From an uncultured Gammaproteobacteria bacterium (lineage in GTDB: Bacteria; Pseudomonadota; Gammaproteobacteria; JAURND01), in contig CAVQQD010000002.1 of the NCBI GenBank assembly GCA_963714975.1, forward strand, positions 384,001 to 448,000: a stretch of DNA of 64,000 nt. Reading direction: 5' to 3'. This document shows, piece after piece, positions 1 through 64,000 of the stretch. The first letter of the stretch is position 1, and each line of letters starts with the position of its first letter. The notes under the pieces are model-generated. The model was given only the letters and a program-made list of their open reading frames with translations. It was not told the origin of the DNA and ran no database searches. The translations under genes were made by a program, and so were the position numbers.

Positions 1-2
1 TA

Positions 3-1337
3 AAAAGTTTTAATGTCCTACTCGATAGCAATGGTCGTGCTAAGTTAGCGGATTTTGGCTCAGCGACCATTAAAACTTGTTCTACAGCAAGTACAAGCTT
101 TAAAGGCACCATATTGTGGGCTGCACCTGAAACGTTCACAGATGAACCTACCCAAAAATCAGATGTCTACAGTGCTGGCATGATCTTGTGGGAACTGGCT
201 AGTCGTGAAATTCCTTACAAGAAAGCGGGAAGTATGGCAGGGATGTGGATTATGCAAGGAAAAAGGGAAACTTTTCCACCAGATACTCCTACAGAATTTC
301 AGGCCATAGCTGAAGATTGCTGGCAAGCCCCTGAAAAACGTCCTGAGGCTAAGGTATTAGCCAAACAACTCGATCAATTATGGCAAGCTGCTCAAAAGAG
401 TGAAATAAAAGAAAAAGCGGCACCACCTAGTACTAGCCCCAGCTCTTCTGTTGGAAAAAAACTAAATGATGGTAGCCAATTTGCCCCTACTCAACCCATC
501 GACATTAAGACACCTAAAAAAACAGAAGAAAAAGAAAGCATCCACTTTATGGCGCAATCCGGCCTGATGACGCATCAATCCACCGTTGCGACGCAGACCT
601 CGACGAGCACTACCCCCTCCCTACATGCCAGTCAACCGGCATTCTTTGGTGGAGCTAGTAGCTCTTCTAGCACCACATCGAGTGAAGTCAAAATAAAAAC
701 AGCTCCTCTGGATGAAAAAAAGCGCCAACAATTGATGCCACTACAAAATGAATTAATCATGGCTTGTGAAAATGGCAGTTTGGCGAAAGTGAAAGTCGCC
801 ATCGCTAAAGGGGCCTTAGTGGATTTACCCAATGCCCAAGGTAAAAATCCTCTGTATTGTGCGGTGTATGGCATGAATCCTGAAGTAGTGAATTATGTCA
901 TTGCGCAATGGAGTAAAAATGTTTCCGCCAATTCGTGGCAAGCGTGTGAAGAACACAACAGAAAATACTATGGACAAACTTTTTTAAACATGAAATTTGC
1001 GCCTGTTACTTACAAAAATTGGTATGATTTACTAGAGAAGATCAAACATAATGAATTTTTGGCGGGGTATCATCTCACACAGGCGCGGAAGTATTATCCA
1101 GAGGCTAAGAAAGTAGCAGACTTCGAGGACTTCATGATCATTATCTGGAGCGGGCAAGACGCTCAAATCGGAAGGCAGGGGCGTCATGATCAGTTGGGAT
1201 ATGCGTTCGCGTGGCAATCTCAGACTGAAAGAGGATTTGCAAGTTACCGGAATCAAATTAAGCAGGCGATGGAGGGATTACAGGCTGTACAAACTAATCA
1301 GTCAGTGAGTATGACTGGTAGTACGAGTACGAATTAG
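3..1337 (+). CDS. Eukaryote-like Ser/Thr (TKL-like) kinase effector with one C-terminal ankyrin-like module; 5' end lies outside the window
   Basis: Frame is open from base 3 (KSFNVLLDSNGRAKLADFG...GTILWAAPE...SDVYSAG); paralogous to 1742..4420; module LQNELI.ACENG...NPLYCAVYG. Confidence 0.85.
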   Translation, partial: KSFNVLLDSNGRAKLADFGSATIKTCSTASTSFKGTILWAAPETFTDEPTQKSDVYSAGMILWELASREIPYKKAGSMAGMWIMQGKRETFPPDTPTEFQAIAEDCWQAPEKRPEAKVLAKQLDQLWQAAQKSEIKEKAAPPSTSPSSSVGKKLNDGSQFAPTQPIDIKTPKKTEEKESIHFMAQSGLMTHQSTVATQTSTSTTPSLHASQPAFFGGASSSSSTTSSEVKIKTAPLDEKKRQQLMPLQNELIMACENGSLAKVKVAIAKGALVDLPNAQGKNPLYCAVYGMNPEVVNYVIAQWSKNVSANSWQACEEHNRKYYGQTFLNMKFAPVTYKNWYDLLEKIKHNEFLAGYHLTQARKYYPEAKKVADFEDFMIIIWSGQDAQIGRQGRHDQLGYAFAWQSQTERGFASYRNQIKQAMEGLQAVQTNQSVSMTGSTSTN

Positions 1338-1741
1338 CCGACGAGATTCACCAAGGAGTGAACCGTCGCAGATAATTCGTGGCTTGCCAAAAAAATATTC
1401 TGTAATCCTGCCACGCACCAGGGCTTAAATTTGACCGCATATTGCCGAAGTCGAGAGGGACTTGTCTTTTGCTCTTTTGAGCTCGAAAATGTGCTTTTTA
1501 CTCTTCCAAAAACCGCATCCCTTCCGGCCAAGACAAGCCAAATTCGTCAACGCCAATTCTACAGGTATTGCTCCAAAGCACACTGCGATGTAATTTTTTG
1601 ACCACCTAAATTTTTTCTCGATTCAGGTTTACTTAAACTACCTCGATTGATATGCTACGTTCCTTGCATTTATTCTTAATCCCTAGATTAGTTATCTGCT
1701 GCGACTCCGACTCCAATTAATACAACAAGGGAGAGTGTCCC

Positions 1742-4420
1742 ATGTCATCACAAACCAAACTTGAAATCAAACCTCCATCCTCCACGCAACTAATTCAATC
1801 GGATGGCGCCGTGTCAATTTCTTTTAACATTCGCTACAAAGATTTATCTTTTGATAATAGAGACAATCCCTTGGGTGAGGGTGCTTATGGAAAAGTTTAT
1901 AGAGGGAAATGGGATTTTAATACCGTAGCCATTAAGGAATACACTGCACAAGATTTTTCTGAGAAAACTCAAAAAGAAATCCGTACGGAAGCTTCTGTCA
2001 TGGCACAAGTCAGTACTACGTCTGATTATTTGGTGCGTCTCAAAGGTATGAGTTTAGAAAAACCCCATTATTGTTTGGTGATGGAGTATATGGACGGTGG
2101 CGATTTGTACCATTATTTGCACAGTAATCGAGATATTTCATGGGAGGCCCGTTATCGTTGGGGTTCGGATATTTGTATTGGCTTGCATCATTTACACAGC
2201 AAAGAAATTTTGCATCGGGATTTAAAAAGTTTAAATGTGTTGCTTGACAGTAATGGTCGCGCTAAGTTGGCTGACTTTGGTATGGCAACCATTAAAGCCA
2301 GCTCTTCGGTAAGTACGAAAGGAGGTTTTAAAGGTACTTTGTTATGGGCTGCTCCCGAGCTATTTAAGCCACGTAGTAAACCCACTAAAGCCGCCGATGT
2401 TTACAGTCTTGGCATGGTACTTTGGGAATTAGCCAGTAGAGAAATCCCATTTAAAGGTGCAGGAAATATGGCGACTGCTTGGATTATGCAAGGCACCCAA
2501 GAAGAAGTACCCGAAGATACTCCCCCTGAATTTAAAACGATGATTCTCGATTGTTGGCAAGCGCCTGAAAAGCGTCCCGAGGCTAAAGTATTGGCCGGAC
2601 AGCTCGATCAATTATGTCAAACCGCTCAAAAAACTGAATTAAAAGAAACAGTGGCGTCATCGAGTACCAGTCCCAGTTCTTTTGGTAAAAAACTGAATGA
2701 TCTATTTGCCCCTATTCCGCTTATCAGCCAATTGACCCTTAAACCCATTGATATTAAGACAGCTAAGAAAACAGAAGAAAAAGAAATAGCTCACTTTATG
2801 GCGCAATCCAGCTTGATGACGCATCAATCCTCTGGTACAACACAAGTCTCGACGACTGCTCCTTCTCTACATGCCAGTCAACCGGCGTTTTTTGGCGGAG
2901 CCAGTAGCTCTTCTAGCACTTCAACCAGTGAAGCCAAAACAAAAGTAGTTCCCTTGGATGAAAAAAGTCGCCAACAATTGATGCCGCTACAAAATGAATT
3001 AATTCAAGCTTGCGAAAATGGTAGTTTAGCGAAAGTTAAGGCCGCCATTGGCAAAGGGGCTTTAGTCGATTTACCCAACGAACAAGGTAACAACCCGCTG
3101 TATTGTGCCGTGTATGGCATGAATCCTGAGGTAGTGAATTATGTCATTGCACAACTTGGTGAAAATGCTCCTGCCAATTCTTGGCAAGCGTGTGAAGAAC
3201 ATAACAAAAAACACTATGGACAAACCTATTTAAACATGAAATTTGCGGATGACTTATTGATAAAAACTGAATCCAATGAATTTTTAGCGGAATATCATCT
3301 AGTTCAAGCACGAAAAATGATGAAAGATGAGACCAATAAGCATTGTGAGACTTTTGATGCTTTCAAACAGCGGAAGAATGAGGGACGCCGTATTACGTGG
3401 TTGACCGATTATCGAGATCTCGATGGGCGGGTCACACAGATGACAGAGACGGGGTATGAAGTTTATAGAAATCAAATTAAGCAGGCGATGGAGGGATTAC
3501 AGGTGGCACAAATCGGTCAGTTGGTTGGTAAAAAACTGAATGATCCATTTGCCCCTATTCCACCCGTTGATAACAGCCACTTTTACCTCATCGATATTAA
3601 GACACCTAAAACAGAAGAAAAGGAAAGCACCCGCTTTATGACGCAATCCAGTGTGGTGACGCAACAATCCTCTGCTACAACACAAGTCTCGACGACTGCT
3701 CCTTCTCTACATGCCAGTCAACCGGCATTTTTTGGTGGAGGTAGTAGTTCTTCTAGTACTACATCGAGTGAAGACAAAATCAAAGAGGTTCCATCGGATG
3801 AAAAGAAGCACCAGCAATTGATGCCACTACAAAATGAATTAACCACTGCCTGCGAAAATGGCAGCTTAGCGAAAGTTAAGGCCGCCATTGGCAAAGGGGC
3901 CTTAGTGGATTTACCCAATGCCCAAGGTAAAAATCCTCTGTATTGTGCCGTGTATGGCATGAATCCTGAAGTAGTGAACTATGTCATTGCGCAACGAAGT
4001 GAAAATGCGCCTGCTTCTTGGCAAGGTTGTGAAGAGCACAACAAAAAACACTACGGACAAATCTTTTTAAACATGGAATTTGCGCCTGTCTATTACCAAA
4101 ATTGGCACGATTTACTGTTGAAGATTAAATCTAATGATTTTTTGGCAGACTATCATCTTAAACAGGTTCAAAAGTATTGTGATAAGAAAAACGCTGATTG
4201 GTACACAAGCTTGGAGCGATTGATAGAATGGTTGGGGCGGTGGGACCTAGTGTCACCAGGGTATTGGGTGGAGTCGATTCCTAGTTCGTGGGCTGCGGTG
4301 CGCAACACTGAGCTAGGGTACCAGGTTAACAGGAGCCAAATTAAGCAAGCAATTGAGGGGTTACAGGCGGCGCAAACCAATCAGTCAGTGAGTATGACTG
4401 GTAGTACGAGTACGAATTAG
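1742..4420 (+). CDS. Eukaryote-like Ser/Thr kinase effector with Ser/Thr-rich linkers and two ankyrin-like modules
   Basis: GEGAYGKVY, VAIK, HRDLKSLN, DFG and WAAPE motifs; SD-like GGAGAG upstream; two copies of the module. Confidence 0.88.
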   Translation: MSSQTKLEIKPPSSTQLIQSDGAVSISFNIRYKDLSFDNRDNPLGEGAYGKVYRGKWDFNTVAIKEYTAQDFSEKTQKEIRTEASVMAQVSTTSDYLVRLKGMSLEKPHYCLVMEYMDGGDLYHYLHSNRDISWEARYRWGSDICIGLHHLHSKEILHRDLKSLNVLLDSNGRAKLADFGMATIKASSSVSTKGGFKGTLLWAAPELFKPRSKPTKAADVYSLGMVLWELASREIPFKGAGNMATAWIMQGTQEEVPEDTPPEFKTMILDCWQAPEKRPEAKVLAGQLDQLCQTAQKTELKETVASSSTSPSSFGKKLNDLFAPIPLISQLTLKPIDIKTAKKTEEKEIAHFMAQSSLMTHQSSGTTQVSTTAPSLHASQPAFFGGASSSSSTSTSEAKTKVVPLDEKSRQQLMPLQNELIQACENGSLAKVKAAIGKGALVDLPNEQGNNPLYCAVYGMNPEVVNYVIAQLGENAPANSWQACEEHNKKHYGQTYLNMKFADDLLIKTESNEFLAEYHLVQARKMMKDETNKHCETFDAFKQRKNEGRRITWLTDYRDLDGRVTQMTETGYEVYRNQIKQAMEGLQVAQIGQLVGKKLNDPFAPIPPVDNSHFYLIDIKTPKTEEKESTRFMTQSSVVTQQSSATTQVSTTAPSLHASQPAFFGGGSSSSSTTSSEDKIKEVPSDEKKHQQLMPLQNELTTACENGSLAKVKAAIGKGALVDLPNAQGKNPLYCAVYGMNPEVVNYVIAQRSENAPASWQGCEEHNKKHYGQIFLNMEFAPVYYQNWHDLLLKIKSNDFLADYHLKQVQKYCDKKNADWYTSLERLIEWLGRWDLVSPGYWVESIPSSWAAVRNTELGYQVNRSQIKQAIEGLQAAQTNQSVSMTGSTSTN

Positions 4421-4500
4421 CCGACGAGGTTTGAGCTCGAAAATATGCTTTTTACTCTTCCCAAAACCGCATCCCTTCCGGCCAGGATAAGCCCAATTCG
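4340..4500 (+). repeat. Direct repeat of the 3' end and downstream DNA of the first kinase gene (~1255-1547, with an internal deletion); evidence of tandem gene duplication
   Basis: AATCAGTCAGTGAGTATGACTGGTAGTACGAGTACGAATTAGCCGACGAG and the GAGCTCGAAAAT...AATTCG block occur after both genes. Confidence 0.85.
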
Positions 4501-4552
4501 CTAACCCCATGATGGATACAGCCGCTCAGTGGTTCAATGAGTAATACATTTT

Positions 4553-5950
4553 TCATGGGTAAGTTTCCTGTTGTTGGAAGGGAATGAACAGAGTGAAGAT
4601 GCTGCCTTGATTAAGTGTGCTTTCTACTCGAATTTCACCGCCTAACTCGGTTAAAAATTGTTTCACAAGACTTAATCCCAGTCCCTTGCCTTCATACTGC
4701 GCTTGATAGGAAGGAGTGAGGCGATGAAAGGGTTCAAAGATTTTCTGGCGTTGCTCTGCAGGAATACCGATGCCGCTGTCGCTTACGGTAAAACGAATTA
4801 ACCACTGGTGTTCACGTTCAGACTCAACCGCGGTTTGTAGGCGCACAAACCCTTGGGGCGTGAATTTGATCGCATTGGCGAGAACATGTAGCAAAATTTG
4901 CTGGGTGCGCAGCCGATCACCACAAACGCTGGTGGGCAGAGACTGGGTCACTTCCCAGGTAAAATGTAATTGCTTGGCTTGAGCGGTCGGCGCTAGCATC
5001 GCATAGGTGGTTTGCACCAGGGCCGGTAAATCAAAGGCCGCTTGACTTACCAGGGTCCTGGCTGTGGAGCGTACATAGTCTAAAATTTCATTGAGATGAG
5101 TGAGTAAGGCCTCAGCTGAATCCATGATGCATTGCAGACCGATTTTCCGTTCCGCATTTTCCTCGTTTAAAGCCAGGGTTTCGGTCATGGTCACCAGACC
5201 ACAAAACGGCGTCCGTAAATCGTGGCTGATATTGTGCAGAAAATCGTCTTTGGCTTGCAGGGCTTGCAACAACGCCTTTTCGGCTTCGATGCGGGCGGTA
5301 ATATCAATTGAAACGCCCGCCATTCCTACAATTTGACCGCGACGCCGCAACGGCACTTTGTGAGAGAGAAAAATCGCTTCGCGGCCATTCGGCAACAGGG
5401 CGGGCTCTTCGACAATTTGTGCTTCGCCGGTGCGCATAATGGTTTGATTGAGCGCATCTAAAGTTTCGGGTAATTGCCCGGCATTGATATTCCAGGGTAA
5501 ATCGCTATTACGTTTGCCGACAATGTCTTCACGCGAGACCAGACCTGCGGATTCGGCTTGCTGATTATTGCAGCCTAAATACCGCCCTTTACGATCAATC
5601 CAATACAAATGTTCTGGCATGATGGCTAATAAATTATCGAGTAATTCGTATTGGTCCTGCAGCGAAGCAGGGGGCGGACGCTGTCGATAGGCGAGAATGC
5701 TCCCAATCACTGCGCCACAGGTGAACATGCTGAAGATATAACCCCACACCAACCACCAATCTCGTTGCAAAAAACCGTGCCAAACAATTGTCGCTTGAAT
5801 TAGCCAAAAGCCGACAAAGGTCAGCAAGGAAACTTCTTGAGCAGTTTTTTCTTTGAGGATTTTGATAAATTGCGGAATAAACTGTAGGGCATTGATAAAA
5901 AGCGCAGAGCTCAATAACAGATCAGAAAGAGCAGGGAAGTTCAGTAGCAT
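4553..5950 (-). CDS. Sensor histidine kinase: PQ-loop/SemiSWEET-like 3-TM domain + PAS + HisKA + HATPase
   Basis: FIPQFIKILKEK...VSLLTF (PQ motif); HLYWID..GRYLGCN (PAS); NISHDLRTP H-box; ANAIKF, DSGIGI and GKGLGL boxes; AGGAG SD. Confidence 0.88.
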   Translation of the reverse strand: MLLNFPALSDLLLSSALFINALQFIPQFIKILKEKTAQEVSLLTFVGFWLIQATIVWHGFLQRDWWLVWGYIFSMFTCGAVIGSILAYRQRPPPASLQDQYELLDNLLAIMPEHLYWIDRKGRYLGCNNQQAESAGLVSREDIVGKRNSDLPWNINAGQLPETLDALNQTIMRTGEAQIVEEPALLPNGREAIFLSHKVPLRRRGQIVGMAGVSIDITARIEAEKALLQALQAKDDFLHNISHDLRTPFCGLVTMTETLALNEENAERKIGLQCIMDSAEALLTHLNEILDYVRSTARTLVSQAAFDLPALVQTTYAMLAPTAQAKQLHFTWEVTQSLPTSVCGDRLRTQQILLHVLANAIKFTPQGFVRLQTAVESEREHQWLIRFTVSDSGIGIPAEQRQKIFEPFHRLTPSYQAQYEGKGLGLSLVKQFLTELGGEIRVESTLNQGSIFTLFIPFQQQETYP

Positions 5951-5963
5951 CGAATAGGCTCCT

Positions 5964-6716
5964 CTAAGTTAGCTTAGGTTCAACGGGAGGTAAGGACATA
6001 AAGCGTTGCGGCTTGAACTGCTTGCGCTGCTTAAACTTAATCGCGATCGGATGTAATAAATCGGGATAGCGTGGAAGTAAGAATTGTTGATGGGTATAAG
6101 TCATCGCCGCATTGCGTGGGCTGGGGTAGATTTCATAATGGCACTGCAATTCCGGCCATAAACAAAGCGCAGTGCATTCTTCCAGGACATAATCTCGGCA
6201 TAACTCTTGGGCACGGGCGTAATTAAATTGTCTCAGTATTTCAGGGGACAAACGTGGGGTGTAGCGCTGTAAAAAAGTGCGGATCGTGCTATGAATGGCT
6301 TGTTGATAGGCCGGGTATTGGGTCACTAAATAGTTGACGCGTCGAAAAGTGGCGGGATAACGCGGATGAGTTAACCAATAATCCCACTGCACTATTTTAA
6401 GCTGCGGTAACTGTTCATAAACAATTTGATTGCGCGCTAACCAGGCTGCGCCTGCTTGCTGCGTAGTCGCTACAAAATCCTCAGCTCGAAGCATAGGGTG
6501 TAGTAATGCCAGAGTATGGCGCTGCAGGGTATCATCAATTAGCAAAGTGCAGCGTGCAAATTGCTGATGCACCAAAGCTACGGTGGCCGCAAAGGGTTCT
6601 CCTTCGTGCACTTCTTGACCGACGCTAATCGTCAGTAAACAATGCGCCTGATCGAAAGGAATGGGCGCGTGAATTGCGTCGTATTTGAAAATGGGTTTGA
6701 TTTTGTTCGGATTCAT
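5964..6716 (-). CDS. tRNA-dependent cyclodipeptide synthase (CDPS, XYP-type)
   Basis: ISVGQ..HEG, DTLQRH, W..RN, WDYW, YVLEEC and YP motifs; ATG at 6716 with AGGA SD (alternative start 6749). Confidence 0.8.
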   Translation of the reverse strand: MNPNKIKPIFKYDAIHAPIPFDQAHCLLTISVGQEVHEGEPFAATVALVHQQFARCTLLIDDTLQRHTLALLHPMLRAEDFVATTQQAGAAWLARNQIVYEQLPQLKIVQWDYWLTHPRYPATFRRVNYLVTQYPAYQQAIHSTIRTFLQRYTPRLSPEILRQFNYARAQELCRDYVLEECTALCLWPELQCHYEIYPSPRNAAMTYTHQQFLLPRYPDLLHPIAIKFKQRKQFKPQRFMSLPPVEPKLT

Positions 6717-6725
6717 CGGCGCGTT

Positions 6726-7064
6726 CCTGGGTTGATGCGATAAAAGCATCGAACCAGGTAAGCGGCAGCAGAGGATTTGGGTAGGTGATGGCGAAGCGAG
6801 GAAAATACAGCGTTACTTCGCCATACCTATTCTCCTCTGCTACTCGCTTACCCCTCGTCCACTGGATGAACACCCCCCAAAAACCTGGACACTCGTACCC
6901 CAAGTCCACAACACGCCGCGGACAATCGAAGAGTTTTCATGGGGTAAAAGCTTATTGATCCAGGTATACCACTTTTGCCTAGACCAACGCCAAGTGAAAA
7001 AATGGGTGAACATCAAGAAAAGAGTTTTGCACAAACGCACATTGCGATAAGCTTCCATCGTCAC
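6726..7064. ncRNA. Putative structured non-coding RNA or leader with several long stems; may continue at 9610-9705 beyond the intron
   Basis: Hairpins 6726-6758 and 6757-6852; nested stems 6865-7014; no convincing ORF. Confidence 0.4.
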
Positions 7065-9609
7065 GTGCGCCGTGGAGGCGCTAAACATTGAGTGTGATAA
7101 CAATCATTAGGATTGCTGGAATATCCTATATCTACCCAACTTATCCTTGCCTAGTAATAGGCTGGAATCTCGAAAGAGAAAGGGGAGTGTAGCATGTTGG
7201 GAAAAGACTTCTAATTTTAGAAATTATCTATAGAAGAGAGGTCAAGATAAGACGTGTAAGGTTAAGGTTGGATTACTTGAACCCTAGTTCTGACGGTTTT
7301 TACGTACAGGCACAGACGAAAGATAATTGAAACGTCTGTTTTAAATACATAGTAATCATTGTGACGGATTACCATGACCAGTTATTTAAACGTACCCTCA
7401 TACAAGGGATACGGAACGAACGGGGAACCTAACCACGCCGCTTCTCTGGTTTAGTGTAACCATGGGATTACCTAAGTTGGTGTGAAATATAACCAATAAG
7501 GTAACGGAGCTTCCATATTACCCTGTCACTTCTGTAATGGAAGTGGCTGATTACTGGGAAAGTAATACCGACATGGTTATAAGTTGGCAGTAATGTCAAT
7601 GAAAGACCCACTGTCTGGGGGGAAGGGAAGCAGCCTATTTTTCGTATTGAAATCTTATGAGAGGCTGTGCTGATGCTAGCCGCTACTACGATTAAGAGAA
7701 TAAATACACTAGGAATATTATCTAATAAAGGGAAACGTATAAATGGTCTTTTTAGACTCATGGAGAACCCTTGTCTGTGGATGCAGGCATACAGCAAAAT
7801 CTATGCCAACAAAGGTGCCACAACACCAGGAATAGATGGAAAAACACTGGATGGATTCTCCAAGGAACGTGTTGGCTATTTGATTGAGCAGCTCAAACAA
7901 GATCATTATCGGTTTAAACCAGCAAAACGAATATATATTCCAAAAGCGAACGGTAAACAGCGACCATTAGGTATACCTTCTGGAGATGATAAATTAGTTG
8001 CTGAAGTTGTCAGGATGATTCTGGAAAGAATCTATGAGCCGATATTTTGCAAGAACGCCCATGGATTCAGGCCAGGAAAATCCTGTCACACAGCACTAAG
8101 AGATATACAACATCAATGGACAGGCATGAAGTGGATCATTGATATGGATGTTCAAAGTTTCTTCGATAATATTGACCATGCAATACTCATTAGCCTTCTT
8201 AAAAATAAGATTGATGATAAGAGATTCATCAACCTTATTGAACTAATGCTGCAAGCAGGTTATGTCGAAAACTGGAAATTCCATAAAACGTACAGCGGTG
8301 CTGCCCAAGGAAGTGGTATTTCCCCATTGCTTGCCAACATCTACTTGCACGAACTGGATCAGTTTGTGGAGGAAATCCAAGTAGAATTTAACCGAGGAAA
8401 GAAACGAGCAAGCAGGAAGAAGTATGCTTGTATATCTACCACCCTCTCAAATCTAAGGAAAAAGGTGGATAACCTGAAGCAACAGGAAAATACGGAAGAA
8501 CAAATTCAGGTTATCAAATACCGAATTAAAGCCTTAGATTTAAAACAGAAGGAAACTGTGGCACTCGACCCCCTAGACCCGAACTTTAAAAGATTACGCT
8601 ACTGCCGATATGCAGATGACTTTGTAATTGGAATTATCGGTTCCAAACAGGATGCCATTACATTGCGAGATAAAATTCAAAAATTTATCGAAGCACAATT
8701 GCACCTGAACATTGCACCTGAAAAATCTTATATAGTACATGGTCAAAAGGGGGCTAGGTTTCTAGGCTATGACATACGGATATACTCCGATGATAAAATA
8801 GTCAAAACTATCAAAGGAGGGCGTCATTGTCGTGTGAGAAGTATGACGAACAAAATGCAGTTGCACATCCCGCACGAGAAAATCAAATCGTTCTGCAAGA
8901 GTAAAAAGTACGGAAACTATGGTATAACTAAAGCACGCCATAGACCAGAGTTACTCAACCTGAGCGACGCCGAAATTGTTGAAACCTATAACGCTGAGTT
9001 ACAGGGATTGGCGAATTACTATGCCCTATCCCAAAACTACTGGGATCTAAGCAAGATAGCGTGGATCTGGCAAAAGAGTTTATTAAAAACCCTAGCAGCC
9101 AAACACAAAACCACAAGTTATCGAATATGGAAGCAGCTGAAAACACCCAGTGGTTTAGCACTCACCGTTCGCAGTCCGAAGAAAATTCGCCTCTTTAAAA
9201 TTTTCAACATCAAGGACATCGATCGTGAAACCCCCATCTGGGGGGATGTTGATCAAAAGGCCAATACGAGGAGGTTTACATGGTGTAAAACTGAACTTAT
9301 AAAGCGGCTGAACGCAGAGCAATGTGAATATTGCGGGCAGCGCGACGGCAAGTTTGAAGTACACCATATCCGAAAATTGAGCGACATTAAAGATGGAAGG
9401 AAAATGTGGCAAATAATTATGGCAAGGAAAAAGAGAAAAACTCTTGTATTGTGTACCCTTTGCCATAAAAATCTACATACTGGTATACTCCCTGACTGGA
9501 GAAATCCTACACAAAAACGGGTGGAGAGCCGGATGAATTGAAAGGTTCAAGTCCGGTTCGGAGGGGGGGTGACGGGTTATCCTACGGGAGGCCTCGCTCC
9601 CTACCCTAC
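7065..9609 (+). mobile_element. Group IIA intron, apparently complete
   Basis: 5' GTGCG at 7065; EBS1 GTGACG (7361-7366, in loop of a GTAATC/GATTAC stem) pairs with IBS1 CGTCAC (7059-7064); domain V GAGCCGGATG...GTCCGGTTC 9526-9559; 3' end CCCTAC at 9609. Confidence 0.92.
7673..9541 (+). CDS. ltrA: Group II intron-encoded reverse transcriptase/maturase with HNH endonuclease domain (LtrA-like)
   Basis: RPLGIP, HGFRPG, QGSGISPLLANIYL, RYADDF, FLGY; C-terminal CEYCG..EVHH..LCTLCH. Confidence 0.92.
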   Translation: MLAATTIKRINTLGILSNKGKRINGLFRLMENPCLWMQAYSKIYANKGATTPGIDGKTLDGFSKERVGYLIEQLKQDHYRFKPAKRIYIPKANGKQRPLGIPSGDDKLVAEVVRMILERIYEPIFCKNAHGFRPGKSCHTALRDIQHQWTGMKWIIDMDVQSFFDNIDHAILISLLKNKIDDKRFINLIELMLQAGYVENWKFHKTYSGAAQGSGISPLLANIYLHELDQFVEEIQVEFNRGKKRASRKKYACISTTLSNLRKKVDNLKQQENTEEQIQVIKYRIKALDLKQKETVALDPLDPNFKRLRYCRYADDFVIGIIGSKQDAITLRDKIQKFIEAQLHLNIAPEKSYIVHGQKGARFLGYDIRIYSDDKIVKTIKGGRHCRVRSMTNKMQLHIPHEKIKSFCKSKKYGNYGITKARHRPELLNLSDAEIVETYNAELQGLANYYALSQNYWDLSKIAWIWQKSLLKTLAAKHKTTSYRIWKQLKTPSGLALTVRSPKKIRLFKIFNIKDIDRETPIWGDVDQKANTRRFTWCKTELIKRLNAEQCEYCGQRDGKFEVHHIRKLSDIKDGRKMWQIIMARKKRKTLVLCTLCHKNLHTGILPDWRNPTQKRVESRMN

Positions 9610-9676
9610 GGCTATAACCTCCGGGGTTATCGTTGTGAAAGTGCCTCAAGAATGTTAGATGCATTCTTTTGGCGCG

Positions 9677-9706
9677 GCCTCGGAGGCGCAAGCCCCCGAG
9701 GCTTTG
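9677..9706 (+). terminator. GC-rich hairpin with GCAA tetraloop and a short T tract; possible terminator
   Basis: GCCTCGG-AGGC-GCAA-GCC-CCCGAGGC-TTTGT. Confidence 0.4.
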
Positions 9707-9812
9707 TCATTATTCATTGACTTTAGCCGAAATGCAAATATTTCTTAATGTCGGCTTAATTTAGTAAGTGCAATCGATGGTCCTTAGCCCCTAATTTATA
9801 TATATTGCTTTT

Positions 9813-9831
9813 TATACCCTTGGAGGGTATA
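9813..9831 (+). promoter_or_regulatory. Palindromic operator upstream of the toxin-antitoxin operon
   Basis: TATACCCT-TGG-AGGGTATA perfect 8-bp inverted repeat overlapping the SD region. Confidence 0.6.
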
Positions 9832-9834
9832 TTT

Positions 9835-10146
9835 ATGGTCTTCATAGAAACACATATATTTACAAAACAGCTTAACGATTACCTCTCAGATGAGGAATAC
9901 CGAAAGTTACAGGAATTTCTTATTGAAAATCCTCATGTGGGCGATTTAATTCAAGGCACAGGCGGGTTACGCAAGCTGCGTTGGGGGTTGGAAAATAAGG
10001 GAAAACGAGGTGGGGTAAGGATCATTTATTATTGGCAGACATTTTATAACCAAATTTATTTGATGACATTGTATGCAAAAAATGAAATGACTGATTTAAC
10101 TGCGAAAGAGAAAAAAGCACTCCAGCAAATGATAGAAAGGTGGTAA
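9835..10146 (+). CDS. higB: RelE/HigB-family toxin
   Basis: MVFIET..F; GDLIQGTGGLRKLRW...GKRGGVRIIYY; YAKNE..DL. Confidence 0.88.
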   Translation: MVFIETHIFTKQLNDYLSDEEYRKLQEFLIENPHVGDLIQGTGGLRKLRWGLENKGKRGGVRIIYYWQTFYNQIYLMTLYAKNEMTDLTAKEKKALQQMIERW

Positions 10147-10148
10147 TA

Positions 10149-10472
10149 ATGGCTACACAAAAAAAGCGTAACTTATTTGAAGAGCTGAAAAGTGGCGTCG
10201 AAGAAATTAATGAACATAAAGCAGGCAAAATAACCTTACGTAACTTCACCTTTAAAAAGAAATCCAAACCCAAAGTTACTGCTAGTTTTATTCGTAAAAC
10301 GCGCCAAGAATTTCACATGTCGCGCAATGTATTTGCTCTAAAATTACGAGTGTCCCCTCGAACTCTCGAAAAATGGGAACAAGGCGAAACCACACCTAAC
10401 GATCAAGCAGCCACATTAATTTTAATGGTACACAAATTTCCTGATACTCTTAAACGCCTTGAAGAAATTTAA
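10149..10472 (+). CDS. higA: HigA-like XRE HTH antitoxin
   Basis: RNLFEELK.G..E; HTH ...FALKLRVSPRTLEKWEQG; directly downstream of the toxin. Confidence 0.85.
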   Translation: MATQKKRNLFEELKSGVEEINEHKAGKITLRNFTFKKKSKPKVTASFIRKTRQEFHMSRNVFALKLRVSPRTLEKWEQGETTPNDQAATLILMVHKFPDTLKRLEEI

Positions 10473-10680
10473 AATTTTTAATTTTATCTCCATTATTTTC
10501 GACTTTGGGCAAATCAAAGCCTCTTTCCACAACCTGAGCGCCAGTGCCATTATCAGCCGTATTCCAAAAAGAATTGTGAGGATATTTTCATAAATCTTTT
10601 GCTACACTTGTTAATTTTTCCTTAAGCTAGTAGACTCTCTCTGTGGTTGGGCAGTATCGCAAGTACGACAGGCCAGCCCA

Positions 10681-10914
10681 CTGTTATTCTGAGCGAACCG
10701 AAGGGCCTCCTAATAAGCGTTGTCCTGGCATGGAGGTCAGGATCCACCCACAGGGATGTGAAAGTTTCGCTTCCTACCTTGGATTATTAGTGATCAAAAA
10801 CCATCCATGGTTTTTGCCCTGCGGGTCGCTTCGCGTGGCTAATTTGTTCCTGACAAATTAGTCCTGCAGGGATTAGGAGGTCGGGGGAGGTCTTTCGCTT
10901 CGCTTAGAATGACA
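10681..10914. repeat. Nested palindromic REP-like repeats
   Basis: Outer imperfect IR TGTTATTCTGAGCGAA...TTCGCTTAGAATGACA; inner CACAGGGATGTGAAAGTTTCGCTTCCT matches the reverse complement of ~33154-33181. Confidence 0.6.
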
Positions 10915-10975
10915 AATTTGTTAGGAATTTATTGAGGAGGGAATTTAAAAACCCACGTGAAGTTATTGCAGTCCT

Positions 10976-11905
10976 ATGGCCCCTAATATTTTTACTTGTT
11001 TTATCATTGGAGAGGATAATCTCCATTTGGAATGTGCCAAAATTATCCAACAACAAGGACAGCAAATCGTAGGCATTATTTCTGCGTATGAAGCCGCAGA
11101 ACTCTGGGCCTTGCAACTGGGAATTCCCCACTACGCCTCTCTAGCAGCCGCCCAAGAAGCATTCAACAAAACTTCTTTTGATTATTTATTTAGCATCGTC
11201 AATGCACAGATTTTGCCTGCAGCGATACTCAATCTGCCTCGGCAATTGGCGATTAATTTTCATGATGCGCCTTTACCGCGATATGCCGGAGTTCACGCCA
11301 CTTCCTGGGCAATCTTAAATCAAGAACAGACCCATGGCATCACCTGGCATGTGGCCACAGAAACCGTCGATGCCGGGGATATTTTGCAGCAAGTGACGGT
11401 GCCGATTACTGAAGATGAAACTACGTTGAGTTTAAACCTCAAATGCTACGAAGCCGCACTGCAAAGCTTCCCGGATTTAGTGCAATCTTTAGCGAAGCAC
11501 AGTTATCAACGCCAACCTCAAGATTTAAGTCAACGTACCTATTTTGGCCTTCATCAAAAACCTGCTGGTGATGGTTGGATTGATTGGAATGCCAGTGCTG
11601 AAGCTACTGAGCGATTATTTCGGGCTACTCAATTTGGCTCTTATCCTAATCGTTTTACTTGTCCGAAATTTAAACGAGGGGAAGAGGAATTTATCATCAC
11701 TCAATTAGAGCTATTATCCGAGTCATCGACTGCAGCTCCTGGAACCATAGTTGCTGTTACTGCGGACTATTGGCGCATTGCAACCGCTAGTTACGACATT
11801 GCCATTCGACAGATTTGTACTTTAGAAGGTGATGCAGTCACTCTTGCAGAAGAGAGGGTGCTAGATCAAGCTTACCCCTCATCCGGCCTTCGACCATTAA
11901 TATAG
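10976..11905 (+). CDS. Formyltransferase domain protein, probably the truncated N-terminus of a larger NRPS-type gene
   Basis: INFHDAPLPRYAG, HGITWH, DAGDIL, WIDW; 3' end runs into an opposite-strand Fic remnant. Confidence 0.7.
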   Translation: MAPNIFTCFIIGEDNLHLECAKIIQQQGQQIVGIISAYEAAELWALQLGIPHYASLAAAQEAFNKTSFDYLFSIVNAQILPAAILNLPRQLAINFHDAPLPRYAGVHATSWAILNQEQTHGITWHVATETVDAGDILQQVTVPITEDETTLSLNLKCYEAALQSFPDLVQSLAKHSYQRQPQDLSQRTYFGLHQKPAGDGWIDWNASAEATERLFRATQFGSYPNRFTCPKFKRGEEEFIITQLELLSESSTAAPGTIVAVTADYWRIATASYDIAIRQICTLEGDAVTLAEERVLDQAYPSSGLRPLI

Positions 11906-12338
11906 TATTTTACCGTTCCAACCTTGATACTCTTTAGTAAATTTAGGTCTTCAAGTGTTTGTAAGTAAAGGGCTGCAGTTTGACGTTTAGCCAATCCCGC
12001 ATCTTCTAAGAAACGAGCCTTGCAATAAGGATGCCGGAATATGATGTCTATTAAATCTCTACTATAAATTTTAGGGGCTTTAGTTTGTACCTTCTTTTTA
12101 GCAGTTTCTATGGCCTCGAGTATCTTGATTACTCGCTCTTGGGTTTCAAATGCTGTAGCTCGAATGGCCTCCAGTATGTACAAAACCCAATCAGCCCATG
12201 CCCCTTCCTCTGTCACCCGCCCTAGCCCCTCATAATATGATTGCCTTGTCCGCAAGATATAATCGGTTTATCAAGCAACCCTTTTTCAACCAGGAACAGA
12301 ATATTAATTACACGACCAGTACGGCCATTGCCATCCAC
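11872..12338 (-). pseudogene. Fic-family protein remnant
   Basis: [16 protein letters not shown] near 12290-12338, out of frame with the C-terminal part (YYEGL..VT..GAWADWVLY...); HPF and N-terminus missing. Confidence 0.75.
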
Positions 12339-12344
12339 AATCGG

Positions 12345-12629
12345 TCAGTGGTCATACCATGAATATTGAAGCCTTTCCGCCGTGTAGTCGAGGCAGCTGG
12401 CTTGAATCCCAAGGAAATTGTCCGCCATACCCTACGGCACACAGCAATTACCCACCTAGTGCAAGCTGGTGTTGATCTGCCTACAGTGAAACGAATCTCA
12501 GGGCATAAGACGTTGCAGATGGTGGAACGGTATAGTCATCAGAATGGGGCACATATTCAGGCAGCGATGGATAAGCTGGAGGAAAGGTATAAACAGACCC
12601 CTTCTTCCTTGATTCTTACCTCTAAATAA
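12345..12629 (+). pseudogene. Tyrosine recombinase/integrase C-terminal fragment
   Basis: HTLRHTAITHL...ISGHK...ERYSH catalytic motifs; no N-terminus. Confidence 0.8.
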
Positions 12630-12684
12630 GGGGTTAAACACATTTCCAGTGTCCCTCCTTAAATATAATTGATATTGATAGCGT

Positions 12685-13125
12685 ATGTGCTATCATTTTG
12701 AAATGAAAAACATTTTAATTGATACTTGCATATTTGTATCAGCTTTAATTAGCGAGAGTGGGGCAAGCCGAGAGGTACTACGGCGCTGCCTTAACAAAAA
12801 ATATCAGCCATTAATGGGAAATGCCCTTTTTACTGAATATCAATCCCTGCTGCAGCGTGATTTGTTTAAAAATTGTCCTTTATCTGCTAATGAACGAGAA
12901 ACACTCCTGGATGCTTTTATGAGTGTTTGCCAATGGATTCATATTTACTATCTTTGGCGACCTAACTTAAGAGATGAAGGCGACAATCATGTTTTAGAAT
13001 TGGCGATTGCAGGTAATGCAAGCGCAATTATTACAAACAATGTCAAAGATTTTAAAAATGGCCAACTACTTTTCCCTGGAATTAATATTTTAAAACCAGA
13101 GCAATTATTGAAGGAGGATACTTAA
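12685..13125 (+). CDS. PIN-domain toxin
   Basis: ILIDTCIFVSAL; WRPNLRDEGDNHVLELA; IITNNVKDF (start may be the second Met). Confidence 0.85.
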   Translation: MCYHFEMKNILIDTCIFVSALISESGASREVLRRCLNKKYQPLMGNALFTEYQSLLQRDLFKNCPLSANERETLLDAFMSVCQWIHIYYLWRPNLRDEGDNHVLELAIAGNASAIITNNVKDFKNGQLLFPGINILKPEQLLKEDT

Positions 13126-13126
13126 A

Positions 13127-13366
13127 ATGTCGACTCTAACCATTAGATTACCTGATGACAAGCATGAACGACTTAGGCTCCTAGCTGAACAACGGCATAT
13201 CAGTATTAATAAATTAATGGAAGAAATCTCTACAATAGTGCTTGCCGAATTTGATGCAGAAATGCGATTTCGTGCCCGAGCTGCTAAAGGTTCTCCAAAA
13301 GAAGGGCTTAAGCTGCTTAACCAATTAGATAAGCATTTTCATGAAAAAGATGATAGCAAATCATGA
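13127..13366 (+). CDS. RHH/HicB-like antitoxin
   Basis: MSTLTIRLPDDKHERLR.LA....SINKLMEE; coupled to the PIN gene. Confidence 0.8.
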   Translation: MSTLTIRLPDDKHERLRLLAEQRHISINKLMEEISTIVLAEFDAEMRFRARAAKGSPKEGLKLLNQLDKHFHEKDDSKS

Positions 13367-13523
13367 AGGATGGTTAATCAATTCTTTGAAAAACAAAGAA
13401 GAATCTGCTGCATATTTGCAAGTAGCTCTAGAAGAATACCGAAAGGACAATGATGTCGAATGCTTATTGTTAGCACTGCACCACGTCCCAGAAGCTCAAG
13501 GCGGCCTGGATAAGTTACCCTAA
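13341..13523 (+). pseudogene. Truncated addiction-module antidote (HI1420-like) fragment
   Basis: AAYLQVALEE...LLLAL..V.EAQGG, then a stop before the expected HTH. Confidence 0.55.
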
Positions 13524-13559
13524 AGAACTCATGTGGATTATGTGAGAATATTGCAAATA

Positions 13560-14288
13560 CTAATTTAGGTATCTATTGTCTTCCTGAGAAACCTCACGCC
13601 AATTAATTTTCCCATTGAAGAAATTATCGGCACATTTCAAAGGCGTGACTGTATAGGAAAAGCTTTTATTATCGACATTGTCAACCCTATACCATTTTGC
13701 AGATAGGAGAAATAGGCTTTCATTAACCAAGTGTGGAGTAAATGCAAAATTTTCAGCATTAGCACGCATTGCAATAGTTGGGTATACAATGCCACAACTA
13801 AGTTGCTTCATTAAAAATTTTTCTGCAATTACTGCAGTAAGTGTATACCTATTTTCCTCAGGGCAAGTAAATATTTCTGAAAAAAAATCGATAATATAGC
13901 TATTTGGCTTTTTAAGCTCATTTGGATGCCGCTTTTCAGGAGGAATAATATGAGGACATTTTCTAGCTGAACACAATTGCGCAAAAATTTGCTCAGAATA
14001 CCCGAGAGGAATACATAAAATCTCGTTAGCTATCCTCCACTTGGAAAGCACTACAGTATCACCTGCTTGGATATTCAACTCAAAGAAAGGTGTTCTAGGA
14101 TCACCGCTACAATAAAATAAAGGATTACCAGGTAAATTAGCCCTATTGAGCCTAACCATATCAACAGGTGGATAACTTAGTTGTGATACGTCTAAAGGCA
14201 TCTCGCTATATTTAACTGCCCGATACAAGCTACCATCCCCCCACTGAGTGGGAATAAAAAGGACAGTATGAATATATACGTCATACAA
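13560..14288 (-). CDS. RES-domain protein; start uncertain
   Basis: LYRA, NRANLPGNPLFYCS, FFEL, GIVYPT, NFA motifs. Confidence 0.65.
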   Translation of the reverse strand: MYDVYIHTVLFIPTQWGDGSLYRAVKYSEMPLDVSQLSYPPVDMVRLNRANLPGNPLFYCSGDPRTPFFELNIQAGDTVVLSKWRIANEILCIPLGYSEQIFAQLCSARKCPHIIPPEKRHPNELKKPNSYIIDFFSEIFTCPEENRYTLTAVIAEKFLMKQLSCGIVYPTIAMRANAENFAFTPHLVNESLFLLSAKWYRVDNVDNKSFSYTVTPLKCADNFFNGKINWREVSQEDNRYLN

Positions 14289-14309
14289 AAAAGCAATCTG
14301 TCTTCTTAA

Positions 14310-14664
14310 ATCCGATTTTCTTTATAACCTTTTAGTTGAAAGAAAAAAAAGCAGCGTGAGTTCTTATGTTTTTCCTGGTCCAGGCCAACAAGGTTTTTTA
14401 ATCGAGCCACGAAAACAAATGAGTAAGGTTATTGAGGAAACAGGAAAAAAATTTACTGTGCATGATTTGCGCCGCACTTTTATTACAGTAGCTGAAAGTT
14501 TAGATATTCCAGCCTATGCGCTAAAAAGGCTATTAAATCATCGATCCAGCAGTGATGTGACGGAAGGTTATATTATTATTGATGTAGAGCGACTACGTAA
14601 ACCTATGCAAATGATCGCCAATTGTTTATGCCAATTCATGAAGAATGATAATATCAATATGTAG
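14310..14664 (+). pseudogene. Second tyrosine integrase C-terminal fragment
   Basis: SDFLYNLL..R...YVFP; HDLRRTF; LLNH; DVTEGY. Confidence 0.8.
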
Positions 14665-14710
14665 AGAGCTTCTCAGGTTCACCACTTTTATCCATGGAAT
14701 CATTCAGGTC

Positions 14711-14875
14711 CTATATTTTATGACTATACTCACTGGTAGAATGAAATGTTTGATGTTGTTCAATCCAATTGACAATGTCACGTTTATAATATAAGCATCT
14801 TAGGCCCATTTTCTTAAATGGGACGCCGCCTCCTTGCCAACGCATTTTTTCACACCAACTCACTGATTTATGGGT
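14711..14875 (-). pseudogene. Excisionase-like HTH remnant
   Basis: SVSWCEKMRWQGGGVPFKKMG.RCLY...DIVNWI. Confidence 0.6.
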
Positions 14876-15042
14876 CACGATCGTGTTTTGATACAGCTCC
14901 TCGTCGATTGGTTCGTTCAAAATATTTTTTTATTATTTCCCAATCGTTATCTGTTACATCACTTGGATATCCCATTTCAACCCTCCTACTATTTTTTCTA
15001 GTAGGAGAAATTATATAGGATTTTCTTTAACCAAACAGCTTC
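14868..15042 (-). mobile_element. IS5-family left-end remnant: terminal IR plus the first ~33 transposase codons
   Basis: 14975 ATG MGYPSDVTDNDWEIIKKYF...KHDR; IR GAAGCTGTTTGGTTAA ending at 15042 equals the IRs at 17364 and 17586. Confidence 0.7.
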
Positions 15043-15956
15043 TCAGAGCCAGAAAAACACCTATCACAAACCCGCCTAATCTCCCCCCGCAACCAAACCA
15101 ATCCCGCATCATTATCCTGCTGCCGATGCCAGACTTGCACGATAGGAAAAGGTGCAATAAAGAAGGGAGGAGGAGCAAATTTCAGCTGATATTTTTTCGC
15201 CGACTGCAAGATAATATTCCTAGAAAAAGTACCAACCAGGTCAGAAGAAGCAAGTATTTCTAATGCCGGGAGAGCATTAGGGAGGGAGAGTTTAATATTA
15301 CGTTGCAAATTCAGTTTTCGCAGCGCCTGATCAGCTCTGGGTAACTCTTCAGAATAGACACAGGCCGCCAGATGTTCCGCCTGCAAATAGCGCTCCAAGG
15401 TCAACGGTTTTTTAAAAATAGCATGATTCGCACGAGCAACGCATACCGGTTGATCCATAAAAAGCTTTTCCGCCTGCAACTGCCTGGGAAACTTTTTAGC
15501 TAAACCAATGCCGATATCCAATTTTTCCTTTTCAAAATCCTCCGCACAGAATTCATTGTGGTGAAGAATTTTTAAGGAAACTTTAGGTGCTGACTTTCTG
15601 ATCTGCTCATAAATTTTTCCCAGCAATACATATTCCGCATAGTTCGTCATACCCAATTTGAATGTACGCGTGGAAGTTTTATATTCAAATTCATCGCTAT
15701 GGAAGAGTAAAGTTTCTAGCTCATTCAAGGCCTGATCGACTTTTGGCGCTAAAAATAAAGCCTTTTGCGTGGGGATCATCCTCTTCGGGCCACGAATCAA
15801 TAACTCGTCCTGAAATAATTCCCGTAACTGCTGTAATGAATTACTGATAGCTGGCTGAGTAAGATGTAAGCGATTAGCGGCGGCAGAAACATGTTGTTCC
15901 TGCATAAGCACGGAAAATACTTTTAAGAGATTAATATTGATTCTATAGATGTTCAT
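15027..15956 (-). CDS. LysR-family transcriptional regulator
   Basis: NLLKVF...VSAAANRLHLTQPAISNSLQQLRELFQDELL; WH...D.GLVWLR. Confidence 0.92.
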   Translation of the reverse strand: MNIYRININLLKVFSVLMQEQHVSAAANRLHLTQPAISNSLQQLRELFQDELLIRGPKRMIPTQKALFLAPKVDQALNELETLLFHSDEFEYKTSTRTFKLGMTNYAEYVLLGKIYEQIRKSAPKVSLKILHHNEFCAEDFEKEKLDIGIGLAKKFPRQLQAEKLFMDQPVCVARANHAIFKKPLTLERYLQAEHLAACVYSEELPRADQALRKLNLQRNIKLSLPNALPALEILASSDLVGTFSRNIILQSAKKYQLKFAPPPFFIAPFPIVQVWHRQQDNDAGLVWLRGEIRRVCDRCFSGSEKLFG

Positions 15957-15968
15957 AGGCGACAGATT

Positions 15969-17276
15969 CTAATGTAGTAAAAATATAAAATAACCTAGAA
16001 ATATCGCCGCAATAAACAACAGCATAAGATTTAATTCCTTCCTCTTGCCAGTGATAGATTTCAGAATCACATAGGCAATAATGCCCATGCCTATGCCGTC
16101 AGCAATGGAAAAGCTGAATGGAATCATGACAACGATGAGGATGCAGGGTATGAAATCAGTGAGATCCTGGACATTGAACAAGGTGATATTCCTCATCATC
16201 AGTATGCCCACATAGAATAACGCTGGCGCCACTGCATAAGCTGGAATAGACATTGCCAATGGCGACAGAAACAATACCAGTAAAAATAATAGCGCAACCA
16301 CAATAGCGACCAGGCCGGTTCGCCCTCCAGCTTCAATACCCGCAGCGCTTTCCATATAAGGACTGGTGGGGGCAGTTCCGAGCAAAGATCCGGAAATAGT
16401 GCCAATGCTCTCAGCCATGAGCGCGCGGGAAGTTCTTTGTACGCGCCGCGGATCCTGACGAAACAGAGAATGTCGTAATAAACCAACCAGAGCTCCGGTG
16501 GAGTCAAAAAACGCGGCCAATAAAAAGGTAAAAATAATGGGTAAAGATTGGTACTGCAGCGCCCCTTTTAAATCCAGGGCCAGAAAAGTTGGCGCTATGC
16601 TGGGAGGTAATGAAAAGAAACCGTGAAATTGCGACATGCCCAGCAAGAGGCTTATCAGCGTAATGATGAAGATGGAGATAATTAAGCCGCCGTGGATGCG
16701 AAAATGATCTAAGGCGACGATGATAAAAAAGCCAAGGAAAAATAGAATACTCGGCCCAGAACCGAGATGACCAATGGCCAAAAGCGTTTTACCACTGGGC
16801 TTGATAATGATTTCAGCATTTTCCAGAGCAATTAAGGCGATGAACATCCCTAGGCCAACGGTAATGGCAAGATTGATATGCTCAGGCATGGATTCAACAA
16901 TCCACATTCGTGCCTTAGTCAGAGTGATTATGAAAAAAATGACTCCGGAGATAAACACCATTCCCAAAGCTTGTTGCCAAGAGTAACCCGAGCCTAGGAC
17001 TACCGTGTACGCAAAGAAGGAAACAATTCCCATCGCCGGCGCGATCGCAATGGGATAATTAGCTATTAAACCGAGTAATACACTGGCAATAATAATGACT
17101 AAGCAGGTTGCCACATAAACCGCGCCCTTATCCATGCCAGAGGCGCCGAGGATAAGGGGGTTCACGAAGATGATATAGGACATGGTCAGGAAAGTAGTGA
17201 GCCCAGCCAGACACTCTCGGCTTATGGTTGTTTTATTTTCTGACAGTTTGAATAATTGAGTAATAAAGCGCTGCAT
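15969..17276 (-). CDS. NCS2/AzgA-family purine (guanine/hypoxanthine) permease
   Basis: AGLTTFLTMSYIIFVNP.IL; APAMG; YMESAAGIEAGGRTGL; SIADGI. Confidence 0.92.
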   Translation of the reverse strand: MQRFITQLFKLSENKTTISRECLAGLTTFLTMSYIIFVNPLILGASGMDKGAVYVATCLVIIIASVLLGLIANYPIAIAPAMGIVSFFAYTVVLGSGYSWQQALGMVFISGVIFFIITLTKARMWIVESMPEHINLAITVGLGMFIALIALENAEIIIKPSGKTLLAIGHLGSGPSILFFLGFFIIVALDHFRIHGGLIISIFIITLISLLLGMSQFHGFFSLPPSIAPTFLALDLKGALQYQSLPIIFTFLLAAFFDSTGALVGLLRHSLFRQDPRRVQRTSRALMAESIGTISGSLLGTAPTSPYMESAAGIEAGGRTGLVAIVVALLFLLVLFLSPLAMSIPAYAVAPALFYVGILMMRNITLFNVQDLTDFIPCILIVVMIPFSFSIADGIGMGIIAYVILKSITGKRKELNLMLLFIAAIFLGYFIFLLH

Positions 17277-17363
17277 GGCTGGGTTCCTGAAGAAGGTTTA
17301 ATGTTTTTAATCAATAGGTTATATATTTTATTTGCGCGTTTTCTGGGTTCTAATATTATCTTA

Positions 17364-17586
17364 GAAGCTGTTTGGTTAAAAAATATATATAATTTTTCAT
17401 TTTTTGGCTTTTCCACCTTGATTGGAGCAATATTCAATCCTGTGGCCGTCATTGCGAGGAGCTTGCTTTGAGCAATCCAGTTAACCTAGCTTTATTGTGG
17501 ATTGCTCAAAGCAAGCTCCTCGCAATGACGGCCAGGGGACTTTTATTTTTGTCTACCCGCATAGAATTTTTTAACCAAACAGCTTC
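17364..17586. mobile_element. MITE with IS5-type ends enclosing a palindromic repeat
   Basis: GAAGCTGTTTGGTTAAAAAAT ... ATTTTTTAACCAAACAGCTTC, flanked by TA on both sides; internal hairpin 17439-17536. Confidence 0.7.
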
Positions 17587-17594
17587 TAAGCAAA

Positions 17595-18071
17595 CTATTG
17601 AGCAAGTGTTCGCCTCTCCCCTTGTGAGGGGGAGGAGCACAATTCATGACCTTTGATCCATTCTGTATTGCCATCAATATAGTGTTCCTGCTTCCAGATC
17701 GGACATCGATGCTTAATTGCCTCAATAATATAACGGCAGGCTTTGAATGCCTCATCACGATGGATAGCACTTACTGCAACAATGACGCTGATACCACCAA
17801 TCGCTAATCTACCTTTAAAATGTTCAATGTATATTTTTAGGTATTGATCAAATTGTTGTAGGACTTCTTGACAAATATCGTCCAATACTTTTAATGCCAA
17901 TTTCTCATGCACATCATAACTCACGCCTATCACGTTTTTACCAAGATTATGATTACGAATAGTACCTATAAAACTAGTGGTAGCGCCTTGCATTGAATCA
18001 CCGACAAATGCGAAGGCATGAGCAACCATAATTTCGCGTTCTGTTATATTGCAATAATATAACCCGTTCAT
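17595..18071 (-). CDS. moaE: Molybdopterin synthase catalytic subunit
   Basis: GATTSFIGTIRNHN; HRDEAFKACRYIIE.IK...PIWKQEH. Confidence 0.93.
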   Translation of the reverse strand: MNGLYYCNITEREIMVAHAFAFVGDSMQGATTSFIGTIRNHNLGKNVIGVSYDVHEKLALKVLDDICQEVLQQFDQYLKIYIEHFKGRLAIGGISVIVAVSAIHRDEAFKACRYIIEAIKHRCPIWKQEHYIDGNTEWIKGHELCSSPSQGERRTLAQ

Positions 18072-18074
18072 AAT

Positions 18075-18356
18075 TTATCCTCCACACACGGGCGGTAAAA
18101 TACTTAATACGGTATCTTCCTGTAAGATATGATTATTAGATAAAATCTTACAGTCATCCGCAAAAACAGATTGCGTGAGTAGGTCATGCTCCAAAAATTC
18201 GCCATTTTGTTTAAGAATTTCAGCAGCTACAGATGATCTTACATCAATTAAAGAGGCGCCGCTCCATAGAGTAATTTTAATTTCACGATCAGCGATATAA
18301 CGTCGAAATTGTCCATACAGATTTATTGTGACGATTATGTTTTTTTTATCATTCAT
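18075..18356 (-). CDS. moaD: Molybdopterin synthase sulfur carrier subunit
   Basis: C-terminal LPPVCGG; operon context. Confidence 0.9.
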   Translation of the reverse strand: MNDKKNIIVTINLYGQFRRYIADREIKITLWSGASLIDVRSSVAAEILKQNGEFLEHDLLTQSVFADDCKILSNNHILQEDTVLSILPPVCGG

Positions 18357-19617
18357 TTTGCCTACTTCCTAAGGTGTGACGCGGATGCAATGGGTAAATT
18401 TTTATAAAATCAGAGGCTTGATAATGCGCATTATTTTCTTCTAAAATAGCCCAGCAATTGGCAGCTAATAACGAACTTATTTTAAATGATTCTTGACCTT
18501 TCAGAATATCAACTTTTGCCACACCATCGTCAATATGCAACACAGCCTTATAAAAGCAACGCAACTCTTTTGGCTTGCTAATATCTGCTTGTAATCTCGC
18601 TATTAATGGTTGATCTACTGCTGTTTGTTGTAAGGCACAAAGTAGAGGATAAAGAAAAAAACGTACCCCTACCACCATAGATATCGGGTTCCCGGGTAAA
18701 CCCAGGATATAGGTTTTATTTAGTTTTGCAAATATAATGGGTTTCCCAGGTTTTATAGCTACTTTATGAAATATGATATCCGCGCCAAGCATCTTTAAAG
18801 CAGAGGGTATGAAATCCCATTTCCCGGCAGATACCGCACCTGTAGTAATGATAATGTCAGGTGTATTACCTGTGCTCATTAAATTTTTAATTTTCTGTAC
18901 GAATGTTTTCGGTTCATCGAGAACTGTGCAATAATCGTCAACCTGGAGCCCTAATGTTGTAAATATAGTACGTAAATAAATCATATTAGCATTTCTAATT
19001 TTTCCAGGCTGTAGCGGTATTGAATAGTCATCTATCAATTCTTTCCCGGTAGTAATCACCCAGATACGGGGTTTCTTTTTCACATGAACCATAACAGTTC
19101 CTGTGGCTGCTAATGCCATCAAATGTTGCGCTGTGATCACTGCACCCTTATGAATAATAGGCGCGCCAATAGAAAAATCTTCACCGATAGAACGAATGTT
19201 TTCATGTTGCTTTATTTCCTTATGCATCGTAACAGTCTGGTTTTCAGCATCAAGTATAGCATGCTCAATGGGAATTACAGCATTATAAGCATCTGGGACG
19301 CTTGCACCTGTCATGATTTCTATTGAACTATAGGGTGGGCAGTGTGTACAAACATTATGTTCTCCTGCAGCTATACTAGAGATCACTTGTAAAGTGAGTG
19401 GTTGTTGAGCTGAGACATTTTTAGTTTCTTCTGCTCTAATTGCAAAGCCATCCATCCCCGAATTATTGAAGGAGGGGATTGGCTCTTTTGCAATAATTGT
19501 CTCTGCCATTATTCGATTTAGCGCATCAAATAACGAACATTTTTCTTCACCCAGTGGTTGGGTCGATTGCGTAAGTTTTGTTAGCGCCTCAAGATAACTG
19601 ATCATGATTTCTCTCAT
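18349..19617 (-). CDS. moeA: Molybdopterin molybdotransferase
   Basis: PSFNNSGMDGFA; IMTGA; TTGAVSAGKWD; KPGKP; LPGNP. Confidence 0.95.
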   Translation of the reverse strand: MREIMISYLEALTKLTQSTQPLGEEKCSLFDALNRIMAETIIAKEPIPSFNNSGMDGFAIRAEETKNVSAQQPLTLQVISSIAAGEHNVCTHCPPYSSIEIMTGASVPDAYNAVIPIEHAILDAENQTVTMHKEIKQHENIRSIGEDFSIGAPIIHKGAVITAQHLMALAATGTVMVHVKKKPRIWVITTGKELIDDYSIPLQPGKIRNANMIYLRTIFTTLGLQVDDYCTVLDEPKTFVQKIKNLMSTGNTPDIIITTGAVSAGKWDFIPSALKMLGADIIFHKVAIKPGKPIIFAKLNKTYILGLPGNPISMVVGVRFFLYPLLCALQQTAVDQPLIARLQADISKPKELRCFYKAVLHIDDGVAKVDILKGQESFKISSLLAANCWAILEENNAHYQASDFIKIYPLHPRHTLGSRQNE

Positions 19618-20623
19618 TTAACATTGTAAATGCATGTGGCAATAAATTTTTTAAAATATCGATACTTTCACTGACCGCTTTTGGCTTGCCTGGTAAAGCA
19701 ATCAGTAATGTACTGCCAATGGATCCTGCGAGACAACGACTTAACCATGAAAACTCAGTATACAGCTTAGCACTCGTGTAACGTAACAATTCACCAAATC
19801 CGGGAATAATACGTTCACAAATTGTAGTTAAAGCTTCAGGGGTAACATCGCGTGCAGACAATCCAGTTCCGCCGGTAGTGATGATTAATTGAGGTTTTTG
19901 TGCTGCCATTAAATATTTTATATGTTGAATCAAAGCGTCTTTGTCGTCTGGTAGTACAATATGATTAAAAACATCTGCGCCTAAAGCAAGTAATGAGTTA
20001 TTCAAAATAATACCTGATTCATCAGAATAATACTGGGCACTGGCACGATCGCTTAATGTAACGGTTGCTGTACGTATCCCGGTTAAGAGTAATCTTTGCT
20101 GTTCTTTTTTGGGGAGAAAATTTTGTAATGAAGCAGGAACGCCATCAGGATGCTGCCAAAAAACTGTTTTACCACCTTCTTTAATTATTAAACGAATATT
20201 GCTTAGCGTGATTGCAGGTTGGATCATTTTGGTTAAATCATAGATAGTCAATAAAGCAGCATTAACACCCGCGAGTGCTTCCATTTCGACACCCGTTTTC
20301 GTTGTGGCGATTACGATACAGTACACAATAATTTTACTCTCTTCTTCATTCAGTTCAGTTAAAATGCTCACGTGTTCAAGTGGTAATAGGTGACATAAGG
20401 GAATTAAGTCATAAGCTTTTTTAGCACCAGAGATACCAGCGATTTCAGCTAATACTAAAGCATCACCTTTGGGCAGTTTGCGTTTCTTAATCAGTAGGAA
20501 TGATTCAGAACCTACAAAAATTTCTCCTTGTGCTATTGCTTTTCGTAAGGTTGCTTTTTTATCTTTGATGTTGATCATTTGATATTGCTGAACTAATTTT
20601 GATTTTACAGAATTTTCCATCAT
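19589..20623 (-). CDS. moaCB: Bifunctional MoaC-MoaB/MogA fusion
   Basis: LIPLCH and TGVEMEAL (MoaC); TLSDRAS and TTGGTGLSARDVTPEA (MogA/MoaB). Confidence 0.9.
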   Translation of the reverse strand: MMENSVKSKLVQQYQMINIKDKKATLRKAIAQGEIFVGSESFLLIKKRKLPKGDALVLAEIAGISGAKKAYDLIPLCHLLPLEHVSILTELNEEESKIIVYCIVIATTKTGVEMEALAGVNAALLTIYDLTKMIQPAITLSNIRLIIKEGGKTVFWQHPDGVPASLQNFLPKKEQQRLLLTGIRTATVTLSDRASAQYYSDESGIILNNSLLALGADVFNHIVLPDDKDALIQHIKYLMAAQKPQLIITTGGTGLSARDVTPEALTTICERIIPGFGELLRYTSAKLYTEFSWLSRCLAGSIGSTLLIALPGKPKAVSESIDILKNLLPHAFTMLNERNHDQLS

Positions 20624-20626
20624 GTA

Positions 20627-21598
20627 TTATCCACCAATTGAAGAAAAATTTGAATTGATACCAGTATCACCTTCTGAGAGAAAATGAGATATACGCTTAT
20701 TTTTAAGGTGATGAGTAATCATTTGTTTGAGTTGTGTCTTTTGTGAATCGTCCTTTAATAAAGCTCGCAGTGAATATCCAATTGAAGTGAATAAGCAAAG
20801 ATGCAAATTGCCTTGAGCTGAAACGCGCAAGCGGTTGCAAGTTGTACAAAAATCTTTGGAATATGGTGCAATTATTCCAATTTTTCCAAGATAGTCAGTG
20901 TGGCTAAACATAATGGCTGGGCCTGCATCCAAATTTCTTACATTACGTACCCAACCATTTTTAATTAATTGAATTTGAATAACGTCGGCACTTATATGAT
21001 ATTTTTTAAAATAATCGTAATTTGTACCTGTTTGCATAAGTTCTATAAAACGAATATCAATTGCTTGATGTTTGATGAATGCCAAAAATTTTTCGAGCTC
21101 CACATCATTAACGCCTTTCATTAAAACAACATTGATTTTAATCGCAGAAAAACCCACTTGTAGCGCTTTGTTGATACCTACTATAATACTAGCTAGCCGA
21201 TCATGTCCCGTTATTTTAAAAAATTTATCTCGATCGAGGCTATCTACGCTTACATTAATTGCATCTAATCCAGCTTGATGAAAAGCTCCCGCATAATGTT
21301 CTAATCGATAACCATTAGTAGTCAAGGCAATTTTCTTGATACCTGGAATGGCTGCAGCGGTACGAATAATATCAATCAAATCTCTTCTAACAGTAGGTTC
21401 GCCACCGGTTAAACGTATTTTATGCATACCCAGTTCAGCACAAGCACAGAGTAATCGGCGTATTTCTTCAAGCGTTAAAAATTGTTTTAATTGAGTCTGA
21501 TAACCATCAGGAAGGCAGTAATCGCAGCGAAAATTACAAACATCTGTAATTGATAATCGCAAATAAGGAAACTGACGACCGAAGCTATCTGAAAGCAT
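20627..21598 (-). CDS. moaA: GTP 3',8-cyclase
   Basis: YLRLSITDVCNFRCDYC; FCTTCNRLR; C-terminal IGG. Confidence 0.96.
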   Translation of the reverse strand: MLSDSFGRQFPYLRLSITDVCNFRCDYCLPDGYQTQLKQFLTLEEIRRLLCACAELGMHKIRLTGGEPTVRRDLIDIIRTAAAIPGIKKIALTTNGYRLEHYAGAFHQAGLDAINVSVDSLDRDKFFKITGHDRLASIIVGINKALQVGFSAIKINVVLMKGVNDVELEKFLAFIKHQAIDIRFIELMQTGTNYDYFKKYHISADVIQIQLIKNGWVRNVRNLDAGPAIMFSHTDYLGKIGIIAPYSKDFCTTCNRLRVSAQGNLHLCLFTSIGYSLRALLKDDSQKTQLKQMITHHLKNKRISHFLSEGDTGINSNFSSIGG

Positions 21599-21687
21599 AG
21601 TTGTTCAAATCCATTTTGATATGTTAAAGTGATAGGTAACTGCTCACCCCGCAATTTGGGGCTACAAAATTCATGCTATTACCAAAT

Positions 21688-21956
21688 CCTGTGGCCGTCA
21701 TTGCGAGGAGCCTGCGACGAAGCAATCCAGAAAAAAGCTTGGGTTACTGGATTGCTTCGTCGCAGGCTCCTTCTAATGACGCCACTTGTAAGTAGTTGAT
21801 TTACAAGGGAGTCATTTTTCATCTTAATTCCTTAGCGGTCAGAAACCCCGCCCTTTAGGGCGGAAGGAAGCGACTCACCCCGGCCTAAAGGCCGGAGACT
21901 TTATTGCTTTCCCCATTTTTTTTATGGGGTGGGAGGCTCGCAATGACGGCCACAGG
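21688..21956. repeat. Palindromic repeat (same family as 17439-17536) with a 20-bp perfect outer IR, enclosing IS200/IS605-like hairpins
   Basis: CCTGTGGCCGTCATTGCGAG (21688) / CTCGCAATGACGGCCACAGG (21937); CCGCCCTTTAGGGCGG and CCGGCCTAAAGGCCGG at 21843-21900. Confidence 0.75.
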
Positions 21957-22070
21957 AAAAAAGGTAAAATGGCCAAAGTTGAGAGCAATAGATCCATTAT
22001 ATTAACGGAATAAACTTATTTTGAATAGAGGCGGCAATTTGCTTAGAATTGCTGGAATAGAGGCAATCTC

Positions 22071-22862
22071 ATGAAATGTTTCAAAGTCTATATTTTATGC
22101 CTATGGATTATTAATTTCAGTATAAATAGCGTGGCTTACGCTGTCACTTCTTGTACTAAAAACAATACGGTACAAGTCGCGGTTACAGCAGATTTTTCGT
22201 CCACGTTTATAAGCTTATCTAGACAATTTATGCAGGAAACACATTATTGTGTGAAACAAAGTGTTGCTTCTACAGGCATACTCTATACCGAAATTACGCA
22301 TGGCGCCCCATTTGATATTTTTCTGGCAGCAGATACTAAAAGGCCAAAGTTGTTGGTGCAGCAAGGTTTGGCATCGCAACAATACTTGCGGACCTATGCT
22401 ATTGGGCATTTGGTGTTATTTGCACCACAACAAAGACCATTTTTAGTAGATAAAGTTCTCCATAGTAAAAATCTCCGACTTGCAATCAGCAATCCAACTT
22501 TGGCTCCTTATGGCCAAGCAACAAAAGAAACATTAATATATTTACGATTATGGCCACAGCTACAAAACCATTTATTGATGGCAAATGACGTGAATCAGGC
22601 TCTGATGTATGTGATGCAAGGTGGCGCAGACGCAGGCTTTATTTCTTTGGCGCAGATAAAACAAATGCAAGAAAAAAATAAATCTGATCATGATCTTAAC
22701 AATTACTGGCTGGTTCCTGAAAAATTGCATCAACCGATTGCGCAGCAAGCTGTTTTGTTAAAAACGGCTGAAAAAAATCCTGCCGCATTAGCTTTTTTTC
22801 ACTATTTACAAACAGTTTCAGCTACAAGCATCATCCATACTGCGGGTTATACTAGTATATAA
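22071..22862 (+). CDS. modA: Molybdate ABC transporter substrate-binding protein
   Basis: ASTG.LY..I..GAPFDIFLAAD; NP.LAPYG.A. Confidence 0.92.
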   Translation: MKCFKVYILCLWIINFSINSVAYAVTSCTKNNTVQVAVTADFSSTFISLSRQFMQETHYCVKQSVASTGILYTEITHGAPFDIFLAADTKRPKLLVQQGLASQQYLRTYAIGHLVLFAPQQRPFLVDKVLHSKNLRLAISNPTLAPYGQATKETLIYLRLWPQLQNHLLMANDVNQALMYVMQGGADAGFISLAQIKQMQEKNKSDHDLNNYWLVPEKLHQPIAQQAVLLKTAEKNPAALAFFHYLQTVSATSIIHTAGYTSI

Positions 22863-22864
22863 CT

Positions 22865-23545
22865 ATGAATAGTATTTTAAATTCATTAGAATTAAGTTTT
22901 CTGCTCGCAGTGATTACCACCATCATTTTACTGATCCTTTGTATTCCGTTTGCTTATTGGTTGACAGTCACCCAATCATGGTTGAAACATCCGTTGACAA
23001 TTATTACAACTTTGCCAATCGTATTACCGCCTACTGTATTGGGATATTATTTGCTATTATTGATGGGTAGCCATGGTTTTCTGGGCAAAATGTGGTTTGC
23101 TTTGACAGGTGTAAATAGTTTGGCATTTACTTTTCCAGGATTGGTTATAGGTTCAGTCATTTATTCCATGCCATTCGCAGTGCAACCATTACAATCTGCA
23201 TTTGAAAATAATAGTAAAAAATTTGCTGAGATTGCTATGACATTAGGCGCATCTCCACTGGATCGCTTTTTTTCTATCATATTACCACTTGCTAAACGCG
23301 GTATTTTAACTGCGACCATCTTAAGTTTTGCCCATACGATAGGAGAATTTGGCGTGGTTCTCATTATTGGCGGCAATATACCTAATAAAACGAGTGTTGC
23401 TTCAGTCACTATTTATCAAGCTATGATAGAAATGAATTATCAACAAGTAAATATTCTGTCGTTAATATTAATTATAATTTCAATATTAGTATTAAGTTTA
23501 GTACTTACCTTAAATAAAAAAGCCGCGGCAAACCTGTTATCATGA
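22865..23545 (+). CDS. modB: Molybdate ABC transporter permease
   Basis: LPIVLPPTVLGYYLL; FAHTIGEFGVVL. Confidence 0.94.
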   Translation: MNSILNSLELSFLLAVITTIILLILCIPFAYWLTVTQSWLKHPLTIITTLPIVLPPTVLGYYLLLLMGSHGFLGKMWFALTGVNSLAFTFPGLVIGSVIYSMPFAVQPLQSAFENNSKKFAEIAMTLGASPLDRFFSIILPLAKRGILTATILSFAHTIGEFGVVLIIGGNIPNKTSVASVTIYQAMIEMNYQQVNILSLILIIISILVLSLVLTLNKKAAANLLS

Positions 23546-24417
23546 TCAGTTTAAAGATCAAGCATCAGTATCTGAAAGAAAAAAATCTACAACTGAATTT
23601 AGATGTAGAGCTACCTGTATCAGGAATAAACATGATTTATGGTCACTCCGGCGCAGGCAAAACGACATTATTGAAATGCATTGCTGGCATCGAAAAACCG
23701 TCTATTGCAAGAATTGCAATAGGAGAAACTGTTTTATTAGATACACAACATCATATAAATATTGCAGCACATAAAAGAAACATTGGCTATTTAATGCAAG
23801 GGTCACAGTTATTTCCACATTTAACGATTCTTAATAATTTGCTTTATTCGATTAAACGCGCGAATAAATGTAAATCACCAATGTGCGAAGCCTTTATTAA
23901 TATCGATGAGGTTATCGATTTTTTTTCATTAAAATCTATGTTACAACATTATCCACATCAGCTTTCAGGGGGTGAGCAACAACGTGTTGCTATTGCCAGA
24001 GTTTTACTTAGTAATCCTAGTTTATTATTGCTTGATGAAGCTATGACCGCTTTGGATAATTCTATCCAGAAAAAAATATTATCTTATTTTCTAAAGATTC
24101 AGCAAAAATATACCATCCCGATCATTTTTGTGACTCATGCTATAACAGATCTTGTGGCTGCTGCGCATCACGTTTTGATTTTAGAAGCTGGAAAAGTTAT
24201 CGCTCAAGGTAAATTCCAGTCAATGTTATTACAGCAAACATTCAGTCAGATAGTTGGCGAAACACATGTGTTAGAGAGTCAGGTCATTTCTCATGATGCC
24301 TTATTAGAACAAACGGTCATTTCTTGGAATAATAAATTTTTCACCGTACCACTGCTTGCTGCATCCGTAGGTAGTACTGTGCGTTTATGGCAATATTATA
24401 GTGGATCTGATGAATAA
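23542..24417 (+). CDS. modC: Molybdate ABC transporter ATPase
   Basis: GHSGAGKTT; LSGGEQQRVAIAR; LLLDE. Confidence 0.9.
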   Translation: MISLKIKHQYLKEKNLQLNLDVELPVSGINMIYGHSGAGKTTLLKCIAGIEKPSIARIAIGETVLLDTQHHINIAAHKRNIGYLMQGSQLFPHLTILNNLLYSIKRANKCKSPMCEAFINIDEVIDFFSLKSMLQHYPHQLSGGEQQRVAIARVLLSNPSLLLLDEAMTALDNSIQKKILSYFLKIQQKYTIPIIFVTHAITDLVAAAHHVLILEAGKVIAQGKFQSMLLQQTFSQIVGETHVLESQVISHDALLEQTVISWNNKFFTVPLLAASVGSTVRLWQYYSGSDE

Positions 24418-25378
24418 ACAACTTCAAGTGTGGAAATTTATTTCTAGAAGCTTACAACATGAGATTCCAGTGACGTTACTTTATGTGTTGGAAAGTTCTG
24501 GGAGTAGTCCAGGGCGACAAGGATTTTTTATGGCTGTCGATGCTGATGGTAAAATGGAGGGATCCATCGGCGGTGGTATCATGGAGTATCGCTTTGTAGA
24601 AATAGCGAAAAAAAAATTGATTAAAGATAAAAATTCAAGCATTCGCAAACAAGTTCATAATAAAAATTCAGGGAAAAATAATAGTGGCATGATCTGTTCT
24701 GGGGAACAGACGATTCTCATTTACCCTGTTAAACCATCAGATATTCATACGGTTCAATTGATCGTTGCTTCGCTCGAAAACCATCAACATGGAACCCTTA
24801 CTCTCTTTTCTGGTGGAATGCAATTTGATGACGTGTCCCCGCTTAATGATTTTTCATTCAAAATGTATTCGGACAATGATTGGGTTTATCAAGAAAAAGT
24901 GGGGTATAAAAATACTTTATCAATTATTGGTGGAGGTCACTGCTCACTGGCTTTTTCTAATCTCATGAGCCAAATGGATTTTTATATCAGAGTATATGAT
25001 AAAAGAAAAAATCTGAAAACCATGCTAGAAAACTATACCGCACATGAAAAACATATTCTCCCTCATTACACAGAATTAAATCACTGGATTTCTCCAGGAC
25101 AGAATCATTATGTTGTGATTATGACTTTTGGTTACCGCACAGATGATGAAGCATTGCGAGCTTTAGTAAATAAAGAATTCCGTTACCTTGGATTGTTGGG
25201 GAGCCAAAGAAAAATTGAAAAAATGTTTGCAGATTACAGAAAAGAAAATTTAGATGAACAATGGCTAAATGGCATTTACACTCCTGTGGGCATCCCGATC
25301 AAAAGTCAGACCCCAGAAGAAATTGCGATCAGCATAGCTGCACAAATTATTCAGGAAAAAAATAAATTTCTGCCTTGA
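24401..25378 (+). CDS. xdhC: XdhC/CoxI-family molybdoenzyme maturation factor
   Basis: GSSPG; GSIGGG; CSG; GGGH; YLGLLGS; PVGIPI..QTPEEIAISIAAQ. Confidence 0.88.
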   Translation: MDLMNKQLQVWKFISRSLQHEIPVTLLYVLESSGSSPGRQGFFMAVDADGKMEGSIGGGIMEYRFVEIAKKKLIKDKNSSIRKQVHNKNSGKNNSGMICSGEQTILIYPVKPSDIHTVQLIVASLENHQHGTLTLFSGGMQFDDVSPLNDFSFKMYSDNDWVYQEKVGYKNTLSIIGGGHCSLAFSNLMSQMDFYIRVYDKRKNLKTMLENYTAHEKHILPHYTELNHWISPGQNHYVVIMTFGYRTDDEALRALVNKEFRYLGLLGSQRKIEKMFADYRKENLDEQWLNGIYTPVGIPIKSQTPEEIAISIAAQIIQEKNKFLP

Positions 25379-25393
25379 TTCTAAAAAATGCAG

Positions 25394-28300
25394 TTAAAAA
25401 GTTAGCGAATCTGTCGTAATACCACAAAGTTGCTGGATTCGTTGGCAAGTCAACGGCAATTTCGCATCAATCCAATCGTCTTTTCCAGTTAATTCTTTGC
25501 GAGCATCCAAAATGGCATGTATCAGTGCAAAATAGACGGATACTCCTAATGTCAGCGTTGATTCAGTAAACGCTTTTGTTGATTTTACAGCTTGCTTTTC
25601 TGCTAAATGTTCTTTTGCATTGCGTTCAGGGTTAACCGGATGAAGTCTTGTACGAAAATCTATGGGAATCGTCTTAGTACAAGGCGGTTTGTAATTCAAG
25701 ATGTTGTCTGTAATAAGCCTTCCGTCATGATTGTAAATAAGTTCCTCTGTGGTCGCCATGCCAACACCTTGAACAAATCCCCCCTCTATCTGACCGATAT
25801 CAAGTGCAGGATTAGGTGTTTTACAACCATCACAAGTCACATCTGCACGAATGATTTTGAACTCACCTGAAAGAACATCGATCTCCACTTCGGTAACAGC
25901 AGCGCCAAAAGAGAAGTAGAGAAACGGCTTGCCCTGCGGATTTTGATAGGTCGCTCCCTTGTAGTGAGGAAACTTATAGGATTCCGCTTCAGTGAGATTA
26001 ATTCTATGAAACCATGCTTTGAAAACAATTTCCTTCCATTTTTCAGCCCAATGGGTACGCCAGTTTTCAATCCTTTCATTGGGTAGATACTGTTCCATCG
26101 TGGCACAGAACTCCTGGAGCCGCGCACGCAATGCCAGACAAGCCTTTTCAATAGCGCCGCCATTAAGATCAAAGCCTGTTTGTGCCGCAGTGGGAGGCGC
26201 GTTCGTGATAAAATCAGAGTTGTTGCCTCCCACCCTGATCCATTCGAGCGGAATGCCCAATGTGTTAGCAGCTAGTTGTGCAAGTTTGGTGTGAACACCT
26301 TGCCCCATTTCTACGGCACCATGATGAATAATCACAGATCCGTCAGCCATGTTAACACTAACAATCGCTGTTGATGAATTCAGTGATCCACGGGGTTCAG
26401 TAAAAGCTACCCCATGTTTTTGTGGCATCATCACAATGCCACGTTTTCTCCAACGATTCTGACGATTAAATATTTGAACGGCATGCTCACGCTCTATGAA
26501 ATTGGACGACTGTTTCAGTGCATCCCATATTTCACGTATATTGCAAAAGTCGAGCTCCTGGCCAAAGTGTGTTGTATCATAGGACTCTGGAGTGCCATTA
26601 CGATACATATTCTTTTCACGGATTTCTTCAGGCAAAATCTTACGCCCATGTTTTTTTGATAATTCAAATGCAACTCGTTCAATAGCACTTTCTAAAATGC
26701 TCCACATTTGCACCACACCAAACGTACGATAAGCGGTATTGCTGGTTTTGTTGGTGCGATAACAGGTTCCATTTGCTTGCAGAGTATTGACCATGTAACA
26801 ACCATCTGCCATAAGCAGACTCATCTCCATAACCGCTAATGAACAATCATAACTGTCCCCCGCCTCGCTCTTAAAATCTAAGCGCATCGCTTCAATTTTT
26901 CCATCATCAGTGAATGCCACATAATATTCGCCCTCATACGGATGATGTTTACCAATCATTTGCATATCAGTAGCCCGATCATACAATAATCGCACAGGGC
27001 CCTTGCATGCATGTGCCGCTACCGCAGCCTGCGCAGCAACGAAGTTCGCACGATGCTGCTTTCCACCGAAACCACCACCAATTTGTTCAATAATAATGGA
27101 TACTTGGTTAAGGTGTATGCCCAGGGCTTGAGCCACTGAATTTTGTGTGCCATTAGGACTCTGTGTGGAAGAATAAACGGTTATTTGATCGTATATACCA
27201 GGTATAGCAAGCGCACATTGGGTTTCTAAGTAAAAATGCGCAACAGGTGGTGTTTTTAGAGTACCCCTGACCACCATAGTATTAGGAAGTGGTTTTGATG
27301 GATCTTTAAGCCATTCTTGATTACTGCCTAAACGCTCTATCGTCGATATTTGTTGATGAATATCATCTTCAGGATTAATTGATGTCACGATCATTGGCAT
27401 CACTGTATTTTGTTTGATGGCATCGGCTAATGTAGTAACAGCAGGAAGATCTTCATAGTCAATGCACTCATCGCTAATGAATTGCACAACTATTTTTGCT
27501 AGAGGAAAGGTTTCTGCTAACACCATGCCAATTGGCGCCCCAACTGATGTTACCAATCCGTCGCTAAAGACAGGGTCATCATCTCTTAATCCGATCATAT
27601 TGCTTCCACCTTGCGGAATATCTGCTGAAGTCACCAAATCTTTAAAGCCAGGAAATTTTTCCTTGAGTAATTCTTTTAGCGCTGCAAGTCCAGCTGTTTT
27701 TTTTGTGAAAGCAAATTTTGCATGAGGACGGGAGCTGAATACCATAGCGCCATGCAATCCTCTCATAGGCAATGCAATATCTTGTGTATATTTTATTTCA
27801 CCGGTTGCCTGCACAAATGCAGTACGTTTAATGAATGGTTTGGTTAAGGGATACATCTCAGGATACTCGAAATACTCCTGAGTGCCTGTGGATAAAGGGC
27901 GTATATCATGATTGGCAGCTGAAATGTATTCCGATTTAACATCTTCTGGATTTCGCTTAAGTGCAACATGTAGAAAAAATTTGTAAAAAAAGGTTTCTGC
28001 GAGTTGCAATCGATATTGAGTTGTTATTCCCTCTTTCTCCATGGAAACGGTGAAATTCAACACTTCTTTTTTTAGCACTGGTAGTGCAAGACGTAATGTC
28101 TCTGCATTCCATTTTTTATGCTGCAAAAACTGTTCTGTTTTATAGCAGCGACGTACCATCGTATCTAAACCCCCATAAACGAGTGTAATTTCGTTGGGTT
28201 TTATCCTATTTTCTTCATCGAGACTCACACGAAAACCTGCATTAACAATAGGCTGAGCCAGTTGTAGACGACGTGCAATACGATAAGTTTGTAAATATTC

Positions 28301-29545
28301 TGTTTTTCGAGTATAGGGAATATCAAAGCACACAATGACAGCATCTTCGGGTAAAACTTCGGTTGCTGGCATATCAATTAAATCGAATTGCTTGCGACCT
28401 TTTTCATACTGAAAGGATGCAATTGTAATTTGAGTCCCTAGTACAGATAACACCGTAAATAAATCGGAAAGAAAAGCTTCTCCACGCGCGGCATGATCTC
28501 TTGTCATGAAAATGTTACCAGCGACGCTTCCAGCAGAGCGGATTTGTAATCCTGCAATAAATTGACCATGATAGACAAGTGATTCAAATCCATGTCCTTT
28601 TTCAGAACCTACTTCAGTCGCGACATTTGCTGCAAATTCAAGAAGCATCTGGATCGGCGTGACCGCCCCTACTGTTATGCCCATTTCATTTTGGACTAAT
28701 TGATTTAGTGCTTGAATACAAGAAATATCTATCAAATAAGGCGATTTTTCATTAGGATATATACTCGATGCTGTATTACCAACTATTAATTTTACGCTAT
28801 CACGCCCATGTGCTTTAACCAACTGTTTTTTGATACGCATAACTTCTTCAAGCGTATTGGGTCTGAACCACTCACAACCATGACCCGAAAAATGAAGTAA
28901 TCGTGGTGGTGAAGTAAAATCAGGCAATAACTTGAGATCAATATGCTTAAATTCGCTGTTGCAGTGAACCTCGAAGCATGGATCTATGAGACATTTTTGT
29001 GATTTATCATTTTCTACTTGATAATTGGAAGCCAGTGTACGCACTCCAGCCAAGATAGGACGATATCCTGTACAGCGGCATAGATTACCGCCATAAATAT
29101 TTTCCAATTCCTCCTGTGTAGCTGCAGGATGCTGCTGCATATAGGCATGCGTATTCATAACAAATCCTGGTGTACAAAAACCACACTGGCTGCCATTATT
29201 TTTTGCAATACAATATTGTGCTTTATCTAACCCTTGATGGACATTACCAATGCCTTCTATGGTTGTGACCATGGTTCCATCGACAGCGCAGAGTGGGTAA
29301 ATACAAGCGTTGATAGCACGGTGAACAGGCTCATCAGTGGATAAATTTTTAGACGATAACATGACTGTGCAGGCACCACAGCCTCCTCGTCCGCATGCAA
29401 TCTTAGTACCTGTTAAACCCACGGTGTGAAGGTAATGAGCAAGCAGCATGGTTGGATTAGGATTTGAAATTTCAACTCTCTCACCATTGAGCCAAAAGAT
29501 GAGCTGATTGGAATATGAATTGTTTGAAACACGGTCCTTGTTCAT
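25394..29545 (-). CDS. xdh: Single-chain xanthine dehydrogenase/oxidase-family molybdoenzyme (2Fe-2S + FAD + Moco domains)
   Basis: GTKIACGRGGCGAC; SQCGFCTPGF; GNLCRCTGYRPI; GGGFGGK; EMGQG; DIGQIEGGFVQG. Confidence 0.9.
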   Translation of the reverse strand: MNKDRVSNNSYSNQLIFWLNGERVEISNPNPTMLLAHYLHTVGLTGTKIACGRGGCGACTVMLSSKNLSTDEPVHRAINACIYPLCAVDGTMVTTIEGIGNVHQGLDKAQYCIAKNNGSQCGFCTPGFVMNTHAYMQQHPAATQEELENIYGGNLCRCTGYRPILAGVRTLASNYQVENDKSQKCLIDPCFEVHCNSEFKHIDLKLLPDFTSPPRLLHFSGHGCEWFRPNTLEEVMRIKKQLVKAHGRDSVKLIVGNTASSIYPNEKSPYLIDISCIQALNQLVQNEMGITVGAVTPIQMLLEFAANVATEVGSEKGHGFESLVYHGQFIAGLQIRSAGSVAGNIFMTRDHAARGEAFLSDLFTVLSVLGTQITIASFQYEKGRKQFDLIDMPATEVLPEDAVIVCFDIPYTRKTEYLQTYRIARRLQLAQPIVNAGFRVSLDEENRIKPNEITLVYGGLDTMVRRCYKTEQFLQHKKWNAETLRLALPVLKKEVLNFTVSMEKEGITTQYRLQLAETFFYKFFLHVALKRNPEDVKSEYISAANHDIRPLSTGTQEYFEYPEMYPLTKPFIKRTAFVQATGEIKYTQDIALPMRGLHGAMVFSSRPHAKFAFTKKTAGLAALKELLKEKFPGFKDLVTSADIPQGGSNMIGLRDDDPVFSDGLVTSVGAPIGMVLAETFPLAKIVVQFISDECIDYEDLPAVTTLADAIKQNTVMPMIVTSINPEDDIHQQISTIERLGSNQEWLKDPSKPLPNTMVVRGTLKTPPVAHFYLETQCALAIPGIYDQITVYSSTQSPNGTQNSVAQALGIHLNQVSIIIEQIGGGFGGKQHRANFVAAQAAVAAHACKGPVRLLYDRATDMQMIGKHHPYEGEYYVAFTDDGKIEAMRLDFKSEAGDSYDCSLAVMEMSLLMADGCYMVNTLQANGTCYRTNKTSNTAYRTFGVVQMWSILESAIERVAFELSKKHGRKILPEEIREKNMYRNGTPESYDTTHFGQELDFCNIREIWDALKQSSNFIEREHAVQIFNRQNRWRKRGIVMMPQKHGVAFTEPRGSLNSSTAIVSVNMADGSVIIHHGAVEMGQGVHTKLAQLAANTLGIPLEWIRVGGNNSDFITNAPPTAAQTGFDLNGGAIEKACLALRARLQEFCATMEQYLPNERIENWRTHWAEKWKEIVFKAWFHRINLTEAESYKFPHYKGATYQNPQGKPFLYFSFGAAVTEVEIDVLSGEFKIIRADVTCDGCKTPNPALDIGQIEGGFVQGVGMATTEELIYNHDGRLITDNILNYKPPCTKTIPIDFRTRLHPVNPERNAKEHLAEKQAVKSTKAFTESTLTLGVSVYFALIHAILDARKELTGKDDWIDAKLPLTCQRIQQLCGITTDSLTF

Positions 29546-29587
29546 AGCTGCTCAGGCATAGTAGAATTTTGAATAGGCCCTAGGCTC

Positions 29588-29763
29588 TTACTTAATCTTT
29601 TCTTCCTTAAATAACACATGCTTACGTACTTTTTGGTCAAACTTCATAAATTGAGTTTCTCGTTTACAAGACTTTTGCTTTCGGTTACATTCTTTTTGTT
29701 TCGGGTGCTGGTATAAAAATACCCTGTTCCAGCGGATGAAACGAATTTAATAATATCACGCAC
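29588..29763 (-). pseudogene. rpmG: 50S ribosomal protein L33, frameshifted and carrying a ~21-nt insertion
   Basis: GTG start: MRDIIKFVSSAGTGYFYTSTRNKKN...; C-terminal MKFDQKVRKHVLFKEEKIK lies in another frame; span is 176 nt. Confidence 0.8.
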
Positions 29764-29807
29764 GATTTAAGCTCTCCAGATGACTAGAGGCTGTTTCGAA
29801 AACAGCT

Positions 29808-30041
29808 CTAGATGATTTTGCCTTCCTCAATGAGCGCTAATACTTGCTCAATACCTAATTTATCAATCATACGTATACCCTTGGTAGATATACGCAATGT
29901 TACAAAACGCCCTAAACTTTCTACCCAAAACCGATGGGTCTGTAAATCGGGTAAAAACCGACGCCTGGTTTTATTATTTGCGTGGGAAACATTATTTCCC
30001 GACATGGGGGATTTTGCAGTCACTTGGCATACTCTAGACAT
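29808..30041 (-). CDS. rpmB: 50S ribosomal protein L28
   Basis: [30 protein letters not shown]. Confidence 0.97.
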
Positions 30042-30184
30042 AGTCCTAGCCTCTTGTCTTATCTTAAAAAGGTTCCTTTTATATCAGAAGAATAATCCCT
30101 GTGTCAACTATAGTGGGCGAAGAAATTCAGACAGTTAAAATGGCAAGCTAAGATATAATTCTCGCTTCGGATCAGGAGACGAGA

Positions 30185-30478
30185 ATGAGCCAAAAACGTA
30201 AAACATATACTCCAGCAGAAAAAGCAAAAATTGCTTTGGAAGCTATTAAAGGGGAGCTAACATTGGCACAAATTAGCTCGAAGTATGGTGCCCATGGAAC
30301 GCAAATAAACGCATGGAAAAAACAAGCCTTAGCCTTGTTGCCCGATGTTTTTAGTGATAAAAATAAAAATGAAATTACGGAACATGCTACTCAACTGGCT
30401 GAATTATATGAACAAATTGGTCGTTTAAAAGTAGAGAATGATTTTTTAAAAAAAAAGTTTGAGTTGTTCCGTGGATGA
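30185..30478 (+). CDS. IS3 transposase OrfA (HTH)
   Basis: RKTYT..EKAKIALEA; QINAWKKQ; LYEQIGRLKVENDFLKKK. Confidence 0.9.
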   Translation: MSQKRKTYTPAEKAKIALEAIKGELTLAQISSKYGAHGTQINAWKKQALALLPDVFSDKNKNEITEHATQLAELYEQIGRLKVENDFLKKKFELFRG

Positions 30479-31307
30479 AAGGCGAGGTTGGGTTGAGAGA
30501 GAACACCCATTGTTGTCAGTCTGTCGACAATGTGATCTACTGGATTTAACCCGTTCCAATGTATATTACGTGCCACGTCCCAAGGTATTAAGTGATAAAC
30601 AGCTAGCATTACTGCGCTTAGTGGATGAAATTTACACAAAGCATCCAGCTTTCGGTACAAGGCAAATGAGTGACTACATTTCTTATCACCATTACCCTTG
30701 TAAACGCCATGAGACACGTTGGGCTTATGAGCATTTAGGATTGCACTCATTGGCGCCGGGCCCTCATACCAGTAAGCCGCATCCTGAACATAAAGTATAT
30801 CCGTACTTACTGAATGACGTTGCAATAGTCAGGCCTTGCCAAGTTTTCAGTACAGATATCACGTATATTAGGCTACGACGAGGTTTCGTTTACTTGATGG
30901 CCATAATAGACTGGTATAGCCGTTTTGTATTGGATTGGCAGCTTAGCATCACTATGGAGGCTGATTTTTGTGTAGAAACACTTAAGCGGGTATTAGCGCA
31001 TTCACGCTGCGATATATTTAATACTGATCAGGGAGCGCAATTTACAAGCAAAGATTTTACTGATGTGCTCGCCGCGCATCAAATCAAAATCAGCATGGAT
31101 GGAAAGGGACGATGGGCAGATAATATTTTTGTTGAGCGCCTATGGCGATCGGTAAAATATGAATGTGTGTACCTGCAGGAGTGGGAAAACGTTACGACTG
31201 CGCGGGAAGGATTGGACGAGTACTTTCAGTTTTATAATTTTGAAAGACCCCATCAAAGTTTAAATGGGCTCACACCTAACAGGGTACATTCAAAATTGGT
31301 GCATTAA
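30459..31307 (+). CDS. IS3 transposase OrfB (DDE), probably expressed by -1 frameshift
   Basis: STDITYI; IIDWYSR; NTDQGAQF; DNIFVERLWRSVKYE. Confidence 0.9.
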   Translation: MSCSVDERRGWVEREHPLLSVCRQCDLLDLTRSNVYYVPRPKVLSDKQLALLRLVDEIYTKHPAFGTRQMSDYISYHHYPCKRHETRWAYEHLGLHSLAPGPHTSKPHPEHKVYPYLLNDVAIVRPCQVFSTDITYIRLRRGFVYLMAIIDWYSRFVLDWQLSITMEADFCVETLKRVLAHSRCDIFNTDQGAQFTSKDFTDVLAAHQIKISMDGKGRWADNIFVERLWRSVKYECVYLQEWENVTTAREGLDEYFQFYNFERPHQSLNGLTPNRVHSKLVH

Positions 31308-31496
31308 AGATGCGGATTAAGGTGGGGCTCCGCCCCACACCCCGGGATATTTAAGACGTGATTTAAATAACCGGGCAGTGGCTTGGGTGGCAAAAGCTGC
31401 CCGGAATCACGTCACGGTCATTGCCGTCCCCGGCTGTATCGTGGCTTTATTTTAACAAACACTGGACGAGAATTTATATCTTAATTTTTTAAAAAA

Positions 31497-33086
31497 TTGT
31501 CTAGATTTTTCGCCCGCTATAGTGTGTATTGGAAAGATACTAATGGAGGCTATCGTGGTGGCAATGATGAATTAGCTCGCCTAGCAGGTTTTAAATCCAG
31601 GAAAGAGATTCGTGGAAAAACAGATATTGATTTTTCCAAGGCGTTCCATTGGGATAAGGAAATGTTAGCGGGAGTTATTGCTGTCGACCAAAAAGTCATG
31701 CAAACAGGTGTTGCACGGTTAAATCATGAAGAAGAACCCTTCATAGACGTTAATGGGAATCTCATTTATCAATTAACGAATAAAGTCCCTCTGCCTAATC
31801 CTGCTAAAAAAGTTACTGGCGTAGTGGGTATTTCTATAAATATTTCCGAATTAAAAAAAATGCAGAAAGATCTGCGTTTAGCCTTGGAAGCCGCCGAAGC
31901 TTCCGATCGTGCTAAAACGGATTTTATCCAAAACATGAGTCACGATGTCAAAACGCCGCTGGCGGGTATTATTTCCATGGCGCACAGGATCGGCACGCAA
32001 CTCGAGGAGCCCGATGCTCTCGAAGATAATTATGAAAATGTGCAGATGATTAAAGATTCGGGCAGGCAATTGATAGAATTTTTTATGAATTGTTTAGAGA
32101 TGGGGCGGATTGAAACCGAAGGGGTGGCACTTAGCAATGAAAATTTCAATCCCCAAACCATAACGGATCAGCTTGTCGAGATGTTGACCCCTTCCATGAA
32201 ACAAAAAGGCTTAGGATTTTATTCCACTTATGATCCCGCTATTCCTGAAATGGTGTATGCCAGCGCGCCGGGATTTTATCGGATAATTTTAAATTTACTA
32301 GGCAATGCGATTAAATTTACTGAGGAAGGCTCGATAAGCATGGACATTCTCTTACGGAAAACTCGCGATGAAGACACTGGCAAAGACAAAGAGGAACTTT
32401 GTTTAAAAATCCGCGATACTGGTATGGGTATTCCCCAAGAAAAAATCGCGACTATTTTCGACCGCTTTACGCGCTTGACCCCTTCCTATGAAGGCAAATT
32501 TGAGGGCCATGGGATTGGGCTGTATATTGTGCATAAATTTGTCACTTTGATGGGAGGAAAAATTGATGTGGACAGCGAAGTGGGTAAGGGCAGTTGCTTC
32601 ACCATCACGTTTCCTTTTCTACCCGCCAAGGCATTCCTTAAACCAAGAGCAGTCAAACCTAAGTTTACCAAGCTAGCACCGCTTGGGGGTGCTGCCAGCG
32701 AGGAAGAGAAGATAGGTCCGCGTATTTTGTTGGTTGAGGATAACCGGATGGCTCAAAAAGGCGTGGAATCAATACTCACGCACTTAGGTTATACGGTCGA
32801 TATTGTGGATACAGGTAAGAAAGGCATAGAGATTTTTGAATTGGATAAATATGTACTGATTGTGCTCGATATTGGGTTAAAGGATATGAGTGGGACGACG
32901 GTAGCAGCGCATATTCGTACTGCAGAAAAGGGTCGAAAAAATCCAGTGCCGATTGTGGCTCTGACGGCCCATAATGTTGAAAAAGTTCAAGCGGCGTGTC
33001 AGGCAGTGGGCATTAATGGGGTACTGGAAAAGCCTCTGACTGAGGAAGTGGCTCAGGAGGTGTTGGATTGTTTTCTGAAGCAATGA
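31497..33086 (+). CDS. Hybrid sensor histidine kinase (PAS-HisKA-HATPase-REC), 5'-truncated by the IS3
   Basis: VYWKD..G.YRGGN PAS; NMSHDVKTP; NLLGNAIKF; receiver ILLVEDN...LDIGL; ORF start lies inside the IS right IR. Confidence 0.85.
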   Translation: MSRFFARYSVYWKDTNGGYRGGNDELARLAGFKSRKEIRGKTDIDFSKAFHWDKEMLAGVIAVDQKVMQTGVARLNHEEEPFIDVNGNLIYQLTNKVPLPNPAKKVTGVVGISINISELKKMQKDLRLALEAAEASDRAKTDFIQNMSHDVKTPLAGIISMAHRIGTQLEEPDALEDNYENVQMIKDSGRQLIEFFMNCLEMGRIETEGVALSNENFNPQTITDQLVEMLTPSMKQKGLGFYSTYDPAIPEMVYASAPGFYRIILNLLGNAIKFTEEGSISMDILLRKTRDEDTGKDKEELCLKIRDTGMGIPQEKIATIFDRFTRLTPSYEGKFEGHGIGLYIVHKFVTLMGGKIDVDSEVGKGSCFTITFPFLPAKAFLKPRAVKPKFTKLAPLGGAASEEEKIGPRILLVEDNRMAQKGVESILTHLGYTVDIVDTGKKGIEIFELDKYVLIVLDIGLKDMSGTTVAAHIRTAEKGRKNPVPIVALTAHNVEKVQAACQAVGINGVLEKPLTEEVAQEVLDCFLKQ

Positions 33087-33120
33087 AGTTTTAGATCCCT
33101 TCTCCCACAAGCTAAGGCTC

Positions 33121-33211
33121 GTCGTCCCGGCATGGATGCCGGGATCCACGGCGCAGGAAGCGAATCTTTCACATCCTTGTGAACTGGATCCCTGCATCCT
33201 GCAGGGACGAC
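33121..33211. repeat. REP-like palindrome
   Basis: GTCGTCCC...GGATCC...GGATCC...GGGACGAC; related copy at ~10720-10790. Confidence 0.65.
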
Positions 33212-33323
33212 GAACCCGGTCTGTTGGGCCTTAAAGTGAGTTGTGTGCATCGGCTAGCTACTCACAAGGGGAGAAGGAATAAGCAGGAGAGGGAACTTGA
33301 ATGCGCTCGGGTGGGGTCTCTTC

Positions 33324-33398
33324 GTCATCCCGAGGAGCTTGCGACGAGGGATCTCCATATGCCAGTTGCAGGAGATCCCTCGCTTCGCTCGGGATGAC
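33324..33398. repeat. Palindromic element, near-identical (inverted) to the insertion in prmA
   Basis: GTCATCCCGAG...GAGGGATCTCC...GGAGATCCCTC...CGGGATGAC. Confidence 0.85.
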
Positions 33399-33441
33399 GG
33401 AGAGCCCCCTGGGGCGAGATGATTTTAGTGTGGAGGTCACC

Positions 33442-36255
33442 ATGGATGTCTTACGATACAATGAATTAAATATTTCCGCGGTAAAAAAGCAGTACGATAC
33501 TGTAGTGGCTTTACTCCAACAAAATAATTTTGCAGCGAGTGGGGTCAAGCAATTTGCAGGAACACCGTTTTACTTAGTGCCTCTAGATTCAACCCAGGGC
33601 TTGTTGTTTCGAGTAGTTTCCCACTAAAGTAAAAACTGTGTGCTGTTATTAGAAATTTTTACTGAGAAAGCAAAGTCGCGTTTTCTGCAGGGTATTCTTG
33701 ATACTAAGTTAGAACCCATCGCTAATCATCATTTTGAGCAATTTCCCGTCGATGCATTCAGTTATCTCAATCTCGAGCATCCTCATTTTCATATTTTGGA
33801 TAAAATTATTTCCTTTGATGCCACGCAACAGAACATTTTCCAATTGCATCCGCCGTTAATTGTGATCGGGTCGGCGGGCAGTGGCAAAACCATGCTGATT
33901 CTAGAGAAAATGAAAACCTATCCGGGGAACATTCTTTATGTCACTGGTTCGCCTTACTTGGTTCATAATGCCCGTCAGCTCTATTATGCGCAGCATTATG
34001 AAAATGATGGCCAAGAAATTGATTTTCTTTCCTATCACGAATTGTTAGAAACGATCCAAGTACCTCCCGGAGCGAAAATCAATTTTCAGCGCTTTGCGCG
34101 ATGGTTACATACTGTCAACCCACGGGGGGCGATTCAAGATGCCAATAAATTGTATGAGGAATTCCAAGGCGTCCTCACTGGCAATCGCTTGGATGCTGCC
34201 TATCTGTCTAAAGATCACTATCTGAATTTGGGTGTTAAGCAATCGATCTATCGCCAAGAAGAGCGATCTCTAATATATGACTTATTCCAGAATTATTTAA
34301 CCTTTTTAAAACAACAGCAACTTTACGATACGAACCTGATTTCCTATGAATACCTGACTGCTTGCGAAGCGCAATACGATTTTGTGGTGGTCGATGAGGT
34401 GCAGGATTTAACTCCGGTGCAACTGGCATTAATTCTCAAAAAACTAAAATATCCACAGCAGTTTCTGTTGTGCGGGGATTCCAATCAAATTGTTCATCCA
34501 AATTTTTTCTCCTGGGCTAAAATAAAAAGCTTGTTCTATCAGCAACCCCGGGAGCAGCATAGCGACATTCTGCGGGTCTTGAATAAAAACTATCGCAACG
34601 CCCCGGCGGTAACATCGCTCGCGAATAAATTATTAAAAATAAAAAATGCGCGGTTTGGTTCAGTGGATAAAGAAAGCCATTATCTGGTTGAGAGCCAAAA
34701 TAGCCATTCCGGCGCGGTGTATTGCTTATTAGACCATGAAGTGATCCGCCAGGAAATTAATGACAAGACGCGCAAGTCGACGCATTTTGCGGTGTTAGTA
34801 TTGCATGAGGATCTCAAAGAGCAAGCCGCGCGTTATTTTCAAACCCCGCTGATTTTTTCGATTTACGAAGCCAAGGGTTTGGAATACGACAATGTCATCC
34901 TCTACCATTTTATCTCCAGTGAAGAACGCAATTTTCGCGAGATTGCTCAAGGTGTGAGCACAGCAGATCTGGAAAGCGCCTTCACCTATGGTCGGGTTCG
35001 TGATAAAACGGATCGTTCGCTGGAAATCTATAAATTCTTTGTCAATGCCTTATACGTCGCTATCACCCGGGCGATCAAAAATGTTTACTTGATTGAAACC
35101 CTCGACCAACATCCCTTATTAAACCTCTTGGGCTTAACTCTCACCGCCAGGCTAGTAGCCATCGAAAGCCAAGAATCCTCCCCAGAGGAGTGGCAAAAAG
35201 AAGCCCGACGCTTAGAAATGCAAGGCAAACAAGCGCAGGCCGAGGCGATCCAAAGCCGCTTACTGCAAACCAAGCCGGTACCTTGGCCCGTGGTAACCTA
35301 TGATTACTTGATCTCCTTACGAGAACGCGCGCTGAATAAAGTCCATAAAGACAAAGAAGCCCGACTCCTGCTATTTGAATATGCCCTGCATTATCACCAA
35401 CTTAAGCCCATGATCGAATTGGCGGCCGTGGGATTTGCCCCCGTCCAAAAATCCAAAAAAGATTATAGTTTATTAGAGCGCAAATATTTTATGGGCTATT
35501 CCTCGAGCTCCACCCACTTAGTCATGTCCCAGGTAGCGCTTTACGGGGTAAATTTTCGCACTCCCTTTAACCAAACTCCCTTGATGGTCGCTTGTCATTT
35601 TGGCAATCCTATATTGGCGAAGCAATTACTGGATAAGGGCGCCAATCCTGATTTAACCGATAATGCCTGTCGAACCGCATTTCAAATTGCGTTACACAAA
35701 GCAGTGGGTGACAAACGCTTTGCCAAGGAAAAATTTTTGCTATTTTACGAATATTTTTCGCCTCAAAGCATGGGCTTACAATTAAATAACAAATTACTCA
35801 AGCTCGATGGACAACGTATCGAATTTTTTTTAATCAATGCCATCATGGCGATCCAACAACTAAGTCTCCAATCTGAGGAGGGTATTAGAATTTTTCAGGT
35901 TAGTGATTTTGTAGAGATTTTGACCCCTTTTCCAGAGATCATCCTTCCTGAGAAACGCAAGCGACGTGCTTATTTGTCTGGTATTTTGGCTCGACACGAA
36001 ATGAATAGAAACGATATTTACAACAAAAAACTATTCGTGCGAGTGAAACGAGGTCACTATGTTCTTAATCCAGAGTTGGTGATTAAAGCAGGAGAACAGT
36101 GGTTTCATCCCTACTTGTTTTGGTTCCACCACCATTACCAGTTTTCCGGTAGGATCCCCAAAGTAGAATTAGATGAGATCGTATCGAATAAGGAACAATT
36201 ACAAATCAGAGTAAGCAATGAGGCTTACTCTGGAAAAGCAATACTACAGCTATAG
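33442..36255 (+). pseudogene. UvrD/SF1 helicase-like protein with ankyrin repeat; in-frame TAA at 33625-33627
   Basis: GGAGG + ATG 33442 in frame with the 33640 ORF; GSAGSGKT, VVVDEVQD, GDSNQ, NYRN, AKGLEY, YVAITRA; ankyrin QTPLMVAC...GANPD. Confidence 0.75.
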
Positions 36256-36435
36256 AGGATCAATAAATTCAGACTACAAATATCGATTTCAAAGCTCTGA
36301 TTAGATGTCAATCTCCAAAAAAAATGACAGACGGTTGAATAGTAATTTAGCAGGACAATTGCTGCGGCACAAGTGACGCACTCCTAATCGGCCTGGCAAA
36401 AATAATTTCCCCCTTTGAAAAAGGGGGTTAAGGGG

Positions 36436-37985
36436 CAATGGCACTACCTTAAGGAGCAAAGATGAATATAAGCCTATGATTTAGATGAAAAAAGATGAAA
36501 TCAGTTTCCAAATTTAATATTATTGTTGTAGCAAACACACAATAATAAAAAAAGGAAACTGATCTGTGAATTTTAAAAAGAAAAATAAAATTAAGCAAGT
36601 TAAAAATAAAAGACAAGAATTGGCTGATGGTGCACCAGACATTTTCCTGTTAAACCTATTGAATTCAGAAAAATGTCAGAAGATACTTAGAGAGTGCCGG
36701 GAATATCGTGACCGGATATATAGCCCCACCAAAACCTTATTTACGTTTATTAAACAAGTTTTAAATCCAGATAAATCCTGCAAAAAAGCGGTTGCTGGTG
36801 TTGTTGTGGAGCAGCTGCATAGTAAAAAAAAGAAGCAGAATAAAATAAGCTCAAATACTGGCCCCTATTGTAAGGCCAGAAAGCGATTGCCTGAAGATAC
36901 TGTGAAGGCATTAGTTAAAGAATCTGGAGCTTTCCCTTTGAAATCTATTCCAATGAGATGGAAAGTCTATGGCCGAGAATTAAAAGCATTTGATGGATCT
37001 ACCGTCAAAATGTCGGATACAAAAGCTAATCAAAAAAAATTTCCTCAGCATGGTAATCAGAAAAAAGGGGCTGGATTTCCTATGGCGCGAATAGTAGCCG
37101 TTATGTCACTGACGCGGGGAACCGTAATAGATTATGCAATAGGGGCTCACAAAGGAAAGGGCACAGGAGAAATCTCATTATTAAGAGAAATTATAAACTG
37201 CATTAAAGCCGACGATATTGTGCTGGGTGACCGTTATTACCCCAATTTTTTTCTTATGGCGGACTTAAAAAAAATAGGAGCTGATGGTGTTTTTCGCGGA
37301 CAAAGTCAAAGGAATTATGATTTTAGAATGGGACAAAAATTGGGTAAAAATGATCACATTGTCAACTGGGAGAAACCACAGAAACCGGAATGGATGACAC
37401 AAAAGCAATATGAGGCATACCCCGATCAAATTTCCATACGGGAATTTAAAGTATCAGGCCACATATACGTTACAACATTTTTAGACAAAAAATACCACAA
37501 AGCAGAGCTTGCCCAAATATATAAGCGAAGGTGGGAGGTGGAGCTTAATTTGCGAAGTATTAAAAGTATCATGAATATGGATATGTTATCGTGCAAAACA
37601 CCAGAAATGGTTAGAAAAGAAATAGGAATTCATTTATTAGCATATAATTTTATCAGAATAATTATAGCAAAAGCTTGTTATGAGTATGGCGTTAATCCAT
37701 GGGAAATAAGCTTTAAGGGAAGTGTGCAGCTACTAAATGAATTTATTCCTTATTTTATAAGCTCAAATCAGGTGAGCAACCATAAAATGTATATTGAGAT
37801 GTTAAAATTAATTGTGCAAAACAAAGTTGGAAATAGACCAGATAGGGTGGAGCCCAGGCTAGTCAAGCAAAGACCGAAACCATTTCCAGCCTTGAAGAGA
37901 AACAGAGCAATCGAAAAAGAAAAATTGCTACGTAAAATAAATAAAAGGATTTTAAAATATTCTGTGGCTTAAGGTAGTGCCATTG
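36436..37985 (+). mobile_element. IS4-family insertion sequence
   Basis: Perfect 18-bp IR CAATGGCACTACCTTAAG; 10-bp target duplication GGTTAAGGGG (36426-36435 and 37986-37995). Confidence 0.92.
36566..37972 (+). CDS. IS4-family transposase
   Basis: YCKARKRL; FDGST; GDRYY; YKRRWEVELNLRSIK (YREK motif). Confidence 0.92.
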   Translation: MNFKKKNKIKQVKNKRQELADGAPDIFLLNLLNSEKCQKILRECREYRDRIYSPTKTLFTFIKQVLNPDKSCKKAVAGVVVEQLHSKKKKQNKISSNTGPYCKARKRLPEDTVKALVKESGAFPLKSIPMRWKVYGRELKAFDGSTVKMSDTKANQKKFPQHGNQKKGAGFPMARIVAVMSLTRGTVIDYAIGAHKGKGTGEISLLREIINCIKADDIVLGDRYYPNFFLMADLKKIGADGVFRGQSQRNYDFRMGQKLGKNDHIVNWEKPQKPEWMTQKQYEAYPDQISIREFKVSGHIYVTTFLDKKYHKAELAQIYKRRWEVELNLRSIKSIMNMDMLSCKTPEMVRKEIGIHLLAYNFIRIIIAKACYEYGVNPWEISFKGSVQLLNEFIPYFISSNQVSNHKMYIEMLKLIVQNKVGNRPDRVEPRLVKQRPKPFPALKRNRAIEKEKLLRKINKRILKYSVA

Positions 37986-38199
37986 GGTTAAGGGGGATTT
38001 CAAAAGGTGAGGATACTAACAGTATTGTCGTAGTACTCAATGCTTCTTGAAATCCCTTGTATTTTCCAAAGGGAGAGAGTATTTTTGTCCGCTGAGGGTG
38101 TTAATGTTTCCTTAAGATTTCTCAAGAAGAAAATGGTGAATATATTTGTTCATATTTTTAATAGCAATTACTTAATTACAATAATTAATTGAGAGAGTA

Positions 38200-38808
38200 A
38201 TGCCTAAGCCAGGTTTTTTTAACTTTAAAGAAGCTGCGGATAAAGCTGCCCATGTTTTGCTACCGCAACTTTATAATACTTCTCAGGCCTTTACTGCGAG
38301 TAATCCTGATGTAAAAAAGGATGCAGCAATAAGGGCTGCTGCAGCTTGGCTTGGAACAGCAGGGGTGATTGTTTTCATTATAAGCCAACATCATCCTGAG
38401 CTGGATATTCACGGCGCTAAAGAATCCATTGCTTCTCTCTTAAACAAAACAACATTAAATCTTGATGCGCAAAATTTTCTGCAGGTTATTACTTACATTG
38501 CGCTGCTTTGGGTCATACCAAAAACTTTTGAATGCATTGCATACATTAGACGGCAGCATCCAAGTTCCAAGAAGATGGAGATTAACTTAGATGATGATGA
38601 ACCAGAGTTGCCCTCCCAAAGTAATGATGATCTACCTCCCGATTCAATTTTCAATCCTAATAGGTTGGACCAAGATTATTTTAAAGCTCATCAAGTTGAT
38701 GCCTATACAGATTGGGATAACCGGACAACTGCATTTGCCCGCGCTTCAAAAATAAGAGATGAGATGAGTAAAAATCGGCATGACAAACATAAATGTATTA
38801 TTTTGTAA
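38200..38808 (+). CDS. Hypothetical membrane protein with C-terminal CAAX motif (putative effector)
   Basis: Two hydrophobic segments, an acidic stretch and the C-terminus KHKCIIL*. Confidence 0.6.
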   Translation: MPKPGFFNFKEAADKAAHVLLPQLYNTSQAFTASNPDVKKDAAIRAAAAWLGTAGVIVFIISQHHPELDIHGAKESIASLLNKTTLNLDAQNFLQVITYIALLWVIPKTFECIAYIRRQHPSSKKMEINLDDDEPELPSQSNDDLPPDSIFNPNRLDQDYFKAHQVDAYTDWDNRTTAFARASKIRDEMSKNRHDKHKCIIL

Positions 38809-39155
38809 CTATTTAGCAGATACCTCTGTAGCCTATTAGGAGCATTTGGTTGTGGGCTTCCATTAATTTTTGGTTTAATTGTCGACGGATAATGCCAAGA
38901 GTGGCGAGTGTTTATGTTCGAGGAATTTTTTTGCTCTAATGACACAATAAATTCTTTGCTTTAACAATTATACTGTAGTTAAAACTGAAAAAATTTGTTG
39001 ACAGCTTCTTCATTCATGCTCTACATTAATTTCAGGATTATAGTCTTTTGCTCATTTTCGATTTCGTATAGTATTTTTTCTTATCGTGATTTTCATTAGC
39101 TTTTTGTAGCGACTTCCAGTTAATTTAGAGTTCAAATAATAATGAGGAAACTTTA

Positions 39156-41834
39156 ATGGCAGAATCTAAAAATTTGCACTTGAATGATTTAGAAGAAGTC
39201 GAGGAGCATAAAAAATTTTTTCCTCAAACTGAAGAACATCCTGAGATTCCAAAATCAAAACCGTCTATACTCAACACTAATAACCCCAAAGAGAAAAAAA
39301 TACCAGTATCAGACAGCTTTACTCTACCCCAGAGCCAACTAGTTCCTGATCATCCTATTTCGGTGGCATCTCAAAGTTTATTACCACTCTCGCAGTTTAA
39401 CGACAATTCATTGCTCTCACTTTCTCAGGGGAACCTCGATGAGAAACTGAAAACTTCAACATCAAGCAACTTTAATATTTCAGATTTTATTTTCGATCAA
39501 GATAGGTCTATCGCTATAGACGAGCACAAATTAGATACCAATGAAGAGCATAAAAATGAGAAACAACCCTTAGGTGACATGCCGCCCATTTTGACTGAAC
39601 TCTTGCAGGAATTAGCGGCTGAATTGAAATTAGAAAAACCAAACCTAGAAACCCTAGATGCCGCGTTTACTGTGTTATATCAGCACTGTACTCGGTTGTC
39701 GATCGAGGGCTGGCAGCAGTTTTTGCCTTTAGTGCACCGCTACATGCAGCAATGCTTGCCGGAGCGTCATACCCTGTATGCCTATCACCAACAAAAAACG
39801 CATTCTAAGATTTTACAGCAAGCCCAACGCCTCTTGTGGCAGTATGAGCAAATTGGGGTGTATGCGCAGCAGAGTTTAAATCACTTGGTGGTGCATGAGT
39901 TTTATCGACAAGGAGCCATTCACTTAGTTAAAAAGGGTTACCACCATCCTGAGCAATGGCTTGGAGGACCTCAACCTCCTGGCGTTACGATCACCAAGCC
40001 AGTAGAAAAAATTGTTTTTGATGAGGCTAAAGCCCAAAGGCGTTGTCAAAATAATCCTAAACTAAAAAATTACTATGATGAATTTGTGCGGCATCTGGCG
40101 GCATGCTTATGTGCGGCCATCATTATTTCTTCGGAGCGTGTTGATCCTTCTCAAGGATTTACACAGACCATTACCGCAGCACTCATCGAGAAGCTTATTC
40201 CTGATATCTTACACCTGACTCCTCTCGCAGGCGGAAAGATCAGTGCGGTTGCTAAAATAATTCAAACCGTGTCTGATTTTGCCTTTAAGCTACGGGCACA
40301 GCGTGATGCTAGGCGCGTCTGCGCTTGGTCGTTAACCGCCTATGATAGCGGTCGATTAGCTCGATCACTCGGGTTGCGTTTGGCTTTATTACGCGAGCCC
40401 ACCCTCATGTCTACTTTTGCTCCCTCTGAGATTTCAACCCAATCCTCAGGTATCGATAAACTCAAAGAAATCAAAGAGTATGCCATTACTCAAGCAGAAG
40501 CGCTGACCGATCAAGCGATGGTTAGTTTGCAAGGATTGAAAGAAAGCAAAAATTTTGATTCCGCGGGAGCGCTGGCTTTAAAAGATACTGATAGGATGTT
40601 GGATTTGCTGCAACAACGCACCCCAAATACCCAGCATTGGGGAGGTTCAGATGATTGGCTCAATGCGAATGTGGGATTTTTAGTAGACCAATTTCAAAAG
40701 CAGCTGAATCAAAAACCTGTATCCAATTCATTTTTCTCAATACCGCAAAGTATTGTCTCCATAGAAATTTCTTGCCAATTAACAGCACCCAGCACCTCTT
40801 TCCCGTCTGCCCGATTTTATCAAGGCAGTTATCAACCATTGACTGAAACGACCTGGCTGCAGCATAAGCAGACGACTGATGCGGAAATGTGGCATAAGGA
40901 GCATGGGCGGCTGTGGGATTTACTCGATAAAACCAATTTGGATGCCTTGCTGAAGTTTCAACAACAAATACTGGAAGATTTACAGCTGTCCTTCGGATGG
41001 AGTGATGAGGAACGGCAAGCAGTTTTAGCCCACTATGTGCGCCCTTTATGGGCTCAGGACCTGGGAATCAAAGTACTTGCCCAAGCGATTCAAGGTGCTG
41101 CTCATCAACCCTGGTCCTCCTGGGAACCCCGCCATCAACAGCTACAAAGAGCATTAGAGCGTCTGCGCTCTCAAGACGGAGAATTAGCTGAAATCGTGGG
41201 TCGTTGCTATTTTCGTGCTCTGGCCGAATGGCAAGTGCAAGTAGCAGCGGCGAGTGAACGGCAAGCGCAAGAAGTGGAAAAATTAACCTTAGAACAAAAG
41301 CGGTGGGAAAACCGTGCTGAAACTTGGAAGAACGATTTTCACGCTAAGGTCAAAGAATTAGGGATAGATTTAAGCGCTCCGACACCCGGTGTACCACCTC
41401 TGACTGAAGAGCAACATAACATCTATGCGAATCCTGAACAATTTCGTCACCTTGCTGTCGCAATTTGGGGAAGTGGTCAGGATTTTAGTATATTAGAGCC
41501 CCATAGTCATTACTGGGAGTCCAACTGGAAAAGTGCCCGCAATCAGAACCGACCGGAAGCCAACCCGATGCATTTGGCGTTAAGTTGTGCTTATCGAGAA
41601 GCCCAGCACGCCATTGAGGATGCCGCTGCCAGCAAACACCATGCGCTCCATGCGCGCCGGGAATCCTTGAAACAACAACAGATGCAAAGCAAAACGACGG
41701 CAGAGGCAATTACTAAAATATTCCAGGCTCAAAGAGTAACAGAACACAAACCCCACGGACATGTGCAACCCACTACACTTCCACAACTTCCTAGTGTGGT
41801 GAAAGTGCTGGATCAGAAAACTCCCTCCCTTAAA
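39156..41834 (+). pseudogene. 5' part of a giant effector-like gene split by the IS1380 element
   Basis: ORF reads into the IS IR; removing the IS and one TTAAA joins it in frame to 43552..48492. Confidence 0.8.
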
Positions 41835-43546
41835 CCTAAAAACGGCAGTTGAAGGACTTCCTAACCGATAAAACTCTGATCAAATATCTTCCAACAAAGT
41901 ACCTTTTTTTCAATTTTATGTGGGTGCTGATAAACCAAGTGGTGGCTGCAGCGACTTTCCATTTAAATATTTTCCTACTGCTTGGCTCAAAATTCGATAC
42001 CAACATTGATCATGTGTTAACTGCTCCGCATCTTTTTTTAATCCTTTAAAAAATTTCACCACGCGGCTTAATAACATTTGAACTTTATTAATATTTCCAT
42101 GCGTGCTGCTGATAACAATGTGTGTTTGTCTTGCATGGACAGTTTGTTTTGCCATAGCATGCAATAATAAGGGACGACTCGTAATAGCTTCTAAATGTTT
42201 GTCAGGTTCTGCCAGGCGAGCAAATATATTCCACCAATTATAAATAAGAGCAACCACGCGCGACATAAAGCGGCAACGCTTCATGTCTTGGGTTGTAAAC
42301 CCGCTCCAACCCCATTGATTTTTCAATTCATCAAATATATTTTCACTGTCCGCACGATCGCGATAATGTTGCGCAATAGTCAGTATTTCATCCGGTAATG
42401 AAGTAACTAATACAGCGTATTCATAAACATAGGTTTTATCATCAACCTCACCAAAACATATCTCTAATTGTTTTGTTCCTGCATGTTGTGAAATAAGCAT
42501 TAAATTTTTTTGTATTTTTTTTCTCAACACGATGACTCGACGCGATCTTTCCCAACCATCTAATTTCAATAAGGCATCAGTCCCTTCCCAGCCCTGATCA
42601 GCAAAATACCAATCTTGACGAACCATTTTTACTTCTTCTATTAAACGCTTTACATTCTTCGTTGATTTCAATTTAAATAAATAGGGTATTTGCTTTTCTT
42701 CAGCAATTTTCATCACACCATCTGTACCAAAAGCACAATCACCTCGCAAAAATTGAGGCCACTGTGCACGCGGAATACGATCTAATAATTCCCATAAATC
42801 AGGCGCCGAATAACTGGATGCCATTTGATTACCAGGCTGTACTTCAACATCCAGTACTAAACGTAAATTGGCGATAAAATAGGAATGATAGGTATGAGAA
42901 GGGCGGCCAGGTTTTGTTGGATTATAACCCAATACAGCTCCTTCCTGTTTTCCATAAAGTACTTTAACTGTGGTATCAACATCTAATATCCATGGCACAC
43001 TCAGCAATGGCACATAACATTTATTTAAATGTTTTTGTAGCCATACTATTCCAGCTTCTTCTTCCATTTTTACAAAAGCACGCCGGAGTGAATCTTCACT
43101 CACTATTTTTTTCATACCCAATAAATCTGGATTTACTCCATCACAACGCAATGTAGTGATATGAGCATAGCGACTATGACCTGCTAAAACAGCTAATAAC
43201 AGCGTACCTAAAATGTCACGATTTGAAGGAGCGTTGGGACTTACTAATTGCAATGGACAATCTTCAACCCAAGGGTCAAATAAATTTCCAATCTTTAAAA
43301 ATTCAATAAAAAATGCCAATTGTCCTAGCGGAGTTACAGCAGCTTGAGGATCCCATTCCACATAGATGCGACCACCAAAAGTATCTAGGGCTAATGAGAC
43401 ATTTTTGGCTAATAAATTTTCTTCTTTTAAGTCTTCTGGCAGTTCACCCGTTGGGTGAAGAGGAGCCGGAGGTAGTTTCATGCGATTTCCCCTGTAATTT
43501 TGTTATAAGGGTCGCATTATCTCATAGTTCAACTGCTTTTTTTAGG
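41835..43546 (-). mobile_element. IS1380-family insertion sequence
   Basis: IRs CCTAAAAACGGCAGTTGAA / TTCAACTGCTTTTTTTAGG; 5-bp target duplication TTAAA. Confidence 0.88.
41916..43481 (-). CDS. IS1380-family DDE transposase
   Basis: LDVDTT...GKQEGA.LGYNP.KPG; LRGDCAF; YRDRADSENIFDELK. Confidence 0.88.
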   Translation of the reverse strand: MKLPPAPLHPTGELPEDLKEENLLAKNVSLALDTFGGRIYVEWDPQAAVTPLGQLAFFIEFLKIGNLFDPWVEDCPLQLVSPNAPSNRDILGTLLLAVLAGHSRYAHITTLRCDGVNPDLLGMKKIVSEDSLRRAFVKMEEEAGIVWLQKHLNKCYVPLLSVPWILDVDTTVKVLYGKQEGAVLGYNPTKPGRPSHTYHSYFIANLRLVLDVEVQPGNQMASSYSAPDLWELLDRIPRAQWPQFLRGDCAFGTDGVMKIAEEKQIPYLFKLKSTKNVKRLIEEVKMVRQDWYFADQGWEGTDALLKLDGWERSRRVIVLRKKIQKNLMLISQHAGTKQLEICFGEVDDKTYVYEYAVLVTSLPDEILTIAQHYRDRADSENIFDELKNQWGWSGFTTQDMKRCRFMSRVVALIYNWWNIFARLAEPDKHLEAITSRPLLLHAMAKQTVHARQTHIVISSTHGNINKVQMLLSRVVKFFKGLKKDAEQLTHDQCWYRILSQAVGKYLNGKSLQPPLGLSAPT

Positions 43547-43551
43547 TTAAA

Positions 43552-46500
43552 AAATCCTTCCAAGAGCGGGTTACCGAATTTTGGCAATGGGCGGCCCAAG
43601 AAGCGAGCGAGTTAGAACGCCAACTGGGTAATCCCCCCTGCGGCTTTAGTTTCCTAGCCTGGCCAGTCGATGGTCCCCAGATATTGCAAGGAATTTGGCG
43701 CTGTGGTTTTTTTCTCACCGAGCCTGCTAAGGTGGACCATCTCTATTGGCGCCGGTATTATGGTTTCCTGCAAGAACGTTTGAAGACCTTAACCCAGCTT
43801 CTGGCCTTACCCCTGCAATGGACAGAACCCACTCAGGCCGAGCAATATCAAATCGACTCCCAAAGTGTGATTCCTTATCGTCATGTGGCTTGTTGTTTGA
43901 GGGTCAGCGAGGCTGAAGCGCAGCAAGCACAGCATTTATGGCCAAGTTATCAAGAGCGCATCCAGGCCAGGCTTGCTGAAGTCACTTTACTAGAACACAA
44001 AATGCCTCTCTCACGTGCCCTAGCGCAGCAAGACATGAAGGCTACACTTACTCCTGTGCCTGCTGCGATGAAACAAACAGTCGCAAAGCATCTAGTATGT
44101 GACCCGATTGCTACGTTACTGCGTCCTTTGCAATTATGGTTACGGGATGCCGCCAGCTTTTATGGCCTGGCTCCAGATACACCAGAAAATCTGTTGAATG
44201 CATTGCAAACCCAGGGTTATCTGCACCCGGACTTTATTACCGATTTGCGTGCAGCTTACACCTGGGCATTGGCTCACAGTGAAGCGTTGCAGGATGCTTG
44301 GATACATGAAGAGCCACCAGTCGGTCTTAAACTTGGGCAAGCCATTTTGCTTGCAGAGAATGAGGCAGTACCCGAGCAATACCATAGCGCTTTTTATTTA
44401 TCCGCTCGACACTATCGACAGCACTGTCGTTACACCTTAGAAGTACTGCAACAAACTTATAGGGTGACGTATGCGCGTTGGTGCCACCAGGAAGCAATTC
44501 CTAAGGCCTTTAATCCCGTGGCCTTTCAGGCTAACTATTTATTAGAGCAAGCGGCCAACTCAGAGTTAACGGATCGACAAGCCTTTGGGGTTTTAGACTC
44601 TATTATTGAAGCGATCGCCCATCATCCCTCACTGCGAAAATCAGCGGATTGGCAACTCGCTAATTTTTTACAATTAAGCGAAGCACGGAAATTGTATTAT
44701 GTAGAACATCTGGCTCCTTATTTAACTTATGGGGAGCAAGACGCTCCTGAGGGGCTTATACAGCAGCTTCTGAATGTCCCAGAATTGAGTGGTCGGCGCC
44801 TACGTTGGGTCAAGGAACAAAGGGAATGGCAGGAGCGACTGCTCCCAATGCTTTGGGCAGAAAACAAGGCGACGACTACGACAGGATTACCCCCTGCTCA
44901 GAGTTCTGAAGCGTCGACTTCTTCAACAAACAGAGAGCACGATACTTCAATACAACCTCCTATCCGGGAGGAAAAAGACCAGGTAACGCCGAATGAAATA
45001 AAGGCGACGGTACCACCCATTCAGATGAGTGTGGTACGGCAAATCCAAAGCAATGGTGAATTACTTTGGCAAGTCCAGACACACGTACTCAACCCCAAAA
45101 TAGCTGAGAAACTTTTTGATTCTAAAGGACAATGGCTCCCAAAGGATCCCAAAGTTCCGGGGAATCATCGCGTTTTCCCCATCAAAATTGACAATCAACG
45201 GTTTTGGGTCAAGGTTTATCCCGAGCAACCCGCTATAGAGTGGATTGTTCACCAATTGGATCGCCGCTTGGGAGTATTTGGTACCCCACGCTTTGAAGTG
45301 GTGAAATTTCATCACGGGGGTCAAACTTCTTGTGCATTACTTAGTGAGCATGTCATGGGGTCTACACTGAAAAAGGTTATTCAAGAAAAACCTCAAAGAC
45401 TCGCCGAGTTGGATTTTATTTCGTTCGCTCGTACTTTATTGCGCGTTTTGCTGATTAATCCTGAGGATGATAAAGATGATGATTACTTGCTTGAAATGCA
45501 GCCAAACGGTCAACTGCATTTAAAACGAATTGATAACGATCGCGCATTTTTTGAACCCTTTACAGCAGAGGGCAATTACTTTTTTAGCAAGGCGACTTTG
45601 CAAGTCAAAAGTGTGGTGTATTGTTTGGAACAAATGCGTCAAAACTGGCCTTGCGAGCCCATGATTCAAAGCCTTTTGGAAGAATGGCGGCAGATACAAC
45701 CCCTGACGCTGATGCAAGATTTATTGGATCAGGCTACGGAACAACAGCTGGCGTGGAAAGAATTGTTTTCATCCACTGAGGTTGAGGATCATTTTAATTT
45801 GCCTGACCCTGATAAATGTTTAGCCGTGATGTTTTTCCCCCCCGGAGTTACCAAGGAAGTTATCAACCGATTGACTTTGATGCAAAATTCGCTTCGCGTA
45901 GCGGCCCAAAAACTTGCTGAAGCTAAAAGCTTTGATACTGACTCAAAGCCCAAAACGCCTAGTTTTTACCCACTGCATGGATTGACTTTACTGTGCGATA
46001 CTCAGCCGAAACTAGGGCGGTATTATGCTAAACCCCATGGGGAGCATGTCAGTTCACAGGGCCAAGAACCTAAGCACAGTGCTGAAGTTACGTGTGATCA
46101 TAGTCAAGTAGCTCATCGTTTTTCCCAAGCAGTGGGTTCTTGGTATAAAAGAAATACTCAAGGGGAAATGACAACTAATATATCAAGTTTCAAAGCTTTT
46201 CAATTGAGTGTTCGGTTACAAAAACCTTTAGAAATTCAGCAATTAAGCAATATGTGGCTCGGACAAGAATTCAGTCCTCAGCAAGAATTAAATGGGTTAA
46301 AAGAGTGGCGGATGACACGTCTACTCGATTTAGAACAAAAAATGTTAGCGCCTAGGTCCACTGTATTAGCTGAATCAAAAATATTACCCCAAAATGTAAG
46401 TCTTACCTCTCAAGATGAAGAAAAACTTTGGCAAAATCATCATGCACATGCAGCAGAGGAATTTCGGGCCTTACCACAGCCCCAACGCGAGAAAATATGG

Positions 46501-48492
46501 AATAATTTTTATTTAAAACTGCGGCGTCAACAGCTGAATGATCCGCAGCAATTAATTATACTCCATGCCATGATCGGAGCTGGTTGGCGGAAACTTGATT
46601 TGAGTGTATTTAATCCTAAATTAATTACCGACGAAAAGGTAATGGCATTACTGAGAGGGACACAGACAGCATTACCTGTCATACCTTTGCTTGAGCTTAA
46701 TCTGAATGGTTGTTATCGCTTATCGGAAAATATTTTAGATATAATTCACCGTTACAGCTATGAAACCCTTGAGCGCTTATACTGTAATCGCCTACTGTGG
46801 CAAAACATTGTTTTGGAAAATTGGGATCGATTGCTTTATTTTAAAGGTATAGGCACTAAAGTTTCGCAGTTCGTCATGAATAGGGTGCCTAAATTAGAGA
46901 AATTAAACTTATCTAAAACAACAACTCTGGTAACGCTCAGTGGGACTGCGCCAGAATTAGCTTATGTAAACGTGGATGGCTGCCACCAGTTACGGCATAT
47001 TGGTAAGCCAGGAGTAATTACGGGTCAGCCCTTGAATGCCCCGCAGTTAAAAGTGTTAAATATCGCCAAGTGTGTCAATTTAGAATATCTGTGTTTACCC
47101 AAAACACTTTTTTATGAAGTTATTATTTCACAACTACCCGAGTATCCTAAATTACAGGCGATCGAGTTACAAATCGATCAAGATTTTATTTCTATACCGA
47201 GCTATGCTATCCTCCCTCTGATTGCGCAAAACAGGACTTTAGATTGTGACGGCGCAGGATTGTCCTCGTCACAAATTACTAAGTTAACTGCTTATTTGGC
47301 GCATGATCAATTTTTCAACCATGTAGACTTGAGCAATAATCGTTTCATTTGGGATTTGCCTGGATGGGAACAGGAAGCATTGCTTGCTTTAGGCAAGGCA
47401 TTGGCGAGTAATAAAACCATTACGCATCTTAATATAAGTCGCCATGCGGTGAATATAGGGGATAGATGGCATGGTATGGAGGAAATACCACTACGTACTT
47501 GCCAATTGTTTTGCGATATGGTTGAACATAGCTCACTGATTAGTCTGGACATGTGGGGGGTTTGGGTGCATCCCTATGCAATTAAAAGGATCAGTGCAGC
47601 TGCCCGAGCGAATCCAACATTCCAAGAACTGAGGCATCATTATATCCACCATGTGGTCTCGGTATGGAATAAAAAGGGGGAAAAAAAACAATGGGTAAAA
47701 AAAGATGACTGTATCCAAAAGATACCGCAGTTAACTGAGGCTAAAACTCCTATAACCGGTAAACTCGAAAATTTCTCCTCTGCAATGCCTGGTGAAGCAG
47801 AGCCTTTGCAACAGGTCTCAAGTAGTAATTCCCTATTTGAAAGTCCAGTGGTATTTTTTTCTACTCCTGATTCAAAGCAGACTAGCGCAATGGGTGTAAA
47901 CAAAACAGTCACACCCACCTTTATCCGATGCCAAAACCAATTAATCAAAGAATGTGAACAAGGTAATTTGGCTGGTGTCATGAAATGGATTGCTAAAGGT
48001 GCCCAAGTGAATGAATCGAATGCGGAGGGAAAAAAACCTTTATATTCAGCCGTATATGGCCTGAATTTTCGGATAGTACAATATTTAATACAACAGCATA
48101 AAAAAGGGGTGGAATCTATTAGTTGGAAAGGTTGTGAGGAGCACAATATAAAACATTATGGCAAAACATTTCTTATGGAAAAGCGTATTGTCGAGACTAA
48201 TGAGGATTGGTGTCATTTAATGGAAACGACTCAAGAGAGTGAATTTTTGGATGGGTACCTGTTAAGTAAATATCCAAACACACATAAGTGGCAGTTCGCG
48301 AGGTTCGAAGTTGCTTGTTACCAACATGAAAAGGCGGATAGTGGGGTTGCAAAGCCTCTTTCTCAAGACATGATGGTGTGGTGGATAACAACAGCTGAGG
48401 GGTTGGAAGTACTGAAAGAGCAAATTATATCTGAATTGCAGCAACAGGAGTGCTCCAGCCAGAGTAAAAGCACCATGACATCTACATCCTAG
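43552..48492 (+). CDS. 3' part of the giant effector: degenerate nucleotidyltransferase-like region, PI3/4-kinase-like domain, LRRs and one ankyrin-like module
   Basis: LGNPPCGFSFLA; VKVYPEQP..E; LINPEDDKDDDY; RIDNDRAF; LxxLxLxxC repeats; QNQLIKECEQG...KPLYSAVYG. Confidence 0.7.
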   Translation, partial: KSFQERVTEFWQWAAQEASELERQLGNPPCGFSFLAWPVDGPQILQGIWRCGFFLTEPAKVDHLYWRRYYGFLQERLKTLTQLLALPLQWTEPTQAEQYQIDSQSVIPYRHVACCLRVSEAEAQQAQHLWPSYQERIQARLAEVTLLEHKMPLSRALAQQDMKATLTPVPAAMKQTVAKHLVCDPIATLLRPLQLWLRDAASFYGLAPDTPENLLNALQTQGYLHPDFITDLRAAYTWALAHSEALQDAWIHEEPPVGLKLGQAILLAENEAVPEQYHSAFYLSARHYRQHCRYTLEVLQQTYRVTYARWCHQEAIPKAFNPVAFQANYLLEQAANSELTDRQAFGVLDSIIEAIAHHPSLRKSADWQLANFLQLSEARKLYYVEHLAPYLTYGEQDAPEGLIQQLLNVPELSGRRLRWVKEQREWQERLLPMLWAENKATTTTGLPPAQSSEASTSSTNREHDTSIQPPIREEKDQVTPNEIKATVPPIQMSVVRQIQSNGELLWQVQTHVLNPKIAEKLFDSKGQWLPKDPKVPGNHRVFPIKIDNQRFWVKVYPEQPAIEWIVHQLDRRLGVFGTPRFEVVKFHHGGQTSCALLSEHVMGSTLKKVIQEKPQRLAELDFISFARTLLRVLLINPEDDKDDDYLLEMQPNGQLHLKRIDNDRAFFEPFTAEGNYFFSKATLQVKSVVYCLEQMRQNWPCEPMIQSLLEEWRQIQPLTLMQDLLDQATEQQLAWKELFSSTEVEDHFNLPDPDKCLAVMFFPPGVTKEVINRLTLMQNSLRVAAQKLAEAKSFDTDSKPKTPSFYPLHGLTLLCDTQPKLGRYYAKPHGEHVSSQGQEPKHSAEVTCDHSQVAHRFSQAVGSWYKRNTQGEMTTNISSFKAFQLSVRLQKPLEIQQLSNMWLGQEFSPQQELNGLKEWRMTRLLDLEQKMLAPRSTVLAESKILPQNVSLTSQDEEKLWQNHHAHAAEEFRALPQPQREKIWNNFYLKLRRQQLNDPQQLIILHAMIGAGWRKLDLSVFNPKLITDEKVMALLRGTQTALPVIPLLELNLNGCYRLSENILDIIHRYSYETLERLYCNRLLWQNIVLENWDRLLYFKGIGTKVSQFVMNRVPKLEKLNLSKTTTLVTLSGTAPELAYVNVDGCHQLRHIGKPGVITGQPLNAPQLKVLNIAKCVNLEYLCLPKTLFYEVIISQLPEYPKLQAIELQIDQDFISIPSYAILPLIAQNRTLDCDGAGLSSSQITKLTAYLAHDQFFNHVDLSNNRFIWDLPGWEQEALLALGKALASNKTITHLNISRHAVNIGDRWHGMEEIPLRTCQLFCDMVEHSSLISLDMWGVWVHPYAIKRISAAARANPTFQELRHHYIHHVVSVWNKKGEKKQWVKKDDCIQKIPQLTEAKTPITGKLENFSSAMPGEAEPLQQVSSSNSLFESPVVFFSTPDSKQTSAMGVNKTVTPTFIRCQNQLIKECEQGNLAGVMKWIAKGAQVNESNAEGKKPLYSAVYGLNFRIVQYLIQQHKKGVESISWKGCEEHNIKHYGKTFLMEKRIVETNEDWCHLMETTQESEFLDGYLLSKYPNTHKWQFARFEVACYQHEKADSGVAKPLSQDMMVWWITTAEGLEVLKEQIISELQQQECSSQSKSTMTSTS

Positions 48493-48575
48493 CTTTGAAA
48501 ATCCCAAGGCTTTTAATAATTTTTTAAGCATTTTCCCGTGGTGTTTTGCGATTTTTTAAAGGGTTGCATTATATA

Positions 48576-50184
48576 CTTGATTCCGCAGTTTTGAGCGGTG
48601 CACAATAGGGTAGAATAAGATCGGGCTACTGAAACAGCTCCTGTTTTCGCTCTGCAAAAACAATCAACGCTAAACCAGTAGGCCGATACGAGGTATATTA
48701 CCTATCCCGATCATTCAAAACAAGGTAAATGCCTATGCTAATTCGTCCAATCCAGTGGGTTGTTGATTATATTGGCGCACTAAATGAGTCACTTCAAAAG
48801 ATATCATCAAAGCCATTAACGAAAAGTCAGTGCGGATGGTTTACCATTGTTTTGATGAGGCTAATTGTAGCGGGAACTTTTAATTGGGCTGCATTTGAAA
48901 GACGCAGCCTTGGTGAATGCAAAGAAAGTGGTTTGAGATGGGTATTTCGTCACGCAAAAATAGCCTGGGTTTATTTGCTACAAGCCAGCTTAATTCATAT
49001 TTTTTCGCACTATGAGATACAAAAGGGGGTTTTGGTTCTTGATGATTCTGACAAAATGCGCTCACGAAACACATCTAAAATAGCTGGTGTGCATAAAGTC
49101 AAAGATAAAAAGACGGGCGGATATTTTGAAGGACAAGAATTCCTTTTTCTTTTACTGGTCACAGAAAAAATTACTGTTCCAGTTGGTTTTCGATTTTATA
49201 TTCCAAATCCAGAGCTAAAGAAATGGAAAGAAACAGTGAAAGCAGAGAAAATAGCAGGAATCACTGCTAAAAATCGCACAAAACGCCCAGAGATAAATCC
49301 GGAATATCCGAGCAAACAAATGCTTGGATTGGATTTACTAAAAACGTTTTCGGAAAATCATCCGGATATTACTGTACAAGCTGTGTTGGCTGATGCGCTT
49401 TATGGCAACCAAGAGTTTATGGATGGAGCCGCAAAAGTAACAAATTGCGAACAAGTTATTAGTCAACTACGAAAAAATCAGTTAGTAACCTATCGTGGGA
49501 AAAATATTCCACTTACAACTTATTTTTCTCGCACTGCTGGCGTTGCCTGTAATCTTAGCGTGCGTGGTGGTGAAACAAAAAAAGTGACTGTTCTTGCAGC
49601 AAGATTGCGCGTTGTGTCACATAAAAAGAAGCGCTTTGTCATTGCATTAAAATATGAAGGTGAAACAGACTATCGCTTTATTGTCGCCCGAAATCTTACA
49701 TGGCGACACATGGATATTGTGCGAACTTACACGTTAAGATGGCTCGTGGAGGTTTTTATTGCGGACTGGAAAGGACATGGGGGCTGGAGGAATACATTGA
49801 GCAAACAACAAGGCGTTGAAGGCGCTGCGAATGGCGTAACGCTGAGCCTGTTGTGCGATCATCTTTTACTCCTGCATCCATCACAATCTGTCCTCATGAA
49901 AAACAAACAACCCGGAATGTCCGTTGGTTGCCTAATAGAGCGCATTAATTCAGAAGCGCTGATTGATGGAGTAAGTCATATTGTTAATTCAGATGAACCA
50001 AAAAAGGAGCTGAAAAAATTTGCTATGGCGCTAGAAAATTCGATACCTAATCGTTCATCTAGCAAGCATCTTGTTGGTAGAGATTTAGGAAGAATGGAAC
50101 CTACGGCATCGCTTCGATATCAAAAAGCGGCTTAATTCATTCATATGATGATTAATTGCAACTGCTAAAAACTGCGGAATCAAG
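48576..50184 (+). mobile_element. Insertion sequence (IS701/IS4-like DDE)
   Basis: IRs CTTGATTCCGCAGTTTT / AAAACTGCGGAATCAAG; TATATA on both flanks. Confidence 0.85.
48729..50135 (+). CDS. DDE transposase
   Basis: VLDDSD; LADALYG; YTLRWLVEVFIADWK. Confidence 0.85.
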   Translation: MPMLIRPIQWVVDYIGALNESLQKISSKPLTKSQCGWFTIVLMRLIVAGTFNWAAFERRSLGECKESGLRWVFRHAKIAWVYLLQASLIHIFSHYEIQKGVLVLDDSDKMRSRNTSKIAGVHKVKDKKTGGYFEGQEFLFLLLVTEKITVPVGFRFYIPNPELKKWKETVKAEKIAGITAKNRTKRPEINPEYPSKQMLGLDLLKTFSENHPDITVQAVLADALYGNQEFMDGAAKVTNCEQVISQLRKNQLVTYRGKNIPLTTYFSRTAGVACNLSVRGGETKKVTVLAARLRVVSHKKKRFVIALKYEGETDYRFIVARNLTWRHMDIVRTYTLRWLVEVFIADWKGHGGWRNTLSKQQGVEGAANGVTLSLLCDHLLLLHPSQSVLMKNKQPGMSVGCLIERINSEALIDGVSHIVNSDEPKKELKKFAMALENSIPNRSSSKHLVGRDLGRMEPTASLRYQKAA

Positions 50185-50676
50185 TATATAGGAAAATAAA
50201 ATAACTTATGCGGTACATTCAAGGCTGTATTAGCCAATAGGCTGACGTGGCCCACTTGCGGTTCAGGAAGTCCTGTCCTCACTCTAAGAACTTACAGCAT
50301 GAGGTTTGAATTTCGAAGAATAGTGCGCTGAATCGCCTAAAAAAATGAGAGTATTACTAGTCTTACCATTTTGTTGGGTGCGCTACATAAAAACCTACCC
50401 AATGAACCATTATTGAGATAGCCGGAATTTAGTTATTTCCGACAGGGGGCTATGGTTTTTAACAAGAACTTATTTTTAAAAGCTATCCGCAAATAAAACA
50501 CAATGGAATTTTGCTTGTAACTGATTACCTGTAGTTCCCCAAAGTTAGCGAGCAATCAGGAAAATATATGATTTGTTCCCCCTACAGAGGGCAAGGAATT
50601 TATTTTAAACGTACTTCATAATTCCTTAATAAGTCTCATGTACTATAAATTTACTTTATTTTTTTAAGAGGGCTTT

Positions 50677-51861
50677 ATGCAGGATAATTCAATACCTTTT
50701 GAAGTTTTACAGCAATGCTATGACGATTTATGCTATATATATGATAATGAGAGTTTAGCTAGATTTGATTCATGCGTATTAACGCAGCATGCAGCAATGG
50801 AAGAGGCTTTTTCGAATCTTTCTGAGGGGGAGGAAAACTCAGTAAAAAGGGTAGATACATTTTACAATTCAGCCCAAAGTATGGTGAATTCATTAAAGCT
50901 TCATAAGAAGTTTCCTGATGAATCGCCGGCTAAAAAGAGTTTTGACGCTTGCGAGAAAGCGTGTTTGAAATATTCAGGATGGGAAAAAGGGTTAGTTTTG
51001 TTGGTTGAACGGGAGAATATACCGATTTCTGATACAGAAAAATGGCTTGCAGTTCCAGAGAATAAGGCGGCCCTTGATAAATATCATAAAGAGTCTGTAG
51101 AGCGCACTTACCAGAGATTTCTAGAGCAGCAAGCGCTGGAGGAGAAAAATAAAATTTGTACTAGATTTAGTAATTTCTGGAAAGATAATCCTAAGTTGAC
51201 AGCTAGAATACCTCATTTATTTTGGCCAATCCCCGTGTCAATAGGTCTCACTTATCTGGCAAGTCTAGTTTATGATGTTTGTTCTCATTCATCGAGTATC
51301 GATGCGGTAAATAAATTTTTTAGTTCTAGGTTGCGGGATGCTTCTTCCCTTGAGATGTTAAAAACTCCTGGGGCTATATATGGATTGGCAACTTTACTGG
51401 CCGTTGCCGTTTGTGTTGGTGCTTGTTATTGGTGCAGCAAAAAACAACCAAAAGAACAAAAATACATCCCGCAGCAAAAGCTTAATGAAAAAAATGAAAT
51501 TTGTTCTAGGTTTAGTAATTTCCGAAAAGATAATCCTAAATTAGTTGCAAGAATACCTCATTTGCTTTGGCCAATCCCCGTGTCAATAGGTCTCACTTAT
51601 CTCGCAAGCCTAGTTTATGACGTCTGTTATCATGCATCGAGTATCGATACAGTAAATAAATTTTTTAATTCCAGGCTGCGGGATGCTTCTTCCTTTGAGA
51701 TGTTAAAAACTCCTGGGGCTATATATGGATTGGCAACTTTACTAGCCGTTGCCGTTTGTGTTAGCGCTTGTTGTTGGTGCAGCAAAAAACAACCAAAGGA
51801 ACAAAAATACACCCCGATTCTAGATAACCGGATTGTGGGGGGAACTTCACACAACAAATAG
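50677..51861 (+). CDS. Hypothetical membrane protein with a 115-aa internal tandem duplication
   Basis: Repeat units start at 51142 and 51487; each has two hydrophobic segments. Confidence 0.7.
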   Translation: MQDNSIPFEVLQQCYDDLCYIYDNESLARFDSCVLTQHAAMEEAFSNLSEGEENSVKRVDTFYNSAQSMVNSLKLHKKFPDESPAKKSFDACEKACLKYSGWEKGLVLLVERENIPISDTEKWLAVPENKAALDKYHKESVERTYQRFLEQQALEEKNKICTRFSNFWKDNPKLTARIPHLFWPIPVSIGLTYLASLVYDVCSHSSSIDAVNKFFSSRLRDASSLEMLKTPGAIYGLATLLAVAVCVGACYWCSKKQPKEQKYIPQQKLNEKNEICSRFSNFRKDNPKLVARIPHLLWPIPVSIGLTYLASLVYDVCYHASSIDTVNKFFNSRLRDASSFEMLKTPGAIYGLATLLAVAVCVSACCWCSKKQPKEQKYTPILDNRIVGGTSHNK

Positions 51862-52581
51862 ATGATTTGTTGCCCAGGGTTTAAAACAAATAGAAATTGT
51901 CCTAGTGGTTAGGGCGTTTGCGTTGCAAGGAAGATTTGTGGTAGATCTATATTACTGGTTGATGCCTAAAACCATATAAATAATTACTGGATAAGTAGGC
52001 TGCGCGTATTTTGTTTGGTCGGGATGACAGCACTGTGTGTGGTCGTTAGCCAGGTGAAAAACTGCGGATCAGGGTTTTGTCTATATAAAGTTTATAATTA
52101 TTCTTGCTTGAATTTTGCGCGATTCAGTGCTGCTCTAATGAGCTTTATTAGGCATTTACAGTGAAAAACCCGTCTAATAAAAACTTTTAAAATCCGTGGG
52201 TTACGACACAACTCCCTGATTGTTAATCACTGGATTGTAGGTTCGAATTTTTCGGAGAATTGTTCGGGGAAAATAGTGTTCAGCGCTTATGTTGTACTGC
52301 AGAAAAACTTAAATTTCAGCAGTAACTAGTAACTCTCTTAACTTTTGCTTTTAACTAAACTTGCGAGTAGAATACTTTCCATATAAATGACAATCAGATT
52401 TCGACAATTCCTTGCCTCCGATTTAATGAACTGCTTCAGCGACTCCAGGTTATCAAAACAAATATAAAGAATAAAAAAGTTTTTTTGTAAATAATTAATG
52501 ACTAATACATCGCGAAGAATAACGACGGATTACTCTGGATAACAAGATTAAAATAGAATAAAAAAATCAGGAGGAACAAGT

Positions 52582-55500
52582 ATGTCCCTTTCACTAGAGG
52601 AAAAAGAGAAAAAAATCGAACATTTAAAAGAGATTCCAGATGACCTCACAACTACGTTTCATTTTTATCAACTTGCCGCGGAAGCAGGCAATACATTAGC
52701 GCATTATTATTTAGGACGTTGTTATCAAACCGGTCGTGGTGTGACTGTGAGTCTACCCGATGCAAGGCGTTGTTTTAAAATAGTAGTGGATCATTATCCT
52801 GAAAATCATCCTCAAGCACAGGCTGCTGCTCAGCGGTTGCAGTCTATACCCTCTACCATTCCAACGTCTGTAGTTATTCCTACCATCGAGATTGCTGAAT
52901 TTGAAGAATCAGAAGAGAAAAAGTTAGGGGATGGTGGACAAGGTAAAGTATATCAGAATAAGTGGCGGGATGAAGTCGTAGCCGTTAAATATTTTTCAGC
53001 ACATATTACCGAAGTGCAAAAACAGGTCCAACGTTTAGCAGAGGCTAAAACCAATCAATCGGATTATTTGATGCAGGTGAAAGCGCTGTGCTTAAAACCT
53101 CCCTGTGTGGTGTTGGAATATATATCAGAAAGCAATTTAAGTCAGTTTTTGGGAGCACGTCCTAATATTATTTGGTTGCATCGCTATCGCTTAGCACATG
53201 ATATTATCCAAGGAGTTGCTTATTTGCATAAACAAGGTTTACTCCACCGTGACCTAAAAAGTATAAATATCATGGTAATAGAAAGACCCCGTTTGCATAC
53301 GAAGTTATGCGATTTTGATTCGCTAAAAAAAAATCAAGTGGGTGAAACTGGCTCGACTGGCGTCATGACGACACCCTATTATTTAGATCCAAGATATTCG
53401 GAGGGATTTTCAGAATCCTATAAGAGTTACGCTTGGTATAACGAAATCTATAATTTGGGTTGCGTATTGTTGGAAATTACTACATGTAAAGATCTACCGT
53501 CAGTGCACATCCACGGAAATGATTTTTACATTCGAAAAGAGCAAAAAGATATACCATTAAGAGATAGCATTCCTACTAATTGTCCTGCTAATTTTGCACA
53601 ATTAATACGCGATTGTTTGCAGTATGATGCTACTTTGCAACCTCGTGCAGAGGTCCTAGCTCAACGAATGACGGCTCTGTTAGAAGCTGAACAATGCAAA
53701 CTTGCCAATACACCCGATGGAAAAGGTCACACTCCATTAATGCGAGCCATTTATCACAGAAAAATAGGAAAAGTAGCGACATTATTAGCCTGTAAAGCAG
53801 ATGTGAATCACATTGATTCTCATGGCTGGACCCCCTTGTTTTGGGCAGTACAAGGTGGCAAGCAAGCCACCCGCATGACGCGATTACTGCTGAAAGCTAA
53901 AGCAGATCCTACTATAGTGGGTCCAAAACAAACAGTATCGGTTCTACAACTGATATTACAAAATTCACTAATATTACAAAATGAATTAATTTCGGCTTGT
54001 GAAAATGGCAGTTTAACAAAAGTTAAAGCTGCCATAGCTAAAGGAGCATTAGTAAATTTACCTAATATGCAGGGCAAAAATCCTCTGTGTTGTGCCGTAT
54101 ATGGTATGAACCCTGGGGTAGTGAACTTTGTTATTACGCAACGAAGTGAAAGTGTCCCTGCTAATTTTTGGCAAGCTTGTGAAGAACATAATAAGAAACA
54201 CTACGGGCAAACTTTTTTAAGCATGGAATTTGCTCCTGTCTATTACAAAGATTGGTATGATTTACTAGAGAAAATTGAATCCAATGAGTTTTTGGTAAGA
54301 TATCACCTCGCGCAGGTGCATAAATACGAGAAGAATAGATGTTGGTGGGATAAAGATTTGATTGAATTAAAGAGGGTGGTGGCGATGGGTATAAGCGAAG
54401 CGCTGTCGTTGGGGTGGCGTTGGGTTGGAGTTGGAAGAAGCGTAGCTGAGACAGAAGTAGGGTATGCAGATTACCGGAATCAAATTAAGCAGGCAATAGA
54501 GACTGTGCCGCTACAAAATGAATTAATCAAGGGTTGTGAAAATGGAAGCTTAACTCAAGTTAAAGTGGCCATAGGCAAAGGCGCATCAGTAGATCTGCCT
54601 AATTGGCAAGGAAAAAATCCGCTGTATTGCGCCGTATATGGCATGAATCCTGATGTGGTGAGCTATATCATTGCACAATACGGTGAAAATTCTCTCATCC
54701 CCTCTTGGGAATCCTGTGAAGATCACAACAAAAAATATTACGGACAAATATTTTTAAATATGAAATTTGCTTCTGTCTATTACCGTGATTGGTATAACTT
54801 ACTTGTTCAGATTGAACACAATGAATTTTTAGCTGGATATCACCTCACGCAGGTTCATAAGTATTATGGGAAGGATGGTTGGTGTAAGAATTTTGGAAGT
54901 CTGAAGGAGTACGTAAAGTTACGGTTTGATGGGGCGGAGCGTGGCGGGTCTCAATCAACGGATGGAACTGAGCATGAGTATGCCGGTTGTCGGAATCAAA
55001 TTAAGCAGACAATGGAGCTGTCGCTACAAAATGAATTAATCACAGCCTGTGAAAATGGCAGCTTATCTAAAGTTAAAGCTGCCATAACCAAAGGTGCATT
55101 AGTGAATTTACCCAATGCACAAAACAAAAAGCCGTTGTATTGTGCCGTGTACGGCATGAATCCTGAGGTAGTGAACTATATCATTGCACAGCGTAGCAAA
55201 AAAGCATCCACTACCAGCAGTTGGGAAGCCTGTGAAGAACACAACAAAAAACACTACGGACAAACTTTTTTAAACATGAAATTTGCACCGAAAACATATA
55301 GTGAATGGTATACGTTATTAACTCAAATTGAGTCTAATGAATTTTTGGAGGGACATCATCTCGCGCAGGTTCAGGGGTATTACGAGAAGACTGAATGGTG
55401 TGTTAATTTACAGTCCTTGCTGGAGTGGGTGTCAAGTAGAGCTGCGCGTACCCATTACCTACTAATTTACTACGATCGACGAAGCGTTTTTCCCGAGACG

Positions 55501-56280
55501 GAGGCGGAGTATGATGGTTGTAGGAATCAAATTATTCGAGCGATGGAGGAGGCTGAGGTGGTACCTAATCAGGAGACCACCCTCTCTCTTTATGCCAGCC
55601 AACCGACATTCTTTGGCGGAGCCAGTAGCTTTAGTATCACTTCGAGTGATGCCAAAACAACAGCAGCTCCCCTGGATGAAAAAACACGCCAACAATTACA
55701 AAATGAATTAATTCAGGCTTGTGAAAATGGTAGTTTGGTGAAAGTTAAGGCCGCCATAGTTAAAGGGGCCTTAGTGGATTTACCCAACGCACAAGGCAAA
55801 AATCCGCTGTATTGTGCCGTGTATGGTATGAATCCTGAAGTGGTGAACTATGTCATTGCGCAGCGAGATGAAAATGCCCCTGCCAGCTCTTGGCAAGCTT
55901 GTGAAGAACATAACAAGAAACACTACCAGGGACAAACTTTTTTAAACATAAAATTTGCACCTGATTATTACAAAGATTGGTATCGTTTACTAGTTGAGAT
56001 CGAACCTAATGAATTTTTAGCGGGGTATCATCTTGCGCGGGTTCATAAGTATCATGGTAAGGCTAAGTGGTGCGAAAATTTTGAGGCGTTAAAAAAAGAA
56101 ACAGGTGAGTGCGGGGCGTATGGGCTGGGGCCTGGTGACAAGGTGGCGGGAGTGCGATTCATGGTGGAGACTGATCAGGGGTTTGACAGTTATAGGCATC
56201 AAATCAAGCTGGTGATTGAGGGATTACAGGCGGTGCAAACCAATCAGTCGATGACTCTGAATGGGGGTGGTACGAATTAA
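52582..56280 (+). CDS. Effector-like protein: Sel1 repeat + atypical Ser/Thr kinase + ankyrin repeats + four ankyrin-like modules
   Basis: AAEAGN..AHYYLGRCYQTGRGV; GDGGQGKV, VAVK, HRDLKSIN, DFD; GHTPLM, GWTPLF; four LQNELI..CENG modules; GGAGG SD. Confidence 0.88.
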   Translation: MSLSLEEKEKKIEHLKEIPDDLTTTFHFYQLAAEAGNTLAHYYLGRCYQTGRGVTVSLPDARRCFKIVVDHYPENHPQAQAAAQRLQSIPSTIPTSVVIPTIEIAEFEESEEKKLGDGGQGKVYQNKWRDEVVAVKYFSAHITEVQKQVQRLAEAKTNQSDYLMQVKALCLKPPCVVLEYISESNLSQFLGARPNIIWLHRYRLAHDIIQGVAYLHKQGLLHRDLKSINIMVIERPRLHTKLCDFDSLKKNQVGETGSTGVMTTPYYLDPRYSEGFSESYKSYAWYNEIYNLGCVLLEITTCKDLPSVHIHGNDFYIRKEQKDIPLRDSIPTNCPANFAQLIRDCLQYDATLQPRAEVLAQRMTALLEAEQCKLANTPDGKGHTPLMRAIYHRKIGKVATLLACKADVNHIDSHGWTPLFWAVQGGKQATRMTRLLLKAKADPTIVGPKQTVSVLQLILQNSLILQNELISACENGSLTKVKAAIAKGALVNLPNMQGKNPLCCAVYGMNPGVVNFVITQRSESVPANFWQACEEHNKKHYGQTFLSMEFAPVYYKDWYDLLEKIESNEFLVRYHLAQVHKYEKNRCWWDKDLIELKRVVAMGISEALSLGWRWVGVGRSVAETEVGYADYRNQIKQAIETVPLQNELIKGCENGSLTQVKVAIGKGASVDLPNWQGKNPLYCAVYGMNPDVVSYIIAQYGENSLIPSWESCEDHNKKYYGQIFLNMKFASVYYRDWYNLLVQIEHNEFLAGYHLTQVHKYYGKDGWCKNFGSLKEYVKLRFDGAERGGSQSTDGTEHEYAGCRNQIKQTMELSLQNELITACENGSLSKVKAAITKGALVNLPNAQNKKPLYCAVYGMNPEVVNYIIAQRSKKASTTSSWEACEEHNKKHYGQTFLNMKFAPKTYSEWYTLLTQIESNEFLEGHHLAQVQGYYEKTEWCVNLQSLLEWVSSRAARTHYLLIYYDRRSVFPETEAEYDGCRNQIIRAMEEAEVVPNQETTLSLYASQPTFFGGASSFSITSSDAKTTAAPLDEKTRQQLQNELIQACENGSLVKVKAAIVKGALVDLPNAQGKNPLYCAVYGMNPEVVNYVIAQRDENAPASSWQACEEHNKKHYQGQTFLNIKFAPDYYKDWYRLLVEIEPNEFLAGYHLARVHKYHGKAKWCENFEALKKETGECGAYGLGPGDKVAGVRFMVETDQGFDSYRHQIKLVIEGLQAVQTNQSMTLNGGGTN

Positions 56281-56317
56281 ATATAAAAAGGAATTACTGC
56301 ATTAGTTCAGGCTTGAT

Positions 56318-56539
56318 ATGACAATTACCTATTTGGGGGAGCCTAACCATCAAATTGAAGTTATAACAAGTATACTTATGCAAAATAAGGAGGCAAGAGA
56401 TATATTAGAAAAAAATCTTGACATTCTTTTAGAAACTCATAATCGGTTGAAAAAAAGAAAATTTTCTGAGGATGAGTTTACGGATAACACCTCTACAAGT
56501 CAGTCCGATAACTCTAATCCCTATTTAGGAAATTGCTGA
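56318..56539 (+). CDS. Hypothetical protein
   Basis: Short ATG ORF only; no motif recognised. Confidence 0.3.
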   Translation: MTITYLGEPNHQIEVITSILMQNKEARDILEKNLDILLETHNRLKKRKFSEDEFTDNTSTSQSDNSNPYLGNC

Positions 56540-56596
56540 AACAAAAGGAGCCTTGCTTGTATAATAGTTATAGCAAAATAACCAATCACTCAATGG

Positions 56597-57256
56597 GTGC
56601 AACAGGGCAAGGGTGATCCTCTTCAAAGCGCGAGGTTGACGCTAATGGCTCAACAATTTTTAGAAATTTTCTACAATAAATCCTCTATTAATGCATTAAC
56701 GAAAAAGTTTAATATCAGTAGCAAAGAGTTATTTGTACATAGACCTATTTTATCTATGTGGGAAGAGGGCGATCCCTTACATTTTATGGTTTCTAAGAAT
56801 CCAACGACAGATAAATCGCTTCCTCCTGGTTCCTCTTCTTTACTCGAATTTTCAGAAGAACTCCAGCAATTACTTCCTTCCTGCTCAATCGAGGTGAGAA
56901 GCAAAGAGCTGATGTATTTTGTGGCTGATGATATAGTGGATAAGACGGCAAAAGAATGGGCTAAAAAATATTTAGATACGGCTATTTCCGTAGATGCGTT
57001 AACACAAGCTTCACCAGGCGAACAATTTGTCGAACGGGAAAAATCACTAAAAAATTCTGAAACGGATCCACAAGGCACTTTCAGAGAAAAAACTGAATCT
57101 AAAGTAAATAAAAAACGTAAGACGATGGAAGGCACGGTCACTATAGCGTCAGATTTTTTTTCTCAAAGAAAGCACTTCTCTCTAGGACAGGACAGCAATG
57201 AAAACGAACATAGTTTAACTGCTCCAGGCGATAAATCCGATAGTAGTAGTCCCTAG
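56597..57256 (+). CDS. Hypothetical protein
   Basis: 219-codon ORF with a low-complexity charged C-terminus; start uncertain. Confidence 0.45.
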   Translation: MQQGKGDPLQSARLTLMAQQFLEIFYNKSSINALTKKFNISSKELFVHRPILSMWEEGDPLHFMVSKNPTTDKSLPPGSSSLLEFSEELQQLLPSCSIEVRSKELMYFVADDIVDKTAKEWAKKYLDTAISVDALTQASPGEQFVEREKSLKNSETDPQGTFREKTESKVNKKRKTMEGTVTIASDFFSQRKHFSLGQDSNENEHSLTAPGDKSDSSSP

Positions 57257-57712
57257 CCTGGATAACCAAACAGTTTAGCTACAGAATATCGCAATGATCG
57301 AGAACATTGTGGCCAAAGCTAACCACCCAACCCCTTTTAATCCAGCCTTCCAGGCCATTGAGTTATTAGGTTTTTTATATTTATCCAAAGCATAAGAAAA
57401 TACAAATATTGCTTGCCACCGGAATCTCTCATTAAAAAGATATTCCTATTTCAAGAAATCAATGTAGATGTGCGGGTTGGGTAAGTGGCATGAGGCTGTT
57501 TATCGTTTTTTCACAACTATCGGTCCGACGGAAGCAATGCAGTTGTGGCACCGTCCTTCCAATGCGGCTTGACTCAGTGGAAGATTGCTTTGACATTATA
57601 ATGATATTAATAGGTCGCATTGAGTGCTAAGATCTTTTCCTCCAACCTTCGACACATGTTCGACACGGGATTTTGATGCTTTAGTGGATTTCATTGTAAC
57701 TCCTTGATTTAC

Positions 57713-57788
57713 TGGTGGGCCGTGTAGGGATCGAACCTACGACCTATTGATTAAGAGTCAACTGCTCTACCAACTGAGCTAACGGCCC
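57713..57788 (-). tRNA. tRNA-Lys(CTT)
   Basis: GGGCCGTTAGCTCAGTTGGTAGAGCA-GTTGA-CTCTTAA-TCAAT-AGGTCGTAGGTTCGATCCCTACACGGCCCACCA; 76 nt with encoded CCA. Confidence 0.97.
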
Positions 57789-57914
57789 GGGTCAATACTG
57801 GCTAAGGCTCGGCATAATACAATACTTTCCACCCCAACTCTAGGGACTGGCAATTTTTTTTGTTATACTCCCGTCAATTTTACGATTAACGATATCAACC
57901 CTAGGAACCATACC

Positions 57915-58574
57915 ATGAAATCACGTTGGCTTATTCCCATCCTATTCCTACTAGGAACGACTTTCTCGGTTCTCGCTTTGGCCGATGAACAAGCAGCCGC
58001 ACTTTCCCCAGAAATTGCTGCCAAGGTTTACAATCCTCAGGGCAATGTAGCCGCTGGTAATCCAAATGGCTCTATCACTTTGGTTGAATTTTTCGACTAT
58101 AATTGCCATTTTTGTCGGGCATTGCAACCCACGCTCGAAAAAATAATTGCCAAGAATCCGGACTTACGTGTCGTTTATAAAGAATACCTATTATTTGGTC
58201 CTTTTTCATTACCCGCAACTGCTGCTGCATTGGCAGCTCAGACACAAGGTCAATATCTCAAGCTCCATAATGCGTTATTAAAGGCCAATCGACCACTCGA
58301 TGAAAAGGAGGTGCTTAAAATTGCTAAGGAACAAGGATTTAACACGGAGCAGTTAAAAACAGCGATGCATAGCCCCGAAGTAAAAGAACAAATTATCCAA
58401 AATGAAAAGCTGGTTGAGCGAATAAACTTAGATGCAGCCCCGGCTTTCTATATTACTAGCACCCGCCTAGCTCATGATCCAACGCAGCCGAATATTCCGC
58501 AATATTTCTATGTCGGCAGTGAAGATGCTCAAGACAATTTGCAAAAGCTGATTGATCAAGTGCGCAAAGGCTAA
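57915..58574 (+). CDS. DsbA/Com1-like thiol:disulfide oxidoreductase
   Basis: Signal peptide; GNPNG.ITLVEFFDYNCHFC. Confidence 0.88.
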   Translation: MKSRWLIPILFLLGTTFSVLALADEQAAALSPEIAAKVYNPQGNVAAGNPNGSITLVEFFDYNCHFCRALQPTLEKIIAKNPDLRVVYKEYLLFGPFSLPATAAALAAQTQGQYLKLHNALLKANRPLDEKEVLKIAKEQGFNTEQLKTAMHSPEVKEQIIQNEKLVERINLDAAPAFYITSTRLAHDPTQPNIPQYFYVGSEDAQDNLQKLIDQVRKG

Positions 58575-58578
58575 GGCC

Positions 58579-60375
58579 ATGATCCGGTTTCTTTGCGCAC
58601 TGTTCACACTGTTATTTCTGTCATTTCTGCCTATTTTGGCGACTGCCTCCCAACAGCCCATGCCAGTGGACCAAGCCTTTTCTATCTCAGCCAAACCTTT
58701 TGGTAGTGATACTGTCCTACTTCATTGGACCATTGCCCCCAAGCATTACTTATATCGTGAACGTTTTAGCTTTAAACCACTCAAGCCAGAGCAAGCCAGT
58801 GTTGGCAGTATTTTGCTCCCACTTGGCATCCCCAAAGAGGATACCATTTTTGGGAAGTATCAAGTATTTGCTAAAGATTTAACGATTCCAGTCCCGCTCA
58901 TTCATGCCGATTCGACCGACACTCAGCTGCAAGTAAAATACCAGGGTTGTTCTGAAGAGGGATATTGTTATCCACCGACTACTCGAGTGATCAACATCAA
59001 TTTTACCGCTGGCACGGCGCAGCTAGTGGCAAGTCCAAAACCTCCCGCCGCCATAGCGGATCAGCAAGACAAGTTTATTCGCTTATTGTCAGGTCATCAC
59101 CTGATAACAATTCTGCTTGGTTTTCTTGGCTTTGGGATCCTTCTTTCATTTACTCCCTGCGTTCTGCCTATGTTGCCTATTCTTTCCGGCATCATTGTCG
59201 GCCATCAAAAAACCATCACCACGGGCAAAGCTTTTCGTCTCTCTGTGGTTTATGTGCTTAGCATGGCATTGACTTATGCCATTGCCGGCGTATTAGTGGG
59301 CATGATCGGCGGCAGTGTTCAGGCAACCCTGCAAAAGCCCTGGGTATTAATCCTGTCTAGCCTATTATTTGTGTTATTGGCCCTGTCTTTTTTTGGTCTT
59401 TACCAGATCAAACTGCCAGCACGTTTTGAAGAAAAGATCGCAAATCTCAGTCGACACCAGAAAAGCGGGCATTATGCTGGTGTTGCTATTATGGGTTGCC
59501 TAGCCTCATTAATCATCTCCCCCTGCGTAACTCCTGCCTTAGTTGGAGTACTCAGCTACATTGGCCAATCCGGAAACGCTTTATTTGGCGGGATTGCTTT
59601 ATTTGCTCTCGGTTTAGGGATGGGTTTCCCCTTGTTGCTGGTGGGTGCTGCCGGAGGTAAATTACTGCCTAAAGCGGGCGCTTGGATGAAAACCGTTGAA
59701 TCGGTATTTGGGGTATTATTTTTGGGGATGGCGATTTGGATTTTAAGTCGGATTATCCCTGCGCAAATAACTTTAGTGTTATGGGCTTCTTTGCTCATTA
59801 TTTCCGCTATATATCTTGGGGCATTCTCTTCCAATCCAGTTCATGGTTGGCAAAAGCTATGGAAAGGATCGGGGATCATTATGCTCGTCTATGGAATTTT
59901 AATGATTGTAGGAGCTGCGCAGGGCAACATCGACCCCTTACGACCTCTTAGCTTAGGCAACACTCCTCATGTTACTCAACAAGAACAGCAACGCCCGCTG
60001 TTTGTACGGGTGAAGACTCCTGAGGACGTTGCTTCGGCTATTCAAACCGCGAAAGGGCAGGGGAGACCTACCCTGTTAGACTTCTATGCCGATTGGTGTG
60101 TAAGTTGCATAGAAATGGAGCGCAGCAGTTTTCGCGATCCAGAGGTACTTGCGGCTCTGGAGCAATTTATTAGATTAAAAGCAGATGTAACGCATAATAA
60201 CCCTGAAGATAAAAGTATGATGCAGCACTATCAAGTCGTTGCTCCTCCCACTCTTTTGTTTTTTAGCCCTAAAGGAGATTTAATGACATCCTTGACCTTA
60301 GTTGGGAAAGTGGATAAGCAAGTCTTATTGGCGCATTTACACCGAGCTGGTATGATTCAGGACCATAATTTATGA
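58579..60375 (+). CDS. dsbD: Thiol:disulfide interchange protein DsbD
   Basis: YQGCSEEGYCYPP; FTPCVLPMLPI; SPCV; DFYADWCVSC. Confidence 0.95.
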   Translation: MIRFLCALFTLLFLSFLPILATASQQPMPVDQAFSISAKPFGSDTVLLHWTIAPKHYLYRERFSFKPLKPEQASVGSILLPLGIPKEDTIFGKYQVFAKDLTIPVPLIHADSTDTQLQVKYQGCSEEGYCYPPTTRVININFTAGTAQLVASPKPPAAIADQQDKFIRLLSGHHLITILLGFLGFGILLSFTPCVLPMLPILSGIIVGHQKTITTGKAFRLSVVYVLSMALTYAIAGVLVGMIGGSVQATLQKPWVLILSSLLFVLLALSFFGLYQIKLPARFEEKIANLSRHQKSGHYAGVAIMGCLASLIISPCVTPALVGVLSYIGQSGNALFGGIALFALGLGMGFPLLLVGAAGGKLLPKAGAWMKTVESVFGVLFLGMAIWILSRIIPAQITLVLWASLLIISAIYLGAFSSNPVHGWQKLWKGSGIIMLVYGILMIVGAAQGNIDPLRPLSLGNTPHVTQQEQQRPLFVRVKTPEDVASAIQTAKGQGRPTLLDFYADWCVSCIEMERSSFRDPEVLAALEQFIRLKADVTHNNPEDKSMMQHYQVVAPPTLLFFSPKGDLMTSLTLVGKVDKQVLLAHLHRAGMIQDHNL

Positions 60376-60395
60376 ACCACCTATAGGATATCACT

Positions 60396-60884
60396 ATGGA
60401 TAAACAAAAGATCAAAAAAATCAAAAAACTCATTCAATTATTGCAAGAGACTGGAATCGGCGAAATTGAAATTCATGAGGGGGAAGACTCTATTCGGATT
60501 AGTCGAAATGGCGCCGCAATGATTGCGACACCCCAATTTATTGCACCTGGCTTTGCTCAAGCTCCGGCCGTCGCCACTACACCTGCCTCGCACATCACAC
60601 AGATCCCTGGAAGCCCTGAGAGCAAACCTGCCAAAGAAGTCGAAGGACATTTGGTCAAATCCCCTATGGTCGGCACTGTGTACTTAGCTTCTGCGCCTGG
60701 CGAAAAGCCGTTCGTCGAAGTGGGTCAATCAGTCAATATGGGTGACACCATTTGTGTCATCGAAGCCATGAAAATGTTCAACCAAATTGAAGCGGATAAA
60801 ACAGGCACCATCAGTGCACGTTTAATTGAAAATGGTAACCCTGTCGAATATGACCAAGCTCTTTTCATAATCGAGGAGGGTTAG
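60396..60884 (+). CDS. accB: Acetyl-CoA carboxylase biotin carboxyl carrier protein
   Basis: SPMVGT; IEAMKMFN. Confidence 0.97.
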
Positions 60885-60886
60885 GC

Positions 60887-62236
60887 ATGTTAAAGAAAGT
60901 GCTGATCGCTAATCGCGGCGAAATTGCCTTGCGTGTCCTGCGTGCTTGCAGAGAGTTGGGCATTAAAACCGTGGCCATTTACTCTACTGCAGACCAAAAT
61001 CTAATGCATGTACGTCTGGCGGATGAAGCTGTCTGCATTGGCCCAGCCAGCTCAGCTGAAAGCTATCTGAACATTCCCGCCGTGATCAGCGCAGCAGAAA
61101 TTACTCATGCGGATGCAATCCACCCAGGCTATGGTTTTTTGGCAGAAAATACCGATTTTGCTGAGCGCGTAGAAAAAAGCGGATTCACCTTCATTGGCCC
61201 GACCAGTGAGGTCATTGAAACCATGGGAAATAAAGTATCTGCGATTGCTGCAATGCGCGAAGCGGGAATTCCCTGTGTTCCAGGCTCTAATGGCATTTTG
61301 GGTGATAACACTGAAGAAAACTTACGAATTGCTGAAGAGATAGGTTATCCTGTCATTATTAAAGCTGCTGGGGGCGGTGGTGGGCGCGGTATGCGGGTTG
61401 TCCATAGTCATGAATTATTACTGAACTCGATTGCCATGACGCGCACCGAAGCTGAGGCAGCTTTTGGCAATCCTAAAGTCTACATGGAAAAATTCCTGCA
61501 AAATCCGCATCACATCGAAGTTCAAGTGCTAGGGGATGGGAAAGGCAACGCCATCCATCTAGGCGAGCGAGATTGCTCACTCCAGCGCCGTCATCAAAAA
61601 GTGCTGGAAGAAGCACCTGCAGTTATTATCACTGAGGAACAACGTCGCTTTATTGGCGAGCGCTGTGTGAAGGCCTGCCAAGAAATAGCTTACCGTGGTG
61701 CTGGCACCTTTGAATTTCTCTATGAAAATGGCGAATTTTATTTTATTGAGATGAACACGCGCATTCAGGTGGAACACCCCATCACCGAAATGATCACTGG
61801 CATTGATATTGTTAAAGAACAACTGTGCATTGCTGCTGGTAAACCACTTAGCTACAGCCAAAAAGATATCACCCTGCGGGGACATGCGATCGAATGTCGC
61901 ATCAATGCTGAAGATCCCCGCTCATTTATTCCTTCGCCAGGAACTGTTAGCGTCTTTCATGCACCTGGTGGACCAGGCATTCGAGTGGATTCGCATATTT
62001 ACACCGGCTACAAAGTGCCTCCCTATTATGACTCGATGATTGCTAAAATTATCAGTTATGGAGAAAGTCGCGAAATTGCCATTGCTCGGATGCGCAATGC
62101 CTTGGATGAAATCATTATTGAAGGGATTAAAACCAATATTCCCTTGCAGCAAGAAATTTTGCAGGATAAAAACTTTATTGATGGAAAAATCAATATTCAT
62201 TATTTGGAACATAAGTTGAGACAGGCTAGCAAATGA
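60887..62236 (+). CDS. accC: Acetyl-CoA carboxylase biotin carboxylase
   Basis: IANRGEIA; [10 protein letters not shown]; GGGGRGMR; [10 protein letters not shown]. Confidence 0.98.
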
Positions 62237-63255
62237 GTCTGGTTGAGTGGCAGCAATTAAGGTTCTCTATTTCCGGTCAACAAAGCGATTCAGCAGAAGC
62301 ATTGCTGCAAGCCGCGGGAGCCTTTGCTGTGAGTTTCCAAGCCGCGCAGGAAGAAGAGGAGATATTCGAGCCCGACCTGAATGACACCCCTTTATGGGAA
62401 GAAGTTCAAGTCACTGCTTTGTTTGCAGAACACGCTGTGCTGACGCCCGTTATCGATCAACTACAACAAGCATTCGACTGCAGTCACTGCTCAATCGAGA
62501 AGATTCCAGAACAATCTTGGCAACGAAACTACCAACAACAGGTTAAACCGGTTTGTATTGCCGAGCGCCTGTGGATTTACCCAAGTTGGGAACCCATTTT
62601 AGCGCCAGATAAGCCACACATTATCCTCGATCCTGGCTTGGCTTTTGGTACTGGCACGCACCCCACGACTGGACTTTGCCTCGAGTGGCTAATCGAACAT
62701 GTCTATGCGGGGGTCTCTCTGTCATCCCGAGCTCCGTCATCCCGAGCTCCGTCATCCCGAGCGAAGCGAGGGATCTCCTGCAATTGGCATGGAGATCCCT
62801 TGTCGCAAGCTCCTCAGGATGACGAAGGGATGCGGGTAATCGATTATGGGTGTGGCTCCGGTATCCTGGCTCTTGCTGCGGTAGCATTGGGTGCACAAGA
62901 AGTGTGGGCAGTGGATAATGATCCGCAAGCCTTAGAAGCTACGCGTGAAAATGCACGTCGCAATCAATGTGAGCACAAGATCCACCCGGTTCTGCCAGAA
63001 GCACTACCAGAACTAATGGTCGATCTCTTAGTAGCTAATATTCTTAGCAAGCCCTTAATCACCCTGGCCCCACACTTCGCCGCCAAAGTTAAGCCCGGCG
63101 GCCACCTCGCTTTATCCGGTGTGTTAAAAACGCAAATTCACGAGGTAATTCCTGCTTACCAAGACTGGTTTTCTCTTTACCCCCCTAAAATTGCGGATAT
63201 AGAGGCATGGGTTAGATTAGACGGTGTTCGAAACTTGAGTTATAATCGCCTCTAG
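62233..63255 (+). CDS. prmA: Ribosomal protein L11 methyltransferase with an in-frame repeat insertion
   Basis: [15 protein letters not shown]; [10 protein letters not shown]; VANIL; position after accC. Confidence 0.95.
62710..62829 (+). repeat. Palindromic element inserted in frame in prmA
   Basis: Two GTCATCCCGAGCTCC units, then a full element matching the reverse complement of 33324-33398. Confidence 0.88.
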
Positions 63256-63411
63256 TTTCAACTGATGGCTACAAAACATAAAACTTAAAACTATGCTCTT
63301 TTCGATCGGATTGTTACAAAATCTTACAGTTGAAATGCAAGGAAGATAAAAGAGTATGGTGGCGTTGTTACATACTTCCATTTTACACTGTGAACGGGAT
63401 GTCTTTTAACC

Positions 63412-63675
63412 ATGAATACTGTTGATGCTTTAAGCACTTTTCAGCAAAAATCCTTACGAGAATTTATTCTACATATGTTAGAAAATTATTTTGCTCAGCT
63501 GGATGCCTCTTTATTACCAAAAAATCTTTACGATTTAGTGATTGAGGAAATTGAGCCTCCTCTGATAACGGCCACTTTAAGTTACACCAAGGGTAATCAG
63601 TGCAAAGCAGCTGTCCTGTTAGGAATCAGCCGCAGCACCTTAAGAAAAAAAATGAAATTATATAATTTGAATTAG
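63412..63675 (+). CDS. fis: Fis-family DNA-binding protein
   Basis: LYDLVIEEIEPPL...TKGNQCKAAVLLGISRSTLRKK. Confidence 0.92.
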   Translation: MNTVDALSTFQQKSLREFILHMLENYFAQLDASLLPKNLYDLVIEEIEPPLITATLSYTKGNQCKAAVLLGISRSTLRKKMKLYNLN

Positions 63676-63678
63676 CCT

Positions 63679-64000
63679 ATGGCGAATCAAACCAACAACC
63701 CAGTGATACAACGAGCGCTGATCAGCGTTTCTGATAAAACGGGTATTGTGCCATTAGCAAGGGAATTGCAAAAAAGAAACGTGGTGCTCCTCTCCACCGG
63801 CGGGACGGCGCAATTATTGCAGGCCGCAGGCATTCTAACCCAAGAAGTGGCCGAATATACTGGGTTCCCCCAAATCATGGGCGGGCGGGTAAAAACATTA
63901 CACCCAAAAATTCATGGCGGTCTCTTAGCGCGTCGGGACCTAGATACGGAGGTTATGCTGGAAAACCAAATCCTCCCCATTGATTTGCTTATTGTCAACC
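63679..64000 (+). CDS. purH: Bifunctional AICAR transformylase/IMP cyclohydrolase, partial (runs off the window)
   Basis: [11 protein letters not shown]; LSTGGTA; [21 protein letters not shown]. Confidence 0.95.

Follow-up and report, generated by a model that had tools for sequence, protein, structure and literature searches.

A predicted cyclodipeptide synthase (CDPS) gene is followed, on the same strand, by a histidine kinase gene whose product begins with a PQ-loop domain. The pair lies in a 64,000-nucleotide stretch of DNA (the window) from an uncultured Gammaproteobacteria bacterium (GCA_963714975.1, contig CAVQQD010000002.1, positions 384,001 to 448,000). This arrangement raises the question of whether the two proteins form a signalling circuit and, if so, which part of the kinase would detect the cyclic dipeptide. 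The original prediction was a synthase-sensor pair in which a transporter fold serves as the receptor. On balance, we consider it somewhat probable that the locus is a copy of a conserved signalling module whose three parts make, move, and sense a cyclodipeptide.

The cyclodipeptide synthase

Judged by its sequence, the open reading frame at 5964..6716 on the reverse strand is a real CDPS of the XYP type. A phmmer search of solved structures matched the protein to 5ocd_A (E=1.5e-53, alignable residues 17-241), 5mlq_A (1.9e-32), 5mlp_A (2e-7), and 6y4b_A (1.8e-3), all four of which are annotated as cyclodipeptide synthase or CDPS. The protein search returned 163 relatives with E<=0.001. The three motifs noted at the outset (the Ser of ISVG, YVLEE, and YP) are all present; in an alignment of 31 sequences the Ser of ISVGQ, the EE of YVLEEC, and YP are invariant and the Tyr of YVLEE is nearly so. 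The catalytic residues S31, Y176, E179/E180, and Y197-P198 (250-aa numbering) line up with their counterparts in 5ocd and 5mlq. In AlbC this set comprises Ser37, the pair Tyr178 and Glu182, and Tyr202 of the XYP signature. A passage of PMC12945691 names Ser37, Glu182, and Tyr202, and identifies 5OCD as Fdum-CDPS, which uses two Gly-tRNA, and 5MLQ as Nbra-CDPS, which uses Glu and Ala. According to an excerpt of PMC5816076, the product of the Legionella lansingensis CDPS is cGE, and one Legionellaceae group makes cAA.

There are two options for the start of the gene. The codon at 6716 (MNPNK) gives a protein of 250 aa, and an in-frame upstream ATG at 6749 gives 261 aa (5964..6749). The MNPNK start is conserved and agrees with the limit first given for the pair, and the 250-aa form is identical to a database protein (P0001).

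The predicted CDPS identity holds although the protein scores below the thresholds of the curated models: a Pfam scan gave 0 matches (family model PF16715) and TIGR04539 scored 21.1 bits against a cut-off of 45. Because 5ocd is a proven CDPS, the curated models evidently under-represent the clade of the window CDPS.

The sensor kinase

The kinase gene (4553..5950, reverse strand) encodes 465 aa. Between the CDPS stop codon (TAG) and the kinase start is a 13 nt spacer (5951..5963, reverse strand); it begins with AGGAG, a Shine-Dalgarno-like sequence 8 nt before the kinase ATG, in agreement with the predicted gap and separate ribosome binding site. Residues 1-95 (5666..5950) form a 3-TM PQ-loop/SemiSWEET-like domain, residues 96-225 (5276..5665) a variable polar linker and one PAS domain with a conserved LPxHxYW...GCN motif, and residues 226-465 plus the stop codon (4553..5275) a HisKA and HATPase_c catalytic core. 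Pfam matched PQ-loop at 8-46 (23.4 bits, cut-off 22), PAS_4 at 112-220 (E=1.6e-11), HisKA at 233-297, and HATPase_c at 344-459. The motif scan found the H243 box, N359, G1 (DSGIG at 391), and G2 (GKGLG at 421) intact.

The predicted structure of the PQ-loop domain has helices at 5-34, 42-61, and 65-89 (pLDDT 77). The top Foldseek matches of this model were all SemiSWEETs (4rng_C, TM 0.71/0.84, rmsd 1.8 A), with an E of only 1e-2 for a short model. Profile comparison with solved SemiSWEETs gave E values of 6e-9 to 9e-9 (6.1e-9 to 4rng_A), and with the Pfam matches it bears out the predicted kinase input of a 3-TM PQ-loop plus PAS. A prediction of the PQ-loop homodimer from two copies scored 0.01 and is counted neither for nor against pairing.

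In 30 sequences, Q27 of the PQ-loop hinge is invariant and P26 nearly invariant; three further polar residues, Q52, K35, and S41, are invariant and peculiar to the subfamily. The part of PMC4309421 used here places the EcSemiSWEET pocket at Thr15/Trp50/Asn66 and its hinge at Pro21-Gln22. In the profile alignment the window domain keeps the hinge as P26-Q27 and has N20/I55/Y71 at the pocket positions. The sugar-binding residues Trp50 and Asn66 (EcSemiSWEET numbering) are thus replaced by I55 and Y71, and we therefore do not class the window domain as a sugar SemiSWEET.

From TM3 to the PAS motif there are 19-32 residues of a short, polar, non-conserved linker that is rich in Pro and Gly. Compared with solved structures, the PAS region matched only the BvgS PAS domain (E=0.0066), which gives no hint of a ligand.

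Cassette copies, the missing receiver, and possible decay

The 2.56 Mb genome holds five to six diverged copies of the cassette, which are under purifying selection. Among the four intact kinase copies, dS is 0.24-0.37 and dN/dS 0.08-0.15. By domain, dN/dS is lowest in PAS (0.02-0.07) and highest in the PQ-loop (0.11-0.25), where the changes are mainly in the TM2-TM3 loop and TM3. The GC content of the CDPS (47.9%) and kinase (48.5%) is above that of the genome (43.1%), so the reported enrichment is real but modest. As also reported, the window has no adjacent tailoring enzymes. A scan of 4300-7400 for promoters and terminators gave 3 and 3 sites, no excess over shuffles.

The intact cassette includes a divergent formyl-NRPS. 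It is whole in other copies (in copy B it is F-A-T-C-A-T-TE, about 3030 aa) and in the window is a 309-aa stub with the formyltransferase domain of this bimodular enzyme (10976..11905, forward strand; Pfam Formyl_trans_N/C). The formyl domain is absent from all 36 loci with related CDPSs described below, and we therefore place the NRPS outside the conserved module, as specific to the cassette of this genome. Also belonging to the repeated cassette is a eukaryote-like Ser/Thr kinase with ankyrin repeats, identified with Pfam (1742..4420, forward strand). A second, cut copy of this gene is at 3-1337, and the region has 99% identity over 5.8 kb to copy D. A HisKA-HATPase-REC hybrid kinase (31497..33086, forward strand) corresponds, in shortened form, to the PAS-PAS kinase found after the NRPS in copy B.

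The cognate response regulator had been described as not adjacent. There is indeed no intact receiver gene with an acceptor Asp beside the window kinase, but a 34-codon remnant of one is present (4452..4556, reverse strand), its ATG overlapping the kinase stop codon (ATGA). Alignment with copies B and D, which have a 131-aa receiver gene at the same place after the kinase, shows that the first 9 codons of the receiver gene are joined to the last codons of a small downstream ORF, with a deletion of ~730 bp between them. The regulator is absent from the window copy through deletion, not by design, and any output must therefore run via the receivers of paralogous cassettes. At the alignment column of the phospho-acceptor, where 8 orthologues from other genomes have Asp, the copy B receiver has Thr and those of copies D and F have Asn.

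With its own receiver lost and Thr or Asn at the acceptor position of the genome's receiver paralogs, the window copy may be decaying. In the full form of this reading, it would be a paralog whose output no longer works, left over from an integrase-flanked island that is present repeatedly. The truncated NRPS fits, as do two insertions specific to the window copy in the region upstream of the CDPS. One is a group II intron (7054..9631, forward strand; limits from comparing cassette copies) with an RT/maturase/HNH ORF at 7667-9541 (Pfam RVT_1, Intron_maturas2, HNH) and domain V at 9524-9609 (Rfam RF00029, 63.6 bits). The other is a RelE-like toxin and HTH antitoxin pair (9805..10472, forward strand; Pfam and copy comparison). 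About 19 kb, containing IS elements, separates the CDPS half of the cassette from the hybrid kinase in the other half. Damage is also seen in other copies: the CDPS of copy D is frameshifted, copy E carries both an IS within its CDPS and a frameshift in its kinase, and copy F is a fragment. Against this, the window CDPS and kinase are full length with all catalytic motifs, dN/dS of the window copy against the other copies is 0.10-0.15, and receivers survive in copies B, D, and F. We regard a copy without working output as rather unlikely.

Conservation of the CDPS, PAS kinase, and PQ-loop linkage

We gathered 36 loci with related CDPSs, of which 2 are cut inside the CDPS, leaving 34 informative. 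The loci were gathered with patterns of the window CDPS clade alone, and the tally is silent on other CDPSs. A PAS kinase adjoins the CDPS in 33 of the 34; the predicted adjacency is conserved, and the pairing is beyond chance. The PQ-loop subfamily is present in 27 (fused to the kinase in 13, a separate gene of ~90-117 aa in 14) and was not found in the other 7. The three parts occur together repeatedly in Legionella-like bacteria. Among the split or PQ-less kinases, 14 of 18 have no hydrophobic segment. The CDPS and PAS kinase are themselves in a single reading frame at two loci, L018 (933 aa) and L025. Tailoring genes and further exporters are missing from most loci. At L011, L014, L016, and L027, as in the window, the module is flanked by eukaryote-like kinase/ankyrin or LRR genes.

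A word-based search with kinase residues 1-100 found 2 proteins only and was too insensitive, so the census of the PQ subfamily used a profile search of 1.84 billion proteins. It found 1251 members, of which the best 150 were inspected. Among these, 35 are at least 380 aa and 33 of the 35 are PQ-PAS-kinase proteins. The suggested survey for PQ-loop-LuxR fusions found none among the 49 longest of the best 150. Seven subfamily members are 3+1+3-TM tandems (7-TM); one that was modelled folds like eukaryotic SWEETs (TM 0.64-0.70), and its structural matches include KDEL-receptor chains (TM 0.61/0.65). The SWEET-like tandems lend indirect support to the pairing of single PQ-loop domains.

In five other whole genomes, 5 of 9 PQ-subfamily genes are ~1 kb or less from a CDPS; the other 4 are not adjacent to a CDPS, two of them without any signalling neighbours. 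These 4 genes count against a module, as do the low scores with the curated CDPS models and the 7 loci in which no PQ-loop part was found.

The synthase slot is usually occupied by a CDPS; single loci have a protein with a YcaO domain, one with an NRPS condensation domain, or an unknown enzyme there. Kinases of the same PAS type are also found after an NRPS, a YcaO protein, and an unknown 429-aa protein, so this family may partner many operons across the lineage instead of sensing a dipeptide. The CDPSs across the loci are only 31-51% identical, yet the PAS domain is strongly conserved, which is odd if each kinase senses a different product. Two candidates for divergent CDPSs were rejected: the N-terminal 340 aa of a 938-aa kinase at L054 (0 PDB matches, hhalign probability 0.1%) and a 429-aa protein in the synthase slot at L058 (hhalign 0.7%, no PDB or Pfam match).

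A proposed module to make, move, and sense a cyclodipeptide

Given the CDPS identity, the PQ-loop and PAS input, and the strong conservation of the adjacency, a synthase-sensor signalling pair, as first proposed, is the best reading of the locus. In the module that we propose, the CDPS would use two aminoacyl-tRNAs to make a small diketopiperazine that is released in the cytoplasm. The product is probably polar, because characterised relatives make cGG, cGE, cAE, or cAA. The PQ-loop domains would pair within the kinase homodimer and form a six-helix pocket or pathway, with the sugar-binding residues replaced, that could carry the dipeptide across the inner membrane or hold it there. Directly beneath the membrane on its cytoplasmic side, the PAS domain would detect the dipeptide (or whether the conduit is occupied) and so control autophosphorylation at H243, and the phosphoryl group would then pass to a receiver protein or phosphorelay. 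The circuit would work like an autoinducer synthase and sensor kinase pair.

The receptor role first assigned to the transporter fold fares less well. It would have the dipeptide bind the dimer pocket from the periplasmic side, with the change relayed via TM3 to the PAS domain and kinase. Consistent with it are the fusions to kinases in 13 of the 34 loci and in 33 of the 35 long members among the best 150 of 1251, and the need of SemiSWEETs for a dimer (a section of PMC4309421), histidine kinases being homodimeric. The match of the tandem member to KDEL-receptor chains indicates that the fold can be a receptor, and the PQ-loop is the fastest-changing part among the paralogs, as expected if specificity resides there. 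However, 14 of the 27 PQ-loop parts are separate genes and most split or PQ-less kinases appear soluble, the 7-TM tandems are transporter-like, the linker is variable, and the PAS domain is far more conserved than the PQ-loop part. For these reasons the evidence fits better with detection by the PAS domain in the cytoplasm and a conduit role for the PQ-loop part, and we consider a PQ-loop receptor doubtful.

We find it equally improbable that the dipeptide is an exported effector or metabolite against host or competitors, with the PQ-loop as exporter and the PAS kinase sensing an unrelated cytoplasmic cue (redox, energy, or amino-acid state) that switches the operon and neighbouring effector-like genes: CDPSs of intracellular bacteria have been proposed to act on host cells (a passage of PMC2922099), eukaryote-like genes flank several of the loci, the same kinase type accompanies other enzymes, and a PAS domain that stays conserved beside different synthases agrees with a shared cue that does not depend on the product, but the repeated fusions of exporter to kinase and of CDPS to kinase are difficult to account for unless product and kinase are directly linked in function, and the scarcity of tailoring genes and further exporters also argues against it.

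More speculatively, the make-move-sense module could be a general device of Legionella-like intracellular bacteria, a modular cassette of a small-peptide synthase, a repurposed SemiSWEET conduit, and a dedicated PAS kinase. A CDPS uses charged tRNAs as substrates, so its diketopiperazine would signal the amino-acid charging state of the cell and, via the conduit, of the population; the five to six diverged cassettes would be parallel private channels. We hold this wider picture to be unlikely as a whole. If it holds, the cassette would be the first diketopiperazine signalling circuit to be genetically defined. If the module is as proposed, the kinase would represent a new class of histidine-kinase input domain, a SemiSWEET fold with a rebuilt pocket. 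The many orphan CDPSs of Legionella-like, amoeba-associated bacteria would gain a role other than antibiotic-style secondary metabolism. A conserved operon of a CDPS and a sensor kinase would make diketopiperazine signalling directly testable with three proteins.

Comparison with known systems

Diketopiperazines have long been called bacterial signals. In the sections of a 2026 review (PMC13220807) used here, they are tied only to LuxR-type solo receptors, with no dedicated synthase-receptor locus. Skinnider et al. (2018, PMC5767969) noted that PAS domains recur near CDPS genes; their passage is silent on histidine kinases, PQ-loop/SemiSWEET domains, fusions, and the Legionella-like clade, and the word 'kinase' has 0 occurrences in the article. 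The portions of the CDPS literature examined likewise do not mention a neighbourhood link to a kinase or PQ-loop. No published description of a CDPS, PQ-loop, and PAS-kinase module was found in the literature searched, and the module is probably undescribed.

The window CDPS shares the Ser, Tyr...Glu, and Tyr-Pro motifs with Fdum-CDPS of Fluoribacter dumoffii (5OCD) and other XYP CDPSs, and also a Legionella-like host range (part of PMC5816076). Unlike them, it scores under the curated Pfam and TIGRFAM thresholds. The PQ-loop domain resembles bacterial SemiSWEETs (4RNG, EcSemiSWEET 4X5M) in its three TM helices, PQ hinge, and length of ~90 residues. It differs in its rebuilt pocket and its own invariant residues, and in that its subfamily is fused to PAS kinases or encoded beside CDPS genes.

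In LqsA-LqsS-LqsR of Legionella and CqsA-CqsS of Vibrio, as in the window module, the synthase gene adjoins the presumed sensor kinase and receiver or phosphorelay parts are nearby (abstracts of PMC8023197 and PMC3376566). The window module may function in a similar way without belonging to either of them. There is no homology: no CqsA/LqsA or CqsS/LqsS family was found among the listed matches of the window proteins, only generic kinase-core matches, including LuxQ/LetS-type models far below cut-off. The window synthase is predicted to depend on tRNA rather than PLP, the kinase has a 3-TM SemiSWEET-like plus PAS input in place of a multi-TM Cqs/Lqs sensor, and the signal role is putative.

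In flux-sensing Bce-type systems a transport protein acts with a histidine kinase as one sensing unit. The same is described for DctA-DcuS in the part of PMC4280142 used here, and the PQ-loop kinase would be alike in this. Unlike in those systems, the transporter-like part has a different fold and is covalently fused to the kinase in many members of the window family, and the presumed ligand of the kinase would be made by the adjacent gene.

Predicted synthase and adjacent sensor kinase

The window carries, in degenerate form, one copy of a conserved module that joins a cyclodipeptide synthase (CDPS), a SemiSWEET-like part (PQ-loop part), and a PAS kinase. By homology, the first ORF (5964..6749, minus strand, 261 aa from the first ATG) is a CDPS that curated models miss. 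Translation from the conserved MNPNK start at 6716 yields a 250-aa protein, the same as database protein P0001, and fits the end originally predicted for the gene. No Pfam model matches, and TIGR04539 scores 21.1 bits, below its cut-off of 45. Among solved structures, phmmer matches 5ocd_A over residues 17-241 (E=1.5e-53), 5mlq_A (1.9e-32), and 5mlp_A (2e-7), described in a review as Fdum-CDPS, Nbra-CDPS, and Rgry-CDPS; the substrates given there are two Gly-tRNA for the Fluoribacter dumoffii enzyme Fdum-CDPS and Glu and Ala for Nbra-CDPS (PMC12945691). An alignment of 31 sequences shows no variation at the ISVGQ Ser, the two Glu of YVLEEC, or a Tyr-Pro, which together with the 5ocd_A match bears out the CDPS-like assignment. 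A word-based search returned 625 candidates, including 163 relatives at E<=0.001; nearly all of these are unnamed metagenomic proteins, and two carry the source label tRNA-dependent cyclodipeptide synthase.

The sensor kinase gene (4553..5950, 465 aa) is co-oriented on the minus strand. The 13-nt spacer after the CDPS stop opens with AGGAG, 8 nt upstream of the kinase ATG, as expected from the proposed gap and separate ribosome-binding site. The suspected GC enrichment of the block is also real, if modest, relative to the genome (47.9% for the CDPS and 48.5% for the kinase vs 43.1% across 2.56 Mb).

The kinase has H, N, G1, and G2 boxes and Pfam domains PQ-loop (residues 8-46, 23.4 bits, cut-off 22), PAS_4, HisKA, and HATPase_c. 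HMM confirmation, proposed for both proteins, thus succeeded for the PQ-loop domain and failed for the CDPS, which is supported by phmmer instead. An AlphaFold model of kinase residues 1-100, built with 30 homologous domains as input, has three helices (mean pLDDT 77), and its best-ranked Foldseek hits consist entirely of SemiSWEET structures, led by 4rng_C (TM 0.71/0.84, rmsd 1.8 Å, 26% identity), with an E of only 1e-2 for this very short model. A profile of the 30 domains matches SemiSWEET sequences at 6.1e-9 (4rng), 9.1e-9 (4x5m), and 4e-8 (9kax). The Pfam, model, and profile results agree with the predicted input of a three-TM PQ-loop domain plus PAS. E. coli SemiSWEET is described as having a Thr15/Trp50/Asn66 pocket, a Pro21-Gln22 hinge, and a cytoplasmic protrusion of TM3 (PMC4309421). 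In alignment with it, the window kinase retains the hinge as P26-Q27, whereas the three pocket residues are replaced by N20, I55, and Y71; it has the fold of a SemiSWEET but lacks the sugar pocket. Residues Q52, K35, and S41 are invariant and specific to the subfamily.

Conservation of the module

A CDPS-pattern scan of one genome per species gave 36 loci, 34 of them informative (L043 and L044 are cut inside the CDPS). The hosts, as titled in their records, are Legionella maceachernii, Legionella and Tatlockia MAGs, Coxiellaceae, Legionellales, unclassified gammaproteobacterial MAGs, one "Burkholderiales" MAG, and one "Thiotrichales" MAG. In 33/34 loci the CDPS adjoins a PAS-containing kinase, either complete or truncated by a contig end, so the proposed adjacency is conserved; the exception, L010, has only a HATPase_c fragment beside the CDPS. 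The same PQ-loop subfamily occurs in 27/34 loci (20 at or above the Pfam cut-off, seven via tblastn alone) and was found by neither method in the other seven. The anticipated fusion to the kinase is present in 13/34 loci, including L015, where the kinase is divergent. The PQ-loop part is a separate gene of 89-117 aa upstream of the CDPS in 11/34 loci and a separate gene between CDPS and kinase in 3/34.

CDPS, PAS, and kinase form a single 933-aa reading frame in L018 (5995-8796), and L025 (1791-3507) looks alike, with 572+ aa before the contig ends; both have a separate PQ-loop gene upstream. Receiver (REC) parts follow in most loci, as a single REC, a REC-Hpt protein, or REC/Hpt inside hybrid kinases; in L009 and L011 the part is a divergent REC-LuxR regulator. 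The conserved core is a synthase, a SemiSWEET-like part, a PAS kinase, and a receiver. A quick CDPS tree, weakly supported, places the separate-gene state as basal and the fused state as derived, with at least four changes.

Searching 1.84 billion representative proteins with a profile of the PQ-loop part gave 1251 members at E<=1e-3, of which 226 reach 1e-10 and 38 reach 1e-30. Among the best 150 of the 1251, 35 are at least 380 aa, and by Pfam 33 of these are PQ-PAS(1-2)-kinases, REC and Hpt being optional; of the other two, one has PAS only and one is PQ-REC. A PQ-loop-LuxR fusion, the other form suggested for survey, was not seen among 49 proteins from the best 150 scanned with Pfam. Seven bacterial members of 204-254 aa (P0124, P0125, P0126, P0129, P0135, P0141, and P0149) have a tandem 3+1+3-helix form; the P0124 model (pLDDT 85) matches eukaryotic 7-TM SWEETs (5ctg, E=9e-5, TM 0.64-0.67; 5xpd, TMq 0.70), followed by cystinosin and the KDEL receptor.

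A PQ-loop-pattern scan of metagenomes gave eight loci: three with an adjacent CDPS, three uninformative, one with a PAS kinase bearing an unexplained N-terminal region, and one with an NRPS condensation-domain protein. In five whole genomes, 5/9 PQ-subfamily genes lie within about 1 kb of a CDPS and 2/9 have no signaling neighbors. The remaining 2/9 have a PQ / PAS-PAS-kinase / REC arrangement with another protein in the CDPS place: a 648-aa YcaO-domain protein with adjoining TldD/PmbA (L061, G013:C13:1-7500) and a 429-aa protein (L058, G009:C28:102500-112500).

Copies in the source genome

The genome has five to six copies of the CDPS-kinase pair (A-F, A being the window copy), with intact CDPS genes in A, B, and C and intact kinase genes in A, B, C, and D. 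The CDPS is frameshifted in D. In E an IS interrupts the CDPS and the kinase is frameshifted, and F consists of 71 CDPS codons joined onto the receiver gene. Intact kinase copies differ by dS 0.24-0.37 with whole-kinase dN/dS of 0.08-0.15 (by part, PAS 0.02-0.07, PQ-loop domain 0.11-0.25, CDPS 0.12-0.18); the copies are long-standing duplicates held by purifying selection. Copies A and D share 99% identity across the 5.8 kb downstream of the kinase vs ~90% in their CDPS-kinase parts, which suggests recent recombination.

The full cassette, copy B, begins with a divergent bimodular NRPS (F-A-T-C-A-T-TE, about 3030 aa, formyltransferase N-terminal and thioesterase terminal) and a PAS-PAS-kinase-REC protein (G000:C2:14772-23864, loci L045/L046); each full cassette has one such set. 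This set resembles an additional "dipeptide synthase + PAS kinase" pair, built on an NRPS and divergent from the one with the CDPS. The formyl domain of the NRPS was found in none of the 36 other loci, so the NRPS is not a component of the conserved module. Next in the cassette come the CDPS and the PQ-PAS-kinase, then a REC-only protein of 131 aa with an ATG overlapping the stop of the kinase, a small ORF without family, Ser/Thr kinase genes of eukaryote-like type, and an integrase-like gene. Several such eukaryote-like kinases, bearing ankyrin repeats and Ser/Thr-rich linkers, are encoded at window 3-4420 and 52582-56280 and at L045:8594-10486.

The REC-only proteins of copies B (L045:11328-11723, minus), D (L047:9485-9880, minus), and F (G000:C2, ~961.4 kb) have Thr, Asn, and Asn, respectively, in the phospho-acceptor column, which is Asp in eight aligned orthologues from other genomes, and EPD/EPN replaces the acidic pair. 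Such proteins are possibly atypical receivers or pseudo-receivers.

In the window copy, a deletion of ~730 bp has reduced the receiver and the small ORF to 34 codons in all. The original prediction of no adjacent response regulator is right in that the full receiver is gone; a remnant persists, and copy B has the REC. A group II intron that looks complete (about 7054-9631, plus; RT-maturase-HNH ORF 7667-9541, Rfam domain V 9524-9609) lies between the CDPS and an NRPS stub (10976-11905, plus, 309 aa) and is absent from the other copies. A RelE/HTH pair (9805-10472) is also inserted upstream of the CDPS. At the NRPS breakpoint (11872-12629) lie a 127-aa C-terminal piece of a Fic-family protein and the tail of a phage-type integrase (87 aa). 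The second cassette half is at 31.5-52 kb among IS elements. Between the halves, 15027-29545 encodes a LysR regulator, a xanthine/uracil permease, an ABC transporter, XdhC, MoeA, a MoaC-MoaB fusion, and MoaA for molybdenum cofactor, and a single 1383-aa xanthine-dehydrogenase-like protein. There are four transposase/integrase genes (30459-31307, 36566-37972, 41916-43481, and 48729-50135); the third interrupts a giant ankyrin protein, leaving parts at 39156-41852 and 43684-48492, whose counterpart in copy B is one 2540-aa ORF.

Proposed mechanism

The recurrent PQ-loop-kinase and CDPS-kinase fusions argue that all three parts act on one molecule. We favor a model in which the SemiSWEET-like part would be a putative conduit for the dipeptide and PAS a putative sensor, with binding, transport, and phosphorylation as predictions only. 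It is favored because 14/18 split or PQ-less kinases are without a hydrophobic segment and thus soluble, the stand-alone and tandem PQ-loop forms look like transporters, the stretch of 19-32 residues from TM3 to the LPxHxYW motif of PAS is polar and unconserved and often has many Pro or Gly, and conservation is highest in PAS in comparisons of genomes as well as of paralogs. In addition, the SemiSWEET pocket is reported as about 8-9 by 11 Å (PMC4309421), and the small polar dipeptides of characterized CDPS relatives should need help crossing the membrane. The same PAS-kinase type also follows an NRPS, a YcaO protein, and an uncharacterized enzyme, which counts against this model. The original reading, in which the PQ-loop domain is itself the receptor, is less favored given the soluble kinases, unconserved linker, and PAS conservation. 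The original interpretation is borne out in part: the synthase-kinase adjacency stands (33/34 loci), with PAS the favored sensor.

Comparison with known systems

The CDPS and the adjoining PQ-loop-PAS kinase of the original prediction are both real. By the literature searched, the module is undescribed: full-text search of openly available papers found none that links CDPSs with PQ-loop/SemiSWEET domains or with histidine kinases, and "PQ-loop" with "histidine kinase" co-occurred in two unrelated fungal papers. CDPSs of Legionella and Rickettsiella were pointed out by Aravind and colleagues, who proposed a role in host manipulation (PMC2922099). The nearest statement is by Skinnider et al. 2018, who report PAS domains as recurrent near CDPS genes and propose that CDPS products may be quorum-sensing metabolites (PMC5767969).
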